A DNA stretch of 64,000 nt from a bacterium (GTDB lineage: Bacteria; Electryoneota; Electryoneia; Electryoneales; Electryoneaceae). Where the stretch lies: the NCBI GenBank assembly GCA_963669175.1, contig OY769902.1, forward strand, positions 5,383,366 through 5,447,365, read 5' to 3'. This document shows, in pieces, positions 1 through 64,000 of this stretch; positions within the stretch are counted from its first letter, which is position 1; the number at the start of each line of letters is the position of its first letter. A program made the translations under genes and the position numbers. Under the pieces are notes generated by a model that saw nothing but the letters and a program-made list of their open reading frames with translations, had not been told where the DNA came from and did no database searches.

Positions 1-676
1 CGATGCGGAAGAACTCTTTGTAGTTCGGTTCATCCACCGGCCCACGGCATCCCCAACAGCCCAGTCCTGCCGCAGCACAAGGCGCTCCGCAGCCGCCGCG
101 AGTGATCGGCCCCAGGCACAGGATGCCCTTGTCGTATGCGCAGGTCGTATAGTTCTGTTTACACTCAAAGCAGACCGGCCATGCCGGAAATGAAAACGGC
201 ACATCCCAGATCAGGTGTTGCATCACCCGTTCCAGTTCAGCCTTGTTCACCGGGCAACCCGGCACTTTGAAATCGACTGGCACCACCTCGTGAATCGCAC
301 GTGTCGGTAGCGTTTCACGATAGGCCGCGCCATAGACTTCCTTGTTTAAATCATAGATATCATAATCGTTCTTCATGCGCGAGACACCGCCAAAGCAGGC
401 ACAACTGCCCATTGCTACAACCACTTTGGCTTTTTTACGGATATCCATCAGACGGGTGAATTCATCACTCCGTGTGATGCAACCGTCAATCAGAGCGATG
501 TCATACTCGTCACTCTGCACTGAAGAGACTTCACGGAAGGTGACAATTTCGACAGCCTGCAGGAAATCGACCAGCGTCTCTTCCTTGTTGGCAAGTTGCA
601 GCTCGCAGCCTTCACATCCGGTAAAATCGAAGACGCCGACCCGCAGTTTTTTCGGTTCAATCCCGAGATACTTCAT
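1..676 (-). CDS. hydD: NiFe hydrogenase group 3b small (delta) subunit, truncated by the left window edge
   Basis: Not in the ORF track; read manually from ATG at 676 with a GGAGG RBS: MKYLGIEPKKLRVGVFDFTGCEGCELQLAN...DGCI...MGSCACFGG...PGCP...VCFEC...CLGPITRGGCGAPC...CWGCRGP. These are small-subunit Fe-S motifs, and the gene lies downstream of the beta and gamma subunit genes. Confidence 0.9.
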   Translation of the reverse strand, partial: MKYLGIEPKKLRVGVFDFTGCEGCELQLANKEETLVDFLQAVEIVTFREVSSVQSDEYDIALIDGCITRSDEFTRLMDIRKKAKVVVAMGSCACFGGVSRMKNDYDIYDLNKEVYGAAYRETLPTRAIHEVVPVDFKVPGCPVNKAELERVMQHLIWDVPFSFPAWPVCFECKQNYTTCAYDKGILCLGPITRGGCGAPCAAAGLGCWGCRGPVDEPNYKEFFRI

Positions 677-685
677 GGCGTCCTC

Positions 686-1594
686 CTAGATCGCTTCTTT
701 CAGGTTCATCACGGTCCAGTAGTCAAATACCGGTCCTTCCATGCAGGTATAGGTCGAGCCGATATTGCAACGGCAGCATTTCCCCATGCCACAATGCATA
801 CGACGTTCCAGCGATACAAACATGCGGTGCATGGGAATGCCCATCCTGGTCAGACGGTCGCAGACAAACTTGAACATCACTGGTGGTCCGCATACAATGG
901 CGTTGGTCATCAAAGGATCAATGTTGATATCTTCCAGCAAGTCGGTAATCAACCCGATCTGTCCGGTCCAGGATTCATCCCCCTGTTCCGCGATCACCCG
1001 CAGGCTGATATCCGCGATGCGTTCCCATTCTTCATACTGGTAGTTGAACAGGAGCAGGTTGGCTTCTTTAGCGCCGTAAAGGATATAGACATCGTTGTAG
1101 TGGGAACGGTTTTCGATCACGTGGAAAATTGGAGCACGCAACGGCGCCAGTCCCAATCCGCCGGCGATCAACAGGATGTTGTTGCCACGCATCTTATCCA
1201 TAGGGAAATGGGTGCCGAACGGGCCACGTATGCCGACTTTTGCGCCACGTTTTACCCGGTGCAGTACGCTGGTCACCAACCCCACCTTCCGGATACAAAG
1301 CTCAATGAAACCCTTGTGTGACAGCGAACTGGAGATAGAAATGGGAATCTCGCCATATCCCGGCACTTCCACCATAACAAACTGGCCGGGCAGGAAGGAG
1401 AAGCGTTCGCGTTCCACATCATCAATAATCCGGACCTGGAAGAGTTTTTCCATGTCAGTCAACCGGATCACGTTGATGATTTCCGCTTTGTAGACCTTGT
1501 CGAAGTGTTTCAGGCGGCTGCGACGGTTGTAGTCCAACGGTTGCAGCATTTCCGCTTCCTGGGTGATGTCGTAGGGATGCAGCATCTCTTTCAT
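686..1594 (-). CDS. hydG: Sulfhydrogenase gamma subunit (FAD/NAD(P)-binding oxidoreductase with a 2Fe-2S cluster)
   Basis: [31 protein letters not shown] and CGMGKCCRC...C motifs of the FNR/PyrK/AsrB family; operon context. Confidence 0.9.
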
Positions 1595-2631
1595 AATCCA
1601 CCCTCCTCCTGCAGATCACGGATAATGGCCTCAGGCTGAATGCCGGCCAGGCAGGTGCGTCCGCAACGATTACACCCGACACACATGGGCGATTCAAACG
1701 ATTCGGTAAAACCACGATGCTGGTGATAGAATCGGTACTTCAGGCGTGTTGCGGTGTCAGGCCGGAAGTTATGCCCTCCGGCAACTTGGGCAAAGTCCTT
1801 CAGGTTGCATGAGTATAGTTGTCGCTGCTTGGTGCAGGAACAGTGATCCATGCTCACATCCTCACTGACCCCGTAGCAATAACATGTCGGGCACACCTGG
1901 GCGCAACTCCCGCAACTGAGGCATTTTTCACCCCACTTGTCCCACACCCTGGACTCGAACTCGATATCGAGCAGGTTGGGCAGGTTCTGCACCGGAAGCT
2001 CATCAAATCCCTGGGCAATCTTCCGCCGTACTCCGATATAGGTCTGAGTATCGGCTTCCGTGATCTCATGGGTTTCCACACTTTTCAGGACGTTGAAACC
2101 ACGGTCGGAGTTGATCGTCACGAAATAGCGATCTCCCAGATCAGTGAGGAACAGATCGTATCCGTGTGTAACCACATCCGCGCCCATCGCCCGGCAGAAA
2201 CCACCCTCGCAGGGCTCGTGATCCACACCGATGATGAATGTGTTTTTTCTGCGGCTGATGTAGTACGGACTGGGGAAAAAGTCACGCGCCAGCACTTTGT
2301 CCAGCTTCAGCAGGGCGTTAATGTCACACGCGTGCAGACCAATGAGAAAACGTGGTTGCAGACGATACGAAATCTCCTGCTCCCAGTCGTCATCGGTAAA
2401 GCTGTAACTGGATAGTTTTTCTTTGTACGGCAGGAAATAGGTTTTGGCCGAGTACTCGGTAGTCTCGTACTCAAGATCGATCTCTTGAAAAGATGTAACC
2501 GGCAGGTACTGATGGATGGGTTTACCACGTATGGTCGTTCCGATCTGCTTGGGTGCAATCACTTCATTGGCCTCAAGCGCGATCTCGACCAGCTTGCGAA
2601 ACTCTTCTTTCGAAAGGGTTTTAAAGAGCAT
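1591..2631 (-). CDS. hydB: Sulfhydrogenase beta subunit (4Fe-4S dicluster, AsrA-like)
   Basis: [16 protein letters not shown] and [11 protein letters not shown] clusters, plus ACD and GGHNFR motifs; stop overlaps the hydG start. Confidence 0.9.
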
Positions 2632-2736
2632 AGCCGCCTCCTTTCGGGGACAGGTTGTTCCTGGTCCTGTTTATTTGTTGTTAGATACCACGCAGCCTGG
2701 CAAGCGATAGTGGTCCATATGTATCGGCCCACTAGA

Positions 2737-2754
2737 ATGTTCAATATTTCACAA
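2737..2754. promoter_or_regulatory. Possible Rex-type operator (weaker site) upstream of the hydrogenase operon
   Basis: ATGTTCA-ATAT-TTCACAA against the Rex consensus TTGTGAA-N4-TTCACAA; right half perfect. Confidence 0.45.
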
Positions 2755-2844
2755 AGTTGGTATGTATTGTAGCAATATAACCAACTCTGCAACAGGTAAA
2801 AGTTATTTATTTAAAAAGATAAAATCCAGTGTGACTCCCCGATA

Positions 2845-2862
2845 TTGAGAAATATTTCACGA
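2845..2862. promoter_or_regulatory. Rex-type operator upstream of the hydrogenase operon
   Basis: TTGAGAA-ATAT-TTCACGA, 2 mismatches to TTGTGAA-N4-TTCACAA, with an AT-rich spacer. Confidence 0.6.
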
Positions 2863-3213
2863 ATAGGGTCACCTGTAATTTGCCAGAAAGAGACAAGGGA
2901 GCGCGCCTTGTCCTGAACGATGATGCGCAGCTCAGAAAACATCATAGCAGGTGCAATGGTCCACTAGAATTTGTATTAGTGTGTAACTTTATGTCTTATA
3001 GCTACTTGCCTGGATCCCCATCCCCGACCACTGCTTTCGGGGACAGGCTCTTCGTAGGGATGAATCGCTAGTAAAAATTGAGTAAAATCGTAGCAGAAGG
3101 ATCACCGGTACAAACTGTCTCTTGATAAAATACGCGAAAATCGATTCTTATACATTGATATTATTGGCAATAGAACGATTCACTGTATCATACTCGTGAA
3201 ATATCCGGGTTAG

Positions 3214-3386
3214 TTCTCATCGCCGTCAGGTCACACCGTGATGCCTGATGCTATGTATCATGTGAGATGACAAACGTGAAGTCGGACAGGTGTTTTAAAT
3301 TATGGATAGAAACAAAAAAACGGCATCACGTCAAGACCTGACGGAACACACTCGTCGATAGTATGCACAAATTCTTATAAGCAGCC
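3214..3386 (+). mobile_element. MITE-like element, 5'-truncated copy
   Basis: Matches the right half of the copies at 18752 and 61971 and ends in the terminal repeat ATGCACAAATTCTTATAAGCAGCC. Confidence 0.75.
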
Positions 3387-3387
3387 G

Positions 3388-3420
3388 AAAAAAACGGGAA
3401 CTGCTGAAAGCAATCCCCGA
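3388..3420 (-). terminator. Probable intrinsic terminator of the substrate-binding protein gene
   Basis: Imperfect CGGG..TGCT/AGCA..CCCG hairpin followed by a T-run on the minus strand. Confidence 0.45.
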
Positions 3421-3442
3421 TAGTGATCTGAAAAGGTGTTTC

Positions 3443-4693
3443 TTACTCTTCCGTTATCGTCCCATCATTGTAGGTGCAGGTATGCTGCCATACGTATTCT
3501 CCACCCTCTTCGACCAGGGTCCAGAAGAAGTAGGCACCGGAATCGCGATCGCCATTTGCGTCAAGGGTCATCGCACCGGTCAGACCGTTCATGGAAGCCG
3601 CTTCTGTTTCCAGCGCTGTCCTGAGCGTAGAAATGGAGGCATCCTCCCCGGCATTAAACTTGGCATGGACAGCCATGCACATGGCATCATAGGAAAGCAT
3701 GGCATAGGCATCCGGTTCAACTCCGACTGCTTCGATAAAACGATCGGTAAAGGCTGCTGTTTCAGTGGTTTCCGTTACACCGTACAAGGGCGCCATGAAT
3801 CCCAGCTCGATCGCGCAGGAGCAGGCTTCGGCCCATTCCAGCACGTTACTGTTCAACGCCAGGCCATCACTGCCATACCACTGAACCTGGCTCAGGAAAT
3901 CGTCTTCCACAGCAATCGGGAAGAATGCAGCGCCATCTTCAAAGCAGGTCAACTGGATTGCGCATTGTTCCGGGGTGGCATTTACACCGGAAAAGGCTGC
4001 CTTGGCTGAATCAACCGCTTCAGCAATCGAGGTTGAACGGTAGGGCATATAGTAAATCCGGCCGAGGTAGTCACCGCCCTTGGCTTCAAATGCCGCTCCA
4101 ACCAACTGGGACAGGGAATCACCCCAGGAATCGGGGGCGTAGATGTTGTACAGGACACGTACGCCATTTTCCCACATCACATCCGCCAGGGCATCCGCCA
4201 TCATGTTGTCACCGGTCACCAGGCGATAGATGTTATCATCCGGCAGGGCCATGGTCGGGCTGGTGGAAGAGGGGCTGAGTACGAGGGCATCCGAAATGCA
4301 ATCCTCGCCAGCCACTGCTTCTACTTCCGTACTGGTCATGGGACCAAGAAAGATATCAACATCGAAGTTGTTGACAAAGGTACGGAACAGCGCGGAGGCG
4401 CCATCGGCCGTGGTTTCCGTATCCCCGGAATACAACACAACTTCATAATTCTCACCATCATCTTCAAACGCCTGGTTCAGATCTTCCACGGCGAGCTCAA
4501 CCGCGGTATTCATCATGACACCGCCGGAAGGGTACGCGCCGGATTCCGGGCTCAACACTCCGATTGCGATCTCGGTTTTCTCCGTCGGTGTGACCACATC
4601 GTCATCATCGTCGTCATCTGAACAGGCGACAAACAATACACTGAAAGCCAGACTGCAACACAACAACACAAGTACCAATCGGTGCAACTTCAT
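3443..4693 (-). CDS. ABC-type (LivK/PBP1-like) periplasmic substrate-binding lipoprotein
   Basis: Lipobox FVAC followed by an Asp-rich linker; IGVLSPESG, GPMTS, SPSSTSP, YDA and GLTG...DANGDR motifs. Start set at MKLHRL, which has an RBS. Confidence 0.85.
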   Translation of the reverse strand: MKLHRLVLVLLCCSLAFSVLFVACSDDDDDDDVVTPTEKTEIAIGVLSPESGAYPSGGVMMNTAVELAVEDLNQAFEDDGENYEVVLYSGDTETTADGASALFRTFVNNFDVDIFLGPMTSTEVEAVAGEDCISDALVLSPSSTSPTMALPDDNIYRLVTGDNMMADALADVMWENGVRVLYNIYAPDSWGDSLSQLVGAAFEAKGGDYLGRIYYMPYRSTSIAEAVDSAKAAFSGVNATPEQCAIQLTCFEDGAAFFPIAVEDDFLSQVQWYGSDGLALNSNVLEWAEACSCAIELGFMAPLYGVTETTETAAFTDRFIEAVGVEPDAYAMLSYDAMCMAVHAKFNAGEDASISTLRTALETEAASMNGLTGAMTLDANGDRDSGAYFFWTLVEEGGEYVWQHTCTYNDGTITEE

Positions 4694-4741
4694 CTTCTCC
4701 CCCTGTATGTAGTGATCTGTTTCAGGTTTCACTGATCCAGG

Positions 4742-5323
4742 TTATCTATTCTGCGAAACCGGCCCACGCTCTTTCACCTCTGCCTGTTTTGGCTGCCAGT
4801 TTGCCGCGACAGCGGGATCGGCATCATGGTCGTATATATAGCCATAGATCAATTCAGCGTCAATTACATTTCCATAGCCATTGTCAAACATCCAGACGGC
4901 GTCAAGATCAGTTTCATTGGTGAATGTCATGCTGTAGCTAATGGATTCATATCGGCCGTATTGATAATCAGTCAGGACAACCATCTGCTCGTTTTCCCTG
5001 TCATAGACAGCAAACAATTCACCTGTTCGTTCCTCTCCATATACTTCAGCATACAATCTGCCAGAGTACAGAATTCGGGCGTTTAAGTTGCTGTCAACAT
5101 TCAACTGGATCAGCCAGCCATCGCCATCTTCAATGACGGCGTCGTAATCCTCATTGTTGGGATCATCCAGCTCGCCATATGGCATATTGCTGGAAGCGCC
5201 GACAAGGTTAGCCATGTAATCCGATTCAGCCTCTGCTTCCTGGTCATCGTTGCCGTTGTCGCTGCAACCGAGCAGCAAAGCCACCCCCAAGCTCAGTGTA
5301 ACAAATACCAGGGATCGTTTCAT
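4742..5323 (-). CDS. Uncharacterised lipoprotein, paralog 3 of a tandem family
   Basis: Lipobox LLGC; shares ANLVGASSNMP..ELDDP, GWLIQLN and WQPKQA...RGP with its neighbours. Confidence 0.8.
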   Translation of the reverse strand: MKRSLVFVTLSLGVALLLGCSDNGNDDQEAEAESDYMANLVGASSNMPYGELDDPNNEDYDAVIEDGDGWLIQLNVDSNLNARILYSGRLYAEVYGEERTGELFAVYDRENEQMVVLTDYQYGRYESISYSMTFTNETDLDAVWMFDNGYGNVIDAELIYGYIYDHDADPAVAANWQPKQAEVKERGPVSQNR

Positions 5324-5350
5324 GATGTACTCCTCTATGAAAATGTTCGT

Positions 5351-5923
5351 TTACTTGTTTTCAACCAACGGCCCACGATCTTTGCTTTTCGCCTGTTTTG
5401 GCTGCCAGTTTGCCGCAACTTCCGGATCGGCATGATGGTCACCCAAACTGCCTTGAATTAACGTACCGGTGATATTGATTCCATTATAGGTATCAACTTG
5501 AAAATGACCGGTGAGAGTGGTGTCCCCGGTGAAAACAAACGCATAACTTATGGGATTATGGTTGACAGTCTGAAAAACAGAGAGAAGTCCCTCTCTACGG
5601 CTAAAACAACCGATAATATCAATCGTTTGTTCACCCCAACAGTCGTTTATATAAATTCTTCCTTCATAAACCATAACCTCATAACGGTCACAAGTTACAT
5701 TCAATTGAATAAGCCAGCCATCTGGATCTTCAATTACAACAGCATAGTTCTCATTATTTGGATCATCCAGCTCATCGGTAGGCATATTGCTGGAAGCGCC
5801 GACAAGATTAGCCATGTAATCTGATTCGGCCTCTGTTTCCCGGTCATCGTTGCCATTGTCACTGCAACCTGTCAGCAGCGCCAGCCCTAAGATCATTAGG
5901 ATGAGTATCAGGATTCGTTTCAT
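5351..5923 (-). CDS. Uncharacterised lipoprotein, paralog 2 of a tandem family
   Basis: Start MKRILIL with a GAGGAG RBS; lipobox LTGC; same conserved blocks. Confidence 0.8.
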   Translation of the reverse strand: MKRILILILMILGLALLTGCSDNGNDDRETEAESDYMANLVGASSNMPTDELDDPNNENYAVVIEDPDGWLIQLNVTCDRYEVMVYEGRIYINDCWGEQTIDIIGCFSRREGLLSVFQTVNHNPISYAFVFTGDTTLTGHFQVDTYNGINITGTLIQGSLGDHHADPEVAANWQPKQAKSKDRGPLVENK

Positions 5924-5946
5924 GAAAAACTCCTCTGTATGAGGGT

Positions 5947-6531
5947 TCAACTGCTGGTTTCCTGAATCGGCCCGCGATCCTTTATCTTGACAGGTTGCCG
6001 CACAGGTCCGTCTAAATACATCACTGCCTCGTGATTTCCTATGCTTCCATAAAACACATTCATTGCAACCGTTTCCCCGTGACCATTATCCGTATACATC
6101 CAAACGGCTTCAATATCATCATTGTTAAAGTTGATCGAATAGGATACTGCGGTATGACTGAAGATGTTGATTTCTCCATAGAATGTCAGCATATCCAACA
6201 GAGTCGAATACACTGCATAAGCGCTGCCTGCATCACCACAATGGGCATCATCGATATAAATACGGCCGGTGTAATATTGAACACTTATGCCATCAATTGT
6301 CTGATTCAGCTCCAACAACCAACCGTCTTCATCCTGAAGAACCACATCATAATCTTCGACGTGTGGATCATCAAGTTCACCAAAGGGCAAGTTTTCGGAG
6401 GCTCCCACAAGGTTTGCCAGAAAACCATCTGTTTCTTCACTATAAGTGGCATCATCGCGGCTGTTCGTGCTGCATCCAGCAAACAGGAAAACGCAGATAA
6501 CGGCAAAAAAGGCAATGGTTTCTTTCAGCAT
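5947..6531 (-). CDS. Uncharacterised lipoprotein, paralog 1 of a tandem family
   Basis: Start MLKETIAF; lipobox FAGC; ANLVGASENLPFGELDDP and C-terminal KDRGP. Confidence 0.8.
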   Translation of the reverse strand: MLKETIAFFAVICVFLFAGCSTNSRDDATYSEETDGFLANLVGASENLPFGELDDPHVEDYDVVLQDEDGWLLELNQTIDGISVQYYTGRIYIDDAHCGDAGSAYAVYSTLLDMLTFYGEINIFSHTAVSYSINFNNDDIEAVWMYTDNGHGETVAMNVFYGSIGNHEAVMYLDGPVRQPVKIKDRGPIQETSS

Positions 6532-6695
6532 AGTTCCCCCAAGTATTACTCTTCTCTTCTTCAGTTGCCACTCAAGTAACCTCTTTTCCTGCATTCATTT
6601 GCCATATCCAGCACATATCCAACAGGCAAATGGTGAGTACTGGATTGAATTGGACGAGAGAAATGTATAGTTACTCTCGATTTTATTCCGTCATA

Positions 6696-6793
6696 ATGGA
6701 GATTGCCGGGAAAAGGGGACGGGATCCTTTTCCTCTCGCTCTTACGGAATACTCTTGAAGCATTCATGGAAAAGGGAACTGTCCCCTTTTTCC
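6696..6793. repeat. REP-like palindromic intergenic repeat, copy 1
   Basis: ATGGAGATTGCCGGGAAAAGGGGACGGGATCCTTTTCCTC...GGAAAAGGGAACTGTCCCCTTTTTCC; close second copy near 50566. Confidence 0.7.
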
Positions 6794-7362
6794 ATATCCT
6801 CCCCCCTGTCACAAAAAATCGTACGTTGGATACGATCATGACGGTTTATTCTCAAGAGTAGCCATATAACCTCACTGGCGCAACATCAAGTTGTATCATA
6901 ATCAGGTTTTCCTATAAATAGAAAGGTATTCTATTCTTGCCGTGATAAACGTGACATGCGTCATTTAATGAACATCCCATCTAAAAGTAAGCCTGCAATA
7001 AATTCTTCCGGTCATCACCTCATACCTCTGACAAGGTGTCTTGTGGACTTGAATGGCGAGAACTGGTATTTCAAAATTATACCACTGGTTTTGCAAACAG
7101 CGTGTTAGGTTAAACTCCACTCATGCTAAGCGACTTGAAGTCCTGCTTCCAGGTTAGGAGAGCTTTACGTTTCACAAATGTCTTTTTTGTAACACTTCCC
7201 CTGAAATATGTTATTAGTGGTGGGTTTCCCTTGCTTTTTTGATAACCATATCGTTGCTTTAAGGATGTGGTTTTCCGTGTAACTGGAAACCCGGAACGGG
7301 ATTAAAGGCACTATCGTCGTTCGGATCAGGTTTTACTTTCGGAAAACAAGTGCAGAACTACT

Positions 7363-7380
7363 TTGTGATTCCTTTCGCAA
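7363..7380. promoter_or_regulatory. Rex-type operator upstream of the porin-cytochrome operon
   Basis: TTGTGAT-TCCT-TTCGCAA, 2 mismatches to the Rex consensus, 28 bp before the ATG at 7409. Confidence 0.55.
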
Positions 7381-7408
7381 ACTGTTTGGCAGGCACCAGG
7401 GAGGGACC

Positions 7409-8659
7409 ATGTCAGTAACCTCAACCCGTCGGCTTTTCGCAGTCGTACTGGTGACGTTATTGCTTCTTTCGCTTTCTGTCCCGGTATGGGCGGACGGGTG
7501 GCGGATTAAAGGCAGTGTCGGCGCTAAAGCCTACGGCTACACGGACGCCGATGAGACTGAACACCTATGGCTGATGAACACGACAACCCTGACTGTTCAG
7601 AAAAAGGGATTCCCGCTGCAACTTCACATGGCGGGCAACTACCTTGGCGACAACGGGGATGACTTCAGCGAAAGCTCGAAGGGACGATTGCTGAAGGGGT
7701 ACCTGCAATACGGTTGCCCGTATGACATGACTTACGCTCGTGCGGGTCGTTTCTTCCTGTGGCGTGGTGTCGGCTTCGGCGTTGTAGACGGTCTTGAAGT
7801 CAGCCAGGTCATCGGCAAGAATGTCCGTGCTACGGTATACGGCGGCCTGATGGGCCCGATGAACCGTCAGTTCGAACTGGAAGACAGCGAAGACGCCCAG
7901 GCGTTCGGCGGGGAAGTGAAAATCCGCCCATCCAAATGCTTCATCGCGGACGAAGGGCTGGCCGCGTTGTCCTATACGCACCAGACTCGTGGCGACGAGG
8001 TCATCCGCAACCGTGTCGGTTTGCAGACTATTCACAAATGGGGCCACAAGCTGACCTGGATGAACATCCTGCACATGCGCCTCGAAGGCGATGCCCTGCG
8101 CAAGTACCAGTCACGTTTGAAATACCATTCCGACACCTGGTTCGGCCATGTCGAGGCTGGTGTCGCCAACCCGGATGTGGCAGACTATTCCCTGTACGCC
8201 GATTTCCTGCACTCCTATGGCCGCGCACGTTTTTCGCTCAACCGCTGGTTCGTAGAGAACAAGTGGGGCGCGGGTATTGACGGTGGCGCGTTATTGGTAA
8301 GCAATGGCAACGGCTTCCGTGTCGGCCCGGTTGTCACCACTCCTTACGGTGAAGTCGGCTACCGTGCAGATTTCGGTGATCGATCCAACTCCAGCGGTCC
8401 CTGGGTCAGCCTGCGCTATTCGGTCATGCGTGACCTGCACCTGTACGCCAACGGTTCCATGGTCACCTACGAATGGGAAGAGATGGACATGGAATCGGAA
8501 GACCTGGTCATGGCCAATGCCGGTGCACGATATGTAGTAGGCCAGACCGGCCTGATCGCGTTCGGTGAATTCCAGGTCTATAAAACCCCGCAATTCACCC
8601 AGGACAGGCGAGGGTTGCTGGGCTTCAACTGGCGTTTTGACACCCGGAGGGCAAAGTGA
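7409..8659 (+). CDS. Outer-membrane beta-barrel protein, putative porin of a porin-cytochrome complex
   Basis: Signal peptide; alternating aromatic/Gly beta-strand pattern; C-terminal GFNWRF; stop overlaps the start of the multiheme cytochrome gene. Confidence 0.75.
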   Translation: MSVTSTRRLFAVVLVTLLLLSLSVPVWADGWRIKGSVGAKAYGYTDADETEHLWLMNTTTLTVQKKGFPLQLHMAGNYLGDNGDDFSESSKGRLLKGYLQYGCPYDMTYARAGRFFLWRGVGFGVVDGLEVSQVIGKNVRATVYGGLMGPMNRQFELEDSEDAQAFGGEVKIRPSKCFIADEGLAALSYTHQTRGDEVIRNRVGLQTIHKWGHKLTWMNILHMRLEGDALRKYQSRLKYHSDTWFGHVEAGVANPDVADYSLYADFLHSYGRARFSLNRWFVENKWGAGIDGGALLVSNGNGFRVGPVVTTPYGEVGYRADFGDRSNSSGPWVSLRYSVMRDLHLYANGSMVTYEWEEMDMESEDLVMANAGARYVVGQTGLIAFGEFQVYKTPQFTQDRRGLLGFNWRFDTRRAK

Positions 8660-9498
8660 TGAAGCGTACGAGATCGCGTTACCTGATCGCTTTGAGCGTA
8701 CTGGCCCTCGCGTTGGCGCTTGTCCTTGGCGCCAGTTCCGGCGAAAAAGCGTTTAACTTCAGTCATGGCCTGCATGTGGCGGAAGCAGAGATGGCGTGTG
8801 AAGATTGTCACGACCTTACCGCTGAATCCGCAATGCCCAACCATGAGAATTGCGGCATGTGCCACGATGTGGAAGATATGGATGGTTGCGGCATGTGCCA
8901 TGTGGATGTGGACAACCTCGAAGCGATCAAGTTCGTTTCCTGGTATCCCACGTTCGCGCACGACCGTCATGCGGAGTACAGTTGCGATCAGTGCCACGGC
9001 GCCCTGACCGACATGGAACAGGAAGTCACCCGTCCCCTGATCTGCGACTGCCAGACCTGTCACGAAGGTGTACAGCCTCTCCCGGCGGATCACCGTATGG
9101 GCGACTGGGTTGCCGACCACAGCATGGAAGCCTCGATTTCCAATAGCGCATGCGTGATCTGCCATTCCCAGGAAAGTTGCGATGACTGCCACCAGGGAAC
9201 GGCCGTGTACGGCAGCGGCATGAGCCCTCACGGACCGTCCTGGTTGCTCGATCATGGGTTTGAAGCCTCTTTCGGCGGCAACTGCCTGACCTGCCACGAG
9301 GACAACAGCTACTGTGTGGATTGCCACCGTAATTCAGTCCGCACACCGCACGAGCTGGGACCGACCTATGCCAACGGAACCAACGGCGGGTTGCATGTCG
9401 ATGAAGCCAGGGCATTTCCGGAAACCTGTATCATTTGCCATGATACCGGGCTGGAAGAGCCAGTATGTGCAACTTGTCATACTGCCATCGGAGGGTGA
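8656..9498 (+). CDS. Periplasmic multiheme cytochrome c (11 CxxCH)
   Basis: CEDCH, CGMCH x2, CDQCH, CQTCH, CVICH, CDDCH, CLTCH, CVDCH, CIICH, CATCH; signal peptide; FSH/FAH axial-His motifs. Confidence 0.92.
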   Translation: MMKRTRSRYLIALSVLALALALVLGASSGEKAFNFSHGLHVAEAEMACEDCHDLTAESAMPNHENCGMCHDVEDMDGCGMCHVDVDNLEAIKFVSWYPTFAHDRHAEYSCDQCHGALTDMEQEVTRPLICDCQTCHEGVQPLPADHRMGDWVADHSMEASISNSACVICHSQESCDDCHQGTAVYGSGMSPHGPSWLLDHGFEASFGGNCLTCHEDNSYCVDCHRNSVRTPHELGPTYANGTNGGLHVDEARAFPETCIICHDTGLEEPVCATCHTAIGG

Positions 9499-9500
9499 AC

Positions 9501-10505
9501 ATGAAAACGAAAAGATTGCTGATTCCACTGTTCGTCCTGGTCCTGATGGCAAGCGTTATTCTGCTTTCCGGCTGTGAAGCGGAAGTGGATGAGGACTGGA
9601 CCGGCTTTGCGCCAAGCGCGTTGCATCCATTTGAAAACCCGCCAACCGCCAACCACGGCGAATACATGGTACAGGCGGATTATCCGTTTGATGAATGCAC
9701 GGAATGCCACGGAACCGCGTGGGATGGTGTGGATCTGGAAGATGGCAACGGCAAGATTCGTAGCTGTTACACCTGTCATTCGTCCACCCCGCATATGGGC
9801 GCCGGACTGACCAACTACGCCCAACATGCCAGTTTCCTGCTGGAAAACAACTATCCGTTCGATGATTGCCTGGTCTGTCATACCCATTACGCGATGGACA
9901 GCCAGCAGACTTTCGCCCAGAGTTGTGCGTCAGCCGGATGCCATGATTACGGCCAGCCGGACCTTTACGACTGTAACAATTGTCACGGCGACCGTACCCT
10001 GAACCCGAACGATATCACGTTGAACGATACAGCGCCACCGACTGACCTTTCCGGGAATACGGTTAAGACGGAGATGGGCGTGGGCGCGCATCAGGCTCAC
10101 CTGGCAACCGGGGACCAATTCGCTGACGTTCCCTGCGCGGCATGCCATATTGTGCCCCTGATCTGGAACGCGGGCGGACACCTGGATGGCGACAATATCG
10201 CGGATGTAACCTTCCGTGAATATGCCGACGAGGAGTGGTATTACAACGCCGGTGAAACACCGACATGGGATCGCAACGCTGGTACTTGTTCCGCCACGTA
10301 TTGCCACGGCAACCAGGTCCCGGTCTGGAACGATCCAACTTCAGGCGGCGGCTGCGGTACCTGTCATGATCTGCCACCGGCCAACCATGCGGATGATTAC
10401 GCGATTAACGAGTGCTACATGTGCCACGGTTCCGTGATCAACGAGAACGGCCAGATTTACGCAGGCGAGTTGCACGTGAACGGAACCGTCAACTATAACG
10501 AGTAA
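9501..10505 (+). CDS. Multiheme cytochrome c lipoprotein (7 CxxCH + 2 CxxxxCH)
   Basis: Lipobox LLSGC; atypical motifs CASAGCH and CSATYCH; GAHQAH, CGTCHDLPP and HVNG typical of CxxxxCH/CxxCH-domain cytochromes. Confidence 0.9.
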   Translation: MKTKRLLIPLFVLVLMASVILLSGCEAEVDEDWTGFAPSALHPFENPPTANHGEYMVQADYPFDECTECHGTAWDGVDLEDGNGKIRSCYTCHSSTPHMGAGLTNYAQHASFLLENNYPFDDCLVCHTHYAMDSQQTFAQSCASAGCHDYGQPDLYDCNNCHGDRTLNPNDITLNDTAPPTDLSGNTVKTEMGVGAHQAHLATGDQFADVPCAACHIVPLIWNAGGHLDGDNIADVTFREYADEEWYYNAGETPTWDRNAGTCSATYCHGNQVPVWNDPTSGGGCGTCHDLPPANHADDYAINECYMCHGSVINENGQIYAGELHVNGTVNYNE

Positions 10506-10522
10506 CAGGGGATTCACCGGAG

Positions 10523-11167
10523 CCATCTGAAGTTCTGTCAGGTCTTGCGCACACGGTTTTCGTGCGTGTGACCATCTGAAGTTCTGTCAGGTCTTGCGCA
10601 CACGGTTTTTGTGCGTGTGACCATCTGAAGTTCTGTCAGGTCTTGCGCACACGGTTTTCGTGCGTGTGACCATCTGAAGTTCTGTCAGGTCTTGCGCACA
10701 CGGTTTTTGTGCGTGTGACCATCTGAAGTTCTGTCAGGTCTTGCGCACATGGTTTTCGTGCGTGTGACCATCTGAAGTTCTGTCAGGTCTTGCGCACACG
10801 GTTTTTGTGCGTGTGACCATCTGAAGTTCTGTCAGGTCTTGCGCACACGGTTTTTGTGCGTGTGACCATCTGAAGTTCTGTCAGGTCTTGCGCATACGGT
10901 TTTTGTGCGTGTGACCATCTGAAGTTCTGTCAGGTCTTGCGCACATGGTTTTCGTGCGTGTGACCATCTGAAGTTCTGTCAGGTCTTGCGCACACGGTTT
11001 TCGCGCGTGTGACCATCTGAAGTTCTGTCAGGTCTTGCGCACATGGTTTTCGTGCGTGTGACCATCTGAAGTTCTGTCAGGTCTTGCGCACACGGTTTTC
11101 GCGCGTGTGACCATCTGAAGTTCTGTCAGGTCTTGCGCACACGGTTTTTGTGCGTGTGACCTGACAG
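10523..11167. repeat. Tandem array of 13 x 49-bp units ending in a complete hairpin
   Basis: Unit CCATCTGAAGTTCTGTCAGGTCTTGCGCACACGGTTTTYGTGCGTGTGA starts every 49 bp from 10523 to 11111; no spacers. Confidence 0.97.
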
Positions 11168-11310
11168 TGAGAATGGAAGTATTCTATCGTGGTTATCAGA
11201 GCCATGTGAACATCGGAACAAGGGCTCAAGCATCTAACAGTACAAACAGGGAAAAACCATACTGACCAACGATATGAGTCGTTGAAACGTCGAACGAAAG
11301 GGGAAGGACC

Positions 11311-11799
11311 ATGCTGAAACGGATACTCGTCGCCGGCTTGACGCTGGGACTGGTCGCGTTTGTGGCAATGGCGGGCAATGGCCACGAATATCAGGGCCTG
11401 AAGAAGTGCGGGATGTGCCACAAGGGCGAAAAGAAAGGCAACATCCTGGAAGGCTGGGAAGCAGGCCCCCATGCGAAAGCCTACCAGACACTCGTGGACG
11501 CCGGCGAGCAGGAAAACGCGGAATGCTTGCGTTGCCACGTGACCGGCTATGGTGAAGACGCTGCATTGACCGCCAAGCTGGACGTCACAGAAGGTGTAAC
11601 CTGTGAAGCGTGCCACGGCGCCGGCGCGGACTACGGCAAGATGAGCACCATGAAAGACCATGATGCAGCCGTAGCGGCAGGACTGGTCGCCAACCCGAAA
11701 GAGCATTGCACCGACTGCCACAATCCCGACAGCCCGACTTACAAGGAATTCCACCTCGAAGAACGCTGGGAAGAAATCAAGCACAGCATTCCGGAATAA
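11311..11799 (+). CDS. Tetraheme cytochrome c (c554-like)
   Basis: Signal peptide; YQG..KCGMCH, HAKAY, CLRCHVTG, GVTCEACHGAG, CTDCH. Confidence 0.9.
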   Translation: MLKRILVAGLTLGLVAFVAMAGNGHEYQGLKKCGMCHKGEKKGNILEGWEAGPHAKAYQTLVDAGEQENAECLRCHVTGYGEDAALTAKLDVTEGVTCEACHGAGADYGKMSTMKDHDAAVAAGLVANPKEHCTDCHNPDSPTYKEFHLEERWEEIKHSIPE

Positions 11800-11838
11800 G
11801 GCGGATTTTCGGTGTAAACTTGTTGAGTGTTTTGTAAA

Positions 11839-11872
11839 GAAGCCCGGACAGAATGACTTGTCCGGGCTTTTG
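11839..11872. terminator. Intrinsic terminator between convergent genes, probably bidirectional
   Basis: AAGCCCGGACA-loop-TGTCCGGGCTT with a T-rich tail. Confidence 0.8.
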
Positions 11873-11896
11873 ATGTTTCACTTTTGGACAGCTTCC

Positions 11897-14800
11897 TTAT
11901 TTGACCAAAACCATCCGCTTCATATCGGTGAACGCTCCTGCTTCGATGCGGTAGAAGTACATCCCACTGGCAAGCTGACTGGCATCGAATGTCACACTAT
12001 GCGTACCCGCCTGCATCGGACGATTCACCAACTGCGCCACTTCCTGCCCCATGATGTTGTACACCGACAGTTTCACCGTTTCCGGACGCACCAGGTCAAA
12101 GCTCAGAGTCGTGGTCGGGTTGAACGGGTTCGGGAAGTTCTGGTGCAGGGCGAACTCTGTTGGCAGTGTTGACATGTCGAGCACTCTGCCATCACGACGG
12201 CCCGTGGTCATATAGTTCTGCAACGCTCTGCGCTTGGCGTAGTAGTCCTCAAGATCAGCCGGAACGACAGCCGCCAACGCCCCCAACTGCGGCAGGTTGA
12301 AAGTGCCGTCTGACGAATGAGCGCTGTTTACTTCCAGTCCCTCTTCTGCCGCCAACGCCATCTCAAGGTATGTCGCAAGCTGTCCTAGCAGGGTCACGGC
12401 GGAATCTTCGTACGTCACCGCTACTTCAAGCAACTCATCAAGCTCGTCGATGGATTCCTGGTACTCGCCGATACGGTTCTGGTAGGGCAGTTGCAGCCAG
12501 AACGCTGTTGCGCTCAGGTATTGGTCATCCAACAGGTCTTCGAACTCTTCAAGGATATCTTCATCGGACGTCCCCAGCGCCTCCTGGCAACGCGCCCAAC
12601 CGTTCAAACCGGCGTGAACATTGTCGTTGACAGCGGCTGACCAGTAGTAGCCGGACGCATCTTCATAGTTCCCCTGTCGCTCACACAGCATTGCCAGATC
12701 AATCGCATCCAAATCATCTGAATAGCGGTATGGTTCATCACGAGGTGCAAATTGAACACTAGATATATTAAGGTAATTGGTAGAATTGAACCAATTATCC
12801 GGAATTACAGCAACGGACTGATCACCAGAAAAAAAGTTATCCTTGAGATTCAATGTGGGGGGAGTTCCAATAATTCCCCAGCCATAATATATAAGTACGG
12901 TATCAGAGGCTAGTGATCCGCTATTGTTATCAATAAAATCATTATTGAATTTGAACAATGCTTCACTTTCATAAATATAGAACTCTGCACATTCTGCTGA
13001 AGTATTACCACTCAATCCGTTTTTATAGAACAGGTTACCATAATTACCAAGTCCATTTCCAAGACTAATACCCGATCCACTCAATGCCTGCATACCGTTT
13101 TTTTCGTTGAATTCAATGGTGTTTCTGGTATATAAAGGTGAACTGGCATACAAATATACACCAAATGTGTTGTCTTCGATCATGGAAGTGTCAATTACAC
13201 CAGCTGATGTGCAGGAAGTATATGATATGCCTGTATTACAGCCGGATATATCTCCATACTCGAGGTTAACAGTCGATTGGCTTGCGTTGATACCGTTAGT
13301 GCCGCAATCTGCAATTGTGACATGTGAAAGGTTAAATTCAGTATTATATCCCATAATACCATCAGTGCTACAGTTGGAAATGTCAACATTGGACAGTATG
13401 CCATCACATGAATTCAGTCGAAGTCCGATCGAGCTGAAATTATCAATGACTGAGCTACTGAGCGCCAAATCTGAACCATTGCTGAAAATACCGTATCCCA
13501 ACCCATTTTTAAGCGTTAAGTCAGTCCAGACTGGCAGCGAAGGATTACCACTGGAAACAAATATTCCATAGTTGGTAGTCTCCGAAATCTGACAATCATC
13601 AATATGCAGCTCAATATTTGAACCTGTACAGACGATACCTGACGTCATATTTGATAGCCGAGCTTTGTTGAAATATGCATGACAACCGCTGCTCAATTGG
13701 ATGCAGTTCCAGGTTTCTCCTGAGGCCAGGGGCGCAAGGATCACCGAATCTGCTCCCGCACTGGCGCCTATGAGCAAAGAATCATTGACAGTTATTTTTG
13801 CGCCTTCAAGCATGGGCACGGCAAAATCATCACTGCTTGGAACAAGTCGCAGTGTATTCACTTCACAGTTTTCACCAAAACGATACATAAAATCCCCGTC
13901 AAGGGTGTCACTGATTTCAGTAAGATCAATACATGGATAGGAATTATTCGCATAAACCCAATAGAATGGTTTTGCAGCAGGACCACCGTAACATCCTATA
14001 TCTGAATTAGACCCATCGGGATCTGATATGGAAGGATCTCCTTCATTAAATGTTCCCAGTGAATCGTTTTTACATAAGTGGTAATCACCGAAATCCGTTG
14101 GCTCATCCATACTGGCATTGTCTTCAACAAATCCAGGTTCAATATTATTACAATTTGACGCACTTACACTACCACCCCAATAATCATCCGAATCATCATC
14201 ATAAACGCAACAATACTTTATTGGTAATGTGTTCTGAGAATAAATCCCGACAGAATCAATACCTATACCTTCAGAAAATCCGTAAACAATATTATTTTTA
14301 AAATCAACATATTCATCAACCATATTACAGTATACACCATTTCTTTGAACATGAGCGATCGTATTATCAATAAAATACATTATATACCCTGCATAAACAC
14401 CATATGTTTCACAGTTTACAATTAAGTTATTTGCTATATCACATGATATAATTTCTGGAGAGCCATCAATATAAATTCCCATACCACTGAATGTTCCTGT
14501 CGTATCAGTGTCTTCAATGGTCATTCCTAAAATCGTATTGTTTTTGATTTCTATAACACTGGAATCATGTTCTGCAATTTTAATCCCGGTGTTACATTGA
14601 TAAATCTGATTGTGATTAAAATATACACTATCAGGATTTGGGTTTCCGACATAATGCGCTCCCAATCCAGTTCCGTCACAGTAGCGAATCGTAGAGTTCT
14701 CCACTCGCAAAGTGGCATACCCGTATGCTAATATTGCTGCACCATCAGGATATGAGCTTGAATCCGGGTCACCCCCATACTCAACAGTACAGTATTGGAA

Positions 14801-15193
14801 GTTCCCAACAGCACGAGTAGCAGCGTTGTCCCCTTCAAAAATGATTTGACCCCAGGCACCAGCAGTCGAATCGTCACTCGTGAAACGAATCGGGTTGGCT
14901 GCCGTGCCGGAGGCAGTTAGGGCAGATCCGTCGTCGATGACAAGCGAATACTCCCCTTCAAATACAACCTCTACGCCGGGATCAATCTCAACTTCTTGAT
15001 TTTCAGTAATTGTAATCGTAGATCCAGTAGAAGGGTGGATGACATACGTACCGTACTGTGTCTGCCAATGTGTGAGTGAATCGGCTGATCCAGCATCGAT
15101 ATCTACCTCAATGACCACCTCAGCATATACAATTGCGGAACAACCGATTGCAAATAAAGCAATGAGAGCTACTTGCGCGATCCTATCAAACAT
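11897..15193 (-). CDS. Secreted right-handed beta-helix protein with a TPR-like helical region and T9SS-type C-terminal sorting domain
   Basis: Signal peptide; parallel beta-helix repeats; GDP...DPDGSNSDIG motif; C-terminus LHQNFPNPFNPTT...LASGMYFYRI...KRMVLVK. Confidence 0.88.
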   Translation of the reverse strand: MFDRIAQVALIALFAIGCSAIVYAEVVIEVDIDAGSADSLTHWQTQYGTYVIHPSTGSTITITENQEVEIDPGVEVVFEGEYSLVIDDGSALTASGTAANPIRFTSDDSTAGAWGQIIFEGDNAATRAVGNFQYCTVEYGGDPDSSSYPDGAAILAYGYATLRVENSTIRYCDGTGLGAHYVGNPNPDSVYFNHNQIYQCNTGIKIAEHDSSVIEIKNNTILGMTIEDTDTTGTFSGMGIYIDGSPEIISCDIANNLIVNCETYGVYAGYIMYFIDNTIAHVQRNGVYCNMVDEYVDFKNNIVYGFSEGIGIDSVGIYSQNTLPIKYCCVYDDDSDDYWGGSVSASNCNNIEPGFVEDNASMDEPTDFGDYHLCKNDSLGTFNEGDPSISDPDGSNSDIGCYGGPAAKPFYWVYANNSYPCIDLTEISDTLDGDFMYRFGENCEVNTLRLVPSSDDFAVPMLEGAKITVNDSLLIGASAGADSVILAPLASGETWNCIQLSSGCHAYFNKARLSNMTSGIVCTGSNIELHIDDCQISETTNYGIFVSSGNPSLPVWTDLTLKNGLGYGIFSNGSDLALSSSVIDNFSSIGLRLNSCDGILSNVDISNCSTDGIMGYNTEFNLSHVTIADCGTNGINASQSTVNLEYGDISGCNTGISYTSCTSAGVIDTSMIEDNTFGVYLYASSPLYTRNTIEFNEKNGMQALSGSGISLGNGLGNYGNLFYKNGLSGNTSAECAEFYIYESEALFKFNNDFIDNNSGSLASDTVLIYYGWGIIGTPPTLNLKDNFFSGDQSVAVIPDNWFNSTNYLNISSVQFAPRDEPYRYSDDLDAIDLAMLCERQGNYEDASGYYWSAAVNDNVHAGLNGWARCQEALGTSDEDILEEFEDLLDDQYLSATAFWLQLPYQNRIGEYQESIDELDELLEVAVTYEDSAVTLLGQLATYLEMALAAEEGLEVNSAHSSDGTFNLPQLGALAAVVPADLEDYYAKRRALQNYMTTGRRDGRVLDMSTLPTEFALHQNFPNPFNPTTTLSFDLVRPETVKLSVYNIMGQEVAQLVNRPMQAGTHSVTFDASQLASGMYFYRIEAGAFTDMKRMVLVK

Positions 15194-15303
15194 GGTACAC
15201 TCCTCTTGTTGTCAGAATGCCTTATGGTCATTCTGATGGCTCGCTGGGCGGGTGCGTCCCCAAAACGTTTGCCCGCTCGGCACTTTTATGAAATACAACA
15301 GAA

Positions 15304-18300
15304 TTACTTGAGCAGCACAACCTTTGTCCGTCTCACCTCCTTTCCGGCCGCCAGTTCGATGAAGTACATACCTGATGTAAAAGAAGCAGCATCAAGTACT
15401 TTTCGATGGTACCCGGCCTGTTGTGAAGAATATGTGTCTGAAAAAACACGTTGCCCCAGGATGTTGCAGATTGCCAGATGGACATCCGCAGTCTGCGGAA
15501 GGCTGTAATGGATCATCAGGAAATTGTTAAAAGGGTTGGGAAATGGTGCAAACAACTCAAATCTGGCCGGCAATTCTTCAGGGGTTTCAATAACCCAAAG
15601 CGGGTATTCATAAGATATCCCATATGGTCCACCCCAACGACCAATATCGTTGCGTGTTCCATCCACGTCGTTGTACAAGCTGTCAGGGTTGCCAGAATCG
15701 ATCAGTGGGGAAATATCATAGAGAAAATAGTCAATTGTGTCTGCCAACAAGGGATCGGCAATCAGGTTGGTTGAATCGAGTTCGCCATTCGTAATTAGTG
15801 TGTCGTTTTGGAAAAAACAATTATACTGAGCTTGATCTATAATGACTTCGGGATTTGGCTCTTCATCCCAGTAAATTCCATATATATTTTTCATGAACAA
15901 GTTGTTCTGTATGACAGGTAAACTATCGTGTTCTGAATAATATCTTAATTTTATTCCCTGCTCAAAACCGTGAAACACATTATTTTCAATTATTATAGAA
16001 TTATGACTTACGTATAGCCCATAAGAATATTCTTCTTGTTGGTTATAAAAAAGACAATTTCTTACAAATCCCCATGCTTCGCTGCTCATACCAAGTGAAC
16101 CAACAATATATTTAAATACACAATTATCGATTTCTACATAACAATGGCTCAAAGCATCAGCCCAACCATTATAAAATAAAGTATTGCTAATATATATATG
16201 TGTATTAAAACAGTATAAATTATAAATATGAGAATCCACATCCTCACATACGAATTGACTATTATCAATATATACAGTTGATGATTGACTTGCAATACCA
16301 TCATACGTGTTATTACCTATAAAAATAAAATCAGTAGAATTAATATAAATAGTGCTATAGTTTTGCATAAATACTCCAGTATGATTATTATAGAAAAAAC
16401 AGTTATTAATACTTATTAATGAAGTATCTACTACATGAACAGCTCTATAGGTATTTTCAATTCTCGAAAAACTAATCCTTGATGAATCCGAACAATGTTG
16501 AAATTTTATTCCAACCCACATAGATGATTGAATTTCTTCGCCAGAAGCAGTAATAAATCTAATACTGTCAGTTGCATTCCCTTCTGAAATCAGGCATCCA
16601 TACACATCCAGCCCAATCCTCTGCTCTTCGTCTTCCACATACCTGAACTGCAATTCACACCCCGGTTCAATGATAAGGCTATCACCTTCGGGGACGATAA
16701 TGTCTTCCACTACGTAGAACGGGCTGTCTTCCACATGCAGAGTCCCGCTGATTTCGCCCTGCAGGATTGTTCTAGCGTCTACGGTTACCATGACAAGTGA
16801 CGAGTCCGTCTGTCCTTCACCATCCTCAACAACAACCGTGAAGCTGAAGTCCTCCGCATCTTCGGGGACAGTTCCCGATACGGCCGTCGTGTCGCTGACC
16901 CAGTCCAGCTCGTCTTCTTCACTGAGCCATTCAGGCAAGTCCGGGAAGGTGAAGTCAAACGGGCCGTTATCATCTGTCGCCGTGATCTCGATGCGGAGCG
17001 CATGGCCTGTCCGCGCGAAAACATTTTCCGGGATGGTCTGGACAGGCGGATTGTCGATGGACTGGTCATAGTAGCGCCCCCCGATATCCGCTCGGGTCCC
17101 GTCCGGGTCATTCGGGCTGGCCGGATCACCGGCGTCAATGCACGGGCTGTTCGCCTGCAAGGTATAATCGAAGGGAACACCTGCTCCGAGGAAAGGATTG
17201 GTGATCATGGACGTGCTGTCAAGTTCCACATTGTCCACTGCTTCAGAGAAGTTATACAGGCAGTTATAGGCTGCTTGAACAGACTGCGCTCCTACTGCGG
17301 CGTCAATACCGATACAATCAACTCCGTCACCCTGGAGCACATTATTCCGTATCGATACCTCTTCCGTATTGGCGATGTAAATGCCACGCGATTGCCCAAG
17401 CAGAGTATTGTTCCGGATGTCCACAGCTTCTGATACGGACATGCTGATCGCGGTCGCGGTAGAATCAATCACATTGTTGTAGATCTCAACACCCGCACAC
17501 GTATTCAGATGAATCGTGCCCATGAAGTAGTTTGCCGCATGCCCGAACAGCTCATTGTGACGAATCACACCACTGGACGCCATCATGTATATGGTCTTCA
17601 ACAGACTGTTTTCGATGAGCAGGCTGGACTGATCAGCCGTGATATCGGTTTCATGGCTGACACAACCGCTTGCCAGATCATGAACGTGATAGTCACCGCT
17701 GTTCAGATAATAGATATCAACTGCGCAATCGTAAATCTCTGTGGTGCAATTCAGAAGACGCAACTGATAACCGGTCACACGATAAATGGAATCGATTTGG
17801 GGCGCTGAAAAACCGAGGGTAACATTGGGCGCATAGTTATCATGGAATTCATAAGGACCGCCATCAGACATGTGTGTACTGCTGGCGGTTGGCGTGCCGC
17901 CTTCATTCTTCAGCAGGGTGCAATGGGTGATTTCACCACTGTCAAAATCCATGCAAACCTGGTTTCGCAGGGCAACAATGCGACTATGCCGGACGATGGT
18001 TGTGCCGTTTTGCGATTCGATACCTATATAGGCTGAGTCGATGACAACATACTCGCAATGGATCAGGGTGCCTTCAGTCTCAGCAGTAGAAATGATCCGG
18101 TCGAAGGCATACGGCTGTGACTGGATGCGAATGGAATCCCCTTCTTCCCCCAGCGCCAACAAGGTTCCATTCACATACCAGGGTGTGCGTGTTGAATCGG
18201 TCTGATCCTGAAATTCAACCGTCACACCCGGCTCGATCAGGAGTGTATCCCCTTCGGGGACAATCAGGGTGTCGGTGACGAGATAGGGGGAGCCGTCCGT

Positions 18301-18531
18301 GTCCCACACGCCGGAGACTTCACCGGAGACGAATGTTTCAGCGTGAATGGCTTGGGGAACAACAAGGGGTACAAAGGCCAGGGACAGAAGCAGCAGGAAG
18401 AAGCATAGAGCATCCTCTCTGAACCATTGCGGGGGGAATGGCGCATGGTGTTGGCATACCGTGTGTCCAGCCTTACGCAACACGACTGCGGGGAGTGTGT
18501 CACGCTGTAAAGGAAAGTTCATACGTGTCAT
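15304..18531 (-). CDS. Secreted protein with two beta-helix modules, an Ig-like linker and T9SS-type C-terminal domain
   Basis: Duplicated module GE[VI]SG...SP[YF].V....VPEGD.L.IEPG...SP.ID.G.P....D.DGTR.DIG; C-terminal PFPNPFN...SGMYFI...KVVLLK; AAGGAG RBS. Confidence 0.88.
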   Translation of the reverse strand: MTRMNFPLQRDTLPAVVLRKAGHTVCQHHAPFPPQWFREDALCFFLLLLSLAFVPLVVPQAIHAETFVSGEVSGVWDTDGSPYLVTDTLIVPEGDTLLIEPGVTVEFQDQTDSTRTPWYVNGTLLALGEEGDSIRIQSQPYAFDRIISTAETEGTLIHCEYVVIDSAYIGIESQNGTTIVRHSRIVALRNQVCMDFDSGEITHCTLLKNEGGTPTASSTHMSDGGPYEFHDNYAPNVTLGFSAPQIDSIYRVTGYQLRLLNCTTEIYDCAVDIYYLNSGDYHVHDLASGCVSHETDITADQSSLLIENSLLKTIYMMASSGVIRHNELFGHAANYFMGTIHLNTCAGVEIYNNVIDSTATAISMSVSEAVDIRNNTLLGQSRGIYIANTEEVSIRNNVLQGDGVDCIGIDAAVGAQSVQAAYNCLYNFSEAVDNVELDSTSMITNPFLGAGVPFDYTLQANSPCIDAGDPASPNDPDGTRADIGGRYYDQSIDNPPVQTIPENVFARTGHALRIEITATDDNGPFDFTFPDLPEWLSEEDELDWVSDTTAVSGTVPEDAEDFSFTVVVEDGEGQTDSSLVMVTVDARTILQGEISGTLHVEDSPFYVVEDIIVPEGDSLIIEPGCELQFRYVEDEEQRIGLDVYGCLISEGNATDSIRFITASGEEIQSSMWVGIKFQHCSDSSRISFSRIENTYRAVHVVDTSLISINNCFFYNNHTGVFMQNYSTIYINSTDFIFIGNNTYDGIASQSSTVYIDNSQFVCEDVDSHIYNLYCFNTHIYISNTLFYNGWADALSHCYVEIDNCVFKYIVGSLGMSSEAWGFVRNCLFYNQQEEYSYGLYVSHNSIIIENNVFHGFEQGIKLRYYSEHDSLPVIQNNLFMKNIYGIYWDEEPNPEVIIDQAQYNCFFQNDTLITNGELDSTNLIADPLLADTIDYFLYDISPLIDSGNPDSLYNDVDGTRNDIGRWGGPYGISYEYPLWVIETPEELPARFELFAPFPNPFNNFLMIHYSLPQTADVHLAICNILGQRVFSDTYSSQQAGYHRKVLDAASFTSGMYFIELAAGKEVRRTKVVLLK

Positions 18532-18751
18532 AGGTACTCCTTTGCGCTACGATGAAAGAAACATACTACTGAAACAGAATGGATGCAATATGGAGCTATC
18601 TCTAAAAAAAAAAAATATTTACAACTGGCTCAAAGGGAAAAATAAAAAGTCCGAAACGAGTCTGATCAGGCTTCTAATCTTTCTTAACAAACCTGAGACC
18701 TGATCATAACATTACAAATGTTGAAAAGTTCTTGTCTTTCGATTCAAGTTA

Positions 18752-19083
18752 GGTTCCACACAAGAATTTGTGCATCCGGGCAAAGTTGTGGCAGGTCTTG
18801 ACGCGACATTCCGTTTTCGGCTTTCGCAATGTATTTCTGAATGCACATGATACTGAAACCACCTCTCGTCCTGTTATTGTCGCGTTGTGACCTGCCACCG
18901 GTATCAGCATTCTCGCCGCCGTCAGGTCACAATGTGATGCCTGATGACGATTTATCATGCAAGAAGGCAAGTGTGAAGTCGGGAAGGTATCTGAAATTTC
19001 AGAAAGGAACAGGAAAATGGCATCACGCCAAGACCTGACGGAACCTGCTCGTCGATAGTATGCACAAATTTTTATGAGCAGCC
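18752..19083 (+). mobile_element. MITE-like element, full-length copy (~332 bp, ~24-bp terminal inverted repeats)
   Basis: Begins GGTTCCACACAAGAATTTGTGCAT and ends ATGCACAAATTTTTATGAGCAGCC; highly similar to 61971-62303; no transposase. Confidence 0.85.
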
Positions 19084-19124
19084 AAATATAAATACTAATG
19101 ATCGTGTTTAAATTCCAGATAGTC

Positions 19125-19157
19125 AATTTCTAATTCCTAATTCCTAATTCCTAATTG
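19125..19157. repeat. Short heptamer tandem repeat (TAATTCC)n
   Basis: TAATTCCTAATTCCTAATTCCTAATTG. Confidence 0.7.
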
Positions 19158-19212
19158 CCTATATGCGCCCATCCTGATCATCCTTCATCATTATGTGCAT
19201 CCTGTGAATCAG

Positions 19213-19244
19213 AAAAGCGGGTGACCGCTTTCGCGATCACCCGC
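19213..19244 (-). terminator. Intrinsic terminator downstream of the 1344-aa secreted protein gene
   Basis: GCGGGTGA/TCACCCGC stem followed by TTTT on the minus strand. Confidence 0.7.
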
Positions 19245-19272
19245 AACAGGTTCAATCAAGTGTGAACTGAGC

Positions 19273-22200
19273 TTACTTCACCAGCAGGACTTTCCGCATT
19301 TGGTTCATCTTGCCCGGTGTTACTGCACGGACGAAGTACAGACCGCTGGACAGATCACCGGCGTTGAAGACCACACGGTGGAAACCGGCGTTGAAGGTGT
19401 CATCCGCCAGTACCGCCACCTGCTGACCGAGCATGTTGTAGACCATCACACGCAACGGCGCTGCTTCCGGCAGACCCACCACGACAGTTGTGGTCGGGTT
19501 GAACGGGTTCGGGTAAACCGCCGCGACGGAGTATTCCGTGGGCAGGCCACTGAACGGATTTTCCCTTGCGCTGGTCTGCGGTTCCACGTAGAAGTAGAAC
19601 GAGGAATCACACATGACCGTATCGCCATCGGAAACCGCCCAGATTGTCCACGTGCAGGTGATGTAGTCCAGCCACCAGAAGCGGGCTTCCGTGGTGTCGG
19701 GAACATTGACCACAAACCCGGCTTCCATCAGGCTGTCCACCGCCAGGGTGAATTCCTGCGGATTGCCATGGTAGTCATCACCGGAAATGGTCATGGCGCC
19801 CATGTAATGCACCATCTGGCCCGGATCGGGATCCATCGACTCCAACCAGGAGAAGACAGTAGAATCCGCATCTTCCAGGGAAAGGGTATCGCCATAACCC
19901 GGTGTCAGCAATCCGAACGGGGTCGGCGGCTGCGGGAAGGCAGTGTTGAAGGTCCAGACTTCATTGGACCATGTGCCACCCGTGTTGGTATCTGTGGCAT
20001 GCACCTTCCACCAGTACTGCGTATCATCTTCGAGGCCTTCCACCGCGTAGTCCATGGTCTCTGTTTCCAGGATAATGGCTTCGGTGAAGTTCTCGTCCAT
20101 GGCGATGTACAGGTAGTAGATGATCGAATCGCCGGGATCCGGCTCAACCGCTTCCGCCCACTCAAATGTGACGGGAGATTCTGTTACAGTCGCCATATCG
20201 GCTGGGTTCGTAAGCCCGAAGGGTTCTGGATTTTCCGCCACATGGACAGTGAAGGACCAGCCTGTTTCACCGGCATCGGACCAGACTTCAAAGCCGAACT
20301 CATCCCAGCAGTGGACACGCCAGTAGAGTGTTTCATCGTCGAAATCAGGACGCAGGCCATCAATACGGTAGGTCGTCGCCTGGGTGACCCAGCTCCAGGT
20401 ATCTTCACCTGAGAAGTCAGCGTTCAGAGACCACTCGACTTCGTAGAAAACTACATCGTCCGGATCAGGATCAACCGCTTCATCCCACCACAGACGGATG
20501 GAATCGCCGGTGGTCACATGGGCTTCGTTTTCTGGTGAAGTCAACGCGAAGTTGGCCGGAGTTTCCGGGATGTAGACGTCGAATGTCCAGACTTCGTTTG
20601 ACCAGGTGCCTTCCATGGTGTTGTTGTCACGCGCTCTGACTTTCCAGTAATACGTCCGGTCATCAAACAGGCCGGTGATCGCAAGGCTGGTGTCCGGGGC
20701 GTCAACAATGACAGTCTCAAGGTTCTGACCGAAGTTCGCATCGGTCGCATACTTGACCACGTAGGAATGAACGGCGTCATCCGGGTCGATTTCTGCAGCA
20801 GTATGCCAGACAAGTGTAGTATCACCGGTCCAGCAGGTGGATTCATCAGCCGGGGAAATCAGGCTGAAGGATTCCGGCGGATCGATGAAGTAAACACGGA
20901 ATTCCCAACCGTCAGCAGGCAACGCCCATGTGGTCAGGTCGAAAGTATCGGTCGCTTTGACTCGCCAGTAAATCGTGGTATCCTGCGGAAGTTCATCCAG
21001 TCCATTGTTCAGCAGTACAGCGCTGATGTCTTCAATGAGATAGGATGTTTCTGTGGTTTCGTAGCTCCAGTAATTCTCGAAATCACTCTCCACAGACCAC
21101 TGCAGTTCGTAGACAAAAGCATTGTTCGGGTCCGGATCAACGGCTGCGGACCATTCCACTTCCTGCGTATCCACGAACGATGTATCGCCATCAAACGGGG
21201 AAAGCAGGATGAAGGAACCCGGCGCTTCCGGTACGTACACATGGAACATGCCTTCCTGATTGGCCCAGGTGCCATTGGTGTTGTTATCTACTGCACGGAC
21301 TTTCCAGTAGTAGGTATGGTCGTCCAGCAGGTGACTCATGGCGTAAGTTGTTCCAGTCGTAACCAATGCAGAGTCAAGGTTGGTGGTGTAGTTGGCATCT
21401 GTTGCCCACCAGACACGATACCCTTCAAGCTGGTCATCCGGGTCCGGTTCTGTTGTGGCGTTCCAGACCAGGGTGGTATCACCGGTCCAGCAGGTGTCCA
21501 TGCCACCATCGGAAAGCGGCCCGATCAGGTCAAACGCTGCCGGCGGTTCAATGAAGTAAACACGGAAGTTCCAGCCGGTTTCCGGTGTCGCCCAGGTAAC
21601 CAGGCCAAGGTGATCCTGCGCTTTGACACGCCAGTAAATGGTGATATCCTGCGGCAGTTCATCCAGGCCGTTGTCGAGCAGCGCCTGGCTGATATCCTCG
21701 ATGGTGTACTGGATGGATGAAGTCGTGTAGCTTTCGTAGTCGGAGAAATCGGCTGACGTGCCCCACTGGACTTCATAGTAGAACCAACCGTTGGGGTCTG
21801 CATCGCTTGATGCGGTCCAGGTTACCGTTTGGGTATCCGTGAACGATGTATCACCGTTGGCCGGACTTGACAGTGCGAAGGCAGCCGGTGCATCCGGGAT
21901 GTAAGTATGGAACTGGCCTACGTTTGTCGACCAGGTACCGTTGGTGTTTCCATCCTTGGCGCGAACTTTCCAATAGTAGGTTCTGTCATCCAGCAGATGG
22001 GTAAGATCCCAGCTTGTTCCTTCGAAAACTTCCACTGAATCCAGGTTCTGGGTGAATACGGAGTTGGTGGCGTACCAGATCATGTAGCTGTTTACCTGGT
22101 CATCAGGATCAGGTTCAGTTGTCGCATTCCAGGTAAGGGTGGTATCCCCTGTCCAGCACGTATCTGTAGCGGAAAGCGGACTGATCAGCGAGAAGGGATC

Positions 22201-23307
22201 TGGTGGTTCAATTACGTAAACATCGAACTGCCAGGTCTGGTTTGACCAGGTGCCTTCTGTGTTGGTGTCCTGTGCACGAACTTTCCAGTGGTAGGTCTGG
22301 TCGTCCAGCAGATGAGTCATGTCGTAGGAGGTTCCCATGACCTCTGCCGAGTCCAGGTTCAGGGTGAACGATCCATTCGTTGCCCACCAGACCCAGTAAC
22401 TGAGTTCATCACCGGGATCGGGATCTGTGGTAGCTTCCCAGGTCAGGACGGTATCGTAGTCAGCTACGGTCGCTGGCTGTTCCGGAGTCAACAGGTTGAA
22501 ACTGTTGGGGGTTTCGGGTACATAGATCTCGAACTGGCGGATTTCCGAAGCCTGACTACGGTTACCGAAGTTATCCTCAGCAACGACAGTCCACCAGTAT
22601 TCAGTGTCATCCGTACCTTCCCAGTCAATGCTGGTTTCTTCCTGTGCCAACCCGGTAGTCCAGGGGGCTACGACATCATCAGCCACGTCAGCGGAATCAA
22701 ATTCTTCTGTCGATACGTAGATATCGTAGGTCAATGACGTCGCTGGTTCGAGTGGTGTCGCTGCATCCCACATCAGTTCGACTGTTACTTGTTCTTCAAC
22801 CCCGTTATCTACCGGCAATTGAAGTCCGAACACGACACCGGTCGTTGAAACGACCAGTGTCGAAATGCGTGTATACGGGCTATAACCGAAACGGCCGTTG
22901 CCCGTGGTATAGGAAACAATAGCTGTACGTTCAAGTTCATCTGTGTTGTTCCACAGCCTGAACGACATGGGATTGTTGGTTGTATATCCCGGCAGCGCGT
23001 TTCCGCCATCAGCTCCAATGGCGTTAATGCTAACCGGCCATGTTTGATCGGCGGTGACTTCGATGGCGCCGACACATAGCTCACCATCGAACACGCCGAT
23101 CTCATCTCCCTGAATCAGGGTGACATCATCCCATAACGCATCATCAATGATGATGGTGCTCCAGATCCCTGTAGGGTCAACCGGGTTAAAATGGGTCTGA
23201 GCAAGCACAGCCGGGACCATCACCATGAGAAGCAGGATCGCTACTGAAACTCTCTTCATCATGTATTGTCCTCGATCTTTTGTTGCGTTTGTCGCTTCCT
23301 TGTTCAT
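19273..23307 (-). CDS. Large secreted protein with about 10 Fn3-like repeats and T9SS-type C-terminal domain
   Basis: Repeating F.L.SP...L.W....DPDP.D...Y...DD.TY.WKVRA.D...W.F unit; C-terminal YPNPFNPTT...SSGLYF...KVLLVK. Alternative start at 23262. Confidence 0.9.
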   Translation of the reverse strand: MNKEATNATKDRGQYMMKRVSVAILLLMVMVPAVLAQTHFNPVDPTGIWSTIIIDDALWDDVTLIQGDEIGVFDGELCVGAIEVTADQTWPVSINAIGADGGNALPGYTTNNPMSFRLWNNTDELERTAIVSYTTGNGRFGYSPYTRISTLVVSTTGVVFGLQLPVDNGVEEQVTVELMWDAATPLEPATSLTYDIYVSTEEFDSADVADDVVAPWTTGLAQEETSIDWEGTDDTEYWWTVVAEDNFGNRSQASEIRQFEIYVPETPNSFNLLTPEQPATVADYDTVLTWEATTDPDPGDELSYWVWWATNGSFTLNLDSAEVMGTSYDMTHLLDDQTYHWKVRAQDTNTEGTWSNQTWQFDVYVIEPPDPFSLISPLSATDTCWTGDTTLTWNATTEPDPDDQVNSYMIWYATNSVFTQNLDSVEVFEGTSWDLTHLLDDRTYYWKVRAKDGNTNGTWSTNVGQFHTYIPDAPAAFALSSPANGDTSFTDTQTVTWTASSDADPNGWFYYEVQWGTSADFSDYESYTTSSIQYTIEDISQALLDNGLDELPQDITIYWRVKAQDHLGLVTWATPETGWNFRVYFIEPPAAFDLIGPLSDGGMDTCWTGDTTLVWNATTEPDPDDQLEGYRVWWATDANYTTNLDSALVTTGTTYAMSHLLDDHTYYWKVRAVDNNTNGTWANQEGMFHVYVPEAPGSFILLSPFDGDTSFVDTQEVEWSAAVDPDPNNAFVYELQWSVESDFENYWSYETTETSYLIEDISAVLLNNGLDELPQDTTIYWRVKATDTFDLTTWALPADGWEFRVYFIDPPESFSLISPADESTCWTGDTTLVWHTAAEIDPDDAVHSYVVKYATDANFGQNLETVIVDAPDTSLAITGLFDDRTYYWKVRARDNNTMEGTWSNEVWTFDVYIPETPANFALTSPENEAHVTTGDSIRLWWDEAVDPDPDDVVFYEVEWSLNADFSGEDTWSWVTQATTYRIDGLRPDFDDETLYWRVHCWDEFGFEVWSDAGETGWSFTVHVAENPEPFGLTNPADMATVTESPVTFEWAEAVEPDPGDSIIYYLYIAMDENFTEAIILETETMDYAVEGLEDDTQYWWKVHATDTNTGGTWSNEVWTFNTAFPQPPTPFGLLTPGYGDTLSLEDADSTVFSWLESMDPDPGQMVHYMGAMTISGDDYHGNPQEFTLAVDSLMEAGFVVNVPDTTEARFWWLDYITCTWTIWAVSDGDTVMCDSSFYFYVEPQTSARENPFSGLPTEYSVAAVYPNPFNPTTTVVVGLPEAAPLRVMVYNMLGQQVAVLADDTFNAGFHRVVFNAGDLSSGLYFVRAVTPGKMNQMRKVLLVK

Positions 23308-23323
23308 GGCACACCTCCCGGTC

Positions 23324-26300
23324 TTATTTCAACAGAACGACTTTACGCACATTGATATGGCCTTCATACTGTACCTGCAGGAAGTAGACACCGCTTGTCA
23401 GCTCTGTGCCTGACCGGGTTGCATCGAAGTACAGATAATGGAAGCCAGCCTGATAGTTCTGTACAGACCGGTAGACTTCCTGACCGAGAATGTTGAACAC
23501 CTTTAGGCCTACCTTGCCAGCATTCGGCAATGCGATCTTCAGTTTAACCGCCGGGTTGAACGGGTTCGGGAAGCCTTCGCTCAGTTCGAATGTTGTGGGT
23601 AACGGGTTGTGTGCCAGGCTCATCGTGCCGTAGGGATTATCCTCGAAAACGATCACCTGCTCTGTCATCTTGGTATGCAGTTCCTGACCTGCTTCGTTGT
23701 AAACCTTGAAGGTCACACGATGTCCTGGTGTATAACCTGCCAGGTTCAAATCGGGGAAGCCACGCCATGCGGTGATAACCGATACCGGCTTATCTTCCAT
23801 GACATAACTCTTGCCGACGAGGTTGCCGCCATCATACACGGCTATCTGGCTGGCGCCTGCCTGCAGCAGTTCATCATCGAGGTCTACAAGTAACGTCCAG
23901 GGGTACCCGGTTCCGGTCGGTGCATCTGCCGGTGTACGGACAACCCACACATCTTCAGGATTGGCCAGGATCTGGCTGTGGCCACCACCACCGTATTCAA
24001 AGAATACAGTTGCGTCTGTCCAGGTTTCGTATCCGAGACCTGGTTCCATGTTGCCCATGGTGTTGATGTTCAAGGACGGAATCCAGAAACCGCCATTGTC
24101 ATCACGAACGATTTCCAGGTTTTCTGCAATGTCAGCCAACGCGACTGTTACATCCAGGTTGAAGTCAAACGGATATCCCATCCAGTTCCACTGGTTCTGG
24201 GTCAGACCGTATTCGACCCCTTCATGATCCAAGGTCATACCTGTATAGGCAAGCTGCTCAGCCTCTGTACAGAATACCCGGTATCCCTTGCTGTGTGTGA
24301 CACTGCTGATCTCATCGATTACGCTTGGGATGTAGGTATTCCCATTGGCCTGTACGACTGTCTGCAGACTGCTGATACCGCCGAACATGGTGGCTGTTGA
24401 TCCATCTACCGGGTCAACCGGGAAGCTTACCAGGTTCCAGTAGTATGGAGTGAGATCGATGGTCTGGTCAACATTCCGCATGGCAGAAAGTACCAGTTCC
24501 GTAGAACCATCAATTGCGAAAGCCTGGTCGCCGTCAATGTATTCCGGCAAGCCCCAGAACATCTCGCCAAAGTCAACCGAGTAAATCTTGAACCAGATAT
24601 CGTTGCCTTCGATGAATCCGGGGTTAATGCCATCGTCACCGTAAGCGTTGAAGATCAGGGGGAAATCGTTGTTGCTTTGAACCACGACACCGCCGACACA
24701 GACACTGCCATCGAAGACGGCAATTTCATCGCCTTCCTGTAGCGGCATGGCATCAATCGTCGCAGCATCAATGCGGACGTTGAATACGTTTTCGGTAGCA
24801 TCGACCGGTGTGAAGTGATCCATCACGCCGTTTACGAAGAAGCTCATGCCGGTTTCATAACCATCAGCATTGGTGGTCAATCCACCGGTATCCTCCGCCT
24901 GTACACGCCAGTAGACCCAGGCATCTTCGTTCAGGATCTCATCCAGCTCATCCAGCTCATCCAGTTCACCGCCACCGGCGCCGGGCTGAGATGAATCGTT
25001 CCTGTTTGAACCGGCACGGAACATGCCAACACCTTCACCGAGGTCATCGGAAGGACTGTTGCCGCGCGGCGCATTCAAGACCACCTCATTCTCGAAGGTG
25101 TACCAGGTGCTCCAGATGCCGGTAATCACCGAGGATTCGGAGAAGTCGCTGTTGTAGGACCATTCCAGGTTGTAGGTCAGGTTACCCTGGTCGGCCGGAT
25201 TGTAGTCATCCGATCGTTCCCAGGACACTGTCGGGCTGTTGGTCCAGACAGTCTGACCATCGTCCGGTTCCTGCATGCTGAAGGGCAGCGGAGCGAACGG
25301 GTAATCACTGACCGGACCTAAACCGTACAGGCTCATGTCATCGACATATGCGCCGTAATAGGAATGCGCCGAGCCATCGGTCATGTGAACAAGAGCGATC
25401 TGGACAAAGGTTGGTTCATCCTCGGTATAGTACTCACCCAGGGAGAAGTTGACCATTTCCCAGCCGTCGCTCGCACCGTTGAAAGCAGGTTCGCCATAGC
25501 TGATCAAGCTTGCAATGGAATAAGACTCAACTGGTTCGATGATCTCCCAGGATTCTCCATTATCCGTGGTAATCTGGACATTGTAACCATCCCAACTCCC
25601 CTCATAACTGAACCAGTGCCAGTAATTAAATGCGGCATAGGCGTTAAGGATGGCCATGGGTTCGGAAACGAGGTAGGTGTAGTAGTTGTCCTCGTAGTAC
25701 CCATCAGGATAGGTTGACCAGCACTGTGTACCTTCGTATGCGCCTTCAGGCCCGGCAGTCGGCGCTGCCTTCTGCCAGACATCAGGATCCCAGGGACCGT
25801 AGGGCGCGTCAAAGATGTCGAAGGCCTCCGCTTCGAAGCCGAGTTCGTAATCCGGTGTACCGAAAACACCCGCATTATAGAAGGCTGCGACACCGGACTC
25901 GTTCCCGACTTCGTCGTAGGCTTTGACCCAGTAGATCGCTGCACCGGCGAAGTCCACAGGAATTTCATCCATGTATGTCTCAGTCCCCGGAGCGAGGTCT
26001 GCAATCATGGTGTTGTTCCGGTACACATAAACACCGGTCAAGTCAGTCAACGGTGAACCGTCACTGTTCAAGACAGGATCGGTCCAGTCAAGTGTAACCA
26101 TCCCATCTGCATACTGACCGACAAAGTCAGCAACGACATCCGGGGCCATGTTAAACTGAACTGTTTCTGTCGTTGAGGCGTTGGATGCTTCACCATCGTT
26201 GATGGCTTCAGCATAGTACCAGATGTCCTGGTTCTCGTATTCACTGCCTACTTCAACGAAGTATGGATCACCCTCAACCGGGTTTTCGTTGGACTGGGTG

Positions 26301-29300
26301 AATTGGACACCGTCCGTGGAATACCAGACGTTGAAGCCTTGGAACTCATCCAGCTCATCCTGGGTCATAACGCCATTTGACACCAGAACGTCATTTACCA
26401 ATCCTGGCCGCATTGTCGGCCTGGCAATGGTTTTTCCTGCGCTGATGCCGAAGTAGGTATCATGACCGCGCAGTTGTCCGACCGGATGCTCTGTTACCGG
26501 ATGGTGACTGGGGGTCGGATCAATCAAACCATCAGCCATTGAAACGGCAACTTCATCAATGGGATGGAATACGGAGATTTGCATGTAAGGATCACCCCAC
26601 ATCCAGTCCCCGGACTCCCAGGTCTGGCCGCCATCCCAAGAGAACTGGACTGCATCCGGATAATCAAGCATTTCATCCAGCAGGATGGCGCTTTCACCCG
26701 GCCCATACTGGTAGAAGCATACCCAGAGGCCTTCGTCCGGGACAGGAATACCCGGCTCAACAATCACCCACGGCTGGTCTTCAGCATTGGTAACCGGTTC
26801 GGAAATCCAGAGTGGGTTATCCATATCAGGGCTACCATCACCATCATCACGGGCCAGGATAATGACAACATCATCCCTGACACCATCCGGCCAGGTATCC
26901 CAGATCATCTCGTTGGTGAAGCCAACATAGGTCTCCAGAACATACCCGGATTCCGGGGTGAACCCGACTGTCATCATGGTCTCGTTGTCAACGGCCCCGA
27001 TGACATAGGCATCTGAAACAGTTCCTGAAGTGTAGTAATAGTCGGTAACCGTGCCATGATACCCTGGTTCCAGCAGGTACAGATCGAAACCGGTATCATA
27101 TTTTTCATCCACGCTGCCGATACCCGGCGCCGTAGAGTTGTCAACCCCCGTCAGGGAGAAGTCTTGCGTGATGATGTATTCGGTTGGACCAAAGGTCAAA
27201 CCTTCAACCGTTTGAGCGACATAGCCATTACCCAGGGCACGAACACTAAATGATCCGGTACGCGGCAACAGGCGGGTGAAGGAATACTGCCCGTTTTCGT
27301 CCGTCAAAGCTACGCGGCTATGCTCAGGATCAGGATCATCTTCCGACCATCCCACAACCATCACATCATTCAACGGGGTGTTCTCCCCGTCTGTGACTGT
27401 TCCGTTCAGGGTTCCGAAAGGTGTAAGTCCCTTGTTCTGGGTAAGCGAGTAGTCATCTACGCCGAAACTGACATTAAATGTCTGTCCCTGGTAGTAACCG
27501 TTGGCCGTGAAGCTGAGATCGTATGAAACATTACGATCCAGCATCCGTTCGAAGATGTATTCACCATTTTCGTCGGTGGTCACTTCGATGACATCGTTCA
27601 ATTCATCGTTGGAAACAGCTACTGTGGCGCCAACAATCGGATCACCGAAAATACCGTCTGTCACGGTTCCGTAAATTGTACCCAGCGGATCCATGAAGAA
27701 ATCATCGACATCGAGCTGTTCAACACCTTCTTCGAAGCTAAGGTTGGACACAACGCCGGTAATGTAGCTGGGGTGGACGAACACCATTTCGTATGGGCTT
27801 CCACCCTGCCCGGCAGCAATCGTATAATGGCCTTCTTCATCTGTCATGAAGTTGAAGCTGTTACCGAAATCATCGGTAGCGGCAACTTCTACACCGTAAA
27901 CGGGTTCGAGGGTCTGTTCATCATACACGTACCCGTCAATCGCACCCCAGTCCCCAATCGGACCACTATAGGTGAACAGTACAGAAAGACCATTGTAAAC
28001 ATTCATGTATGGATAGTTCACACCGACAAGACCGTCGGCATCTTCCATGCCAACACTGGGTGAATTGCCCCATTCGAAATCCGAATCCAGGTAGTTGTAC
28101 TGGATGGTTCCATCACCGTTCAGGACAGCCTGGCAGTTATACCCGTCTCCGTTGCTGAAGGCATGACTGAACTGGACAATGAACCGGTTGTTGTCGTTAT
28201 CCTCATAGTAGAAAATTCCGTCACCGTAGTTTGCATGAAGGTCATCCCACCAGGGGGCAATGATGTTGTTCGGGATGTTTGAATTCGGGAAATCAACATT
28301 TGAATAGGCGTTTGTCCCGGGATCGTCACCAAATGCCACCCAACCGTTGGTATTCACCCACACGTTAGTATAAGCTGAACCGTAGTAGTTGAACGAGAAG
28401 TCGGTGAACAATACTTCCGCACGGCCATCATCGGTACCGCCGGTCCATGCCGTAATCTCTGTACCCATATAATCCGGCGCTGCCGCGTCAGGATTGATTT
28501 CAATCCACTCGAATGCGACACCGTCATCGTACACAAAGTTTGTAGCAGCATAGACGCGACCACCTTCGCCGAACTCGGAGAAGATCAGGAAATCATCACC
28601 GTATCCATAGTCCGCAGCGAATTCGAAGGTATACTCACGGCCCTGGACAACATTCCAATATTCGAAATAGGTATCGGCGTCAAATCCCGCAGCCATAATC
28701 TGGTCCGGCTGCACCACGCCATTGACTGAATACCTGTATCCTACGAAATCGCCCAGCGCATCCAGTTCGGACACATCGTCGGCTTCAATCAGGTTGTCGT
28801 ATGCCTGTCGGGCCTGGGCAAGTTCCGCCACCTGTTCATCCAGCTTTGGACCGGAAATGCCCTGCTGCTGGAGGAAGGCAACGGTTCGTTCCAGCCGCTC
28901 GATACGTGCGGCAAAGACTTCTGCCGGCATGTGGTTGAGTGGCGGTGAGACCCAGATTTCAAAGTGATCGTTCGCACCATTGACAACCGCGTCACTCGGC
29001 GCCAGAACCATGGGCAAATACACCTGCTCATCTTCCATGCCAGTCACGACCGTTATGCCAAACATCTCGTCGTGAAGTACCGGCAAATCATTGGGTGTAT
29101 GTTCCGGAACGACATGAATCGTGTAGTCATATTCCGAGATCTGGGAGAATACGGCTTCGCCGTTAGCATCGGTCGTTGCTGTTTCGTTGATCATCTGAAT
29201 CGTGACCGTTGCGCCTTCTACCGGTTCCGGTGGATCGTTCGAGTCGTAAACAAAGACGCTGAAATCAACCGGAGGATTGGGCTCCATGATAAAGTCCTGG

Positions 29301-31993
29301 GTGGTCCCGGCGCCTGCAGTAACAACAACACCTGTTACCTGCTGATCTGTTACGTAACCAGGTGAGTTAAATTGCAGGGTATAGGTTCCAACCCGGGTCG
29401 ATGCCGGGAGTCCTTCAAACTCATAGTAACCGTCCGTGAAATCGCTTGTCCCAACCACTTGATCATTGAGAATAAGATCAACGGTAAAGTTGCCAACCGG
29501 ATCGCTTGTTGTCTGGTTGGTCACGGATCCTTCAATCCAGCCGAATTCTTCGAAACCGTACATGTTGATGTCATCAATGGCGGTTCCGAACCAACTGGTT
29601 GCGTAGTAAGAATAGTAATAATCGTAGACATGACGGAACTGGATATATACCAGGTTGTCGTAGTAGCCGCTCAAGTCCACTGTATACTGTGTCCAGGGAC
29701 CGTTATCCGTACTCCGCACATCTTCGTAGTTTGTGTAGGAGTTGTTCGCGTTGTAAGCGGGATCGATGTCTACCTGTGTCCAGTTGGCGCCATCCAGGGA
29801 TACACGAACCTGGAAACCACCATAATAGCCGTTATAGTGATCATCCCACGCCCAGAAAGTCATCAACGCTGCCGGATCGTCGATGTAGTAGGGCCGATTG
29901 GATGTCAACATGGTATAAGCATCATACTGGTAGGTAAAACCACCATCCAGATCCGTTGCCCATACATTATCGCCACTATGCGGTGTTGTTGTAAACATGT
30001 AACTGGTCGGGGTGCCCCATTCCCAGTCATAGGTTGTGCTGCTCTCGTCAATCTGCCAGTAACCTGGACCGGATTCAAAATCGTCACTGAAGGTCAGGGT
30101 CGGCCAGGGATCCATGGTGAAGTCGTAGGTGTTGTCCCCACCGGCCAAATCAAGCGCTGCCTGGTATCCGAAATACTCGTCTGCCGAGGCTGCAAGCAGG
30201 TTTTCGCCAGAGGCGATATCCGTGAAGGAATAGGCGCCGGTTTCATCCGTGGTCGTTGAATAACCACCCACCACAATATCAGCGCCACTGACTGGCTCAC
30301 CAGAATCTGTGTCAGTCACAACACCCGCCAGGTTGGCCGGCGGCGGCGGGCTCATGCCATACATGACGATGTCATCAATCGCCGTACCAAAGTAGCTGGT
30401 AGCATAACTTGAGCTTGAATAGTCGTAGATATGGCGAAAGCGCACCTTGACAGACTGCCCGGCATAGTCACTCATGTCAACGATATACTGTTTCCAGGGA
30501 CCATCCAATGTAGCCCAGGTATCTTCATCGTTGGTTCGAGGACTATTGTTGTCGTATGCCGGCTCAACAGTTGTCACTGTTGTCCATGTTTCACCGTCCG
30601 TGCTTGCCTGGACGTTGAAACCGCCGTAGAAGTATCCGTAGTAGGAATAGAAGTAGTGGTCATCCCAGGCCCAGAAGGTGAACACACCACCGCCTTCAGC
30701 TACATCGAAGAAGAAGTTGGACACCAGCATGGAGAAAGAATCGTATCCATAGCTGAATCCAGCGTCCAGGTTGGTTCCCCAGACATTGTTGCCACTATGC
30801 GGTGTGCTGGTGAAGTAGGAACTGGTGGGCGCCCCCCATTCCCAGTCAGAGACAGTGCTGGTGGGATCCAGCGACCAGTCACCGCTATCATCTTCAAAGT
30901 CGTAGGAAAGGGTTTCTTCCGGGAAAGCCTCAATGGTATAATTGTGGACATTCTCACCAGTGGAAACTGTTACATATTCTTCAGATGTGTAAGGATAGAA
31001 TCCAGTTGCCTGAATAGACACTTCATAGTACCAGGAGTAGATCGGATCAAATTCATAGTACCCGGTTTCGTCCGTGGTTGTCGAGGAAGCGCCATAGTAA
31101 ACCGTTGCGCCTTCAACCGGATCTTCTGACACACTATCCAGTACATATCCATTTACGGAAGCGTCGAGCTCCAAAGTGTAAATCTCAATGGAAGTCCCGA
31201 AAACCGGGTAACTGTCTGGTGTGGTATTGTAAGAAACCTGGAGACCGACGGTTCCGTCACTGTTCTCAATACCTATGGTTTCACCGGTAATGCCTTGAGT
31301 ACTGGATTCATCGTAGGAAATGATGATGTGCCCTGTGTCGTACAGGTGTACCTGAGCGTACAACATTTCATCCCAGATATAATCATCATTACCAAACTGT
31401 ATTACAAAGTGGCCGTCTTCGACCTCTTCATAGTACATGTGATCACTACCGGTGGGGAACAGATCATCCCAGAACCAGAAAATACCGTTGTTCGGAGTTC
31501 CGGTGGATGGAATCATCGCGTTGTTGTATTCATCGCCCTGGTTTGCAGAAAAAGAAATCCACCCATTGGAACAAACATAGAACTGGGTATAATCTGTTCC
31601 ATAGAAATTGAAACTGAACGGCAAGTCGTACGGTCCCTGAGTTATGTCGTCCTGCCATCCCGTAACGTCCGTGCCTGTATCAGTAATATCAATCCAGGTA
31701 AATGCCGGGCCGCCTTCCTCCTGGCTGTCGATGAACACGTAACCGTTACTGTCCGGTCCTCCAAGCTCATCCAGTTCGTCGTCACTGCCCGGCCTCGGAA
31801 TCACACCTTCCCTCAAGAGAAAGTCCAACTCCTGTGGCATCAGTTCCTGACCGCTGTTCAGCGCTACAGTCAGACGATCCACCTCATCGTAATACTGTTG
31901 TTTTGAGGTGAATCCTTCCGGTAGCTGCGCGAACGCGGTCATGGACAAGATCAGCACCAGAAACAGTGCTACACCCCATGAACCTTTCTGCAT
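23324..31993 (-). CDS. Giant (2889 aa) secreted multidomain protein: carboxypeptidase-regulatory-like Ig repeats, jelly-roll/adhesin-like domains, Fn3, T9SS-type C-terminal domain
   Basis: Signal peptide; repeated G.V.D.....P..GA.V...TTDE.G.Y units; WEWG.P...HSG..VW.T domains; C-terminal GFPNPFNP...SGVYF...KVVLLK. Confidence 0.9.
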   Translation of the reverse strand: MQKGSWGVALFLVLILSMTAFAQLPEGFTSKQQYYDEVDRLTVALNSGQELMPQELDFLLREGVIPRPGSDDELDELGGPDSNGYVFIDSQEEGGPAFTWIDITDTGTDVTGWQDDITQGPYDLPFSFNFYGTDYTQFYVCSNGWISFSANQGDEYNNAMIPSTGTPNNGIFWFWDDLFPTGSDHMYYEEVEDGHFVIQFGNDDYIWDEMLYAQVHLYDTGHIIISYDESSTQGITGETIGIENSDGTVGLQVSYNTTPDSYPVFGTSIEIYTLELDASVNGYVLDSVSEDPVEGATVYYGASSTTTDETGYYEFDPIYSWYYEVSIQATGFYPYTSEEYVTVSTGENVHNYTIEAFPEETLSYDFEDDSGDWSLDPTSTVSDWEWGAPTSSYFTSTPHSGNNVWGTNLDAGFSYGYDSFSMLVSNFFFDVAEGGGVFTFWAWDDHYFYSYYGYFYGGFNVQASTDGETWTTVTTVEPAYDNNSPRTNDEDTWATLDGPWKQYIVDMSDYAGQSVKVRFRHIYDYSSSSYATSYFGTAIDDIVMYGMSPPPPANLAGVVTDTDSGEPVSGADIVVGGYSTTTDETGAYSFTDIASGENLLAASADEYFGYQAALDLAGGDNTYDFTMDPWPTLTFSDDFESGPGYWQIDESSTTYDWEWGTPTSYMFTTTPHSGDNVWATDLDGGFTYQYDAYTMLTSNRPYYIDDPAALMTFWAWDDHYNGYYGGFQVRVSLDGANWTQVDIDPAYNANNSYTNYEDVRSTDNGPWTQYTVDLSGYYDNLVYIQFRHVYDYYYSYYATSWFGTAIDDINMYGFEEFGWIEGSVTNQTTSDPVGNFTVDLILNDQVVGTSDFTDGYYEFEGLPASTRVGTYTLQFNSPGYVTDQQVTGVVVTAGAGTTQDFIMEPNPPVDFSVFVYDSNDPPEPVEGATVTIQMINETATTDANGEAVFSQISEYDYTIHVVPEHTPNDLPVLHDEMFGITVVTGMEDEQVYLPMVLAPSDAVVNGANDHFEIWVSPPLNHMPAEVFAARIERLERTVAFLQQQGISGPKLDEQVAELAQARQAYDNLIEADDVSELDALGDFVGYRYSVNGVVQPDQIMAAGFDADTYFEYWNVVQGREYTFEFAADYGYGDDFLIFSEFGEGGRVYAATNFVYDDGVAFEWIEINPDAAAPDYMGTEITAWTGGTDDGRAEVLFTDFSFNYYGSAYTNVWVNTNGWVAFGDDPGTNAYSNVDFPNSNIPNNIIAPWWDDLHANYGDGIFYYEDNDNNRFIVQFSHAFSNGDGYNCQAVLNGDGTIQYNYLDSDFEWGNSPSVGMEDADGLVGVNYPYMNVYNGLSVLFTYSGPIGDWGAIDGYVYDEQTLEPVYGVEVAATDDFGNSFNFMTDEEGHYTIAAGQGGSPYEMVFVHPSYITGVVSNLSFEEGVEQLDVDDFFMDPLGTIYGTVTDGIFGDPIVGATVAVSNDELNDVIEVTTDENGEYIFERMLDRNVSYDLSFTANGYYQGQTFNVSFGVDDYSLTQNKGLTPFGTLNGTVTDGENTPLNDVMVVGWSEDDPDPEHSRVALTDENGQYSFTRLLPRTGSFSVRALGNGYVAQTVEGLTFGPTEYIITQDFSLTGVDNSTAPGIGSVDEKYDTGFDLYLLEPGYHGTVTDYYYTSGTVSDAYVIGAVDNETMMTVGFTPESGYVLETYVGFTNEMIWDTWPDGVRDDVVIILARDDGDGSPDMDNPLWISEPVTNAEDQPWVIVEPGIPVPDEGLWVCFYQYGPGESAILLDEMLDYPDAVQFSWDGGQTWESGDWMWGDPYMQISVFHPIDEVAVSMADGLIDPTPSHHPVTEHPVGQLRGHDTYFGISAGKTIARPTMRPGLVNDVLVSNGVMTQDELDEFQGFNVWYSTDGVQFTQSNENPVEGDPYFVEVGSEYENQDIWYYAEAINDGEASNASTTETVQFNMAPDVVADFVGQYADGMVTLDWTDPVLNSDGSPLTDLTGVYVYRNNTMIADLAPGTETYMDEIPVDFAGAAIYWVKAYDEVGNESGVAAFYNAGVFGTPDYELGFEAEAFDIFDAPYGPWDPDVWQKAAPTAGPEGAYEGTQCWSTYPDGYYEDNYYTYLVSEPMAILNAYAAFNYWHWFSYEGSWDGYNVQITTDNGESWEIIEPVESYSIASLISYGEPAFNGASDGWEMVNFSLGEYYTEDEPTFVQIALVHMTDGSAHSYYGAYVDDMSLYGLGPVSDYPFAPLPFSMQEPDDGQTVWTNSPTVSWERSDDYNPADQGNLTYNLEWSYNSDFSESSVITGIWSTWYTFENEVVLNAPRGNSPSDDLGEGVGMFRAGSNRNDSSQPGAGGGELDELDELDEILNEDAWVYWRVQAEDTGGLTTNADGYETGMSFFVNGVMDHFTPVDATENVFNVRIDAATIDAMPLQEGDEIAVFDGSVCVGGVVVQSNNDFPLIFNAYGDDGINPGFIEGNDIWFKIYSVDFGEMFWGLPEYIDGDQAFAIDGSTELVLSAMRNVDQTIDLTPYYWNLVSFPVDPVDGSTATMFGGISSLQTVVQANGNTYIPSVIDEISSVTHSKGYRVFCTEAEQLAYTGMTLDHEGVEYGLTQNQWNWMGYPFDFNLDVTVALADIAENLEIVRDDNGGFWIPSLNINTMGNMEPGLGYETWTDATVFFEYGGGGHSQILANPEDVWVVRTPADAPTGTGYPWTLLVDLDDELLQAGASQIAVYDGGNLVGKSYVMEDKPVSVITAWRGFPDLNLAGYTPGHRVTFKVYNEAGQELHTKMTEQVIVFEDNPYGTMSLAHNPLPTTFELSEGFPNPFNPAVKLKIALPNAGKVGLKVFNILGQEVYRSVQNYQAGFHYLYFDATRSGTELTSGVYFLQVQYEGHINVRKVVLLK

Positions 31994-32425
31994 ACGTCCA
32001 CTCCTCTCGGTTGGTTCTAGAATAGCAACATGAAAAACGGGTTACGGACGCGAGGAGTGAATCAGGCAGGTAGTGCGGCGTCCAGTAGGAATATGTTTAA
32101 CGGTTTGTTGGTTTATTCCGGTGTTTGCCCCCCCAAGGCACTATTGAACAGTATTGGCTTAACATCAGGAAACCCGATAAACGGCTACAAAAGTCATCCG
32201 GTGTGGTTCGAGGCGAGCAGTACATGAGACAACGTGACAAAATACGCAAAACAAACCGAAAAAAACAAAGGTTTTCCCAAGTAAATAAAGGTTTTTCGAA
32301 TATTACGGAAATTATGTGCTCAGGCTCACAAATGGTTGAAATATCTCGCTGTAACCCCCGCATGGGTCACAGTTTGTTCTCCGGCGCAACTCTGAATTAA
32401 TCAGATCAGGTGAAACGGTCCACAA

Positions 32426-33472
32426 TTACCCGGCGAGCGAGACCACAGCCTCGACAATTCTCTTGAACTCTGTGGCTCTGAGTCCTGGGTAGGAAGGCAA
32501 TGAAAGAAGCGTCCTGTATGCTTCGTCTGAAACCGGTGTCGGATAAAGCTTGACCTTGTCGCCGCCATTCCGGTAATCCAGCAGTGGCGGGAATGCCGAA
32601 ATCCCCAGCACCCTTAGCCTGTGTGTCCATTGAACGGCATCGTCATTCACTTGGATAATGAAACGCCGCCACACTCTCCCCGGAACAGCCAACGGCAAGC
32701 TGATCAGACCTTCCCCCTCCAGCTCGGCCAGCGCTTCGAGATATTCATCTGCGAGTACTTTTCGCGCCGCCGCAATTTCAGGCAGTCGTCGCAGTTGTAC
32801 TCGCGCCAGCGCTGCGGTAATATCGTTGGGTTGATCGCCGAGACGAAGTGGCGAGGCAGGCAGGCCGATGCACGAGCGATTTTCCTTGACTGTATGGGCG
32901 AATTCTTCATTGTCCGTGAGTATGACAGCGCCGCCATTCCCCCCGATCAGGCTTTCACGATCCAGCGAGAGGATGACCAGATCACCGCAACGTCCCATGC
33001 TGCCACTGCCCAGACCATGACTGCAATCTTCGATCACCGGCAGTTTCAACATTTTCAAGGCGCTGAATTCAACCGGGCAACCGAAGAGGTGTGGAATGAT
33101 CACCGCACGGGTACGATCCGACATCACCCAGGGCACCTGGTCCAGGTCCACCTGGCGGCTTTCCTCGTCGATGTCGATGGTAACAGGGACAGCTCCGGCA
33201 GCCAGCACCCCATTGGGCAGCTCGACCGGGCAGTAGGCCGGAAGGATAATCTCATCGCCCGGCTCCACGCCCAGCGCCATCAGGGACAATCGTACTGCTG
33301 CGACATACGACCCCACCATCACCGCAAATTTGCGTCCCGAGAAACCGGTAAAGGCCGCTTCAAGCTCACGTGTTTCACGTCCGGCGCTCCACTGCCCGTG
33401 ACTGACAACACGGATAACCGCATCGACCTCCTCCTGTCCGAATGTCGGCTTGTCGTGGGGTATATGGGTCAA
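32426..33472 (-). CDS. DegT/DnrJ/EryC1/StrS-family protein, apparently lacking the catalytic lysine
   Basis: GVEPGDEIILP, HLFGCP, IEDCSHGLG, AALARVQL and LSLP motifs; TTG start. Confidence 0.8.
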   Translation of the reverse strand: MTHIPHDKPTFGQEEVDAVIRVVSHGQWSAGRETRELEAAFTGFSGRKFAVMVGSYVAAVRLSLMALGVEPGDEIILPAYCPVELPNGVLAAGAVPVTIDIDEESRQVDLDQVPWVMSDRTRAVIIPHLFGCPVEFSALKMLKLPVIEDCSHGLGSGSMGRCGDLVILSLDRESLIGGNGGAVILTDNEEFAHTVKENRSCIGLPASPLRLGDQPNDITAALARVQLRRLPEIAAARKVLADEYLEALAELEGEGLISLPLAVPGRVWRRFIIQVNDDAVQWTHRLRVLGISAFPPLLDYRNGGDKVKLYPTPVSDEAYRTLLSLPSYPGLRATEFKRIVEAVVSLAG

Positions 33473-33499
33473 ACCTGCTCCAGTGCAAGATTCAATCGC

Positions 33500-35146
33500 T
33501 CACTGACGGCGCATCGTTTTCCAGGTGTTGACCAGACCGTTGGTTGAGCTGTCGTGGCTGTTTACCTGTTCTTCTCCGGCCAGCTCTGGCAGGATCGCCT
33601 TGGCCAGCACTTTGCCCAACTCAACACCCATCTGGTCAAAGGGATTTACATCCCAGACCGCGCCCATGACAAAGATCTTGTGTTCATACAGCGCAATCAA
33701 GGCGCCGAGGGTACGCGGGGTCAGTTGTTTGAACAGGAATGAGTTGGTAGGACGGTTTCCTTCAAAGGTCTTCGCCTTCGCCAGCAGGTACAGCTTTGCT
33801 TCATCGTATCCCTTGCCGGAAAGCTCTGCGCAGGCCTCTTCCTCCGTACGTCCACGCATCAACGCTTCAGTCTGGGCGAAGAAGTTGGAAAGCAGGATTT
33901 TATGATGCTCGCCGATGGGATTATGTGAAACTGCCGGCGCCATAAAATCACAGGGAATCAACTTGGTGCCCTGGTGAATCAACTGGTAGAAAGCGTGCTG
34001 TCCGTTGGTGCCCGGTTCGCCCCAGATAATCGGCCCGGTCTGGTAATCGACACGTTCTCCCGCCTTGGTAACACACTTGCCGTTACTCTCCATATCCCCC
34101 TGCTGAAAGTACGCGGCAAAGCGGCTCATGTACTGATCGTAGGGCAGGATCGCATGGCTTTCGCAGCCGTAGAAGTTGTTGTACCAGATCCCAAGCAGTC
34201 CCATAATCACCGAGATATTCTGTTCCAGTGGCGTGTTCAGGAAATGCTGATCCGCTTCATGCGCCCCGGCCAGTAACTCTTCGAAGTTGTCCATCCCGAT
34301 CGCCAGGGCAATGGATGTTCCTATCGCGGACCAGAGAGAATAGCGTCCCCCTACCCAATCCCAGAAGGCGAACATGTTGTCCGGGTCGATACCGAAGGCT
34401 TCCACCCCCTCACGGTTAGTGGACAAGGCTGCGAAATGTTTCGCCACAGCCTTTTCATGCTTCGCCGCAATCAGGAACCAGTCACGGGCCGTGTGGGCAT
34501 TGGTCATGGTTTCCTGGGTGGTGAAGGTTTTGGAGGCGATGATGAACAGCGTGGTTTCCGGGTTGACAAGCTTCAGTGTTTCTGCGATGTGGGTGCCGTC
34601 CACATTGGACACAAAATGCAGCGTCGGCCCACCTGCGGTGTAAGGCATCAATGCCTGAACCACCATCACCGGTCCAAGATCGGACCCCCCGATGCCGATA
34701 TTGACCACATCGGTGATCGCTTTGCCGGTATAGCCTTTCCATTCCCCGGAGCGGACAGCCTTGGTGAAAGTCCGCATCTGCTCCAATACCGCATTCACGC
34801 CGGGCATGACATCTTCACCATCGACGAGAATCGGTGTATTGGCGCGGTTACGTAGCGCCACATGCAGAACCGCACGTCCTTCCGTATTATTGAACTTGTC
34901 CCCGTTGAACATGGCCCGGGTCTTTTCCTGAACCCCGGTCTCACGCGCCAGATCGAAAAGCAGCGGCATCGTGTCACCTGTTATCCGGTTCTTGGAATAA
35001 TCGAACAGGATGTCCCCGAGGGAGAGGCTGAACCTGTCAAAACGCCCGGCGTCTTTTTCAAACAGGTCGCGCATATGAAGCTGCTTCGTGGTATTGTAAT
35101 GCTCTTGCAGGGCTTTCCACGCTGCGGACGATGTCAGTTTGGACAT
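33500..35146 (-). CDS. pgi: Glucose-6-phosphate isomerase
   Basis: [67 protein letters not shown]; start MSKLTSS with a GGAGG RBS. Confidence 0.98.
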
Positions 35147-35186
35147 GGTAGGACCTCCGGGAACAGGGTTGGTGTCGCTTGAGCTT

Positions 35187-38100
35187 TTATTTAAAACGAA
35201 TTCCCTGATCGTAAAAACGCTGCGCCTGGACCTTTCTGTCTTCGCTCCACACGTACCGAGGAGCGCCAACAGTTACGTTCAAAGGGAACTCCTGGCATCG
35301 GTTGCGGATTGTTTCATATTCCGCAGCCGTTAGACCGCAGCCTTCAGCAATAATCTCATCCATCTGTTCCTGAAGCGCTGCCATTTTCTCTTTTGTTTGT
35401 TCAAGATCATGGTCGAAGTTTCGGATTGCCGCAGCCAGTTTCGTACGGTCTTCGGGGCTTGCCGGAAGTAAGACATTTTGGAAATCATCTACATTCCATT
35501 GATCTGAACCAAACACCGAAAACGCTACTTTCAGTAGTTCGTAAAAATCTGCGTCAGGAATAGAGATGGTAAGATTGTCGTAATTTCTTTCCAACCTCGT
35601 ATCATCATACATACAAAAATCTGAATACTTTACTTTACCAATTCCAACAGCTTTCAGTCCCATAAAACACGCTTTTTCCTTTTTCATCGAAATCAGCTTT
35701 TTCATAAAGTATTCCAGTACGCTCCGGGATTGATTATCGCTTATCTCATGGGCTTCCCTTGATAATTGTTGCAATAGTATACTATTGTCTTCAGACAATA
35801 TTGGCATCGGTAAACTATTTATTGTTCTCGGATACCAGTGCGCTCTCCTTCGTAATAATACAGCAGAACGAAGTAGTAATAAAGCATAATATCTAGACGT
35901 AATCGAATTTACAATACCTGATATAGCATAAGAATTAAGATTTGTTGGAATAATTAATACAACACTATTATTCACACATGCTTTCAAAGGATTCAGAACA
36001 GCGGCATTCATTGTAGGGGCGACCTCCGCAACGGCAACAACCAGGTTATCTGAAGGCAGACCGCCACGTTCTTCAAACAATTGACGCATTGCAGGTCGGA
36101 AAACCAAGTCAGCGAGATTCCCATTGGCATCACGCTGTTTCTCGGCATTATCTCGGAAAAAATCAACATATTTCCATATTGAATTGTCCGAAGCGTGTTT
36201 ATTAACATCATCAACGTCAACGTATTCATCTGGTTCATCTGAAAAATATGAACAGACGTGTTGCCCCCTCAACCAGCGCAACTGATCAGGCTGTATTTCA
36301 CCACTGATTTCAAATGGACGGCCGGACCCTTGCTTGACGCCAAAAGTACTGATAGCATGGTCACCCAATCTTTCGCATTGATTCAGTTTTTCCAGAATGG
36401 CTATGTCTCGGCCCGAAATCTCAGTTGACCAATTTCCTTCCGGAGATACCGTGTGATATTGATTCCAGGACACACGGGATGAGTGTTCTTCACGCAATTC
36501 CGACGAATCGATCCAATGTGATAACTGTTCTTTTTCGCTAAGGCCAGTCACTATTGTAACTTCATGATCATCATCGGGTGGTTCCGCTCTACCGAAAAGT
36601 AAAATCGGAACGATATCTGTTCCTTCGAAAAGCTGTGTGGCCATCCATTCCAGTGAAACGATCTTGTCAATTTTGAACTTCTTCAATTCATTCCGAAGTT
36701 TCGCCGCCATAGCGCCGTTTAACAATCCCATGGGCAAAACCATCCCGAACTTGCCGCCCGGAACCAGCCACTTGGTGAAAGCGGAATAGACGAAGTAGGC
36801 CGACAGATCAGTGTTATGGGAGCGGATTTTCTCGAAATAGGTATCCAGAAGCATCCTGTCTTCCCGGGGGATTCTCTCGTTCCGCACATAGGGCGGATTC
36901 CCGATGATATAGTCGAATCCCTGTTTGATGTCTCCGTTCAGCGCATCCATATGAAGATCTAAATCTTCCAGAGAATTCTCTTCTTCATCTTCAGTCACGC
37001 CAGGGGCTAATTGTGACGTGGGAGAAATGAGGAGGCTGTTGCAATGGGTGATGGAGAATCCTTCGAGATGGTAATCCGGTTTTTGCTTCTTTATCTCAAG
37101 AAACGTATCCATAAAACCAAACAGAATACTGAGATGTGAGAGAAACACGGAAAAAGGATTTATATCCCAGCCGTGCAGACAGCGTTGGCCCAGCTCGATA
37201 CGGTTTTCCGGGGAAAGATGCTGCCCACGGTCCCGAATATGCCGCAATGCGCGAATGCCAAACGTGAACGAGCCGCATGAAGGATCCAGAATCCTCTTCT
37301 GCATAATCTCCGCATCTTCGGATATACCCGCTTCATAGAGGATAAAATCTACTACTTCTTCATCGGTATAGAACTCTCCCAGTCGCTTGCGATCCTCTTT
37401 AGGGCGTATCGTCTGATAGATGTCACCAAGAAGGTCTCTCTCAATACTACTGAAATCGAAAGCATTTAATTGAAACATGATCCGTTCGAGAATCACATGC
37501 AGGGTACTGTTCCCCCTTCCCAGCCAGTCAAAGACTTTTTCCTCAAACAGCCTGTGATAAATATGCTCGACATCCCTGAACGCCAGATCAAGAAGAACCT
37601 GGTATCGGTCCTTCAGCGAGTCAACAAAATTCCGCCAGAGGCTCACTCCCTTATGTGATATTTTATGGGTTGTCAATCCCGAGTCTTCACAGATACGGAC
37701 AAAAATCAACCGGCTCATTGCCACATAGGCTGTGTTGGAAATAAACAATTCTTCCGTATGGCGTGCAGCAGCGTCTCCCGTGTACGCCTGATCATGTGCA
37801 AACGCCGGATAATCCTCCTGGAACAGTTTCAGAAGATCACTATGGCGATTTTCGAACTGACGAATCTTTGTTCGCCACAACCGCAATTCCGTCTCATCAC
37901 TTACAAACTGTTCAAACAACTCGAAACGTTCCTGGAGATTCTCCAATCTTGAGTTGATATCCTGAAAGCTCTTTTTCAGACGCTTGAATTCGCGGGTACA
38001 ATAGATAGTCAGGTCATTAACACCCTGCTGCACCACCTCACTGAAATCCCCCAGGTTGTCCTTGCTTAGCGGGATATAGCCACCTGAATAGTCCCCGTTC

Positions 38101-38663
38101 CGAAAAGCCGTGTAATGAGGAGCGGTCAGCGCTGTTTCCCGTGTGATTTGTTTCAGTTGCAAACGCCATTGGTGATCGGTGGCACTGAGAAACTTATCTG
38201 ATGATTCAATTAGCGAAATTGCCCCAGATTTGGCCATCAATTCATCTTCAGCTACAATATGGATACCATTGAGTATCTGGCCTTCACGATTCAGGATATA
38301 GATTGTATAGGGAGCGGACAGGACAACATATTCAGTTGTCGGTTTGATGTAACGCTTGTCAACAATCTGTCGTTGCCAGATCCTGTTTCGCTTCTCATCA
38401 TTGCGTATTTCGTCATCGTCAAGCTTCACTTCCCATACAATCCAGGGGGTGCCGTCAATCGGTGAGTAAATTCTGATATCCGGAATTCCCACTTCCCCAC
38501 GTTTATTGATACTGACTTCCGTATTCAGGTCGTACTCCAACAATCCCTTGATCAGATGATTCTGTATTGGTGTATATAATGCGATTTCACTATCCATACC
38601 CGTCCCCTGGATACTGGACAAGTATTTCCGGAGATAGTGATCGCGTTTTAGTGTTGAGGCCAT
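35187..38663 (-). CDS. Fused restriction endonuclease / N6-adenine methyltransferase (Type IIG/IIL-like)
   Basis: N-terminal PD...EVK nuclease motif; LGEFYT; motif I DPSCGS; motif IV GNPPY; C-terminal TRD-like region. Confidence 0.88.
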
Positions 38664-38782
38664 AAGGAGATCCCTTGCACTTCCAGTTCAGGCAACTTGC
38701 TTGTTTTTTCGTCTCACAAATGTAGTGTACACAGAAGGAGGATCACAGTGTATGAGGACTTTGAATCTAACAAATTTTTTTA

Positions 38783-39883
38783 TCACCGAGCAAAATCGAG
38801 ATCTTCACGTTTTACCAGTTCCCGCCGCAGGAGTTCTTCGAGCAGGATCTGGGTCAGGTCGCTCATAAAGGCAAATTCGTAACGAATGTCCAGCACGTAA
38901 GCCTTCAAACGCACCTTGATCATACTGCGGCCTTCATGGATTTCATTTTTCATTACCACAGCAATCGGCTTCTTCAAATAGGTGTAGCGTGACACCAGCG
39001 CAGCACGACGGGCCAGCATTTTCACCTGTCCCAGATCCACCCCGGAAGGCAGGTAAAATTCAGCGACAACCTGGCAGTTGGATTCACCGGAGTTGCTGTT
39101 GGATACAGCCTGGTTGACGACTTCGCCGTTGGGGATGGACACGAGTGAATCATCTGCGGTTACAATACGAACTGTCCGCAACCCGATATGCACGACTTCG
39201 CCGTAATGGCTGCCCACCTGGATCTTATCCCCTACCTGGAAAGGTCGGTCGAAGAGGATGATGATACCGCCGAAGATATTCTTCAGGATATCCTGCGATG
39301 CGAACCCGATGGCGATACCTGCAGACGCGGTAAACGCAATCAGGGTTTCCATCGGTGGCGCAAAGACACGCGCTATGATAAAAAACAGGATGCTCGTCCA
39401 GCCGAAAATCCGGATGACCGGCACCACGGCTTTGATGGTCAAACGCGCCCTGGGACGACGCTCCGCTATCGCTTCCAGGAGCCGAGTAACCCAACGGATC
39501 AGGACATATCCCAAGACGAAAACAACAATCGCCCAGAATATCTTGGCTACGGAAAGAGACCAGGATACCGTTGGCGATGCCTGCCCCAGTGATTCCAGAA
39601 CCTGTGGTTTCTGACTTTTCGCTTGTGTTGTTGCGACTGAATCTACAACGGGTATTGCCGCAACCGAATCCACCACAATGCCAGCGGATACAGTGCTATC
39701 GGGGATTATGCTGTCGGATGAACCTTCAGATGAACTATCGGCGGTAAGGCTGTCAGCAACCACCTCAACAGAATCTGTTTCCAGGGAATCCTGGACCGTA
39801 GAGACACCAGGCCATTCCATCGACCAGCCGCCAACGGCCAGCGTCAGGGAAAGCAACAAAGCAATATGCAGTGTTCGTCTCAT
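38783..39883 (-). CDS. mscS: MscS-family mechanosensitive channel with an N-terminal signal peptide and low-complexity extension
   Basis: AIGFASQDILKNIFGG, RPFQVGDKI, GEVVHIGLR, IPN motifs. Confidence 0.9.
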   Translation of the reverse strand: MRRTLHIALLLSLTLAVGGWSMEWPGVSTVQDSLETDSVEVVADSLTADSSSEGSSDSIIPDSTVSAGIVVDSVAAIPVVDSVATTQAKSQKPQVLESLGQASPTVSWSLSVAKIFWAIVVFVLGYVLIRWVTRLLEAIAERRPRARLTIKAVVPVIRIFGWTSILFFIIARVFAPPMETLIAFTASAGIAIGFASQDILKNIFGGIIILFDRPFQVGDKIQVGSHYGEVVHIGLRTVRIVTADDSLVSIPNGEVVNQAVSNSNSGESNCQVVAEFYLPSGVDLGQVKMLARRAALVSRYTYLKKPIAVVMKNEIHEGRSMIKVRLKAYVLDIRYEFAFMSDLTQILLEELLRRELVKREDLDFAR

Positions 39884-39885
39884 GG

Positions 39886-42800
39886 TCAGCTCAACAGGTT
39901 GTTTTCTTTAAGTTCACGTGTCGCCAGCCGGTAGAGGAACGGGTGAATCCGGTATCCTTCCGCGTCCAGAACAACGATCCCGCGTCCGGCCAGACGGCTC
40001 AACATTGTCCGACTGGCGGCCGTCGATTGACGGAATACTGCCGCATGCTGATCTTCACTTAACGCGCCATGTTGCACCAACGCCGCCATAGTGAACAACT
40101 CATCCGCATCCGTACCGGACAGGAAGGTCTCGTCCAGGGTTAACGGCGCAATGTGCATGCTGCCGTCCTCCTGAACCGTAATGGATCTCAGGTAGAATAA
40201 CAGAGCGGCGGCGATATTACCGCCAGAAAGCTCGTGCAGTTGTTTGAAATAGACCATTCGTGCAGCTTCCTGCTGGTCGTGTTCGTTGCGAAGCTTTCTG
40301 AACCGGCGTGTCTCCTTCAGGCTTTGAGGCGCTTCAAAGTCTGTCTTGAAGCCACTGGCCTGATGGCGTTTACGGATAAGCTCACGCAATTCGTCCGGTG
40401 TCAGCGCACTGAAATCAAGCGTTTTCTGGACTGAATTGGACACCTTGATCGCCTTGTCCAGGTACGCCCAGGCAAAACGGTTGCAGGTGATCAACCAGAG
40501 TACTTTGTCCCCGGTACGGTTCACCAGCAGCAGGAAACGCTCCAACAGATCAAAGCCGTCAATCGTCCTGAGATAGAGGTTGTGCAGGTTCTCCACAACA
40601 CATACGGTGCGCTTAAATTCCTTATCCTTGATGGATTCTTCCACATCTTCCAGCGTTCTGCATTTTGACAAATCAAGATGCTTGTATAACAACTGGGCCA
40701 ACCCGGTCTCGTCCATCGGATTTCGTGGCAACGGAATATCAATGACAGTTTGTTTGTTCAGGATTGTCTTGCGTGCGATGAAGAGCAACGAAGTTCGTCC
40801 GCTTCCCAGCTCACCGACGAGCGCCGTTGACGCCAGGTGACCATCCCGCCAGAGCGCGACCTGGCTTGTCAGGACTCCCATTTCCTCTTCACGCGCGGTG
40901 AAGAAACGATCATCGGACAGGGGCGCAGTACGGAACAGTTGACGGTATACGAACGGCAGCGTGTTGATCGCGCGGTCGGTCTCACGCAAGAACGCGGACA
41001 GTTTACTTCCGGCTTCACGCGACGCCTCAACCAGCCCGGTCAATTCCTTGAAACCCCAGTACCGATTGCGAATCCAGCGAACCAGCCCCGGAACAAAGGT
41101 GACGATCAGCTTTGCGCTGTTGACAACACGTTGCGCGGCGCGGCGACGTACCTGCCGCATCCGTTGACGCGCCAAACCCGCTGCATAGCGCAGTTTCAGC
41201 TCAAGGATTTCTTCATTGACACTAAGCGATTCAAGGCTGGCCTCGAAATAGAGAGCGCCATCGCTGAGCTCATTGTCGCACCGGGTGGAAATGTCATTGA
41301 CCCGAGTCTCGATTTCGTGCAGACGCGACAGCAGGCGTTCATAGCCGTCCCGGATGATCCGCAGGGCTTCGTCAGTAGCCTTTTCAGAATCCTCAACGTC
41401 AAACGAGTCCAGCGCTTCACCGGTCAGGATGCTGGTCTGCAAAGTCTGCCCGTCCAACAGATCCAACCCGGCTGAAACATTGACTTCCAGCAGATGGTCG
41501 AGATCGGAAATAAGCTGAAGCGTTCGGCCCTGATCATTGCGCAGCGTCTCGGACAGTTTCGCCAGTTTTTTATCCAGGGGACGGAACAATTCATGACGGA
41601 TAATCTCGCGCAATTCTACCGCTTCACGTTCAGCTCGTGGTTTCCTCGCTTCCGACGCCTGCTTTTCATGGAAGATGACCTGCTTTTCCGGGAGCCGGTC
41701 GATAAGTCGTTCAAGCCCGGTAGCGTACAATACAGGTAAGCGGTCAATCTCGGCATGTACCAGTGTCTGGGTAAGATCAGGCATGTGCTTGCGCCGGATG
41801 TCAAGCGTGAGCTGCCTGGTTGAAGAACGGATGTTTTCCAGGTCGTCTTTGGCAATATCACCCGCTTCTTTCGGAAGCTGATCGACAACTGTTTGCGTAT
41901 TCTCTTTCAGCTCATCCAGCTTGGGCCGAATATTCTGATTTAATCCCTGGTCAAGCGTTTTCCGGTGACGCTTGGATTCCAGTGCGTTGCCCAGCTCCAG
42001 TTCAACCAGCTCAAGGTCTTTCTTCCATTCGCTGGTACGCCCTTTTGCAAGGTTCACCCAGGGTGTAACCGCAGTTCGCAGGTTCTGCTGCACACGGGTC
42101 AGGTTCCTGGTGCGCGTTGTATCTTTCCAGATTGACGCTGGCAGTAACATTGTGCTGGTGTAGGGCCACCAGCTCAAAAGACCAGCATTGAGCTCGTCAA
42201 GTCCTGACGCGAATTCTTCGGTTTCGCGTGTGACAGTTTCTTCCAGGCTCTTTTCGATTTCGTCGGTGACCTCAAGGAACTTCTGCAGCGCAATTTTCAG
42301 CACACCGAAATCGTTTATATCATCAAAATCATCCGTCAGCCGCAAACCGAGCTTCAGCTCGAGGGAAACCGAGATCAAACGCTGAATCCCCTGGGCGGCA
42401 TCCTTCTGCAAGCGAACCCAGGCATGACTTCTTTGTTCTGCAATCGTGTGTTCACATTTCGCTTGGAAAAGTCCACGCAGATGAATGACTCTTTCGAACG
42501 GCTGGTCTTTTTTCTGGAGTATCTTTTCTGCGGTTCGCATGGTACGCCACAACTCGCGGCGTCCATCTTCAGGGGCCTGCTGTATCCAGTTTTCAAAATC
42601 GAATGTGGCTGAAATGGTATCATCAACCGACTGGCTGAAGGATTCGAACGTGTCAAGCCAGGGCATCCAGAGGATTTCATCCAGCAGATCACTGGCAAAC
42701 GCTTTTTCGTTGAGCTGGATGAAGTCATCAATCAGGGCTTTCAGCCAGCCACGCATGATACTGGCATCGCCGGAATCTACGGATAAGGCGTGAATTCGTT

Positions 42801-43002
42801 TCTGGAGGAGCTGCACGGGGCGGCTGAACTTGCGCAGGTCGTGGCGGAATTGCTCCTGCCATGCAAGCAGCATGTCATTGTGCGAGGATTCCGCAACAAC
42901 CAGAAATCGATCAATAGCGACCTGCACCTGCCCGGGAATGGGCAGACCTTGCTTGGGTAAATCTTGATTCACACTTTCCGGTTCAACCTGTGGCGAATCC
43001 AT
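39886..43002 (-). CDS. Large coiled-coil protein with a C-terminal P-loop (AAA/STAND-like) domain
   Basis: Helical N-terminus; Walker A-like GELGSGRTS; VVENLHNL; SGGNI; winged-helix-like C-terminus; 2 bp upstream of mscS. Confidence 0.75.
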   Translation of the reverse strand: MDSPQVEPESVNQDLPKQGLPIPGQVQVAIDRFLVVAESSHNDMLLAWQEQFRHDLRKFSRPVQLLQKRIHALSVDSGDASIMRGWLKALIDDFIQLNEKAFASDLLDEILWMPWLDTFESFSQSVDDTISATFDFENWIQQAPEDGRRELWRTMRTAEKILQKKDQPFERVIHLRGLFQAKCEHTIAEQRSHAWVRLQKDAAQGIQRLISVSLELKLGLRLTDDFDDINDFGVLKIALQKFLEVTDEIEKSLEETVTRETEEFASGLDELNAGLLSWWPYTSTMLLPASIWKDTTRTRNLTRVQQNLRTAVTPWVNLAKGRTSEWKKDLELVELELGNALESKRHRKTLDQGLNQNIRPKLDELKENTQTVVDQLPKEAGDIAKDDLENIRSSTRQLTLDIRRKHMPDLTQTLVHAEIDRLPVLYATGLERLIDRLPEKQVIFHEKQASEARKPRAEREAVELREIIRHELFRPLDKKLAKLSETLRNDQGRTLQLISDLDHLLEVNVSAGLDLLDGQTLQTSILTGEALDSFDVEDSEKATDEALRIIRDGYERLLSRLHEIETRVNDISTRCDNELSDGALYFEASLESLSVNEEILELKLRYAAGLARQRMRQVRRRAAQRVVNSAKLIVTFVPGLVRWIRNRYWGFKELTGLVEASREAGSKLSAFLRETDRAINTLPFVYRQLFRTAPLSDDRFFTAREEEMGVLTSQVALWRDGHLASTALVGELGSGRTSLLFIARKTILNKQTVIDIPLPRNPMDETGLAQLLYKHLDLSKCRTLEDVEESIKDKEFKRTVCVVENLHNLYLRTIDGFDLLERFLLLVNRTGDKVLWLITCNRFAWAYLDKAIKVSNSVQKTLDFSALTPDELRELIRKRHQASGFKTDFEAPQSLKETRRFRKLRNEHDQQEAARMVYFKQLHELSGGNIAAALLFYLRSITVQEDGSMHIAPLTLDETFLSGTDADELFTMAALVQHGALSEDQHAAVFRQSTAASRTMLSRLAGRGIVVLDAEGYRIHPFLYRLATRELKENNLLS

Positions 43003-43204
43003 GTTGCTGAATTTCCCTCAAATTTCCTCGTTTATTGAAACATCCAGCCCAAATATACAGACAGTATGCGTATTTTCCGAGGGCAGAAATCGCCTCGAAA
43101 CAAGCAGTTGAGTGACATTCGCTTGCTGATATGGAGTTCCTTTTCACCTACATTTGGGATGTTGATTCAAAACAAACATATGTACATACTGAAAGGGGTT
43201 ATTG

Positions 43205-44131
43205 ATGACTTTCCGAGACCTTCCGTTCGACAAGATTGGTGAATACATCAAATCTGTCGCGCCTAACCTGTTGATTATTTTGTTGATTATTGTCGGCTCC
43301 TGGCTGACTTGGTGGATATTGCGGGCAGTATCACATCGCATCACCAACCAGATCACCAAGCGTAACGCGGACCGGGATGCGGCGCAACGAGTGGAAACCG
43401 TATCCGGTATTCTGGATAACCTGATCAGCATCAGTATTGGAGTCCTTGCAGTCACCCTGGTACTCGGTGAACTGGGAGTAAACCTTGGCCCACTGATCGC
43501 CGCTGCGGGGATTGCAGGCGTTGCCATCGGCTTTGGCGCACAATCCGTGGTTAAGGATGCCTTGACCGGCTTCTTCTTCCTCCTGGAAGGCCAGGTGCGT
43601 GTCGGGGATGTTGTGGAAGCGGCCGGAAAGGTTGGCCTGGTCGAAAGCATTACCATGCGTGTGCTGGTGCTGCGTGATTTCGCCGGTATCGTGCATGTTA
43701 TCCCGCATGGTGAAGTATCCACCATCTCGAACATGAGCAAGAACTTCTCCATGGCTGTGATCGAAGTGGGAGTGGCTTACCGTGAGGATACGGAAGAAGT
43801 GATGCGACTCCTGCGTGAAGAAGCGGATGCGCTCTGCGAAGATCCGGAATGGGGACCAAAAGTCCAGGCTGAACCGGAAGTGTTCGGCATCGACGAGTTC
43901 GGTGATTCTGCGCTGTTGTTCAAGGTTCGTTTCAAGGTAGAAGCGTCATCGCAGTGGAATGTGGCCCGTGCCTACCGTCGCAGGGTAAAATCACGCTTTG
44001 ACAAGGAAAACATCGAGATCCCGTTCCCGCATCAAACTCTTTATTTCGGTGAGGATAAAGAAGGGAAAGCGCCACCGATGTTCGTGCATTTGAACAAGGA
44101 TGGTGAGACTGTGAAAACGGAAACTGCCTGA
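43205..44131 (+). CDS. MscS-family mechanosensitive channel (YbiO-like)
   Basis: GVAIGFGAQSVVKD, QVRVGDVV, IPHG and IEIPFP motifs. Confidence 0.92.
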   Translation: MTFRDLPFDKIGEYIKSVAPNLLIILLIIVGSWLTWWILRAVSHRITNQITKRNADRDAAQRVETVSGILDNLISISIGVLAVTLVLGELGVNLGPLIAAAGIAGVAIGFGAQSVVKDALTGFFFLLEGQVRVGDVVEAAGKVGLVESITMRVLVLRDFAGIVHVIPHGEVSTISNMSKNFSMAVIEVGVAYREDTEEVMRLLREEADALCEDPEWGPKVQAEPEVFGIDEFGDSALLFKVRFKVEASSQWNVARAYRRRVKSRFDKENIEIPFPHQTLYFGEDKEGKAPPMFVHLNKDGETVKTETA

Positions 44132-44136
44132 TTTTT

Positions 44137-45714
44137 TTATTCTTCAGGCTTACCGGTAGATTCCTTTTCCGGTGTCGCCGTTTCATCTTCAGATGATTCG
44201 GTTGCACCGGTTTCTTTTTGCCACAGGTCGATGATATTCACATCATCCGCATAGGTCGTACTCTTGACCTCAGTGATATTGAGCAACCTTGACACCAGTT
44301 CTTCCATACGGTCAACCAGGCGTGGAATACGTTCCAGCTTGGGGAGGATTTTTCCGGGATCATCTTTGCTCATCTGGGCAAAGTCAGCAATCAGGTGCAA
44401 TCCGGAAAGGGGCTGACGAAATTCATGGGCTATTGTTCGGCTTACTTCCTGAAGCGTTTCAAGTTGTTTGTGCTTCAGCTCGGTCTCACGCCGCATCAGA
44501 ATTGTTCTCGCGATAATGATGGACCCGATAAAATGGAAAAATACGAGTACGATCAGGCCGAAAGTCAAGTTCCGGGTGTAAGTATGCAGTTCGGAATACA
44601 GGTTATAATGAGGAACATGAGAAATGAGCGTCCAGATGTATGTTGTGTCACCAACAGTGGTGTTGGTATTAAGGGGATCGGTTTTGTTGGAATCCGTTTT
44701 TACTTCAAATGGATTGAAGGTAGTGAACACATCGAGACCATCATCATCCAGATGATGATCCGTAGTCGTTGGTTTGGCAATTACATTCCATAATTCAGGG
44801 TCACGGCGTGCTACGGTGAACGTATCCATATTGGGGAATTCGAAACCGAATTCATGTTCTGGATTCTGCGCCAGCAGCCAGAAGCCGTCCTTGTTTATCA
44901 ATTCGAAGTAGCCAAGGGTGTCGTCAGTAATCTGAGTCATACGTTCCAGGAAGGCGTCAGCTTTCAGGTTCAGCACAATCATCCCGGCTCTGCGACCGGT
45001 GTGCTTGAATACAGGAACAGCAAAACGGATCACCGGGTTATAGGGTTTCTCAATTTCGTTGTTTTCACGGTCCAATTCCATCTGGGAATGGTACACCATC
45101 CCATGTTCCAGAGTGATCAGTTTATCCAGGTGATCCAGATCTTCTGATTTTTTCTTCTCCCTGGTTTCGCGTAACGGCCGTGGTGGCGGAGATCTTCTGT
45201 CATCACCAAACTCACCTGAGAAGTTGTTTTGTTCTTCCTCCATTTCCAGCATTCTACCCACAAAACCGGCAGGTTTTCTGTCAGTACTGTCCGCGCCTCC
45301 CTTGGGCGTGAAAGGAGATGGATCATCGATATCTACGCTTACCAGTTCGTAGCCATCCACATCCAGGTAGGCCGCCTTGTCATAGACTCCCTTGGTATGC
45401 AATAGATCCCGAAGCAGAAATTCCAGTTTCTTTTCCACGTCGGGGGTGGGGTTTTCCGCCATCTCGAACACTTCATGACGGGTAGATATCAGGAGTAGAT
45501 CGGTAATGTATCCCTTCAATTCGGTCATAAGGTTTTGTTTTGCCAGCAGAACGCGTTCTTTATGTTCAGCGACATAAGAATCTTCGACAGCTTTTTTCTT
45601 GGCATAGTGCAGATAGACACCGGCAATGAGAGCAAAGATGACAACGGGGAGAAACAGGAAGAGAAATCGCCGCCAGAACTCGACGTTATGTGTCCGAAAT
45701 CGTATTTTGTCCAT
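44137..45714 (-). CDS. Membrane sensor with a Cache-like periplasmic domain and HisKA domain, no ATPase domain
   Basis: Two TM segments; PYNPVIRFAVPV Cache-type motif; H-box IAHEFRQPL; protein ends about 80 aa later. Confidence 0.8.
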   Translation of the reverse strand: MDKIRFRTHNVEFWRRFLFLFLPVVIFALIAGVYLHYAKKKAVEDSYVAEHKERVLLAKQNLMTELKGYITDLLLISTRHEVFEMAENPTPDVEKKLEFLLRDLLHTKGVYDKAAYLDVDGYELVSVDIDDPSPFTPKGGADSTDRKPAGFVGRMLEMEEEQNNFSGEFGDDRRSPPPRPLRETREKKKSEDLDHLDKLITLEHGMVYHSQMELDRENNEIEKPYNPVIRFAVPVFKHTGRRAGMIVLNLKADAFLERMTQITDDTLGYFELINKDGFWLLAQNPEHEFGFEFPNMDTFTVARRDPELWNVIAKPTTTDHHLDDDGLDVFTTFNPFEVKTDSNKTDPLNTNTTVGDTTYIWTLISHVPHYNLYSELHTYTRNLTFGLIVLVFFHFIGSIIIARTILMRRETELKHKQLETLQEVSRTIAHEFRQPLSGLHLIADFAQMSKDDPGKILPKLERIPRLVDRMEELVSRLLNITEVKSTTYADDVNIIDLWQKETGATESSEDETATPEKESTGKPEE

Positions 45715-46013
45715 GTTCCAACTGTGGTTTGGTTGGTCTGCCTCTGTAGTTTAGGGAAAAAGCGTGGGAAGAGCCACACGCAACGAGGAGGTTAGCACTG
45801 GAGCCGGAGAGACCGGAGCAGAGGGTTGAATAGGGTAAGATAAGTTTATATGTTAGCGAGTTGTCCCGTTTCAGGATACTCTCCTCCTTTACGGACAGTG
45901 TGACATTAACCGAAACAAACCCTGGATCAGGGAAAGCCCGTGGAGAGTGCACCAGCGGCGCGGACGGGGAATACCCTTCCCTTCTCTGGTCAAGCGCAAA
46001 ACAAGGATAGAGA

Positions 46014-46937
46014 ATGGCCACAGAAACCAACAAAAAGAGCGCGTCGGTCACCGTAGATGTGAAGGTGCCACCGGAAATCGCCTGGCGCGGCATCACAGAC
46101 GCTCGCGAGCTTCAGATCTGGTTCGCCCAGCAGGTAAACATTGACCTGCAAGCTGGCGGCAAGTTCGATTTCGGCGGGAAATTTGTCCCGTTCATGAAAT
46201 ACGACGAGCGTCCCGAACGTAAAATCCTCGAACTCGATGCCGAAGAGATGGTATTCGCGTTTGAATGGCCCGTCCGGACACGTGAAGGTGATTTCAGCGA
46301 CACGATTGTCAAGTTCCGTATTTCACCGATGAATGAGTTCTGCAGGCTCGATGTTGATCATATCGTTGATGCAGACGATTTTTCTGATGATGACCTGCGT
46401 AACATCTGGGCATTGCTGCTGAACGGTTTTGTTTTCCATATGGAAGGCGCCTCCGCTTGGGTGCGTCCGGAATTCTCTACCCGCAAGGCAAAAGATTTCC
46501 GTCTCGAGATGTGGACAGCCGCCGATCGTGAAGAAGTTTACGAAACCCTGACTACCGTTGAAGGTATCAAGGCGTTCTTCGCTCCCCAGGTTAAATCCGT
46601 GGAGCTGAAGGAAGACGGCGTGCTCGATCTGGGCTATGATCAGCTCAAGGTCGCGGAAGTTGAAGAGAACGCCAAGTTCTCCTTCGCATGGCGTGAAGTG
46701 GCCGATGAAGATCCCAACCTGACTGTCTGTTGGGAGCTGAAAGATGAAGGCAACGGTACTCGTGTTGTGCTGACCGAAGGCACTTTCACTGAGCCGGTCC
46801 TTCTGTGCACACGTCCGGACTATGATGGCTGGGCAGCGGTGATGAACGACCTGAAGCGTTACCTGGAAACACATCGTCACCCGATTTTCCTGTCCATCCT
46901 GGTCCAACCGTTTGAAGGCAAACTTCCGGGCGCCTGA
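46014..46937 (+). CDS. Tandem SRPBCC (AHSA1-like) domain protein
   Basis: Two copies of the P(P/R)E..W/Y..T...L..WF...GW/W..L..L..Y pattern. Confidence 0.8.
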   Translation: MATETNKKSASVTVDVKVPPEIAWRGITDARELQIWFAQQVNIDLQAGGKFDFGGKFVPFMKYDERPERKILELDAEEMVFAFEWPVRTREGDFSDTIVKFRISPMNEFCRLDVDHIVDADDFSDDDLRNIWALLLNGFVFHMEGASAWVRPEFSTRKAKDFRLEMWTAADREEVYETLTTVEGIKAFFAPQVKSVELKEDGVLDLGYDQLKVAEVEENAKFSFAWREVADEDPNLTVCWELKDEGNGTRVVLTEGTFTEPVLLCTRPDYDGWAAVMNDLKRYLETHRHPIFLSILVQPFEGKLPGA

Positions 46938-47029
46938 GAATAGGTGAGTACGTCAGTGACAGACATTCCACGCGGCAAGCGTCCAACAGGAGGCGTTTGC
47001 CGCGTTTTTCGTCATGCAAGGAGGGGAGT

Positions 47030-48640
47030 ATGATCAGACGAATTGGCGTTGTATGGCTGACCCGAGATTTGGAAGAGCTGGCACGACGATTGAGTGAATG
47101 TGGAGATTTTAAATTTGAAATTGTTGAATCCGTAGAAGATTATCTCGAAATCAACACCACATTTCATTTCGAAGAATGCGACAATGGCGACAATATCCCA
47201 TCCTACCTTCATTTCAATGGTGACGATTCCTTTATTCCCGACGTGCCCATCCTTGTCCTTGACGACGATTTGGAAGGCCAATGCCTGGCAGTGGACAGTC
47301 TGGAGCCATTTACTAAGGAAACCAGTCAGCTCATTGCCCTTTATGCTTACGAATTGAATAATTATCATTATTATTATAAGAGAGCAAATCCGCGCATGTT
47401 TGGATTGCGCTTTGGCGATCTCCCCCAAGACAAGACCTATCTTGAATTGACACGGCTGGACTGTACGACAAACGAAACACTTGAAGAGGCAAGCGACATG
47501 GCGAAAGCGGCCGGAATGCACGCAACAGTCGTAGAATACCCCATTGAAGGGGGATTTTATGAACGTATCCGTATCCCATTGGAACTGGAGTCGTTACGCT
47601 TGGTGCGTCACTTGAACAACCCTCCGGTACTTGTCGATCACCTTACAAAAACTGCATTAAATCTGCCCAACGGAGTCCTGAGTGTAGTCCGGGACATACA
47701 GCCTCGTTTTCGCGGTGATACTCATGACTCGATGGATCAATTAGCCGAACAGGACAGCCGTTTCCGTTCTGCTGCCGGGTATTTCCCATATGAAGATTCA
47801 TCGCCTTTCTGGAAAAGCTTGGATTCTGACGGCCCATCTCCTGTTGATCCGATGGATGTTGATATACCAGTTGAGGGCAATGTCCTGATTGTTGGAGCCC
47901 CGCAACTGGTTGAAGGATGGAAGAAAACACTATTCGAACAATCAGGCGGTAAGGTGAATGCAGTTACCTGGCCGTTATGGGATCTGGGGGAGGTTTCTGA
48001 AGAGAGTGTTGCGCCGATACTGAAACAGGGGCCATACCGTTTGATTATCGAATGCCTGGTCAGCGCTGTGGAAGACCGCCAGTCACTGCTGGATGCGCTG
48101 TTACCGTCACTAATGCCAAGAGGAATGATCTGGGCGCATACTCTGAATGCTGCCGCCACGGTGACCGTGCAAGTTGTTCCCGAGGATACCTGCGCAATTG
48201 GTTTTGGCGGTTTACCGCCAACGGATAATAGCGGCAGTGTTGAGCTGATGTGCCCGGCCAGCTCCAAACGACATGACTTGCAACGTGCTGCGGCTATGGC
48301 CTTGCACTTGGGATTAACTCCTTATGAAGTGCCGGACGAGCCCGGTGGTATAGGAGCACGTACGTTGGCGGTACTGGTAAACAGCACCTTGTTCACGGTA
48401 CGTGAAGGTATCGTTGCGACACCAACGGAGGCGGATGCCGCGGCCAAGGCTCTGTTTAACATGCAGGAAAGTCCTCTGCAAATTGCCGATCAAGTGGGAT
48501 TGGACGTTATTGAAGCCGTATTGCTTGGCCTGAAGGCGTTGCTCGGCGAAGAGCGCTACCGTGTGTGCCCCCTGATCACCATGCGTATCGAATCCGGGGC
48601 GACAGGGCATGCTTCCGGTAAGGGCTTTTACGCGAAATAA
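47030..48640 (+). CDS. Protein with an unknown N-terminal half and a C-terminal 3-hydroxyacyl-CoA dehydrogenase-like region
   Basis: DEPGGIGAR...N, PLQIADQVGLDV, ERYR.CP and G..SGKGFY of the 3HCDH C-terminal domain; ATG at 47030 with an RBS. Confidence 0.7.
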   Translation: MIRRIGVVWLTRDLEELARRLSECGDFKFEIVESVEDYLEINTTFHFEECDNGDNIPSYLHFNGDDSFIPDVPILVLDDDLEGQCLAVDSLEPFTKETSQLIALYAYELNNYHYYYKRANPRMFGLRFGDLPQDKTYLELTRLDCTTNETLEEASDMAKAAGMHATVVEYPIEGGFYERIRIPLELESLRLVRHLNNPPVLVDHLTKTALNLPNGVLSVVRDIQPRFRGDTHDSMDQLAEQDSRFRSAAGYFPYEDSSPFWKSLDSDGPSPVDPMDVDIPVEGNVLIVGAPQLVEGWKKTLFEQSGGKVNAVTWPLWDLGEVSEESVAPILKQGPYRLIIECLVSAVEDRQSLLDALLPSLMPRGMIWAHTLNAAATVTVQVVPEDTCAIGFGGLPPTDNSGSVELMCPASSKRHDLQRAAAMALHLGLTPYEVPDEPGGIGARTLAVLVNSTLFTVREGIVATPTEADAAAKALFNMQESPLQIADQVGLDVIEAVLLGLKALLGEERYRVCPLITMRIESGATGHASGKGFYAK

Positions 48641-48695
48641 TAAATCGGTATTTTTAAGCAGGTTGGCAGGTCGTTTCCTTTTCCTTGATTTTTAC

Positions 48696-48928
48696 GACAG
48701 CTCACAAAAAATTGCTTAAACTATCGACGAGAATGTTTCGTCAGGTCTTGATGCGATGCCTTTTTCTTGTGTTTCACAGCAATTTCTGACAACGGGCCGA
48801 CTTCATACCTGCTATTTCGCATGATAGATTGTTATAAGGCATCACGTTGTGACCTGACGACGGCGAGAATACTGATACCAGTGACAGGTCACAACTTTGC
48901 CCGGATGCAAAAATTCTTGTGAGGAACC
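48696..48928 (-). mobile_element. MITE-like element, inverted and internally deleted copy
   Basis: Reverse complement of the family; ends ATGCAAAAATTCTTGTGAGGAACC; about 100 bp missing between two CACAAC direct repeats. Confidence 0.8.
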
Positions 48929-48946
48929 ATTTTTACGAGGCAAGAA

Positions 48947-50440
48947 ATGCGTACAAACCTCAGTTTGATTGTTGTGTTTGGATTGATTGTTCTTCTGGCG
49001 GGCATGAATGGCTGCGTGAAGCAGTCAGACCCGGTGACCGTAACAGTTCTTCACTGGAATGACCTGCATTCCAACAACCTGCCACATCGCTTGATAAAAG
49101 ACGGCGACACAACCATGATTGGCGGAATCGCCAACCTCGCAGGGATGATTGACCATTATCGTGATTCCATCGATCACCCGGTTTTTGTTCTGAATGCCGG
49201 TGATGAATACCAGGGCACCCCGATTTCCGCCGTGACCAAAGGACGTAGCCAGATTACGCTTCTGAACCAGATCGGAATCGACGCGTTTACAATCGGTAAC
49301 CATGAATTTGACTACACCTCGGACACCCTGATCGCCGGGATGAAGGATGCTCAGTTCCCGGTGTTACTGGCGAATGTGACTGATCTGGATGGTCGCCGCA
49401 TTTTTGAACCGTATACCATCATTGAACGAAACGGGATCAAGATCGGTGTGATTGGCGTGATCCTTGACGGTCTGAAAAGCGTGACCACCCACACCGCTAC
49501 AGCTATGGTAGACGTCAAATCCAGCACAGAAGCAGTGAAAAAGTATCTTGCTGAACTGACCCCGAAGACTGACATCCAGATTTGCCTGAGCCACATGGGT
49601 GTGTACGATGACAGTGTTCTTGCCGCTGAAGTCGGTGACGACCTTGAACTGATCATCGGCGGTCACTCCCATACACGCCTCTACGAACCCAAATGGGTGA
49701 ATGGGGTTGCGATTCTGCAGGCCGGAAGCAAAGCCGAATTCCTAGGTATCGCCAACCTTCAGATTGACACCCTGCGAAACAAACTGGTCAGCCTCGACGC
49801 CCATATCGAGCCGGTTATCGAGGGCAAGTACCCGGCCAATGAACAGGTCGCGGAGCAGGTTGACAAGTTCGAAAGTGTGCTGGCGAAAGAGATGGATGTT
49901 ATTGTTGCCACGCTGGATGAACCATGGGAAAGGAAGCGTGGCGAGGAAAGCAATGTCGGTCGATTTGTGGCCGGGTGCTATCGCTGGGCGACCGATGCTG
50001 ATGTGGGAGTTATGAATACCAGCGGCTTGCGTGCCGATGTGGATGCCGGACCATTGTCTGTTCGTGAAGTGTTCCAGGTCTGCCCGTTTGGGAATGAGAT
50101 TGTTCGCTTCACCATGACCGGACGTGAACTACGGGAATGGATTCTGAAGGTAGCCACGGGGAAAGTATCCCATGTCCAGCAGAGCGGGATTGAAGCAACG
50201 ATTGTGGATGGTGGCGTGACCATGATGACGGTCAAAGGGGTATCGCTGGACCCGGAAAAAAACTATACCATCGCAACCGTGAACTATGTCACCGACCACC
50301 TGGACAAATATTTCGACATGGAACCGGGATCACGGAAGATTGAGAACATGTACCTGGTGGACCGTGAGGTAGTGCTCGACGGCGCACGTCGCACCGGACG
50401 AATCCGTTCCGAGAAAAAACCACAAGTTATTGTGAAATAA
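48947..50440 (+). CDS. Bifunctional metallophosphatase / 5'-nucleotidase (probable lipoprotein)
   Basis: HWNDLH, NAGD..QG, GNHEFD, SHMG, GGHSH and PFGN motifs. Confidence 0.93.
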   Translation: MRTNLSLIVVFGLIVLLAGMNGCVKQSDPVTVTVLHWNDLHSNNLPHRLIKDGDTTMIGGIANLAGMIDHYRDSIDHPVFVLNAGDEYQGTPISAVTKGRSQITLLNQIGIDAFTIGNHEFDYTSDTLIAGMKDAQFPVLLANVTDLDGRRIFEPYTIIERNGIKIGVIGVILDGLKSVTTHTATAMVDVKSSTEAVKKYLAELTPKTDIQICLSHMGVYDDSVLAAEVGDDLELIIGGHSHTRLYEPKWVNGVAILQAGSKAEFLGIANLQIDTLRNKLVSLDAHIEPVIEGKYPANEQVAEQVDKFESVLAKEMDVIVATLDEPWERKRGEESNVGRFVAGCYRWATDADVGVMNTSGLRADVDAGPLSVREVFQVCPFGNEIVRFTMTGRELREWILKVATGKVSHVQQSGIEATIVDGGVTMMTVKGVSLDPEKNYTIATVNYVTDHLDKYFDMEPGSRKIENMYLVDREVVLDGARRTGRIRSEKKPQVIVK

Positions 50441-50565
50441 GTATATAAAACACCAACAACGGAAATGTTTCCAGGGGCGTAGATCCCGGATAACGCTAAA
50501 CGGCAGCGTTTCCGGGATGACGAAGTGAGACCGGTTTCATCTTGTAATCATCGCTTTCCGGGATT

Positions 50566-50770
50566 ATGGAGATTGCCGGGAAAAGGGGACGGGATCCTTT
50601 TCCTCGCGCTTAACAGAATATTTCTGAAGTATTCATGGAAAAGGAAACTGTCCCCTTTTCCGTGTGATTCCTGCCTGCTCTCTAGAAAAAGGGTACAGCC
50701 ACCTTTCCCGGTCCATGCTCACAGCGGGAAGGCTTTGCCCCAGGAAAAGGAAACTGTCCCCTTTTTCCAT
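50566..50770. repeat. REP-like palindromic intergenic repeat, copy 2 plus extra units
   Basis: Same ~100-bp unit as 6696, plus another GGAAAAGGAAACTGTCCCCTTTTTCC at about 50742-50768. Confidence 0.7.
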
Positions 50771-51086
50771 TTCCTTTTATTCCAACTATATAATTGATCT
50801 TTCACTGATTTGTTGCGTGACCATATGACGGATTAATAATGGGAATGGCTGTATTTAGCGAAAATCTGAAGCGAAAAGAGTAGCAGTCCCCATTTTCCAT
50901 ATCCCTTCTCCCATTCATAATGGGTTATGAAATGAAATAACATATGGGCTATTGCATTTCGAAGTTTTACATCGCATGTTGTGCATGGAAGTTCAGGGGC
51001 CGGAGATACAATCCTTGTTTGCGTAGTTGCTGTATACTTGATCGCTAACGTGTGTAAAAGTAGCCGGTAACCAGGGAGGCCCCACG

Positions 51087-53258
51087 ATGAAACGCTCTGC
51101 CCACATTGCTGTTATTCTTGTTCTCCTCGTCACCATTCCATCATTCGCCCAGGACAGCCTCAACATTCACTCCGTTGATGCCCTGTTTGAGTCAGATGGA
51201 CCGGTTTCAGCTGTTGCTGTTCAATACCCTTACGCATACACCGGCATGACTTCCGGCAATTTCCGTGTGTTCGATATTACCGATCCACAGGATATTATCC
51301 CTGTAGGACGGTGTACGGTTCCACCTCGCGTATATGATATCGAAACCGATGGGAATTACGCTTTTGTTGGAACCCTTGATGATCATATCCGGGTGGTAGA
51401 TATCAGTGATCCGGCTTCCCCTCACGAGGTAGCGGTGTATGATTTTCCCGGTACATGGGACCAGGTAGTCGCCATGCAACTTGACCCGGAACAGGATATT
51501 CTCCACGTCTGCATGTTGGGTGTGAATTATACAGCGCTGGATGTTTCTGACCCGCTCAACATCAGTCTGATCGGGTATACATCTGTCAACCGAACCTATT
51601 GTTATGACATCGCTGTTGACGGAGATTACGTATACCTGGCCGCCTTTACCGATGGTCTGATTGCGGTTGATATCAGCGACCAGGAACACCCGGAAGTTGT
51701 TGACCAGATCAATACCAACGGATACGCCTACCGGTTGGCTTGTGGTGGTGGCTACATATGGGTTGGCAATCACTACGGCAGCATTGTCGGAGCGCCAACT
51801 CAAGACCCATCAAACCTCAACCTGGACGCCAGTTATTACACCGGGTTCTCCGCCATTATGGGACTGGTATGGCATGATGATATGCTGATTCCATCATCAT
51901 CGGAAGCAACCATGTTTCTCGATGTTTCCGAACCTGCCAGCCTGCTTGAGCTTTCCACATATGAACCGGATTTTATTACCAACCGTTGGCATGTATATAA
52001 CGACAGTATGGCTGTCGTGGAATCCTATCGTGACGGCATCCATATTGTTGATTTCGGGACACCTTCCGGGCCTGTAGATCTGGGCACAGACAACACTTGC
52101 GGCGCTGTGTACAGCATGGTCAGCATGGGCGATTCACTGCTTGTTTGCCACGGTGGTCTGGGGAATGATGGCCCGGAAGTGACCCTGATTGATATCTCTG
52201 ATCCTAATGCCCCGGTTGTATGTGAAAATGTTGGAAGCTTTTTCTTCAACATGAGTACACGCATGGCGGACAACAAACTGTTGGCGCCTCGTTATGGCGA
52301 TGGCTTTGAAATCTATGAATACACGAACGAGAATACGCTGGAGCTTATTTTTCAGGATACAACCTGCTATGGACGCAGTCTCTCAATGTCGGATACGCTG
52401 CTTGCCTGCGCCTGCGGGGATGAGTACACGTTCCGGTTGTATGACATGTCTGAACCGGAAGCCCCCACCCTGCTTACCACTCACAATGTTTCCTATATCG
52501 CGTATGATGTCGTGATTCAGGGGGACTATCTGTACGTGGTCACGACGAACAGCATGATCATTTTCGACATTACTGATCCCACCGCTCCGATTGAAATGGG
52601 TTCATTTTCCGCAAACGGAAACTTTTCCGGGGTTACCTTAGCAGATTCGCTCGCTTACCTGGTGGATTATTCACACAATGGAATCTGGGCGCTCAATATT
52701 TCAGATCCTGATAATCCCGCATATCGTGATTACCTGTTCAATGGAGTAGATACCTATTACCCGGTTCTGGCTAATGACAATCGTATTATCCAGTTTGACG
52801 GTCCTGGCGGGGTGAAGGTGCTGGATGCTTCTGATCCGACAAACCTGACCGAGACTGGCTATTATGTCAAGCCGGGAGATTTTACCAACGGCGTCATCAA
52901 GAACGATATCCTGTACACGACTGATCTTGCCACCCTGTTGATCCTCGACTTGTCTGCCACCCCGGTTGAGACGGTACAAGAACAGGCCGTTCCGGTTGCT
53001 TTTGGTCTTGCTGATCCCTGGCCGAATCCCTTCAACAGCGTCACTCGTATCGGCTTCACCCTGCCACAAGCTTCCACGGTGAAGCTTACGGTTGTTGATA
53101 TCCTGGGACGCACGGTAGCGACTTTGCTGAACGATGACATCAGTCCGGGAACGCATCATGTCAGTTGGAACGCTGTAAATGTCGCCAGCGGAACCTACTA
53201 CCTGCGACTGGAAGCGCCGGATGGGATCAATATGAGGAAGGTTGTGCTGGTGAAGTGA
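51087..53258 (+). CDS. Secreted LVIVD-repeat (beta-propeller) protein with T9SS-type C-terminal domain
   Basis: Multiple V.D[IV]SDP..P repeats; C-terminal PWPNPFN...ASGTYYLRL...KVVLVK. Confidence 0.9.
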   Translation: MKRSAHIAVILVLLVTIPSFAQDSLNIHSVDALFESDGPVSAVAVQYPYAYTGMTSGNFRVFDITDPQDIIPVGRCTVPPRVYDIETDGNYAFVGTLDDHIRVVDISDPASPHEVAVYDFPGTWDQVVAMQLDPEQDILHVCMLGVNYTALDVSDPLNISLIGYTSVNRTYCYDIAVDGDYVYLAAFTDGLIAVDISDQEHPEVVDQINTNGYAYRLACGGGYIWVGNHYGSIVGAPTQDPSNLNLDASYYTGFSAIMGLVWHDDMLIPSSSEATMFLDVSEPASLLELSTYEPDFITNRWHVYNDSMAVVESYRDGIHIVDFGTPSGPVDLGTDNTCGAVYSMVSMGDSLLVCHGGLGNDGPEVTLIDISDPNAPVVCENVGSFFFNMSTRMADNKLLAPRYGDGFEIYEYTNENTLELIFQDTTCYGRSLSMSDTLLACACGDEYTFRLYDMSEPEAPTLLTTHNVSYIAYDVVIQGDYLYVVTTNSMIIFDITDPTAPIEMGSFSANGNFSGVTLADSLAYLVDYSHNGIWALNISDPDNPAYRDYLFNGVDTYYPVLANDNRIIQFDGPGGVKVLDASDPTNLTETGYYVKPGDFTNGVIKNDILYTTDLATLLILDLSATPVETVQEQAVPVAFGLADPWPNPFNSVTRIGFTLPQASTVKLTVVDILGRTVATLLNDDISPGTHHVSWNAVNVASGTYYLRLEAPDGINMRKVVLVK

Positions 53259-53309
53259 CATTCACACCTCAGAATTGGGTACAATTGGGTATATTTATAG
53301 GTATCGGTA

Positions 53310-53360
53310 CAGGTCGGATTCACAGGATTGACAGGATAAGGAAGGATACTCAGGATGAAA
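53310..53360. repeat. Degenerate ~9-bp (CAGGAT-core) tandem micro-repeat
   Basis: GGATTCACAGGATTGACAGGATAAGGAAGGATACTCAGGATG; a related ATCCTG-type tract on the other strand lies at about 19170-19210. Confidence 0.55.
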
Positions 53361-53538
53361 TGAATGAATAGAAGTTGCTTCGCTATTTCGTATGTCACAA
53401 TCCCGACTCACTCGAAGTCGCGTCATGGATCAATACAGCATCACAGTATCCAAACGGTAACAACGACAGCAGCTTCATCACTTGTGAATCGGGCCACCCG
53501 ACCGCTTTGAGTCACAGGCAAGCAATTGGGTGCAATGA

Positions 53539-53806
53539 AATGTTGTGGCAGGTCTTGACGCGACATTCCGTTTTCGGCTTTTATAATGTTTTCCTGAATG
53601 CACAATAATATTGAAACCGCCTCTCGCCCTGTTTTTGTCGCGTTGTGACCTGCCACTGACATCTGTATTCTCACCGTCGTCAGGTCACAACGTGATGCCT
53701 TATGACAATCTATCATGCGAAATAGTAGGCTTGAAGTCGGACAGGTGTCTGAAATTGCGGTAAAAACAAGAAAAAGGCATCTCATCAAGACCTGACGAAA
53801 CCTGCT
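53539..53806 (+). mobile_element. MITE-like element, copy lacking both termini
   Basis: Matches the internal part of the family from ATGTTGTGGCAGGTCTTGACGCGAC to CAAGACCTGACGAAACCTGCT. Confidence 0.8.
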
Positions 53807-53810
53807 ATAA

Positions 53811-55598
53811 CTACTGTTCTGTCCGCATTTCGTCCAGTTCTTTGAGGCGTTTTACAATTTCCATATCACGCTGGAACAACTCCGGGCTACCGCTTTTGCG
53901 CAGTTGATCCCGGACTGTTTCACGCTCTTTCAATAACGCAGCCCGTTCAAAGTGCAATGCGGCAAACTCCACCGCTTGATTCGTGGATTGTTCATCCATG
54001 TCCATATCACGGTTCAGAATATCGTTCAGAATGGGCACCAAGCCGCTATTACCATTGAGGGAATCGTAGAGGTCCGCTTCATTGATCGTTTCGCCCTCCA
54101 CATGCGCTGCTTCCAGCACTTCGAACACTGGTCGCAACGGATGCTCGCCCATATCCGCCGCCCGGATATGGTTGAACACTTCGCCACGGCGTTCCGGATG
54201 ACGAATCAGTAACCACAGCAACGTCCGCACACCTTCTTCGAAACCGCTGACGACCTGCTGATCCGCGATCTGCTTGACCTGGCGTCCACGGTTGCCGCCA
54301 CGTCGTGACTTCTCCAACTCGCGTCCCAGTAATTGCTCGTCAATCCCCAGCTTTTCCGCAGCGTCATGCAGGTAGGCTTCACGTACAATCGCTTCCGGGA
54401 TGTTCTGTAGAGTTTCCACGATCGCTCGTGCGGCTTCCGCCTTGCCACGCGGGGTATCCAGCAATCCCTTACGGTGAAAATAGTTGACTTTGAAATCGAT
54501 GATAGGTTGCGCCTTGGTCAGCACGGCTTCCATCGATTCACGTCCGCCGGATTGGGCCAGCGAGTCTGGGTCTTCGCCTTCCGGCAACAACGCAATCTGG
54601 ACCTCCAGCCCGGCGCTGATCAGGATATCCGCCCCGCGAAACGCTGCGTTAACGCCCGCCTCATCACCGTCATACAGCAGGGTCGCGCGGTCGGCAAAGC
54701 GTTTGATCAAGCCCGCCTGCTCACGTGTCAACGCGGTTCCCAGTGAAGCAACCGCGTTACCAAAACCGACCATGTGCAGGGCAATCAGGTCGGTGTAGCC
54801 TTCGACCAGGATCGCTTCACGTGTGTTGCGCATCTCATCACGCGCCTGGGGCAGGCCGTACAGAGTTGATCCCTTGTGATAAATCGGGGTTTCCGGGCTG
54901 TTGATATATTTGGGTTGGGATTTCTCCTCGTCCTGACGCATGACACGTCCACCGAACCCGACCACACGCTTTCCGGCGTTACGGATAGGAAACATCAGGC
55001 GTTCACGGAAACGGTCATACCAGCCCCCGCGACCGCCACGAATCGCCAATCCTGCCGCCTCCAGGGTTTCACCGGTAAAGCCACGTTTCTGCGCCAGCTT
55101 AACCAACGTATCCCACCCCTCAGGACTCAAGCCCAGCTCGAATTTAGCTTCAAGCTCTTCGTCGATTCCACGTTTGCGCAGGTAATCCCGTGCCATCTTC
55201 GCCAGTTCGCTGTCGGTTTCGGTCAGCAGGTAGCGGAACAGCTTGTAGGCGCGTTCATTAGCCTGGTACAGGGCTTCGTTCTTCCCCGTAACCTTCTGAC
55301 CACCTTCACGGATCTCGATTCCGACTCGTTCAGCCAGTCGCCTCACCGCATCGGGAAACTCGATCCGTTCCACTTCCATCAGGAAGGTGAAGACATTGCC
55401 GCCCTTGCCACAGCCGAAACAGTGGAAGATCTGACGGTCAGGATTGACACTGAAGGAGGGGGTCTTTTCCTGGTGAAACGGACAGAGCCCGAAGTAGTTT
55501 ACGCCGCCCTTTTTCTTCAGGGAGACATATTCGCTGACCACTTCGAGAATATCGCTGCTTTCTCGGACCTGGCGGATGGTGTCTTCGGGTATTGCCAT
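53811..55598 (-). CDS. dnaG: DNA primase
   Basis: CPFH..KTPSF...FHCFGC zinc finger; FRERLMFPI; KYINSPET; TOPRIM motifs EGYTD and YDGDEAG; DPD. Confidence 0.98.
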   Translation of the reverse strand: MAIPEDTIRQVRESSDILEVVSEYVSLKKKGGVNYFGLCPFHQEKTPSFSVNPDRQIFHCFGCGKGGNVFTFLMEVERIEFPDAVRRLAERVGIEIREGGQKVTGKNEALYQANERAYKLFRYLLTETDSELAKMARDYLRKRGIDEELEAKFELGLSPEGWDTLVKLAQKRGFTGETLEAAGLAIRGGRGGWYDRFRERLMFPIRNAGKRVVGFGGRVMRQDEEKSQPKYINSPETPIYHKGSTLYGLPQARDEMRNTREAILVEGYTDLIALHMVGFGNAVASLGTALTREQAGLIKRFADRATLLYDGDEAGVNAAFRGADILISAGLEVQIALLPEGEDPDSLAQSGGRESMEAVLTKAQPIIDFKVNYFHRKGLLDTPRGKAEAARAIVETLQNIPEAIVREAYLHDAAEKLGIDEQLLGRELEKSRRGGNRGRQVKQIADQQVVSGFEEGVRTLLWLLIRHPERRGEVFNHIRAADMGEHPLRPVFEVLEAAHVEGETINEADLYDSLNGNSGLVPILNDILNRDMDMDEQSTNQAVEFAALHFERAALLKERETVRDQLRKSGSPELFQRDMEIVKRLKELDEMRTEQ

Positions 55599-55646
55599 GT
55601 CGGAAGGTAAAACGGTGAAGGCTGAAACAAAACCTCACAGACCAAT

Positions 55647-55901
55647 TCAGGAGGATTCATTGTTTCGTTCACGTTGCCACCGGATTCCCCGCAAGCCCTC
55701 TTCCAGACGCGCTAAAGAGGTGCGGATCTCGGTCAGCGTGGCGCGGACATTCTCCGAGAGGAGGCTCAGCTCACGGCGTCCGGCCTTCGTGTCCTCGAGG
55801 TGCCTGATCTCTGAACGCAGCCTTCCATAGGCAAGCGCAACGGATACCAGCAGGGATCCGATCATGATGATGTCGCGGAGTGTAATGTCGATCAAGGTCA
55901 T
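55647..55901 (-). CDS. Small protein with an N-terminal TM helix and coiled coil (phage holin/hemolysin-like)
   Basis: Hydrophobic IIMIGSLLVSVALAYG followed by a heptad-rich helix ending LARLEE; typical architecture of phage lysis-region proteins. Confidence 0.55.
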   Translation of the reverse strand: MTLIDITLRDIIMIGSLLVSVALAYGRLRSEIRHLEDTKAGRRELSLLSENVRATLTEIRTSLARLEEGLRGIRWQRERNNESS

Positions 55902-55980
55902 AGGTTGCCTTTCGTGCATGTTGCTTTGTGGTGAAAATACGTGATAGTGAAGCGGTGTAATTCTTTGTTTTATTTAGAAT

Positions 55981-56038
55981 AGACCCCGCCGGACAGCCGC
56001 CTTCGCTTCGCTACGGCGTGCTTCAAGCCGGTGGGGCC
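55981..56038. repeat. Nested palindromic (REP-like) element
   Basis: Outer CCCCGCCGG/CCGGTGGGG stem enclosing CGCC-TTCGCTTCGCTAC-GGCG. Confidence 0.4.
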
Positions 56039-56140
56039 AATGTTTTGATTGTTTCTATTGATTAGTGACACTTCGAGAAACCCGCCTGCGTTGAGGATGA
56101 CATGAAAGCATAAAGCAGTCGAGCAGTGCTCTAGACGTTA

Positions 56141-56332
56141 TCAGTTGGCGCTTCCTGCTTGTCCTGTGTTTTTTGCGATACCATCACGGATGAACAGGGC
56201 CAGAACAGCCGGGATAATCATCTGAAGCGCTTCTGACAGCGTGGCGGAACCTGTGGCCACTTGTTCTGTTGCGGCAATTAGAGCAGCTACTGCCGCCCAG
56301 AAAGTTTTGGTACGAAACAGACGTTGAAACAT
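56141..56332 (-). CDS. Small two-TM holin-like protein
   Basis: LFRTKTFWAAVAAL...ALFIRDGIAK resembles the S.K/RxFW...F.R.G pattern of small phage holins; AAGG RBS. Confidence 0.6.
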   Translation of the reverse strand: MFQRLFRTKTFWAAVAALIAATEQVATGSATLSEALQMIIPAVLALFIRDGIAKNTGQAGSAN

Positions 56333-56379
56333 GAGAAATTCCTTTCTTCCGGATTGTTATTTCTTCAGAACGAAGAGTG

Positions 56380-58944
56380 TCAGCGACCGGAACGTGCCGG
56401 TTCGAGATAGGTTGGTTTCCTTATGCCAAAGCGGACTCTTCCCCACTGGGGACGTCGCCAGGCTTGCCCGGGAAGGTCAGCGGAAGGCAAAGCCCCTACC
56501 TGCCTGCCAGACGTTGACAGGTAGTTGCCCAGTGAAAAGGGCGGAAGATGATAGTCATCCTTGTCCGGGTCTTCGAATTTGAGGGTGAAGCAGGTCATGG
56601 CTTCCGAGTCACTCACACCTGAGGTATCTGCCATATTGCCGGAAAACAGGTTGAAGTGGTTATTCAGGCGCGCGCCATCGGCTATTGCATGGTTGATCAT
56701 TCCCGTCCCGGAAGAGGCCGCTATGATAGTGTTCTCGACAGTAACCGAACCCGTATCACCGGAACAGATTTCGATTGCGATGGGGTTATTGAAAAACGTG
56801 CATTGAGATACAGAGATACTGTCGGTTGACTGATGACCACCGACTTGCATCCCGGCATTATTATTTCCTGCCAACACACATTCAGAAAGAACCAGTTCCG
56901 TTCCATATCCTTCCGCACTGATACCATTGCCCGGAAAACCTGTGATGAGGAGATCTTTTACTGCCGGGGTGCAGACCTGGTCAATTGTTATTCCACTGTA
57001 TCCGGGTGGCAGGTTGCTCCCGTCGAGGGTTGTACTGAAAGCATCTATACCGGAAATGCTGAGTGATTTGCCAATCAATACCGGTTCATTGAAGGCGCCC
57101 GCTGCAATCTGCAAGGCATCATTCTCCCTGGCATAGTCCACCGCAGGCTGAATCGCCGCAAAACAGGCTTCCCCATACAGAATGGGATAGATCGTTTCCC
57201 ACAAAGCGTTATGTTCATGAAACGCAGCCTGAACACTTGGGCTGTCATAGTATTCCAGGAACGCAAACATTCCTCCTGTCAGATTGGTCATCCCCTGATC
57301 TGCGAACAAGGTCAGCGCTTTATCAACATCCACCTGGAACCAGTCCGAAATCGTGATGGATTTCAATTGCGGCAAGCTGTTATCCAGGCAGATTGCCATG
57401 GTGTCTGCGTTGCCGGTGATAGTCAGCAAGTGCCAGAATGTGTCATTATGCGGAATTTGAAGAACGCTGTCCTCTCCGGCGATAGATAGCGTAAGCTGTA
57501 TCAGGCTGTTGGTGTCATCACGGTACAGTATATATCCCTTGCTGTCGTTGGTTTTACTGAAGAGGTAACCAGAATCATCTTCACGCAGGCGGAATAACAT
57601 GCTGACCCGGAAATTCTCTGACCAGTCCAGGCTGTCTTCCAGGGAAACATCTACCTGCAACGCATCGCTGGTCCCATCACCACTCCAGGCATAACAGGGT
57701 TGTCCCAACACACTCCCCCTGATTTCATACGCGCCACCAGCCTGGTTTACAGCAAAACTGCACCCGCTACGAGAATACCAGCGGATGGAATCCGGCGATA
57801 CTGTCCACTGGCTTACGATTCTGCCCGGGTCCAGAAGGGAGGAGACAGCCAGGTAACCTGCGATCTCGTGCCAGGGTACTGCACAAGCGGAATTGATATC
57901 CCTGATTTCCTGTGATTCCGAACGGTAGACAACAAAGGGGCCGGTTGAAACCAGGTCAGGCTTTCTATCACCGGTTATATCTGTGATCGCTCCGCCATAA
58001 TTCACATTTCCAAACGGAAGCGCAACCCTGGTGAATTGTCCGTCTCCATCGTTCAGGAAAAGATCTTTCCCCGATGAATGATAGATATCAATATCATGGT
58101 CAGAATCAGCATCACCGGCGATGATATCACGCCCATATGTAGTCGTCGCCCCAACAACTGATCTTGTAAACGAGCCACTTCCATCATTGGTGAATTTTAT
58201 CAGATCAACACCCAGTACGGAAATAATATCTTTGTCCGCATCTCCGTCCACATCTTCTACGACAAGGGATTGCCCGAAAGAAGAAGCTCCGATCAAAGAA
58301 CGTGTAAAATTCTCCTCGCCATCGTTGAACGCCACAAACACATCAAGCGTACTCGACGAACCAAAGATGATATCCATGTCCTGATCACCGTCAATATCAT
58401 TGATTCTGATATCCCGCACCTGTTCCTGTCCGGTAAGAACAGTATCCTGAGTGAAGCTTGCGTCACCATTGTTCCTCAACCAGATAATGGGGTAATCATG
58501 GCTACGGTCATCATTGGGGCAAAGAATATCGAGATCACCATCGCCATCAAGATCGCCTGTACGTGCTCGAACTGGACGACTGATTCCCGAAGCGATCAGT
58601 AAACGCTCAAATGTGTCATCACCATTATTTTTGTACCAGTAGCAGGAGGACGTTTCCAAATCAGGAAAGAGGATATCCTTTTCGCCATCCTTATCCAGAT
58701 CCGTAATCGACACCTGGTTGCTTGAAACTTGGACAGGAAAGGCGAAAAGTTCTTCGAAACTGAATGAAGAGGTTTGCCTGTACACACCTTCTTTAAGTAC
58801 CAGGTCGGGTAGTCCATCGCCGGTAAAATCACAAGCTCCGAGGAAGATATCTCCGGCATCCAATACAAAGGGATGGTAGCGGACTTCACCTGCACAGAGA
58901 ACAGGCAGCAAGAAACACAGAATAATACAAAGCTGTTTTTTCAT
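56380..58944 (-). CDS. Secreted protein with FG-GAP/VCBS repeats, a LamG-like domain and a beta-helix
   Basis: Signal peptide; seven D.D.DG..D[IL]-type repeats; IQPAVD.A...D...I..G.F.E beta-helix cap; no T9SS-type C-terminal domain. Confidence 0.8.
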   Translation of the reverse strand: MKKQLCIILCFLLPVLCAGEVRYHPFVLDAGDIFLGACDFTGDGLPDLVLKEGVYRQTSSFSFEELFAFPVQVSSNQVSITDLDKDGEKDILFPDLETSSCYWYKNNGDDTFERLLIASGISRPVRARTGDLDGDGDLDILCPNDDRSHDYPIIWLRNNGDASFTQDTVLTGQEQVRDIRINDIDGDQDMDIIFGSSSTLDVFVAFNDGEENFTRSLIGASSFGQSLVVEDVDGDADKDIISVLGVDLIKFTNDGSGSFTRSVVGATTTYGRDIIAGDADSDHDIDIYHSSGKDLFLNDGDGQFTRVALPFGNVNYGGAITDITGDRKPDLVSTGPFVVYRSESQEIRDINSACAVPWHEIAGYLAVSSLLDPGRIVSQWTVSPDSIRWYSRSGCSFAVNQAGGAYEIRGSVLGQPCYAWSGDGTSDALQVDVSLEDSLDWSENFRVSMLFRLREDDSGYLFSKTNDSKGYILYRDDTNSLIQLTLSIAGEDSVLQIPHNDTFWHLLTITGNADTMAICLDNSLPQLKSITISDWFQVDVDKALTLFADQGMTNLTGGMFAFLEYYDSPSVQAAFHEHNALWETIYPILYGEACFAAIQPAVDYARENDALQIAAGAFNEPVLIGKSLSISGIDAFSTTLDGSNLPPGYSGITIDQVCTPAVKDLLITGFPGNGISAEGYGTELVLSECVLAGNNNAGMQVGGHQSTDSISVSQCTFFNNPIAIEICSGDTGSVTVENTIIAASSGTGMINHAIADGARLNNHFNLFSGNMADTSGVSDSEAMTCFTLKFEDPDKDDYHLPPFSLGNYLSTSGRQVGALPSADLPGQAWRRPQWGRVRFGIRKPTYLEPARSGR

Positions 58945-59225
58945 TGTGTCTCCAGACTATCAGGTTCAGGAACCTGGATCAGGGGTGGGCTATCCCATGA
59001 CTGAGCAAGGTGATACGCTTCAGCATCTGACAGCAGCATGATTGCTGTATCTCCTCCGGCGATGGCAAACAGTGAATCCGCGTTCCCGAATCCAGATTTG
59101 ACCAGGACGGTATCCTGCCAGACTCGTGGCTGTCCCCAGCCATTGTGGGAGACAGCAAGCCAGTGGTTTTCCAGCATCATCGCGTACCAGATCATAAGCA
59201 GGACGGGTATGATCCTCCCCTTCAT
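58941..59225 (-). CDS. Small hypothetical exported protein
   Basis: ATGA overlaps with both neighbours; hydrophobic N-terminus. Confidence 0.55.
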   Translation of the reverse strand: MKGRIIPVLLMIWYAMMLENHWLAVSHNGWGQPRVWQDTVLVKSGFGNADSLFAIAGGDTAIMLLSDAEAYHLAQSWDSPPLIQVPEPDSLETQ

Positions 59226-59779
59226 CGCACCCTCCACATATCACATTTCACCACCGCAGTATCGTCAGAAGCGACAACCAGACGAATCCAGCCACCACCA
59301 TAGACGGGTATCGGGATTATCTGCCCAATTGTTGATTTGATCGGGCTGCTGTCAGGGACAAGCTCCAGCGACCCATCACGCTGTTCATAGACGACGCCGG
59401 TAGTGTCACTCAGGGCTATCTGGGCAGAAATGGTGATTTCCGGTCCACTGTCAGCAATGCCACCGGATGTGTCGGCATGAACGAAAAGGGTGAATCGGGT
59501 AGGCGCGTAAATTCGCTCATCCGCCAGATCCGCGATATGCGTACCGAACGGCAACCAGGCGGTCGTATCTGTTTCCGCACGGAGAGTGTCGTTCAGAAGT
59601 GTGGTAACTCGTGCCAGACGTTCGCCCTGAAGCAACCCTTCCGACGTGCCCCAGGTCTGCGCTCGGGCCGGTACTGAAAATGAAAACAAAGGCCAACAGG
59701 TGGCGACGGTGAATACGGAAACACTGAACAGCAAAAACCAACCAGACGGTTTGTGTTTTCTTCCTGCACTCTTTCTCAT
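59222..59779 (-). CDS. Hypothetical secreted beta-rich protein
   Basis: AGGAG RBS; signal peptide ending ARA-Q; beta-strand pattern. Confidence 0.7.
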   Translation of the reverse strand: MRKSAGRKHKPSGWFLLFSVSVFTVATCWPLFSFSVPARAQTWGTSEGLLQGERLARVTTLLNDTLRAETDTTAWLPFGTHIADLADERIYAPTRFTLFVHADTSGGIADSGPEITISAQIALSDTTGVVYEQRDGSLELVPDSSPIKSTIGQIIPIPVYGGGWIRLVVASDDTAVVKCDMWRVR

Positions 59780-59844
59780 GGCTTACTCCTATACAAATGT
59801 TCAATTGTCCAGATAAAAAAATGCTGACATCCATAACCAGTTCA

Positions 59845-60570
59845 TCAAATCCCGGATCGTAAAGAAGCTGTATATCGTTTACCACGCCACTTCAATCGAA
59901 TGATCCTGTTTTCCGGACCTTCCTGTCTGGAATTCGAATTCTGCTGCAAATGGGATTTAGGGACAGTGTTTCCGGCATCCAGTTCGAAGCCCGTTCCCGG
60001 CGCAGCGCCACGGTAAACCAGCGATCCCTCGGTAACACGTTCGATCCCATCATACCAGTAAAAACAAAGCTTGCCGTCATATTCCCGTCCCGGCCAATGC
60101 GAACAACTGCGCAGATCTTCACCACAGATGGAGCAGGTGGGATGGTTGTACATGAAGGCGATGGACGCTTCGTTGTAAACCCCGCTGTCGATCATGATAC
60201 GCAGGTCTTCGGCCTTCGAATGGGCGCGTGGCCAGTAGAAACGCGGAACCAGCCATGTTACTTCACCACGCTTTTCCACCGCGCCATCGAAAAAACGCGC
60301 CACTCCAAGGCTCCTGCGATCATGGCCGATCAGCACCGGGGCGCCCTGCACCAGCTCGAGCAATTTGTGGAGATCCTCTGTGCGGAAGCGTCCGAACCGG
60401 CTGTCAATAGCATCGCAAGCCAGTCTGCAACGACGCACGTGCAACTCTTCCGCATCCAGTTTGACCAGTGGTGGGTTATCGAGATTGTGAATCGCCTCAA
60501 TGTCCTGTTCACTGACCTTGCAAGGTTCACGCAACAATGCGCCGGTTAATCCCTGTGAAAGCATACTCAT
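59845..60570 (-). CDS. Phage prohead (maturation) protease-like protein
   Basis: PVLIGHD His motif, EASIAF, CSICG...C.H.PG..Y.G..C zinc insert and EGSLV Ser motif; coupled to the portal gene by an ATGA overlap. Confidence 0.75.
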   Translation of the reverse strand: MSMLSQGLTGALLREPCKVSEQDIEAIHNLDNPPLVKLDAEELHVRRCRLACDAIDSRFGRFRTEDLHKLLELVQGAPVLIGHDRRSLGVARFFDGAVEKRGEVTWLVPRFYWPRAHSKAEDLRIMIDSGVYNEASIAFMYNHPTCSICGEDLRSCSHWPGREYDGKLCFYWYDGIERVTEGSLVYRGAAPGTGFELDAGNTVPKSHLQQNSNSRQEGPENRIIRLKWRGKRYTASLRSGI

Positions 60571-61859
60571 TCCTTTCCCTGTCGATACGCTTTTTCATAC
60601 CCGAGCTCGCGTGCGCCCTGATCACGGCTGATATAACCTTCCTGCACCATCTTGTCCACACGTTCAAACGCCATCAGCGCGGCACGGTTGCGTTCCACAA
60701 CGAACGGATCCTGGTTGGGCTCAAACCGCCAGCGCGCACCGGCCATATTCCCGGCCAAACGCAATTCAAAGTGCATCAACCATTCAGCAAGATCAGAGCC
60801 CAATTGTTGGACAGAATCAACAATTTGCATCAGCAGATTGTACTGTGCATATACCCAGTTCTTGGTAGTGCCGTGGCTACGTCCCAATGCCCAGGGAAAC
60901 AGCTTCAGCCCGGTAATAACATCTTCGATAACCTGTTCCCGATTCAGTTTCCATGATCCCTGCATATCCGACCCAGCGCCGATCACTTTCACTTCGATAT
61001 CGGACCAGGTGAACAGGTTGTCATCCGGGCCAAGCTCGTTGAATTGCGATACGGTCCGGTCGAAATACGAATTGATTCGTTGGGAGTAGGTATCCGGATC
61101 TTCACCGGGATTGGGCTCGGGCGGGGAAATTCGGATTTGCAGGCGTGGAGTACCTGCATTGTGGCTGGCCCGTGCCATGTCTTCCAGCATCCGTTGCTCG
61201 ATTTCAATCACGAACGGAATAGACGCCAGTGGTTCAATCCCTCCGGGCGCACGTAAATCGGACACCAGCGTCCGATGAAAGAATGTGTCCGGATCGATGG
61301 GTTCAAGTTCGTGGTCTTCGGTTTCCAGGTATGGCAGGAATCGACCGTCACGGCTGCGCGCCCAGTGAATACGGTAAGGATCAAGCAGTTCCAGGTGACT
61401 CACCCCAGACGCATCAGGCAGCAATACCACACGAGCGGCAAAGGCGCCAAGGGTGAAAAGTTCAAGAAAAAAGCTCTCCGTCAGGCGGGTCAAGCCGTGA
61501 GTTTCACCGTCAAGACGCGGGTATACCCTGCGGTCCAATTCATCAAGAAGCTGATTAGCCCGACGCACATCCCACTCATCCCCGGTGATCTCGTAGCGTT
61601 GCGCGGTCGAACAGAGATGACTCCAGGTCCAGATTCCGGATGAGATGATGGGGATATGATCACGCAGGTAACGGTAGAAATCGGCGCGATTCGTCCCGGT
61701 ATAACTGAATCCTTCCGCCGGGGTGGCAAAGGTGAATGGCCCACTGGCAGCTCGACGAGGGGTACTCCACCGGTTTCGTACCAGTCCAACACGTTGCTGA
61801 CGTTCCGGCAATGTTATCGGCTGCCGCCCCAACATCTTGTTGATCACAGTTCGAAGCAT
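60567..61859 (-). CDS. Phage portal protein
   Basis: 430 aa between terminase and protease; GTPRLQI, EQVI...LKLFPWALG and C-terminal G.IS.DQ.ARELGY portal-like motifs. Confidence 0.75.
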   Translation of the reverse strand: MLRTVINKMLGRQPITLPERQQRVGLVRNRWSTPRRAASGPFTFATPAEGFSYTGTNRADFYRYLRDHIPIISSGIWTWSHLCSTAQRYEITGDEWDVRRANQLLDELDRRVYPRLDGETHGLTRLTESFFLELFTLGAFAARVVLLPDASGVSHLELLDPYRIHWARSRDGRFLPYLETEDHELEPIDPDTFFHRTLVSDLRAPGGIEPLASIPFVIEIEQRMLEDMARASHNAGTPRLQIRISPPEPNPGEDPDTYSQRINSYFDRTVSQFNELGPDDNLFTWSDIEVKVIGAGSDMQGSWKLNREQVIEDVITGLKLFPWALGRSHGTTKNWVYAQYNLLMQIVDSVQQLGSDLAEWLMHFELRLAGNMAGARWRFEPNQDPFVVERNRAALMAFERVDKMVQEGYISRDQGARELGYEKAYRQGKE

Positions 61860-61944
61860 ATTTTCCTCTTTCTTAGTTTGAAAGTTGGAAAGTTTAAAAG
61901 TTCTAAAGTTATTGATTAATGAAATAGGAACTCTTTGGTTAGTT

Positions 61945-61970
61945 CATTCTTAATTCTTAATTCTTAATTC
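61945..61970. repeat. Heptamer tandem repeat (TTAATTC)n flanking the MITE
   Basis: CTTAATTCTTAATTCTTAATTC immediately left of the element; TTAATTCTTAATT resumes at about 62305. Confidence 0.7.
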
Positions 61971-62303
61971 GGTTCCTCACAAGAATTTGTGCATCCGGGC
62001 AATGTTGTGGCAGGTCTTGACGCGACTTTCCGTTTTCGGCTTTCGCTATGTTTTCCTGAATGCACGATAATACTGAAACCACCTCTCGTCCTGTTATTGT
62101 CGCGTTGTGACCTGCCACCGGTATCAGCACTCTCGCTGTCGTCAGGTCACAACGTGATGCCTGATGACGATCTATCATGCGAAATAGCAGGTGTGAAGTC
62201 GGACAGATATCTGAAATTGCGGAGAAGAACAAGAAAAAGGCATCACGTCAAGACCTGACGAAACCTGCTCGTCGATAATATGCACCAATTCTTGTGAGCA
62301 GCC
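61971..62303 (+). mobile_element. MITE-like element, full-length copy between the terminase and portal genes
   Basis: Begins GGTTCCTCACAAGAATTTGTGCAT and ends ATGCACCAATTCTTGTGAGCAGCC. Confidence 0.85.
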
Positions 62304-62320
62304 TTTAATTCTTAATTGTG

Positions 62321-63757
62321 TTAAATTGGCGCTTTCCGTTCCGGTGGCGGCATCCCTCCTACCCGGGCGGCGACCTGTGGACGCGGGTGTGCTGAGGTAT
62401 ACAGATTCACCAGCAGGTAGCGCAGGGCGTCCATGGGATGATCATGTTCGCCATCCTTGACCGGAGTTTCGCCATCCGGCCCCCAGGCATATCCCTGAAA
62501 ACCACGAACCACCGCGCCGCAATGCTTGTAAACCTTTAACCGGACTTCACCAGAAGCATCCTTCAACAACGCCCGCACAACCTCAATTCCCGCCGCAATC
62601 GACGATGGACGCCAGACCAGTTTGAAACCGGCCGCCTGGAGATGTTCCACCGGCGAGATGCCCATATCGGTCTTTGCCGCACCGGCCGGATCGACGGCTG
62701 TCCAGGTGATGTCGCGTTCACTCAGACCATGTTTCGCATCGATTCGACGAATCTCCTGCACCAGTTGATCCAAAGGCCAACGATCACCGACGAGGCTGTC
62801 GAATACGGTCAGGTTATTGCATGTATCACGTTCCAGCCAGATCACCGCTGGACGACGGTATCCGAAATCGATCCCGCGGTAGAAACGTGTTCCGCTGTCC
62901 GCTCCGGGCGCTGCATAAGGTCCGTCAACCAGGTGAGTCGAAGATTCGAACTGATCATACACACGTCCTTCGGCGCCTTCGAAGCTGAGTTCTTGTTCAC
63001 GTCGCCAGCGTGCTTCGGACAAACCTGCGCGTGCACGGGTTTCCCAGTTTTCATCGCGTCCGGGGAAGTCGTTGTAGTGCATCCGGTGAACGTGAAATTC
63101 GCCTGCGCTGTCATGCACCAGCCTGCCAAACACACCGACAGGTCCATTTGGGGTGGATACCCCGACAAACTGGCCGCCCGCATCGACAGCCGGTTTGACC
63201 GCCGCCCAGATTTCCTCATCGTTAGGCGCGAAAGCCATCTCATCCCAGAAAACAGTCTGCGGACTGAGACCACGCACCGCATGTGGCGAGGCCGGAAGGC
63301 TGACAATGCGACTTTGCAGCGACGGGAAAGACACTGTCCCGGCCAGGAACTTCGGCTTCTCGTCCACCGGAAACACTTCATGAAATTCCCAGAGAAACTG
63401 GATACGTGCGATCAGTTCACGCGCGGACCGTTCCTCCTTGGACAACACCAGGTGCATGCCCGGCCCACGTGAAACCGCGCGATACAGCAAATACGCACAC
63501 CCTATCCAACTCGCCATCAATTGACGGCTTTTTACGACGACCAGGCGATTTTGCGTGGCGTAAGCGCTGGCAAGTTTGCGCACAAGCGGCCAGTCCGGAA
63601 TCAAACGGGGTCCATCATGCCCGGGATCAAAGGTTCGGCATTGGAACAGGAAGTCCAGGAATCCGTTTTCATCTGCAGTTTGTTTCTTTCCAGACACGAT
63701 TTCTCCCTGTTTACCATCCGGTGATATTGGCTGGATTACCCTTTCGAACCGGTTCAC
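62321..63757 (-). CDS. Phage terminase large subunit
   Basis: Walker A-like KSRQLMASW, Walker B VFWDEMAF, motif III STPNG, nuclease GIDFG and HDHPMDALRY. Confidence 0.9.
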   Translation of the reverse strand: MNRFERVIQPISPDGKQGEIVSGKKQTADENGFLDFLFQCRTFDPGHDGPRLIPDWPLVRKLASAYATQNRLVVVKSRQLMASWIGCAYLLYRAVSRGPGMHLVLSKEERSARELIARIQFLWEFHEVFPVDEKPKFLAGTVSFPSLQSRIVSLPASPHAVRGLSPQTVFWDEMAFAPNDEEIWAAVKPAVDAGGQFVGVSTPNGPVGVFGRLVHDSAGEFHVHRMHYNDFPGRDENWETRARAGLSEARWRREQELSFEGAEGRVYDQFESSTHLVDGPYAAPGADSGTRFYRGIDFGYRRPAVIWLERDTCNNLTVFDSLVGDRWPLDQLVQEIRRIDAKHGLSERDITWTAVDPAGAAKTDMGISPVEHLQAAGFKLVWRPSSIAAGIEVVRALLKDASGEVRLKVYKHCGAVVRGFQGYAWGPDGETPVKDGEHDHPMDALRYLLVNLYTSAHPRPQVAARVGGMPPPERKAPI

Positions 63758-64000
63758 TCAACAAGGGTTGAGTCAGGAAACGAGCGAGCGTGGCAGACGC
63801 TTTTGCCTGGTACCGTTGGGAAAGCTCCATGAAGCGCCTGGAACGGTCATCCGCCCCGGCATCGGTAGCGCTGAGTGACTGAATCGCAAGGGCATCCAGA
63901 ACGATAGACAAGGCCAGCTCTGTTGCGCCTGTTACCAACCCCTGGTCATCCGATTCAGTGGGTGTACCCTTCACGCAGGCGCGCGGCGATCTTGTCCTCA
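63711..64000 (-). CDS. Hypothetical helical protein upstream of the terminase, possibly a head-tail connector; start lies outside the window
   Basis: Frame is open to the window edge; helical ELALSIVLDAL...LSQRYQAKA..TL pattern; overlaps the terminase start. Confidence 0.45.
   Translation of the reverse strand, partial: RTRSPRACVKGTPTESDDQGLVTGATELALSIVLDALAIQSLSATDAGADDRSRRFMELSQRYQAKASATLARFLTQPLLSEPVRKGNPANITGW

Follow-up and report, generated by a model that had tools for sequence, protein, structure and literature searches.

To our knowledge, phages have so far given rise to domesticated devices of two kinds: whole particles, the gene transfer agents (GTAs), and head-less tails (tailocins and contractile injection systems). 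Among the GTAs, RcGTA has genes for a tail and head spikes of its own and for a small terminase. PBSX, which is restricted to close relatives of a single species, carries a full tail as well as lysis genes. Capsid-forming satellites known as cf-PICIs are, according to a preprint (10.1101/2025.02.11.637232), mobile islands of 10–18 kb with an integrase, a replication module, a small terminase (TerS) and an HNH gene; they carry their own packaging module (capsid, protease, portal, adaptor, and large terminase subunit, TerL) and no tail module, occur as identical copies across species, and release tail-less DNA-filled capsids that are later joined to foreign tails. A literature search found no report of a GTA for the host phylum of the locus described here, which belongs to the FCB group. 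No paper joined Calditrichaeota with "gene transfer agent", nothing relevant was returned for Calditrichota with terminase or Caldithrix with prophage, and the main text of the papers describing the MAGs of the phylum mentions no terminase, prophage, gene transfer agent, or capsid.

The locus lies in the window, the whole stretch of 64,000 nucleotides that was analysed, which is the terminal stretch of one single 5.45-Mb contig. A sequence-only reading of the window had proposed a phage head-packaging module beside dnaG, long resident and possibly domesticated. The features concerned are as follows.

53811–55598, minus strand: dnaG (Pfam Zn_ribbon_DnaG 2e-37, DNAG_N 2e-39, Toprim)
55647–55919, minus strand: p90, with an N-terminal hydrophobic segment at residues 7–25
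56141–56332, minus strand: p63, a small protein with one hydrophobic segment
56380–59237, minus strand: a 98-aa ORF and an 854-aa FG-GAP/beta-helix protein (FG-GAP_3 4.8e-28, Beta_helix 3.5e-5)
59222–59779, minus strand: p185, 185 aa, with an N-terminal hydrophobic segment at residues 14–32
59845–60570, minus strand: p241, 241 aa (phrog_16951, 3.8e-25), with a Cys3-His motif
60567–61859, minus strand: portal, 430 aa (phrog_3753, 1e-33)
about 61971–62303, no strand assigned: MITE-like repeat of about 335 bp, between TerL and portal
62321–63757, minus strand: TerL, 478-aa ORF (Terminase_6N 3.3e-6; phrog_2 1.7e-30)
63711 to the window end (about 63998–64000), minus strand: fragment of adaptor X, matching the C-terminal ~95 residues of its family

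The minus-strand dnaG, TerL, and portal genes named in the sequence-only reading are borne out by Pfam and PHROG matches. A capsid gene, which that reading missed, does exist. Just past base 64000, where the sequence is taken up again at the contig start, contig bases 2–484 encode the N-terminal 161 aa of a major capsid protein (MCP; phrog_3922, 9e-17), followed by a small virion-protein-like gene and a 124-aa gene; past the latter lie a divergent XRE repressor, an ImmA/M78 peptidase, and then host T9SS cargo genes. At the contig junction, homology extends up to both contig ends, and short-read contigs extend 3,694 nt beyond base 64000, with a 1-nt difference from the assembly at position 63960. 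Among the sequencing runs listed for this stretch, none was an RNA run. The gene order in relatives is MCP, Y, adaptor, TerL, and since the window is a contig end, the assembly of this genome truncates both MCP and adaptor; the two genes themselves are probably intact. A 257-aa "fusion" ORF across the junction, consisting of MCP residues 1–161 and the last ~95 adaptor residues, was rejected as an artefact.

The conserved head-only array comprises eight genes in the order p145, MCP, Y, adaptor X, TerL, portal, p241, and p185. In the family to which the window belongs, it additionally includes the leading 124-aa gene, the trailing p63 and p90, and the divergently transcribed XRE repressor; together with the ImmA/M78 peptidase that follows it in this genome, the repressor forms a regulatory pair beside the array.

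Homologues of TerL align from about residue 30 of the 478-aa ORF. The residues K76, S77, R78, and Q79, W171, D172, and E173, G199 and S201, as well as D297, D356, D439, H440, and D443, are invariant in 18 sequences, and we take them to be the ATPase and nuclease motifs. The MCP is an HK97-fold major capsid protein. Adaptor X is about 281 aa long in relatives, with 30–49% identity across the phylum, and the window keeps its C-terminal third. An AlphaFold model of a full-length relative (pLDDT 86.7) was aligned by VIA-align with T4 gp13 (Z 9.0, rmsd 3.4, 98 aligned), the Mu neck (8.1), the P74-26 neck (8.1), cyanophage A4 (8.1), HK97 gp6 (7.6), and an RcGTA virion chain (6tba_2A, Z 6.6), although neck and adaptor proteins are interleaved with prenyl synthases among the top matches and a Z under ~13 can be generic for helical bundles. 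With Foldseek, only the beta domain was matched, and that in part, by tail and receptor-binding proteins (TM at most 0.33). On its predicted structure, X is a gp6/gp15-like head–tail adaptor with an inserted beta domain, and since its homologues fold in this way, the earlier label "connector-like" for the ORF at the window end was right. The model of Y is a jelly-roll (best Z 5.8) with no match in BFVD at E <= 0.001; Y may be a cement or decoration protein, and p145, which is small-virion-protein-like, is possibly a decoration protein. When X, Y, and p241 were searched as profiles against PDB sequences, nothing scored under E 0.09.

In p241, residues H83, S136, C146, C149, C156, and H158 are invariant in 30 sequences; H83 and S136 may correspond to the His/Ser catalytic pair of HK97-type prohead proteases. 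The ESM Atlas clusters with a name that come closest are Peptidase_S78/S77/S80 (0.91–0.93), and a gut-bacterial homologue of the same PHROG, encoded between portal and MCP, matches Peptidase_S78_2 at 4.6e-5 (23.9 bits versus a cut-off of 24). A Pfam search of 30 p241 members gave no protease family and no match at all. The prohead protease proposed earlier has its phrog_16951 membership and S78-type hints in its favour and the Pfam result against it; on this indirect evidence, we describe p241 as a prohead-protease-like protein, less firmly than the other members of the module are identified.

Of the three exported proteins previously assigned to the module, only p185 belongs to it. This conserved member follows p241 in 23 of the 81 related loci, in several families, and falls into only unnamed, partly viral ESM Atlas clusters at 0.90. 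No homologue of the 854-aa protein or of the 98-aa ORF was found in any of the 81 loci (0/81), and the two are a lineage-specific insertion outside the conserved module. A role of the 854-aa protein as a tail or nozzle part was rejected on the same count and on its N-terminal hydrophobic segment of the export type. Each of the two small genes labelled holin-like does encode one hydrophobic segment, but the label has no further support, and for p63 it is a guess. Homologues of p63 occur in 6/81 loci, limited to the window's family, and those of p90 in 15/81; in this family p90 closes the array, 49 nt short of dnaG.

The array of this genome is interrupted by the 2.9-kb insertion between p185 and p63 and by the MITE between TerL and portal, and either may have disturbed its co-transcription. 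The MITE, placed correctly from the sequence, is a host element with 85 BLAST HSPs in the genome (70/85 of at least 200 nt, 89–97% identity), and short-read depth rises about 60- to 100-fold across it. A host-like composition of the module, as suggested before, holds for the tetranucleotide distance of the core, which is unremarkable (11% of random windows are equally far or farther), but its GC content of 55.3% marks the upper end of what the genome shows (50.2 ± 2.5% in 300 random windows of equal length).

No integrase, replication gene, TerS, or tail gene was recognised in the array and its flanks in this genome, the part beyond base 64000 included. In agreement with the earlier observation that no integrase lies between the module and dnaG, the nearest of the 10 tyrosine recombinases in the genome is 188 kb from the module. 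A Terminase_2 search of this genome gave no match and no TerS or HNH family was found among the module ORFs, of which a small one may be a divergent TerS. No lysin was recognised in the array with Pfam and PHROG. The 81 related loci contain no tail gene inside or beside the array, and this genome has no match to Phage_sheath_1, PhageMin_Tail, or Baseplate_J. Of five other well-assembled genomes, two have TMP and two have sheath, far from the module, and G013 and G069 have neither. The absence of tails rests on few Pfam families, and Pfam also missed the portal, the protease, and the adaptor of this module; being blind to such divergent genes, it may have passed over divergent or podovirus-type tail genes elsewhere. 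In a search for the T4_gp19 tube, the control matched nowhere, so this result carries no information.

No free phage with this gene set was found among GenBank phages and in IMG/VR. The best identity to GenBank phages is at most 30% for TerL, 23% for the portal, and 32% for the MCP, and that of TerL to IMG/VR contigs other than the module itself is at most 35%; TerL is not nested among known free phages. Only six short IMG/VR contigs carry the same module (TerL identity 40–47%), and the other 74 fetched match TerL alone. The six are fragments of 6–10 kb with the gene order of the module; they are catalogued as viral and may be chromosomal pieces. A pattern-limited scan of IMG/VR with the MCP alignment returned one locus only, the module itself.

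The distribution of the module was analysed in 79 genomes of the phylum (Ca. Electryoneota in the NCBI taxonomy). TerL is present in 68/79 genomes, the portal in 66/79, and the MCP in 70/79, counts in which 11–13 genomes per gene have no match and the genomes, being of one phylum, are non-independent samples. All three genes occur together in 62 genomes, and six have none of them. The matches are mostly single, with open frames, and come from nine families. In TerL and DnaG trees of 26 genomes, obtained by quick searches, all five multi-member families were recovered in both (SH-aLRT 99–100), the sub-clades within family f1 are identical, and the branch lengths of TerL are similar to those of DnaG; the deep branches differ, family f5 being placed differently in the two trees with a support of 92–93.

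Identity to the window sequence falls with taxonomic distance. For TerL, it is 83% within the genus, 57–64% within the family, and 38–46% for other families; the corresponding values are 82%, 60–70%, and 48–57% for the portal and 80%, 49–60%, and 37–45% for DnaG. Within the set, conservation is highest for the MCP (56–77% identity across the phylum), and the conservation of TerL, portal, and MCP equals or exceeds that of DnaG. For the least saturated pair of genomes (G013–G014), NG86 dN/dS values are low: 0.094 for TerL, 0.079 for the portal, and 0.051 for DnaG.

In several lineages, host genes lie between the module genes, or the latter are 16–38 kb apart or on other contigs and are still intact. 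The flanking genes vary between families. The supposed linkage to dnaG did not survive comparison with relatives, in which dnaG is on other contigs or 29–260 kb from the module; even in the same genus, no module gene was found within the 12 kb read of the dnaG contig. The adjacency is peculiar to this genome, and dnaG is only a neighbour, outside the system. T9SS/LVIVD cargo genes flank or interrupt the module in many lineages. A functional link to them was set aside as probable chance, because this genome has at least 150 Por_Secre_tail matches among 340 candidates.

Altogether, the proposal of a long-resident domesticated module is supported: no complete prophage lies just outside the window, close as well as distant relatives have the module, and TerL does not fall among known free phages. 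Apart from the XRE/ImmA pair, the features of an intact or recent prophage (integrase, att, replication, tail, lysis genes, and patchy spread) were not found, and the module is near-universal in the phylum. Like GTAs of the RcGTA type, it is a phage-derived structural and packaging cluster that forms a host locus without integrase or replication genes, is vertically inherited over a deep clade under purifying selection, and is split into several loci in some lineages. In contrast to RcGTA, no tail gene was found and no small terminase was recognised, and the order is rearranged, with the capsid block ahead of the TerL block. A host-encoded tail or other delivery device, a feature of GTAs, was not found with the Pfam tail families searched, and in lacking tail genes the module differs from every GTA described. 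A GTA is defined by packaging random host DNA, in pieces too small for its own genes, and transferring them to recipient cells; for this module, both would be predictions. With PBSX it shares its nature as a phage-derived chromosomal locus and repressor control, and p241 is distantly tied, via its homologue, to the XkdF-type Peptidase_S78_2 family; unlike PBSX, it has no tail or lysis genes among those recognised and is phylum-wide. A head-only island was also found on one scaffold, MT835508.1, a gut-bacterial sequence recorded as "Bacteriophage sp.", of which 29 kb were read. This island shares with the module a phrog_3922 MCP (identity ~30%), a phrog_16951 protease-like gene, and a related portal family, has no tail or integrase within the 29 kb, and is surrounded by housekeeping genes (ABC transporters, MCRA, SpoU, L17, RpoA). 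Unlike the module, it has the canonical order TerS-TerL-portal-protease-MCP plus three small ORFs, with a Terminase_2 small terminase and a MarR regulator.

What the analysis shows are the gene identities, less firm for the protease, the phylum-wide retention, the co-divergence with the host, the purifying selection, and the lack of recognisable tail, TerS, integrase, and replication genes. On this basis, we consider it probable that the locus derives from a tailed phage, whose module for head morphogenesis and DNA packaging was domesticated and is now inherited vertically as a host locus (a "viriform"). As a head module without a tail is inherited as host genes throughout the phylum, it is probably a working virus-derived device. 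It is a candidate for an ancient tail-less GTA-like viriform, with DNA packaging and transfer predicted from its genes, and possibly represents a new kind of gene transfer agent. Its expression, particle formation, DNA packaging, release, and transfer to other cells can be pictured as follows. Relief of the XRE repressor would allow the operon to be expressed; the MCP would assemble on the portal and the protease would mature the shell, which TerL, with its conserved ATPase and nuclease residues, would then fill with DNA. As no small terminase is recognisable, the packaged DNA would probably be host DNA, taken up without sequence specificity. The adaptor would close or extend the portal vertex, and the product would be a DNA-filled capsid without its own tail. 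More tentatively, and with appreciable doubt, the module could be a cellular, vertically inherited "tail-less head" system, a mirror image of the tailocins, that packs cellular DNA and releases the shells. The shells could then be delivered on tails borrowed from phages that occur alongside, as cf-PICI capsids are; another possibility is that, once released, they serve as protected extracellular DNA for uptake.

Among the other explanations, the one that survives best, although we consider it unlikely, is a host-fixed relative of cf-PICI-like satellites. Its tail-less DNA-filled capsids would depend on the tails of infecting or neighbouring phages, and it would have been selected for interference with phages, for transduction, or for both, and not for gene transfer on its own. 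Compared with the cf-PICIs as the preprint presents them (10.1101/2025.02.11.637232), the module matches their head-only content (capsid, protease, portal, adaptor, and TerL) minus TerS and HNH, the XRE/ImmA pair adjoins the array as in inducible islands, and the reported release of tail-less DNA-filled capsids that later join foreign tails would suit such a gene set, as would the distantly related head-only island among the housekeeping genes of a gut bacterium. However, neither an integrase nor a replication module, TerS, or HNH was found, and the module descends vertically in single copies through nine families. Its genes are dispersed and broken up by host genes in some lineages, which would be intolerable for an excising element, and an adaptor kept, like X, at 30–49% identity throughout the phylum would need a continued fit to the tails of changing phages.

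It is very improbable that the module is an active virus or mobile element co-speciating with its host, for instance a small virus that has no tail or depends on a helper and is integrated once in each genome. The listing of six short module contigs as viral in IMG/VR and the differences in flanking genes among families would agree with such an element, but those contigs, with their unchanged gene order, may come from chromosomes, neither an integrase nor a replication gene was found, the module is broken up by host genes in several lineages, and TerL has evolved with branch lengths similar to those of DnaG. We give just as little credence to a protein shell exapted for some purpose other than packaging DNA, such as a compartment of the encapsulin type. 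The strong conservation of the MCP and the failure to find TerS would agree with such a shell; however, 62/79 genomes retain the portal, the adaptor, and TerL, whose residues of ATPase and nuclease type are invariant, along with the MCP, and encapsulins, as far as we know, need no TerL, portal, or adaptor. Least probable of all, and strongly disfavoured, is an ordinary defective prophage remnant, decaying and functionless, which would account for the lack of recognised tail, lysis, integrase, and replication genes, the MITE and host-gene insertions inside the array, and the six genomes without TerL, portal, and MCP, but not for open frames in 66–70 of the 79 genomes, conservation at least equal to that of DnaG, and dN/dS of 0.08–0.09, since neutral decay would not leave eight intact genes phylum-wide.

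If the module is indeed a domesticated head-morphogenesis and packaging locus, a head-and-motor unit without a tail, selected throughout a phylum, would be a third kind of domesticated phage device, and a new, independent virus-to-host exaptation in the FCB group. Should it function as a tail-less head that packs cellular DNA, it would represent a GTA class of independent origin and of the age of a bacterial phylum, and islands like that on MT835508 would hint at a wider, unrecognised category. The reading of "viral" contigs in virome catalogues is also concerned: chromosomal head-only loci seem to lie behind the six IMG/VR entries and behind at least one record of a "Bacteriophage sp." in GenBank. 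DNA exchange among uncultured bacteria of sediments and anoxic waters is a further subject on which the module bears.

The genome assembly of the Electryoneaceae bacterium (G000) consists of a single contig of 5,447,365 bp, of which the window is the final 64 kb, so that the sequence beyond base 64000 is the start of the contig. The phage-derived head and packaging module next to dnaG is therefore distributed over both contig ends, with the following features.

End of the window (window positions)
53811-55598, minus strand, dnaG (DnaG by Pfam and PHROGs)
55647-55919, minus strand, 90-aa ORF (p90), one hydrophobic segment
56141-56332, minus strand, 63-aa ORF (p63), one hydrophobic segment
56380-58944, minus strand, 854-aa ORF, FG-GAP and beta-helix protein (Pfam/PHROGs)
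58941-59237, minus strand, 98-aa ORF
59222-59779, minus strand, 185-aa ORF (p185)
59845-60570, minus strand, 241-aa ORF (p241), function-unknown family phrog_16951 (3.8e-25)
60567-61859, minus strand, 430-aa ORF, portal, phrog_3753 (1e-33)
461-nt spacer between the 430-aa and 478-aa ORFs, holding a repeat of about 335 bp
62321-63757, minus strand, 478-aa ORF, TerL, Terminase_6N (3.3e-6) and phrog_2 (1.7e-30)
63711-63998, minus strand, ORF open at the window end, fragment of the adaptor gene X

Start of the contig
Contig bases 2-484, same strand as the module, N-terminal half of the capsid gene (MCP), ORF open at the contig start, phrog_3922 (9.2e-17)
Same strand as the module, 145-aa ORF (p145), weak match to virion structural protein phrog_4588 (1.2e-4)
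Same strand as the module, 124-aa ORF (p124)
Divergent from these three, an XRE/HTH_3 repressor, a 161-aa ORF and a Peptidase_M78 gene (ImmA/IrrE-type), with T9SS cargo genes next

The sequence-only reading had found no integrase, replication, tail or capsid gene between this candidate GTA-like module and dnaG; past base 64000, family searches of the contig-start ORFs likewise returned no integrase, replication or tail family, while a capsid gene was present as the N-terminal half of MCP. The closest of the 10 tyrosine recombinases of G000 lies 188 kb from the module. The host MITE reported between terminase and portal is real, since a BLAST search with the repeat at 61971-62303 returns 85 HSPs genome-wide, 70 of which are at least 200 nt long, with 89-97% identity. 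Further window copies occur at 3224-3386, 18749-19083, 48700-48895 and 53539-53806; one copy sits just downstream of dnaG, and two copies are traversed by spurious ORFs (91 and 115 aa).

In relatives, the MCP gene (about 355-360 aa) is followed in order by Y (about 122 aa), X (about 281 aa) and TerL. The contig start of G000 aligns with the middle of the MCP gene and the contig end with the last third of X; by coordinate arithmetic, about 1.72-1.74 kb is absent relative to two family members. A 257-aa open frame can be read across the junction, and we take it as an artefact rather than a real fusion gene because a short-read contig (5,459 nt, two runs) spans 62235-64000 and extends 3,694 nt beyond, one assembly base at 63960 is absent from these contigs, a stretch of about 38 nt at contig bases 1771-1808, between the 124-aa and XRE genes, is the only part of bases 1-8000 with 31-mers repeated in the rest of the genome, and phrog_3922 has no other match anywhere in the assembly. 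The difference at 63960, which alters the frame of the adaptor fragment, is likely an indel error close to the end of the contig; if the short-read contig halts at the 1771-1808 repeat, the gap would be about 1.9 kb. A true deletion at the junction is possible. With the junction read as artefactual, we think that the organism has complete capsid, Y and adaptor genes and that the assembly left the contig open at this point.

Local profile searches for the individual genes were performed over 81 related loci, duplicates included, since some genomes were entered twice.

Loci with a homologue, of 81
X, 70
Y, 64
MCP, 57
p145, 55
p241, 45
p185, 23
p90, 15
XRE repressor, 14
p124, 13
p63, 6
ImmA, 3

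The same searches found no homologue of the 854-aa, 98-aa and 161-aa ORFs in any of the 81 loci, and the 854-aa and 98-aa genes are an insertion specific to the lineage of the window. When 23 loci from six families were clustered all against all, no additional conserved gene emerged, the remaining cross-family clusters being shadow ORFs within core genes or T9SS/LVIVD proteins. On the basis of these counts and clusters, the conserved core comprises eight genes, p145 - MCP - Y - X - TerL - portal - p241 - p185.

An AlphaFold model of X (full-length family member, 30-sequence alignment, pLDDT 86.7) consists of one helix at the N-terminus, a beta domain spanning residues 21-170, and three helices at the C-terminus. 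Compared with 48,161 chains using VIA-align, it matched T4 gp13 (Z 9.0, rmsd 3.4, 98 residues aligned), the necks of phiCD508 (Z 8.4), Mu (Z 8.1) and P74-26 (Z 8.1), the cyanophage A4 portal-tail complex (Z 8.1), SU10 (Z 7.9), HK97 gp6 (Z 7.6) and an RcGTA virion chain (Z 6.6), although prenyl synthases are interspersed among the top rows and Z values of this size can arise generically with helical bundles. X is read as an adaptor because neck proteins recur among these rows; Foldseek matched the beta domain alone, to tail and receptor-binding proteins, with TM of at most 0.33. For Y, a jelly-roll model (pLDDT 88.7) with weak matches (best Z 5.8; a phage cement protein, Z 4.8) suggests a possible decoration or cement protein.

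The p241 protein is probably a protease. Its family, in an alignment of 30 sequences, shares H83, S136, C146, C149, C156 and H158 without exception; none of the 30 matches a Pfam family, and in the ESM Atlas the closest clusters that carry a name are those of prohead proteases (S78, S77 and S80, at 0.91-0.93). A phrog_16951 homologue of p241 placed between portal and MCP matched Peptidase_S78_2 (4.6e-5; 23.9 bits against a cut-off of 24) and a 'head maturation protease' PHROG (7e-5). In 18 TerL sequences, K76-S77-R78-Q79, W171-D172-E173, G199/S201, D297, D356 and D439-H440-D443 are invariant, which we take to be the Walker-type, coupling and RNase-H-like nuclease motifs. A protein shell without a DNA role is disfavoured.

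The distribution of the module was analysed in 79 species genomes of Candidatus Electryoneota (FCB group in the NCBI taxonomy), including the Ca. Electryonea clarkiae MAG (G003), a member of the family of the window; 51 of them have a completeness of at least 90% and a contamination of at most 5%. TerL was found in 68 genomes (46 of the 51 high-quality ones), portal in 66 (46) and MCP in 70 (47), mostly as single copies with open frames. By table tally, 62 genomes carry all three, 11, mostly fragmented assemblies, miss one or two, and six have none: G007 (87% complete), G037 (97%), G043 (94%), G058 (83%), G062 (65%) and G068 (87%). Two copies each of TerL and portal occur on contigs C20 and C242 of G044 (family f3); one of the portals, on a short contig, has 68% identity to that of the window, like family f1, to which G000 belongs, which suggests bin contamination or transfer. 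Several MAGs of the phylum (L064, L087, L069 and others) carry ill-fitting submitter labels, for example Calditrichaeota, LCP-89, KSB1, 'uncultured Alphaproteobacteria', and 'Caldithrix abyssi DSM 13497' on a 2.8-Mb MAG.

Identity to the proteins of the window follows taxonomic rank.

Identity to the proteins of the window (same genus; same family; other families)
TerL: 83%; 57-64%; 38-46%
Portal: 82%; 60-70%; 48-57%
DnaG: 80%; 49-60%; 37-45%

Within the phylum, MCP sequences are 56-77% identical, and mean column identity is 70%. An IQ-TREE quick search (LG+G4) on one set of 26 genomes gave a tree for TerL and a tree for the host protein DnaG, each of which recovered all five multi-member families with SH-aLRT of 99-100. 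The f1 groups G000+G001, G002+G012 and G005+(G011+(G013+G014)) are common to both, with similar branch lengths, while the deep branching of family f5 differs between the trees (support 92-93). The dN/dS ratios (Nei-Gojobori) were also low: in the least saturated pair, G013-G014 (dS 0.33-0.59), they were 0.094 for TerL and 0.079 for portal versus 0.051 for DnaG, and in other pairs 0.05-0.20, with dS close to or past saturation. A decaying prophage remnant, for which the lack of tail genes at the module might speak, is disfavoured.

The synteny with dnaG did not hold: the adjacency exists in G000 only, in the same genus no module gene occurs in 12 kb of the dnaG contig, and elsewhere dnaG is on a different contig or 29-260 kb from the module. 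In G009, the array end adjoins PAS and lysyl-tRNA synthetase genes. The pairs X/TerL, TerL/portal or portal/p241 are split in families f2, f5 and f6 by host genes, frequently T9SS/LVIVD cargo. The distance from TerL to portal is 16 kb in G025, 17 kb in G034 and 38 kb in G019, the two genes lie on separate contigs in G016 and G039, and they are intact in all five cases. The module is not a mobile unit, and an active element co-speciating with its hosts is disfavoured.

T9SS cargo genes are abundant in G000, with at least 150 Por_Secre_tail matches among 340 candidates and many LVIVD beta-propeller proteins; such genes flank the module there (window 51087-53258; contig bases 3775-19763), and in other families they lie between its genes.

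Searches of G000 for Phage_sheath_1, PhageMin_Tail, Baseplate_J and Terminase_2 gave no match, and in the T4_gp19 search the control was silent. These Pfam negatives for tail and small terminase are weak because Pfam also missed the portal, adaptor and protease of this module. Among five other well-assembled module genomes, TMP and sheath were each detected in two, always distant from the module (2 Mb off in G021; sheath 424 kb off on the same contig in G020; on another contig in G025), and neither was found in G013 or G069. No lysin was seen.

Among GenBank phages, TerL matched 1,555 records, all below 60% identity and at most 29.6% among the matches listed, portal matched six (at most 23%), and MCP matched five unannotated 'Bacteriophage sp.' records (27.5-31.8%). 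In pattern-limited scans of IMG/VR, six of the 80 contigs kept (L137-L142; 6-10 kb; TerL identity 40-47%) carry this module and, although catalogued as viral, are probably chromosomal fragments of this phylum. The other 74 match the TerL profile alone, at no more than 35% identity; the profiles of portal, MCP, X, Y, p241 and p185 all gave no match to them. In many distant viral contigs (L154-L216, IMG/VR), the TerL match consists of two ORFs lying between a few hundred and about 2,000 bases apart, which may reflect introns, inteins or frameshifts.

One of the five MCP matches, MT835508.1 (L217, 8809-37735), filed as 'Bacteriophage sp.', is a piece of a bacterial chromosome. Its island has the layout MarR, then TerS (Terminase_2) - TerL - portal - phrog_16951 protein - MCP - three small ORFs, and is bounded by ABC transporter genes on one side and by MCRA/TetR/MgtC/SpoU/rplQ(L17)/rpoA, with ApbE also flanking; many flanking genes resemble G000 housekeeping genes. 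This order is canonical, whereas in Electryoneota p145-MCP-Y-X precedes TerL-portal-p241-p185; the latter order is thus a rearrangement, with the capsid block moved ahead of the TerL block.

The best-supported interpretation of the gene content is a domesticated head and packaging device, in which the array, under repressor control, would make tail-less capsids filled with DNA; which DNA would be packaged, and what the particles would do, we can only infer. The closest functional precedent is provided by cf-PICI, which is reported to release tail-less DNA-filled capsids that then join foreign tails (10.1101/2025.02.11.637232); however, these satellites are defined by mobile features, which the module lacks. 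With RcGTA-type agents it shares an evolutionary signature, but it has no tail, and its transfer function is putative. A literature search, covering the main texts of MAG papers on the phylum, found no published report of this module. The module would be a viriform or GTA-like domestication that has a head only, arose independently and is as old as the phylum, and, as the MT835508 case indicates, head-only islands may extend beyond this phylum.
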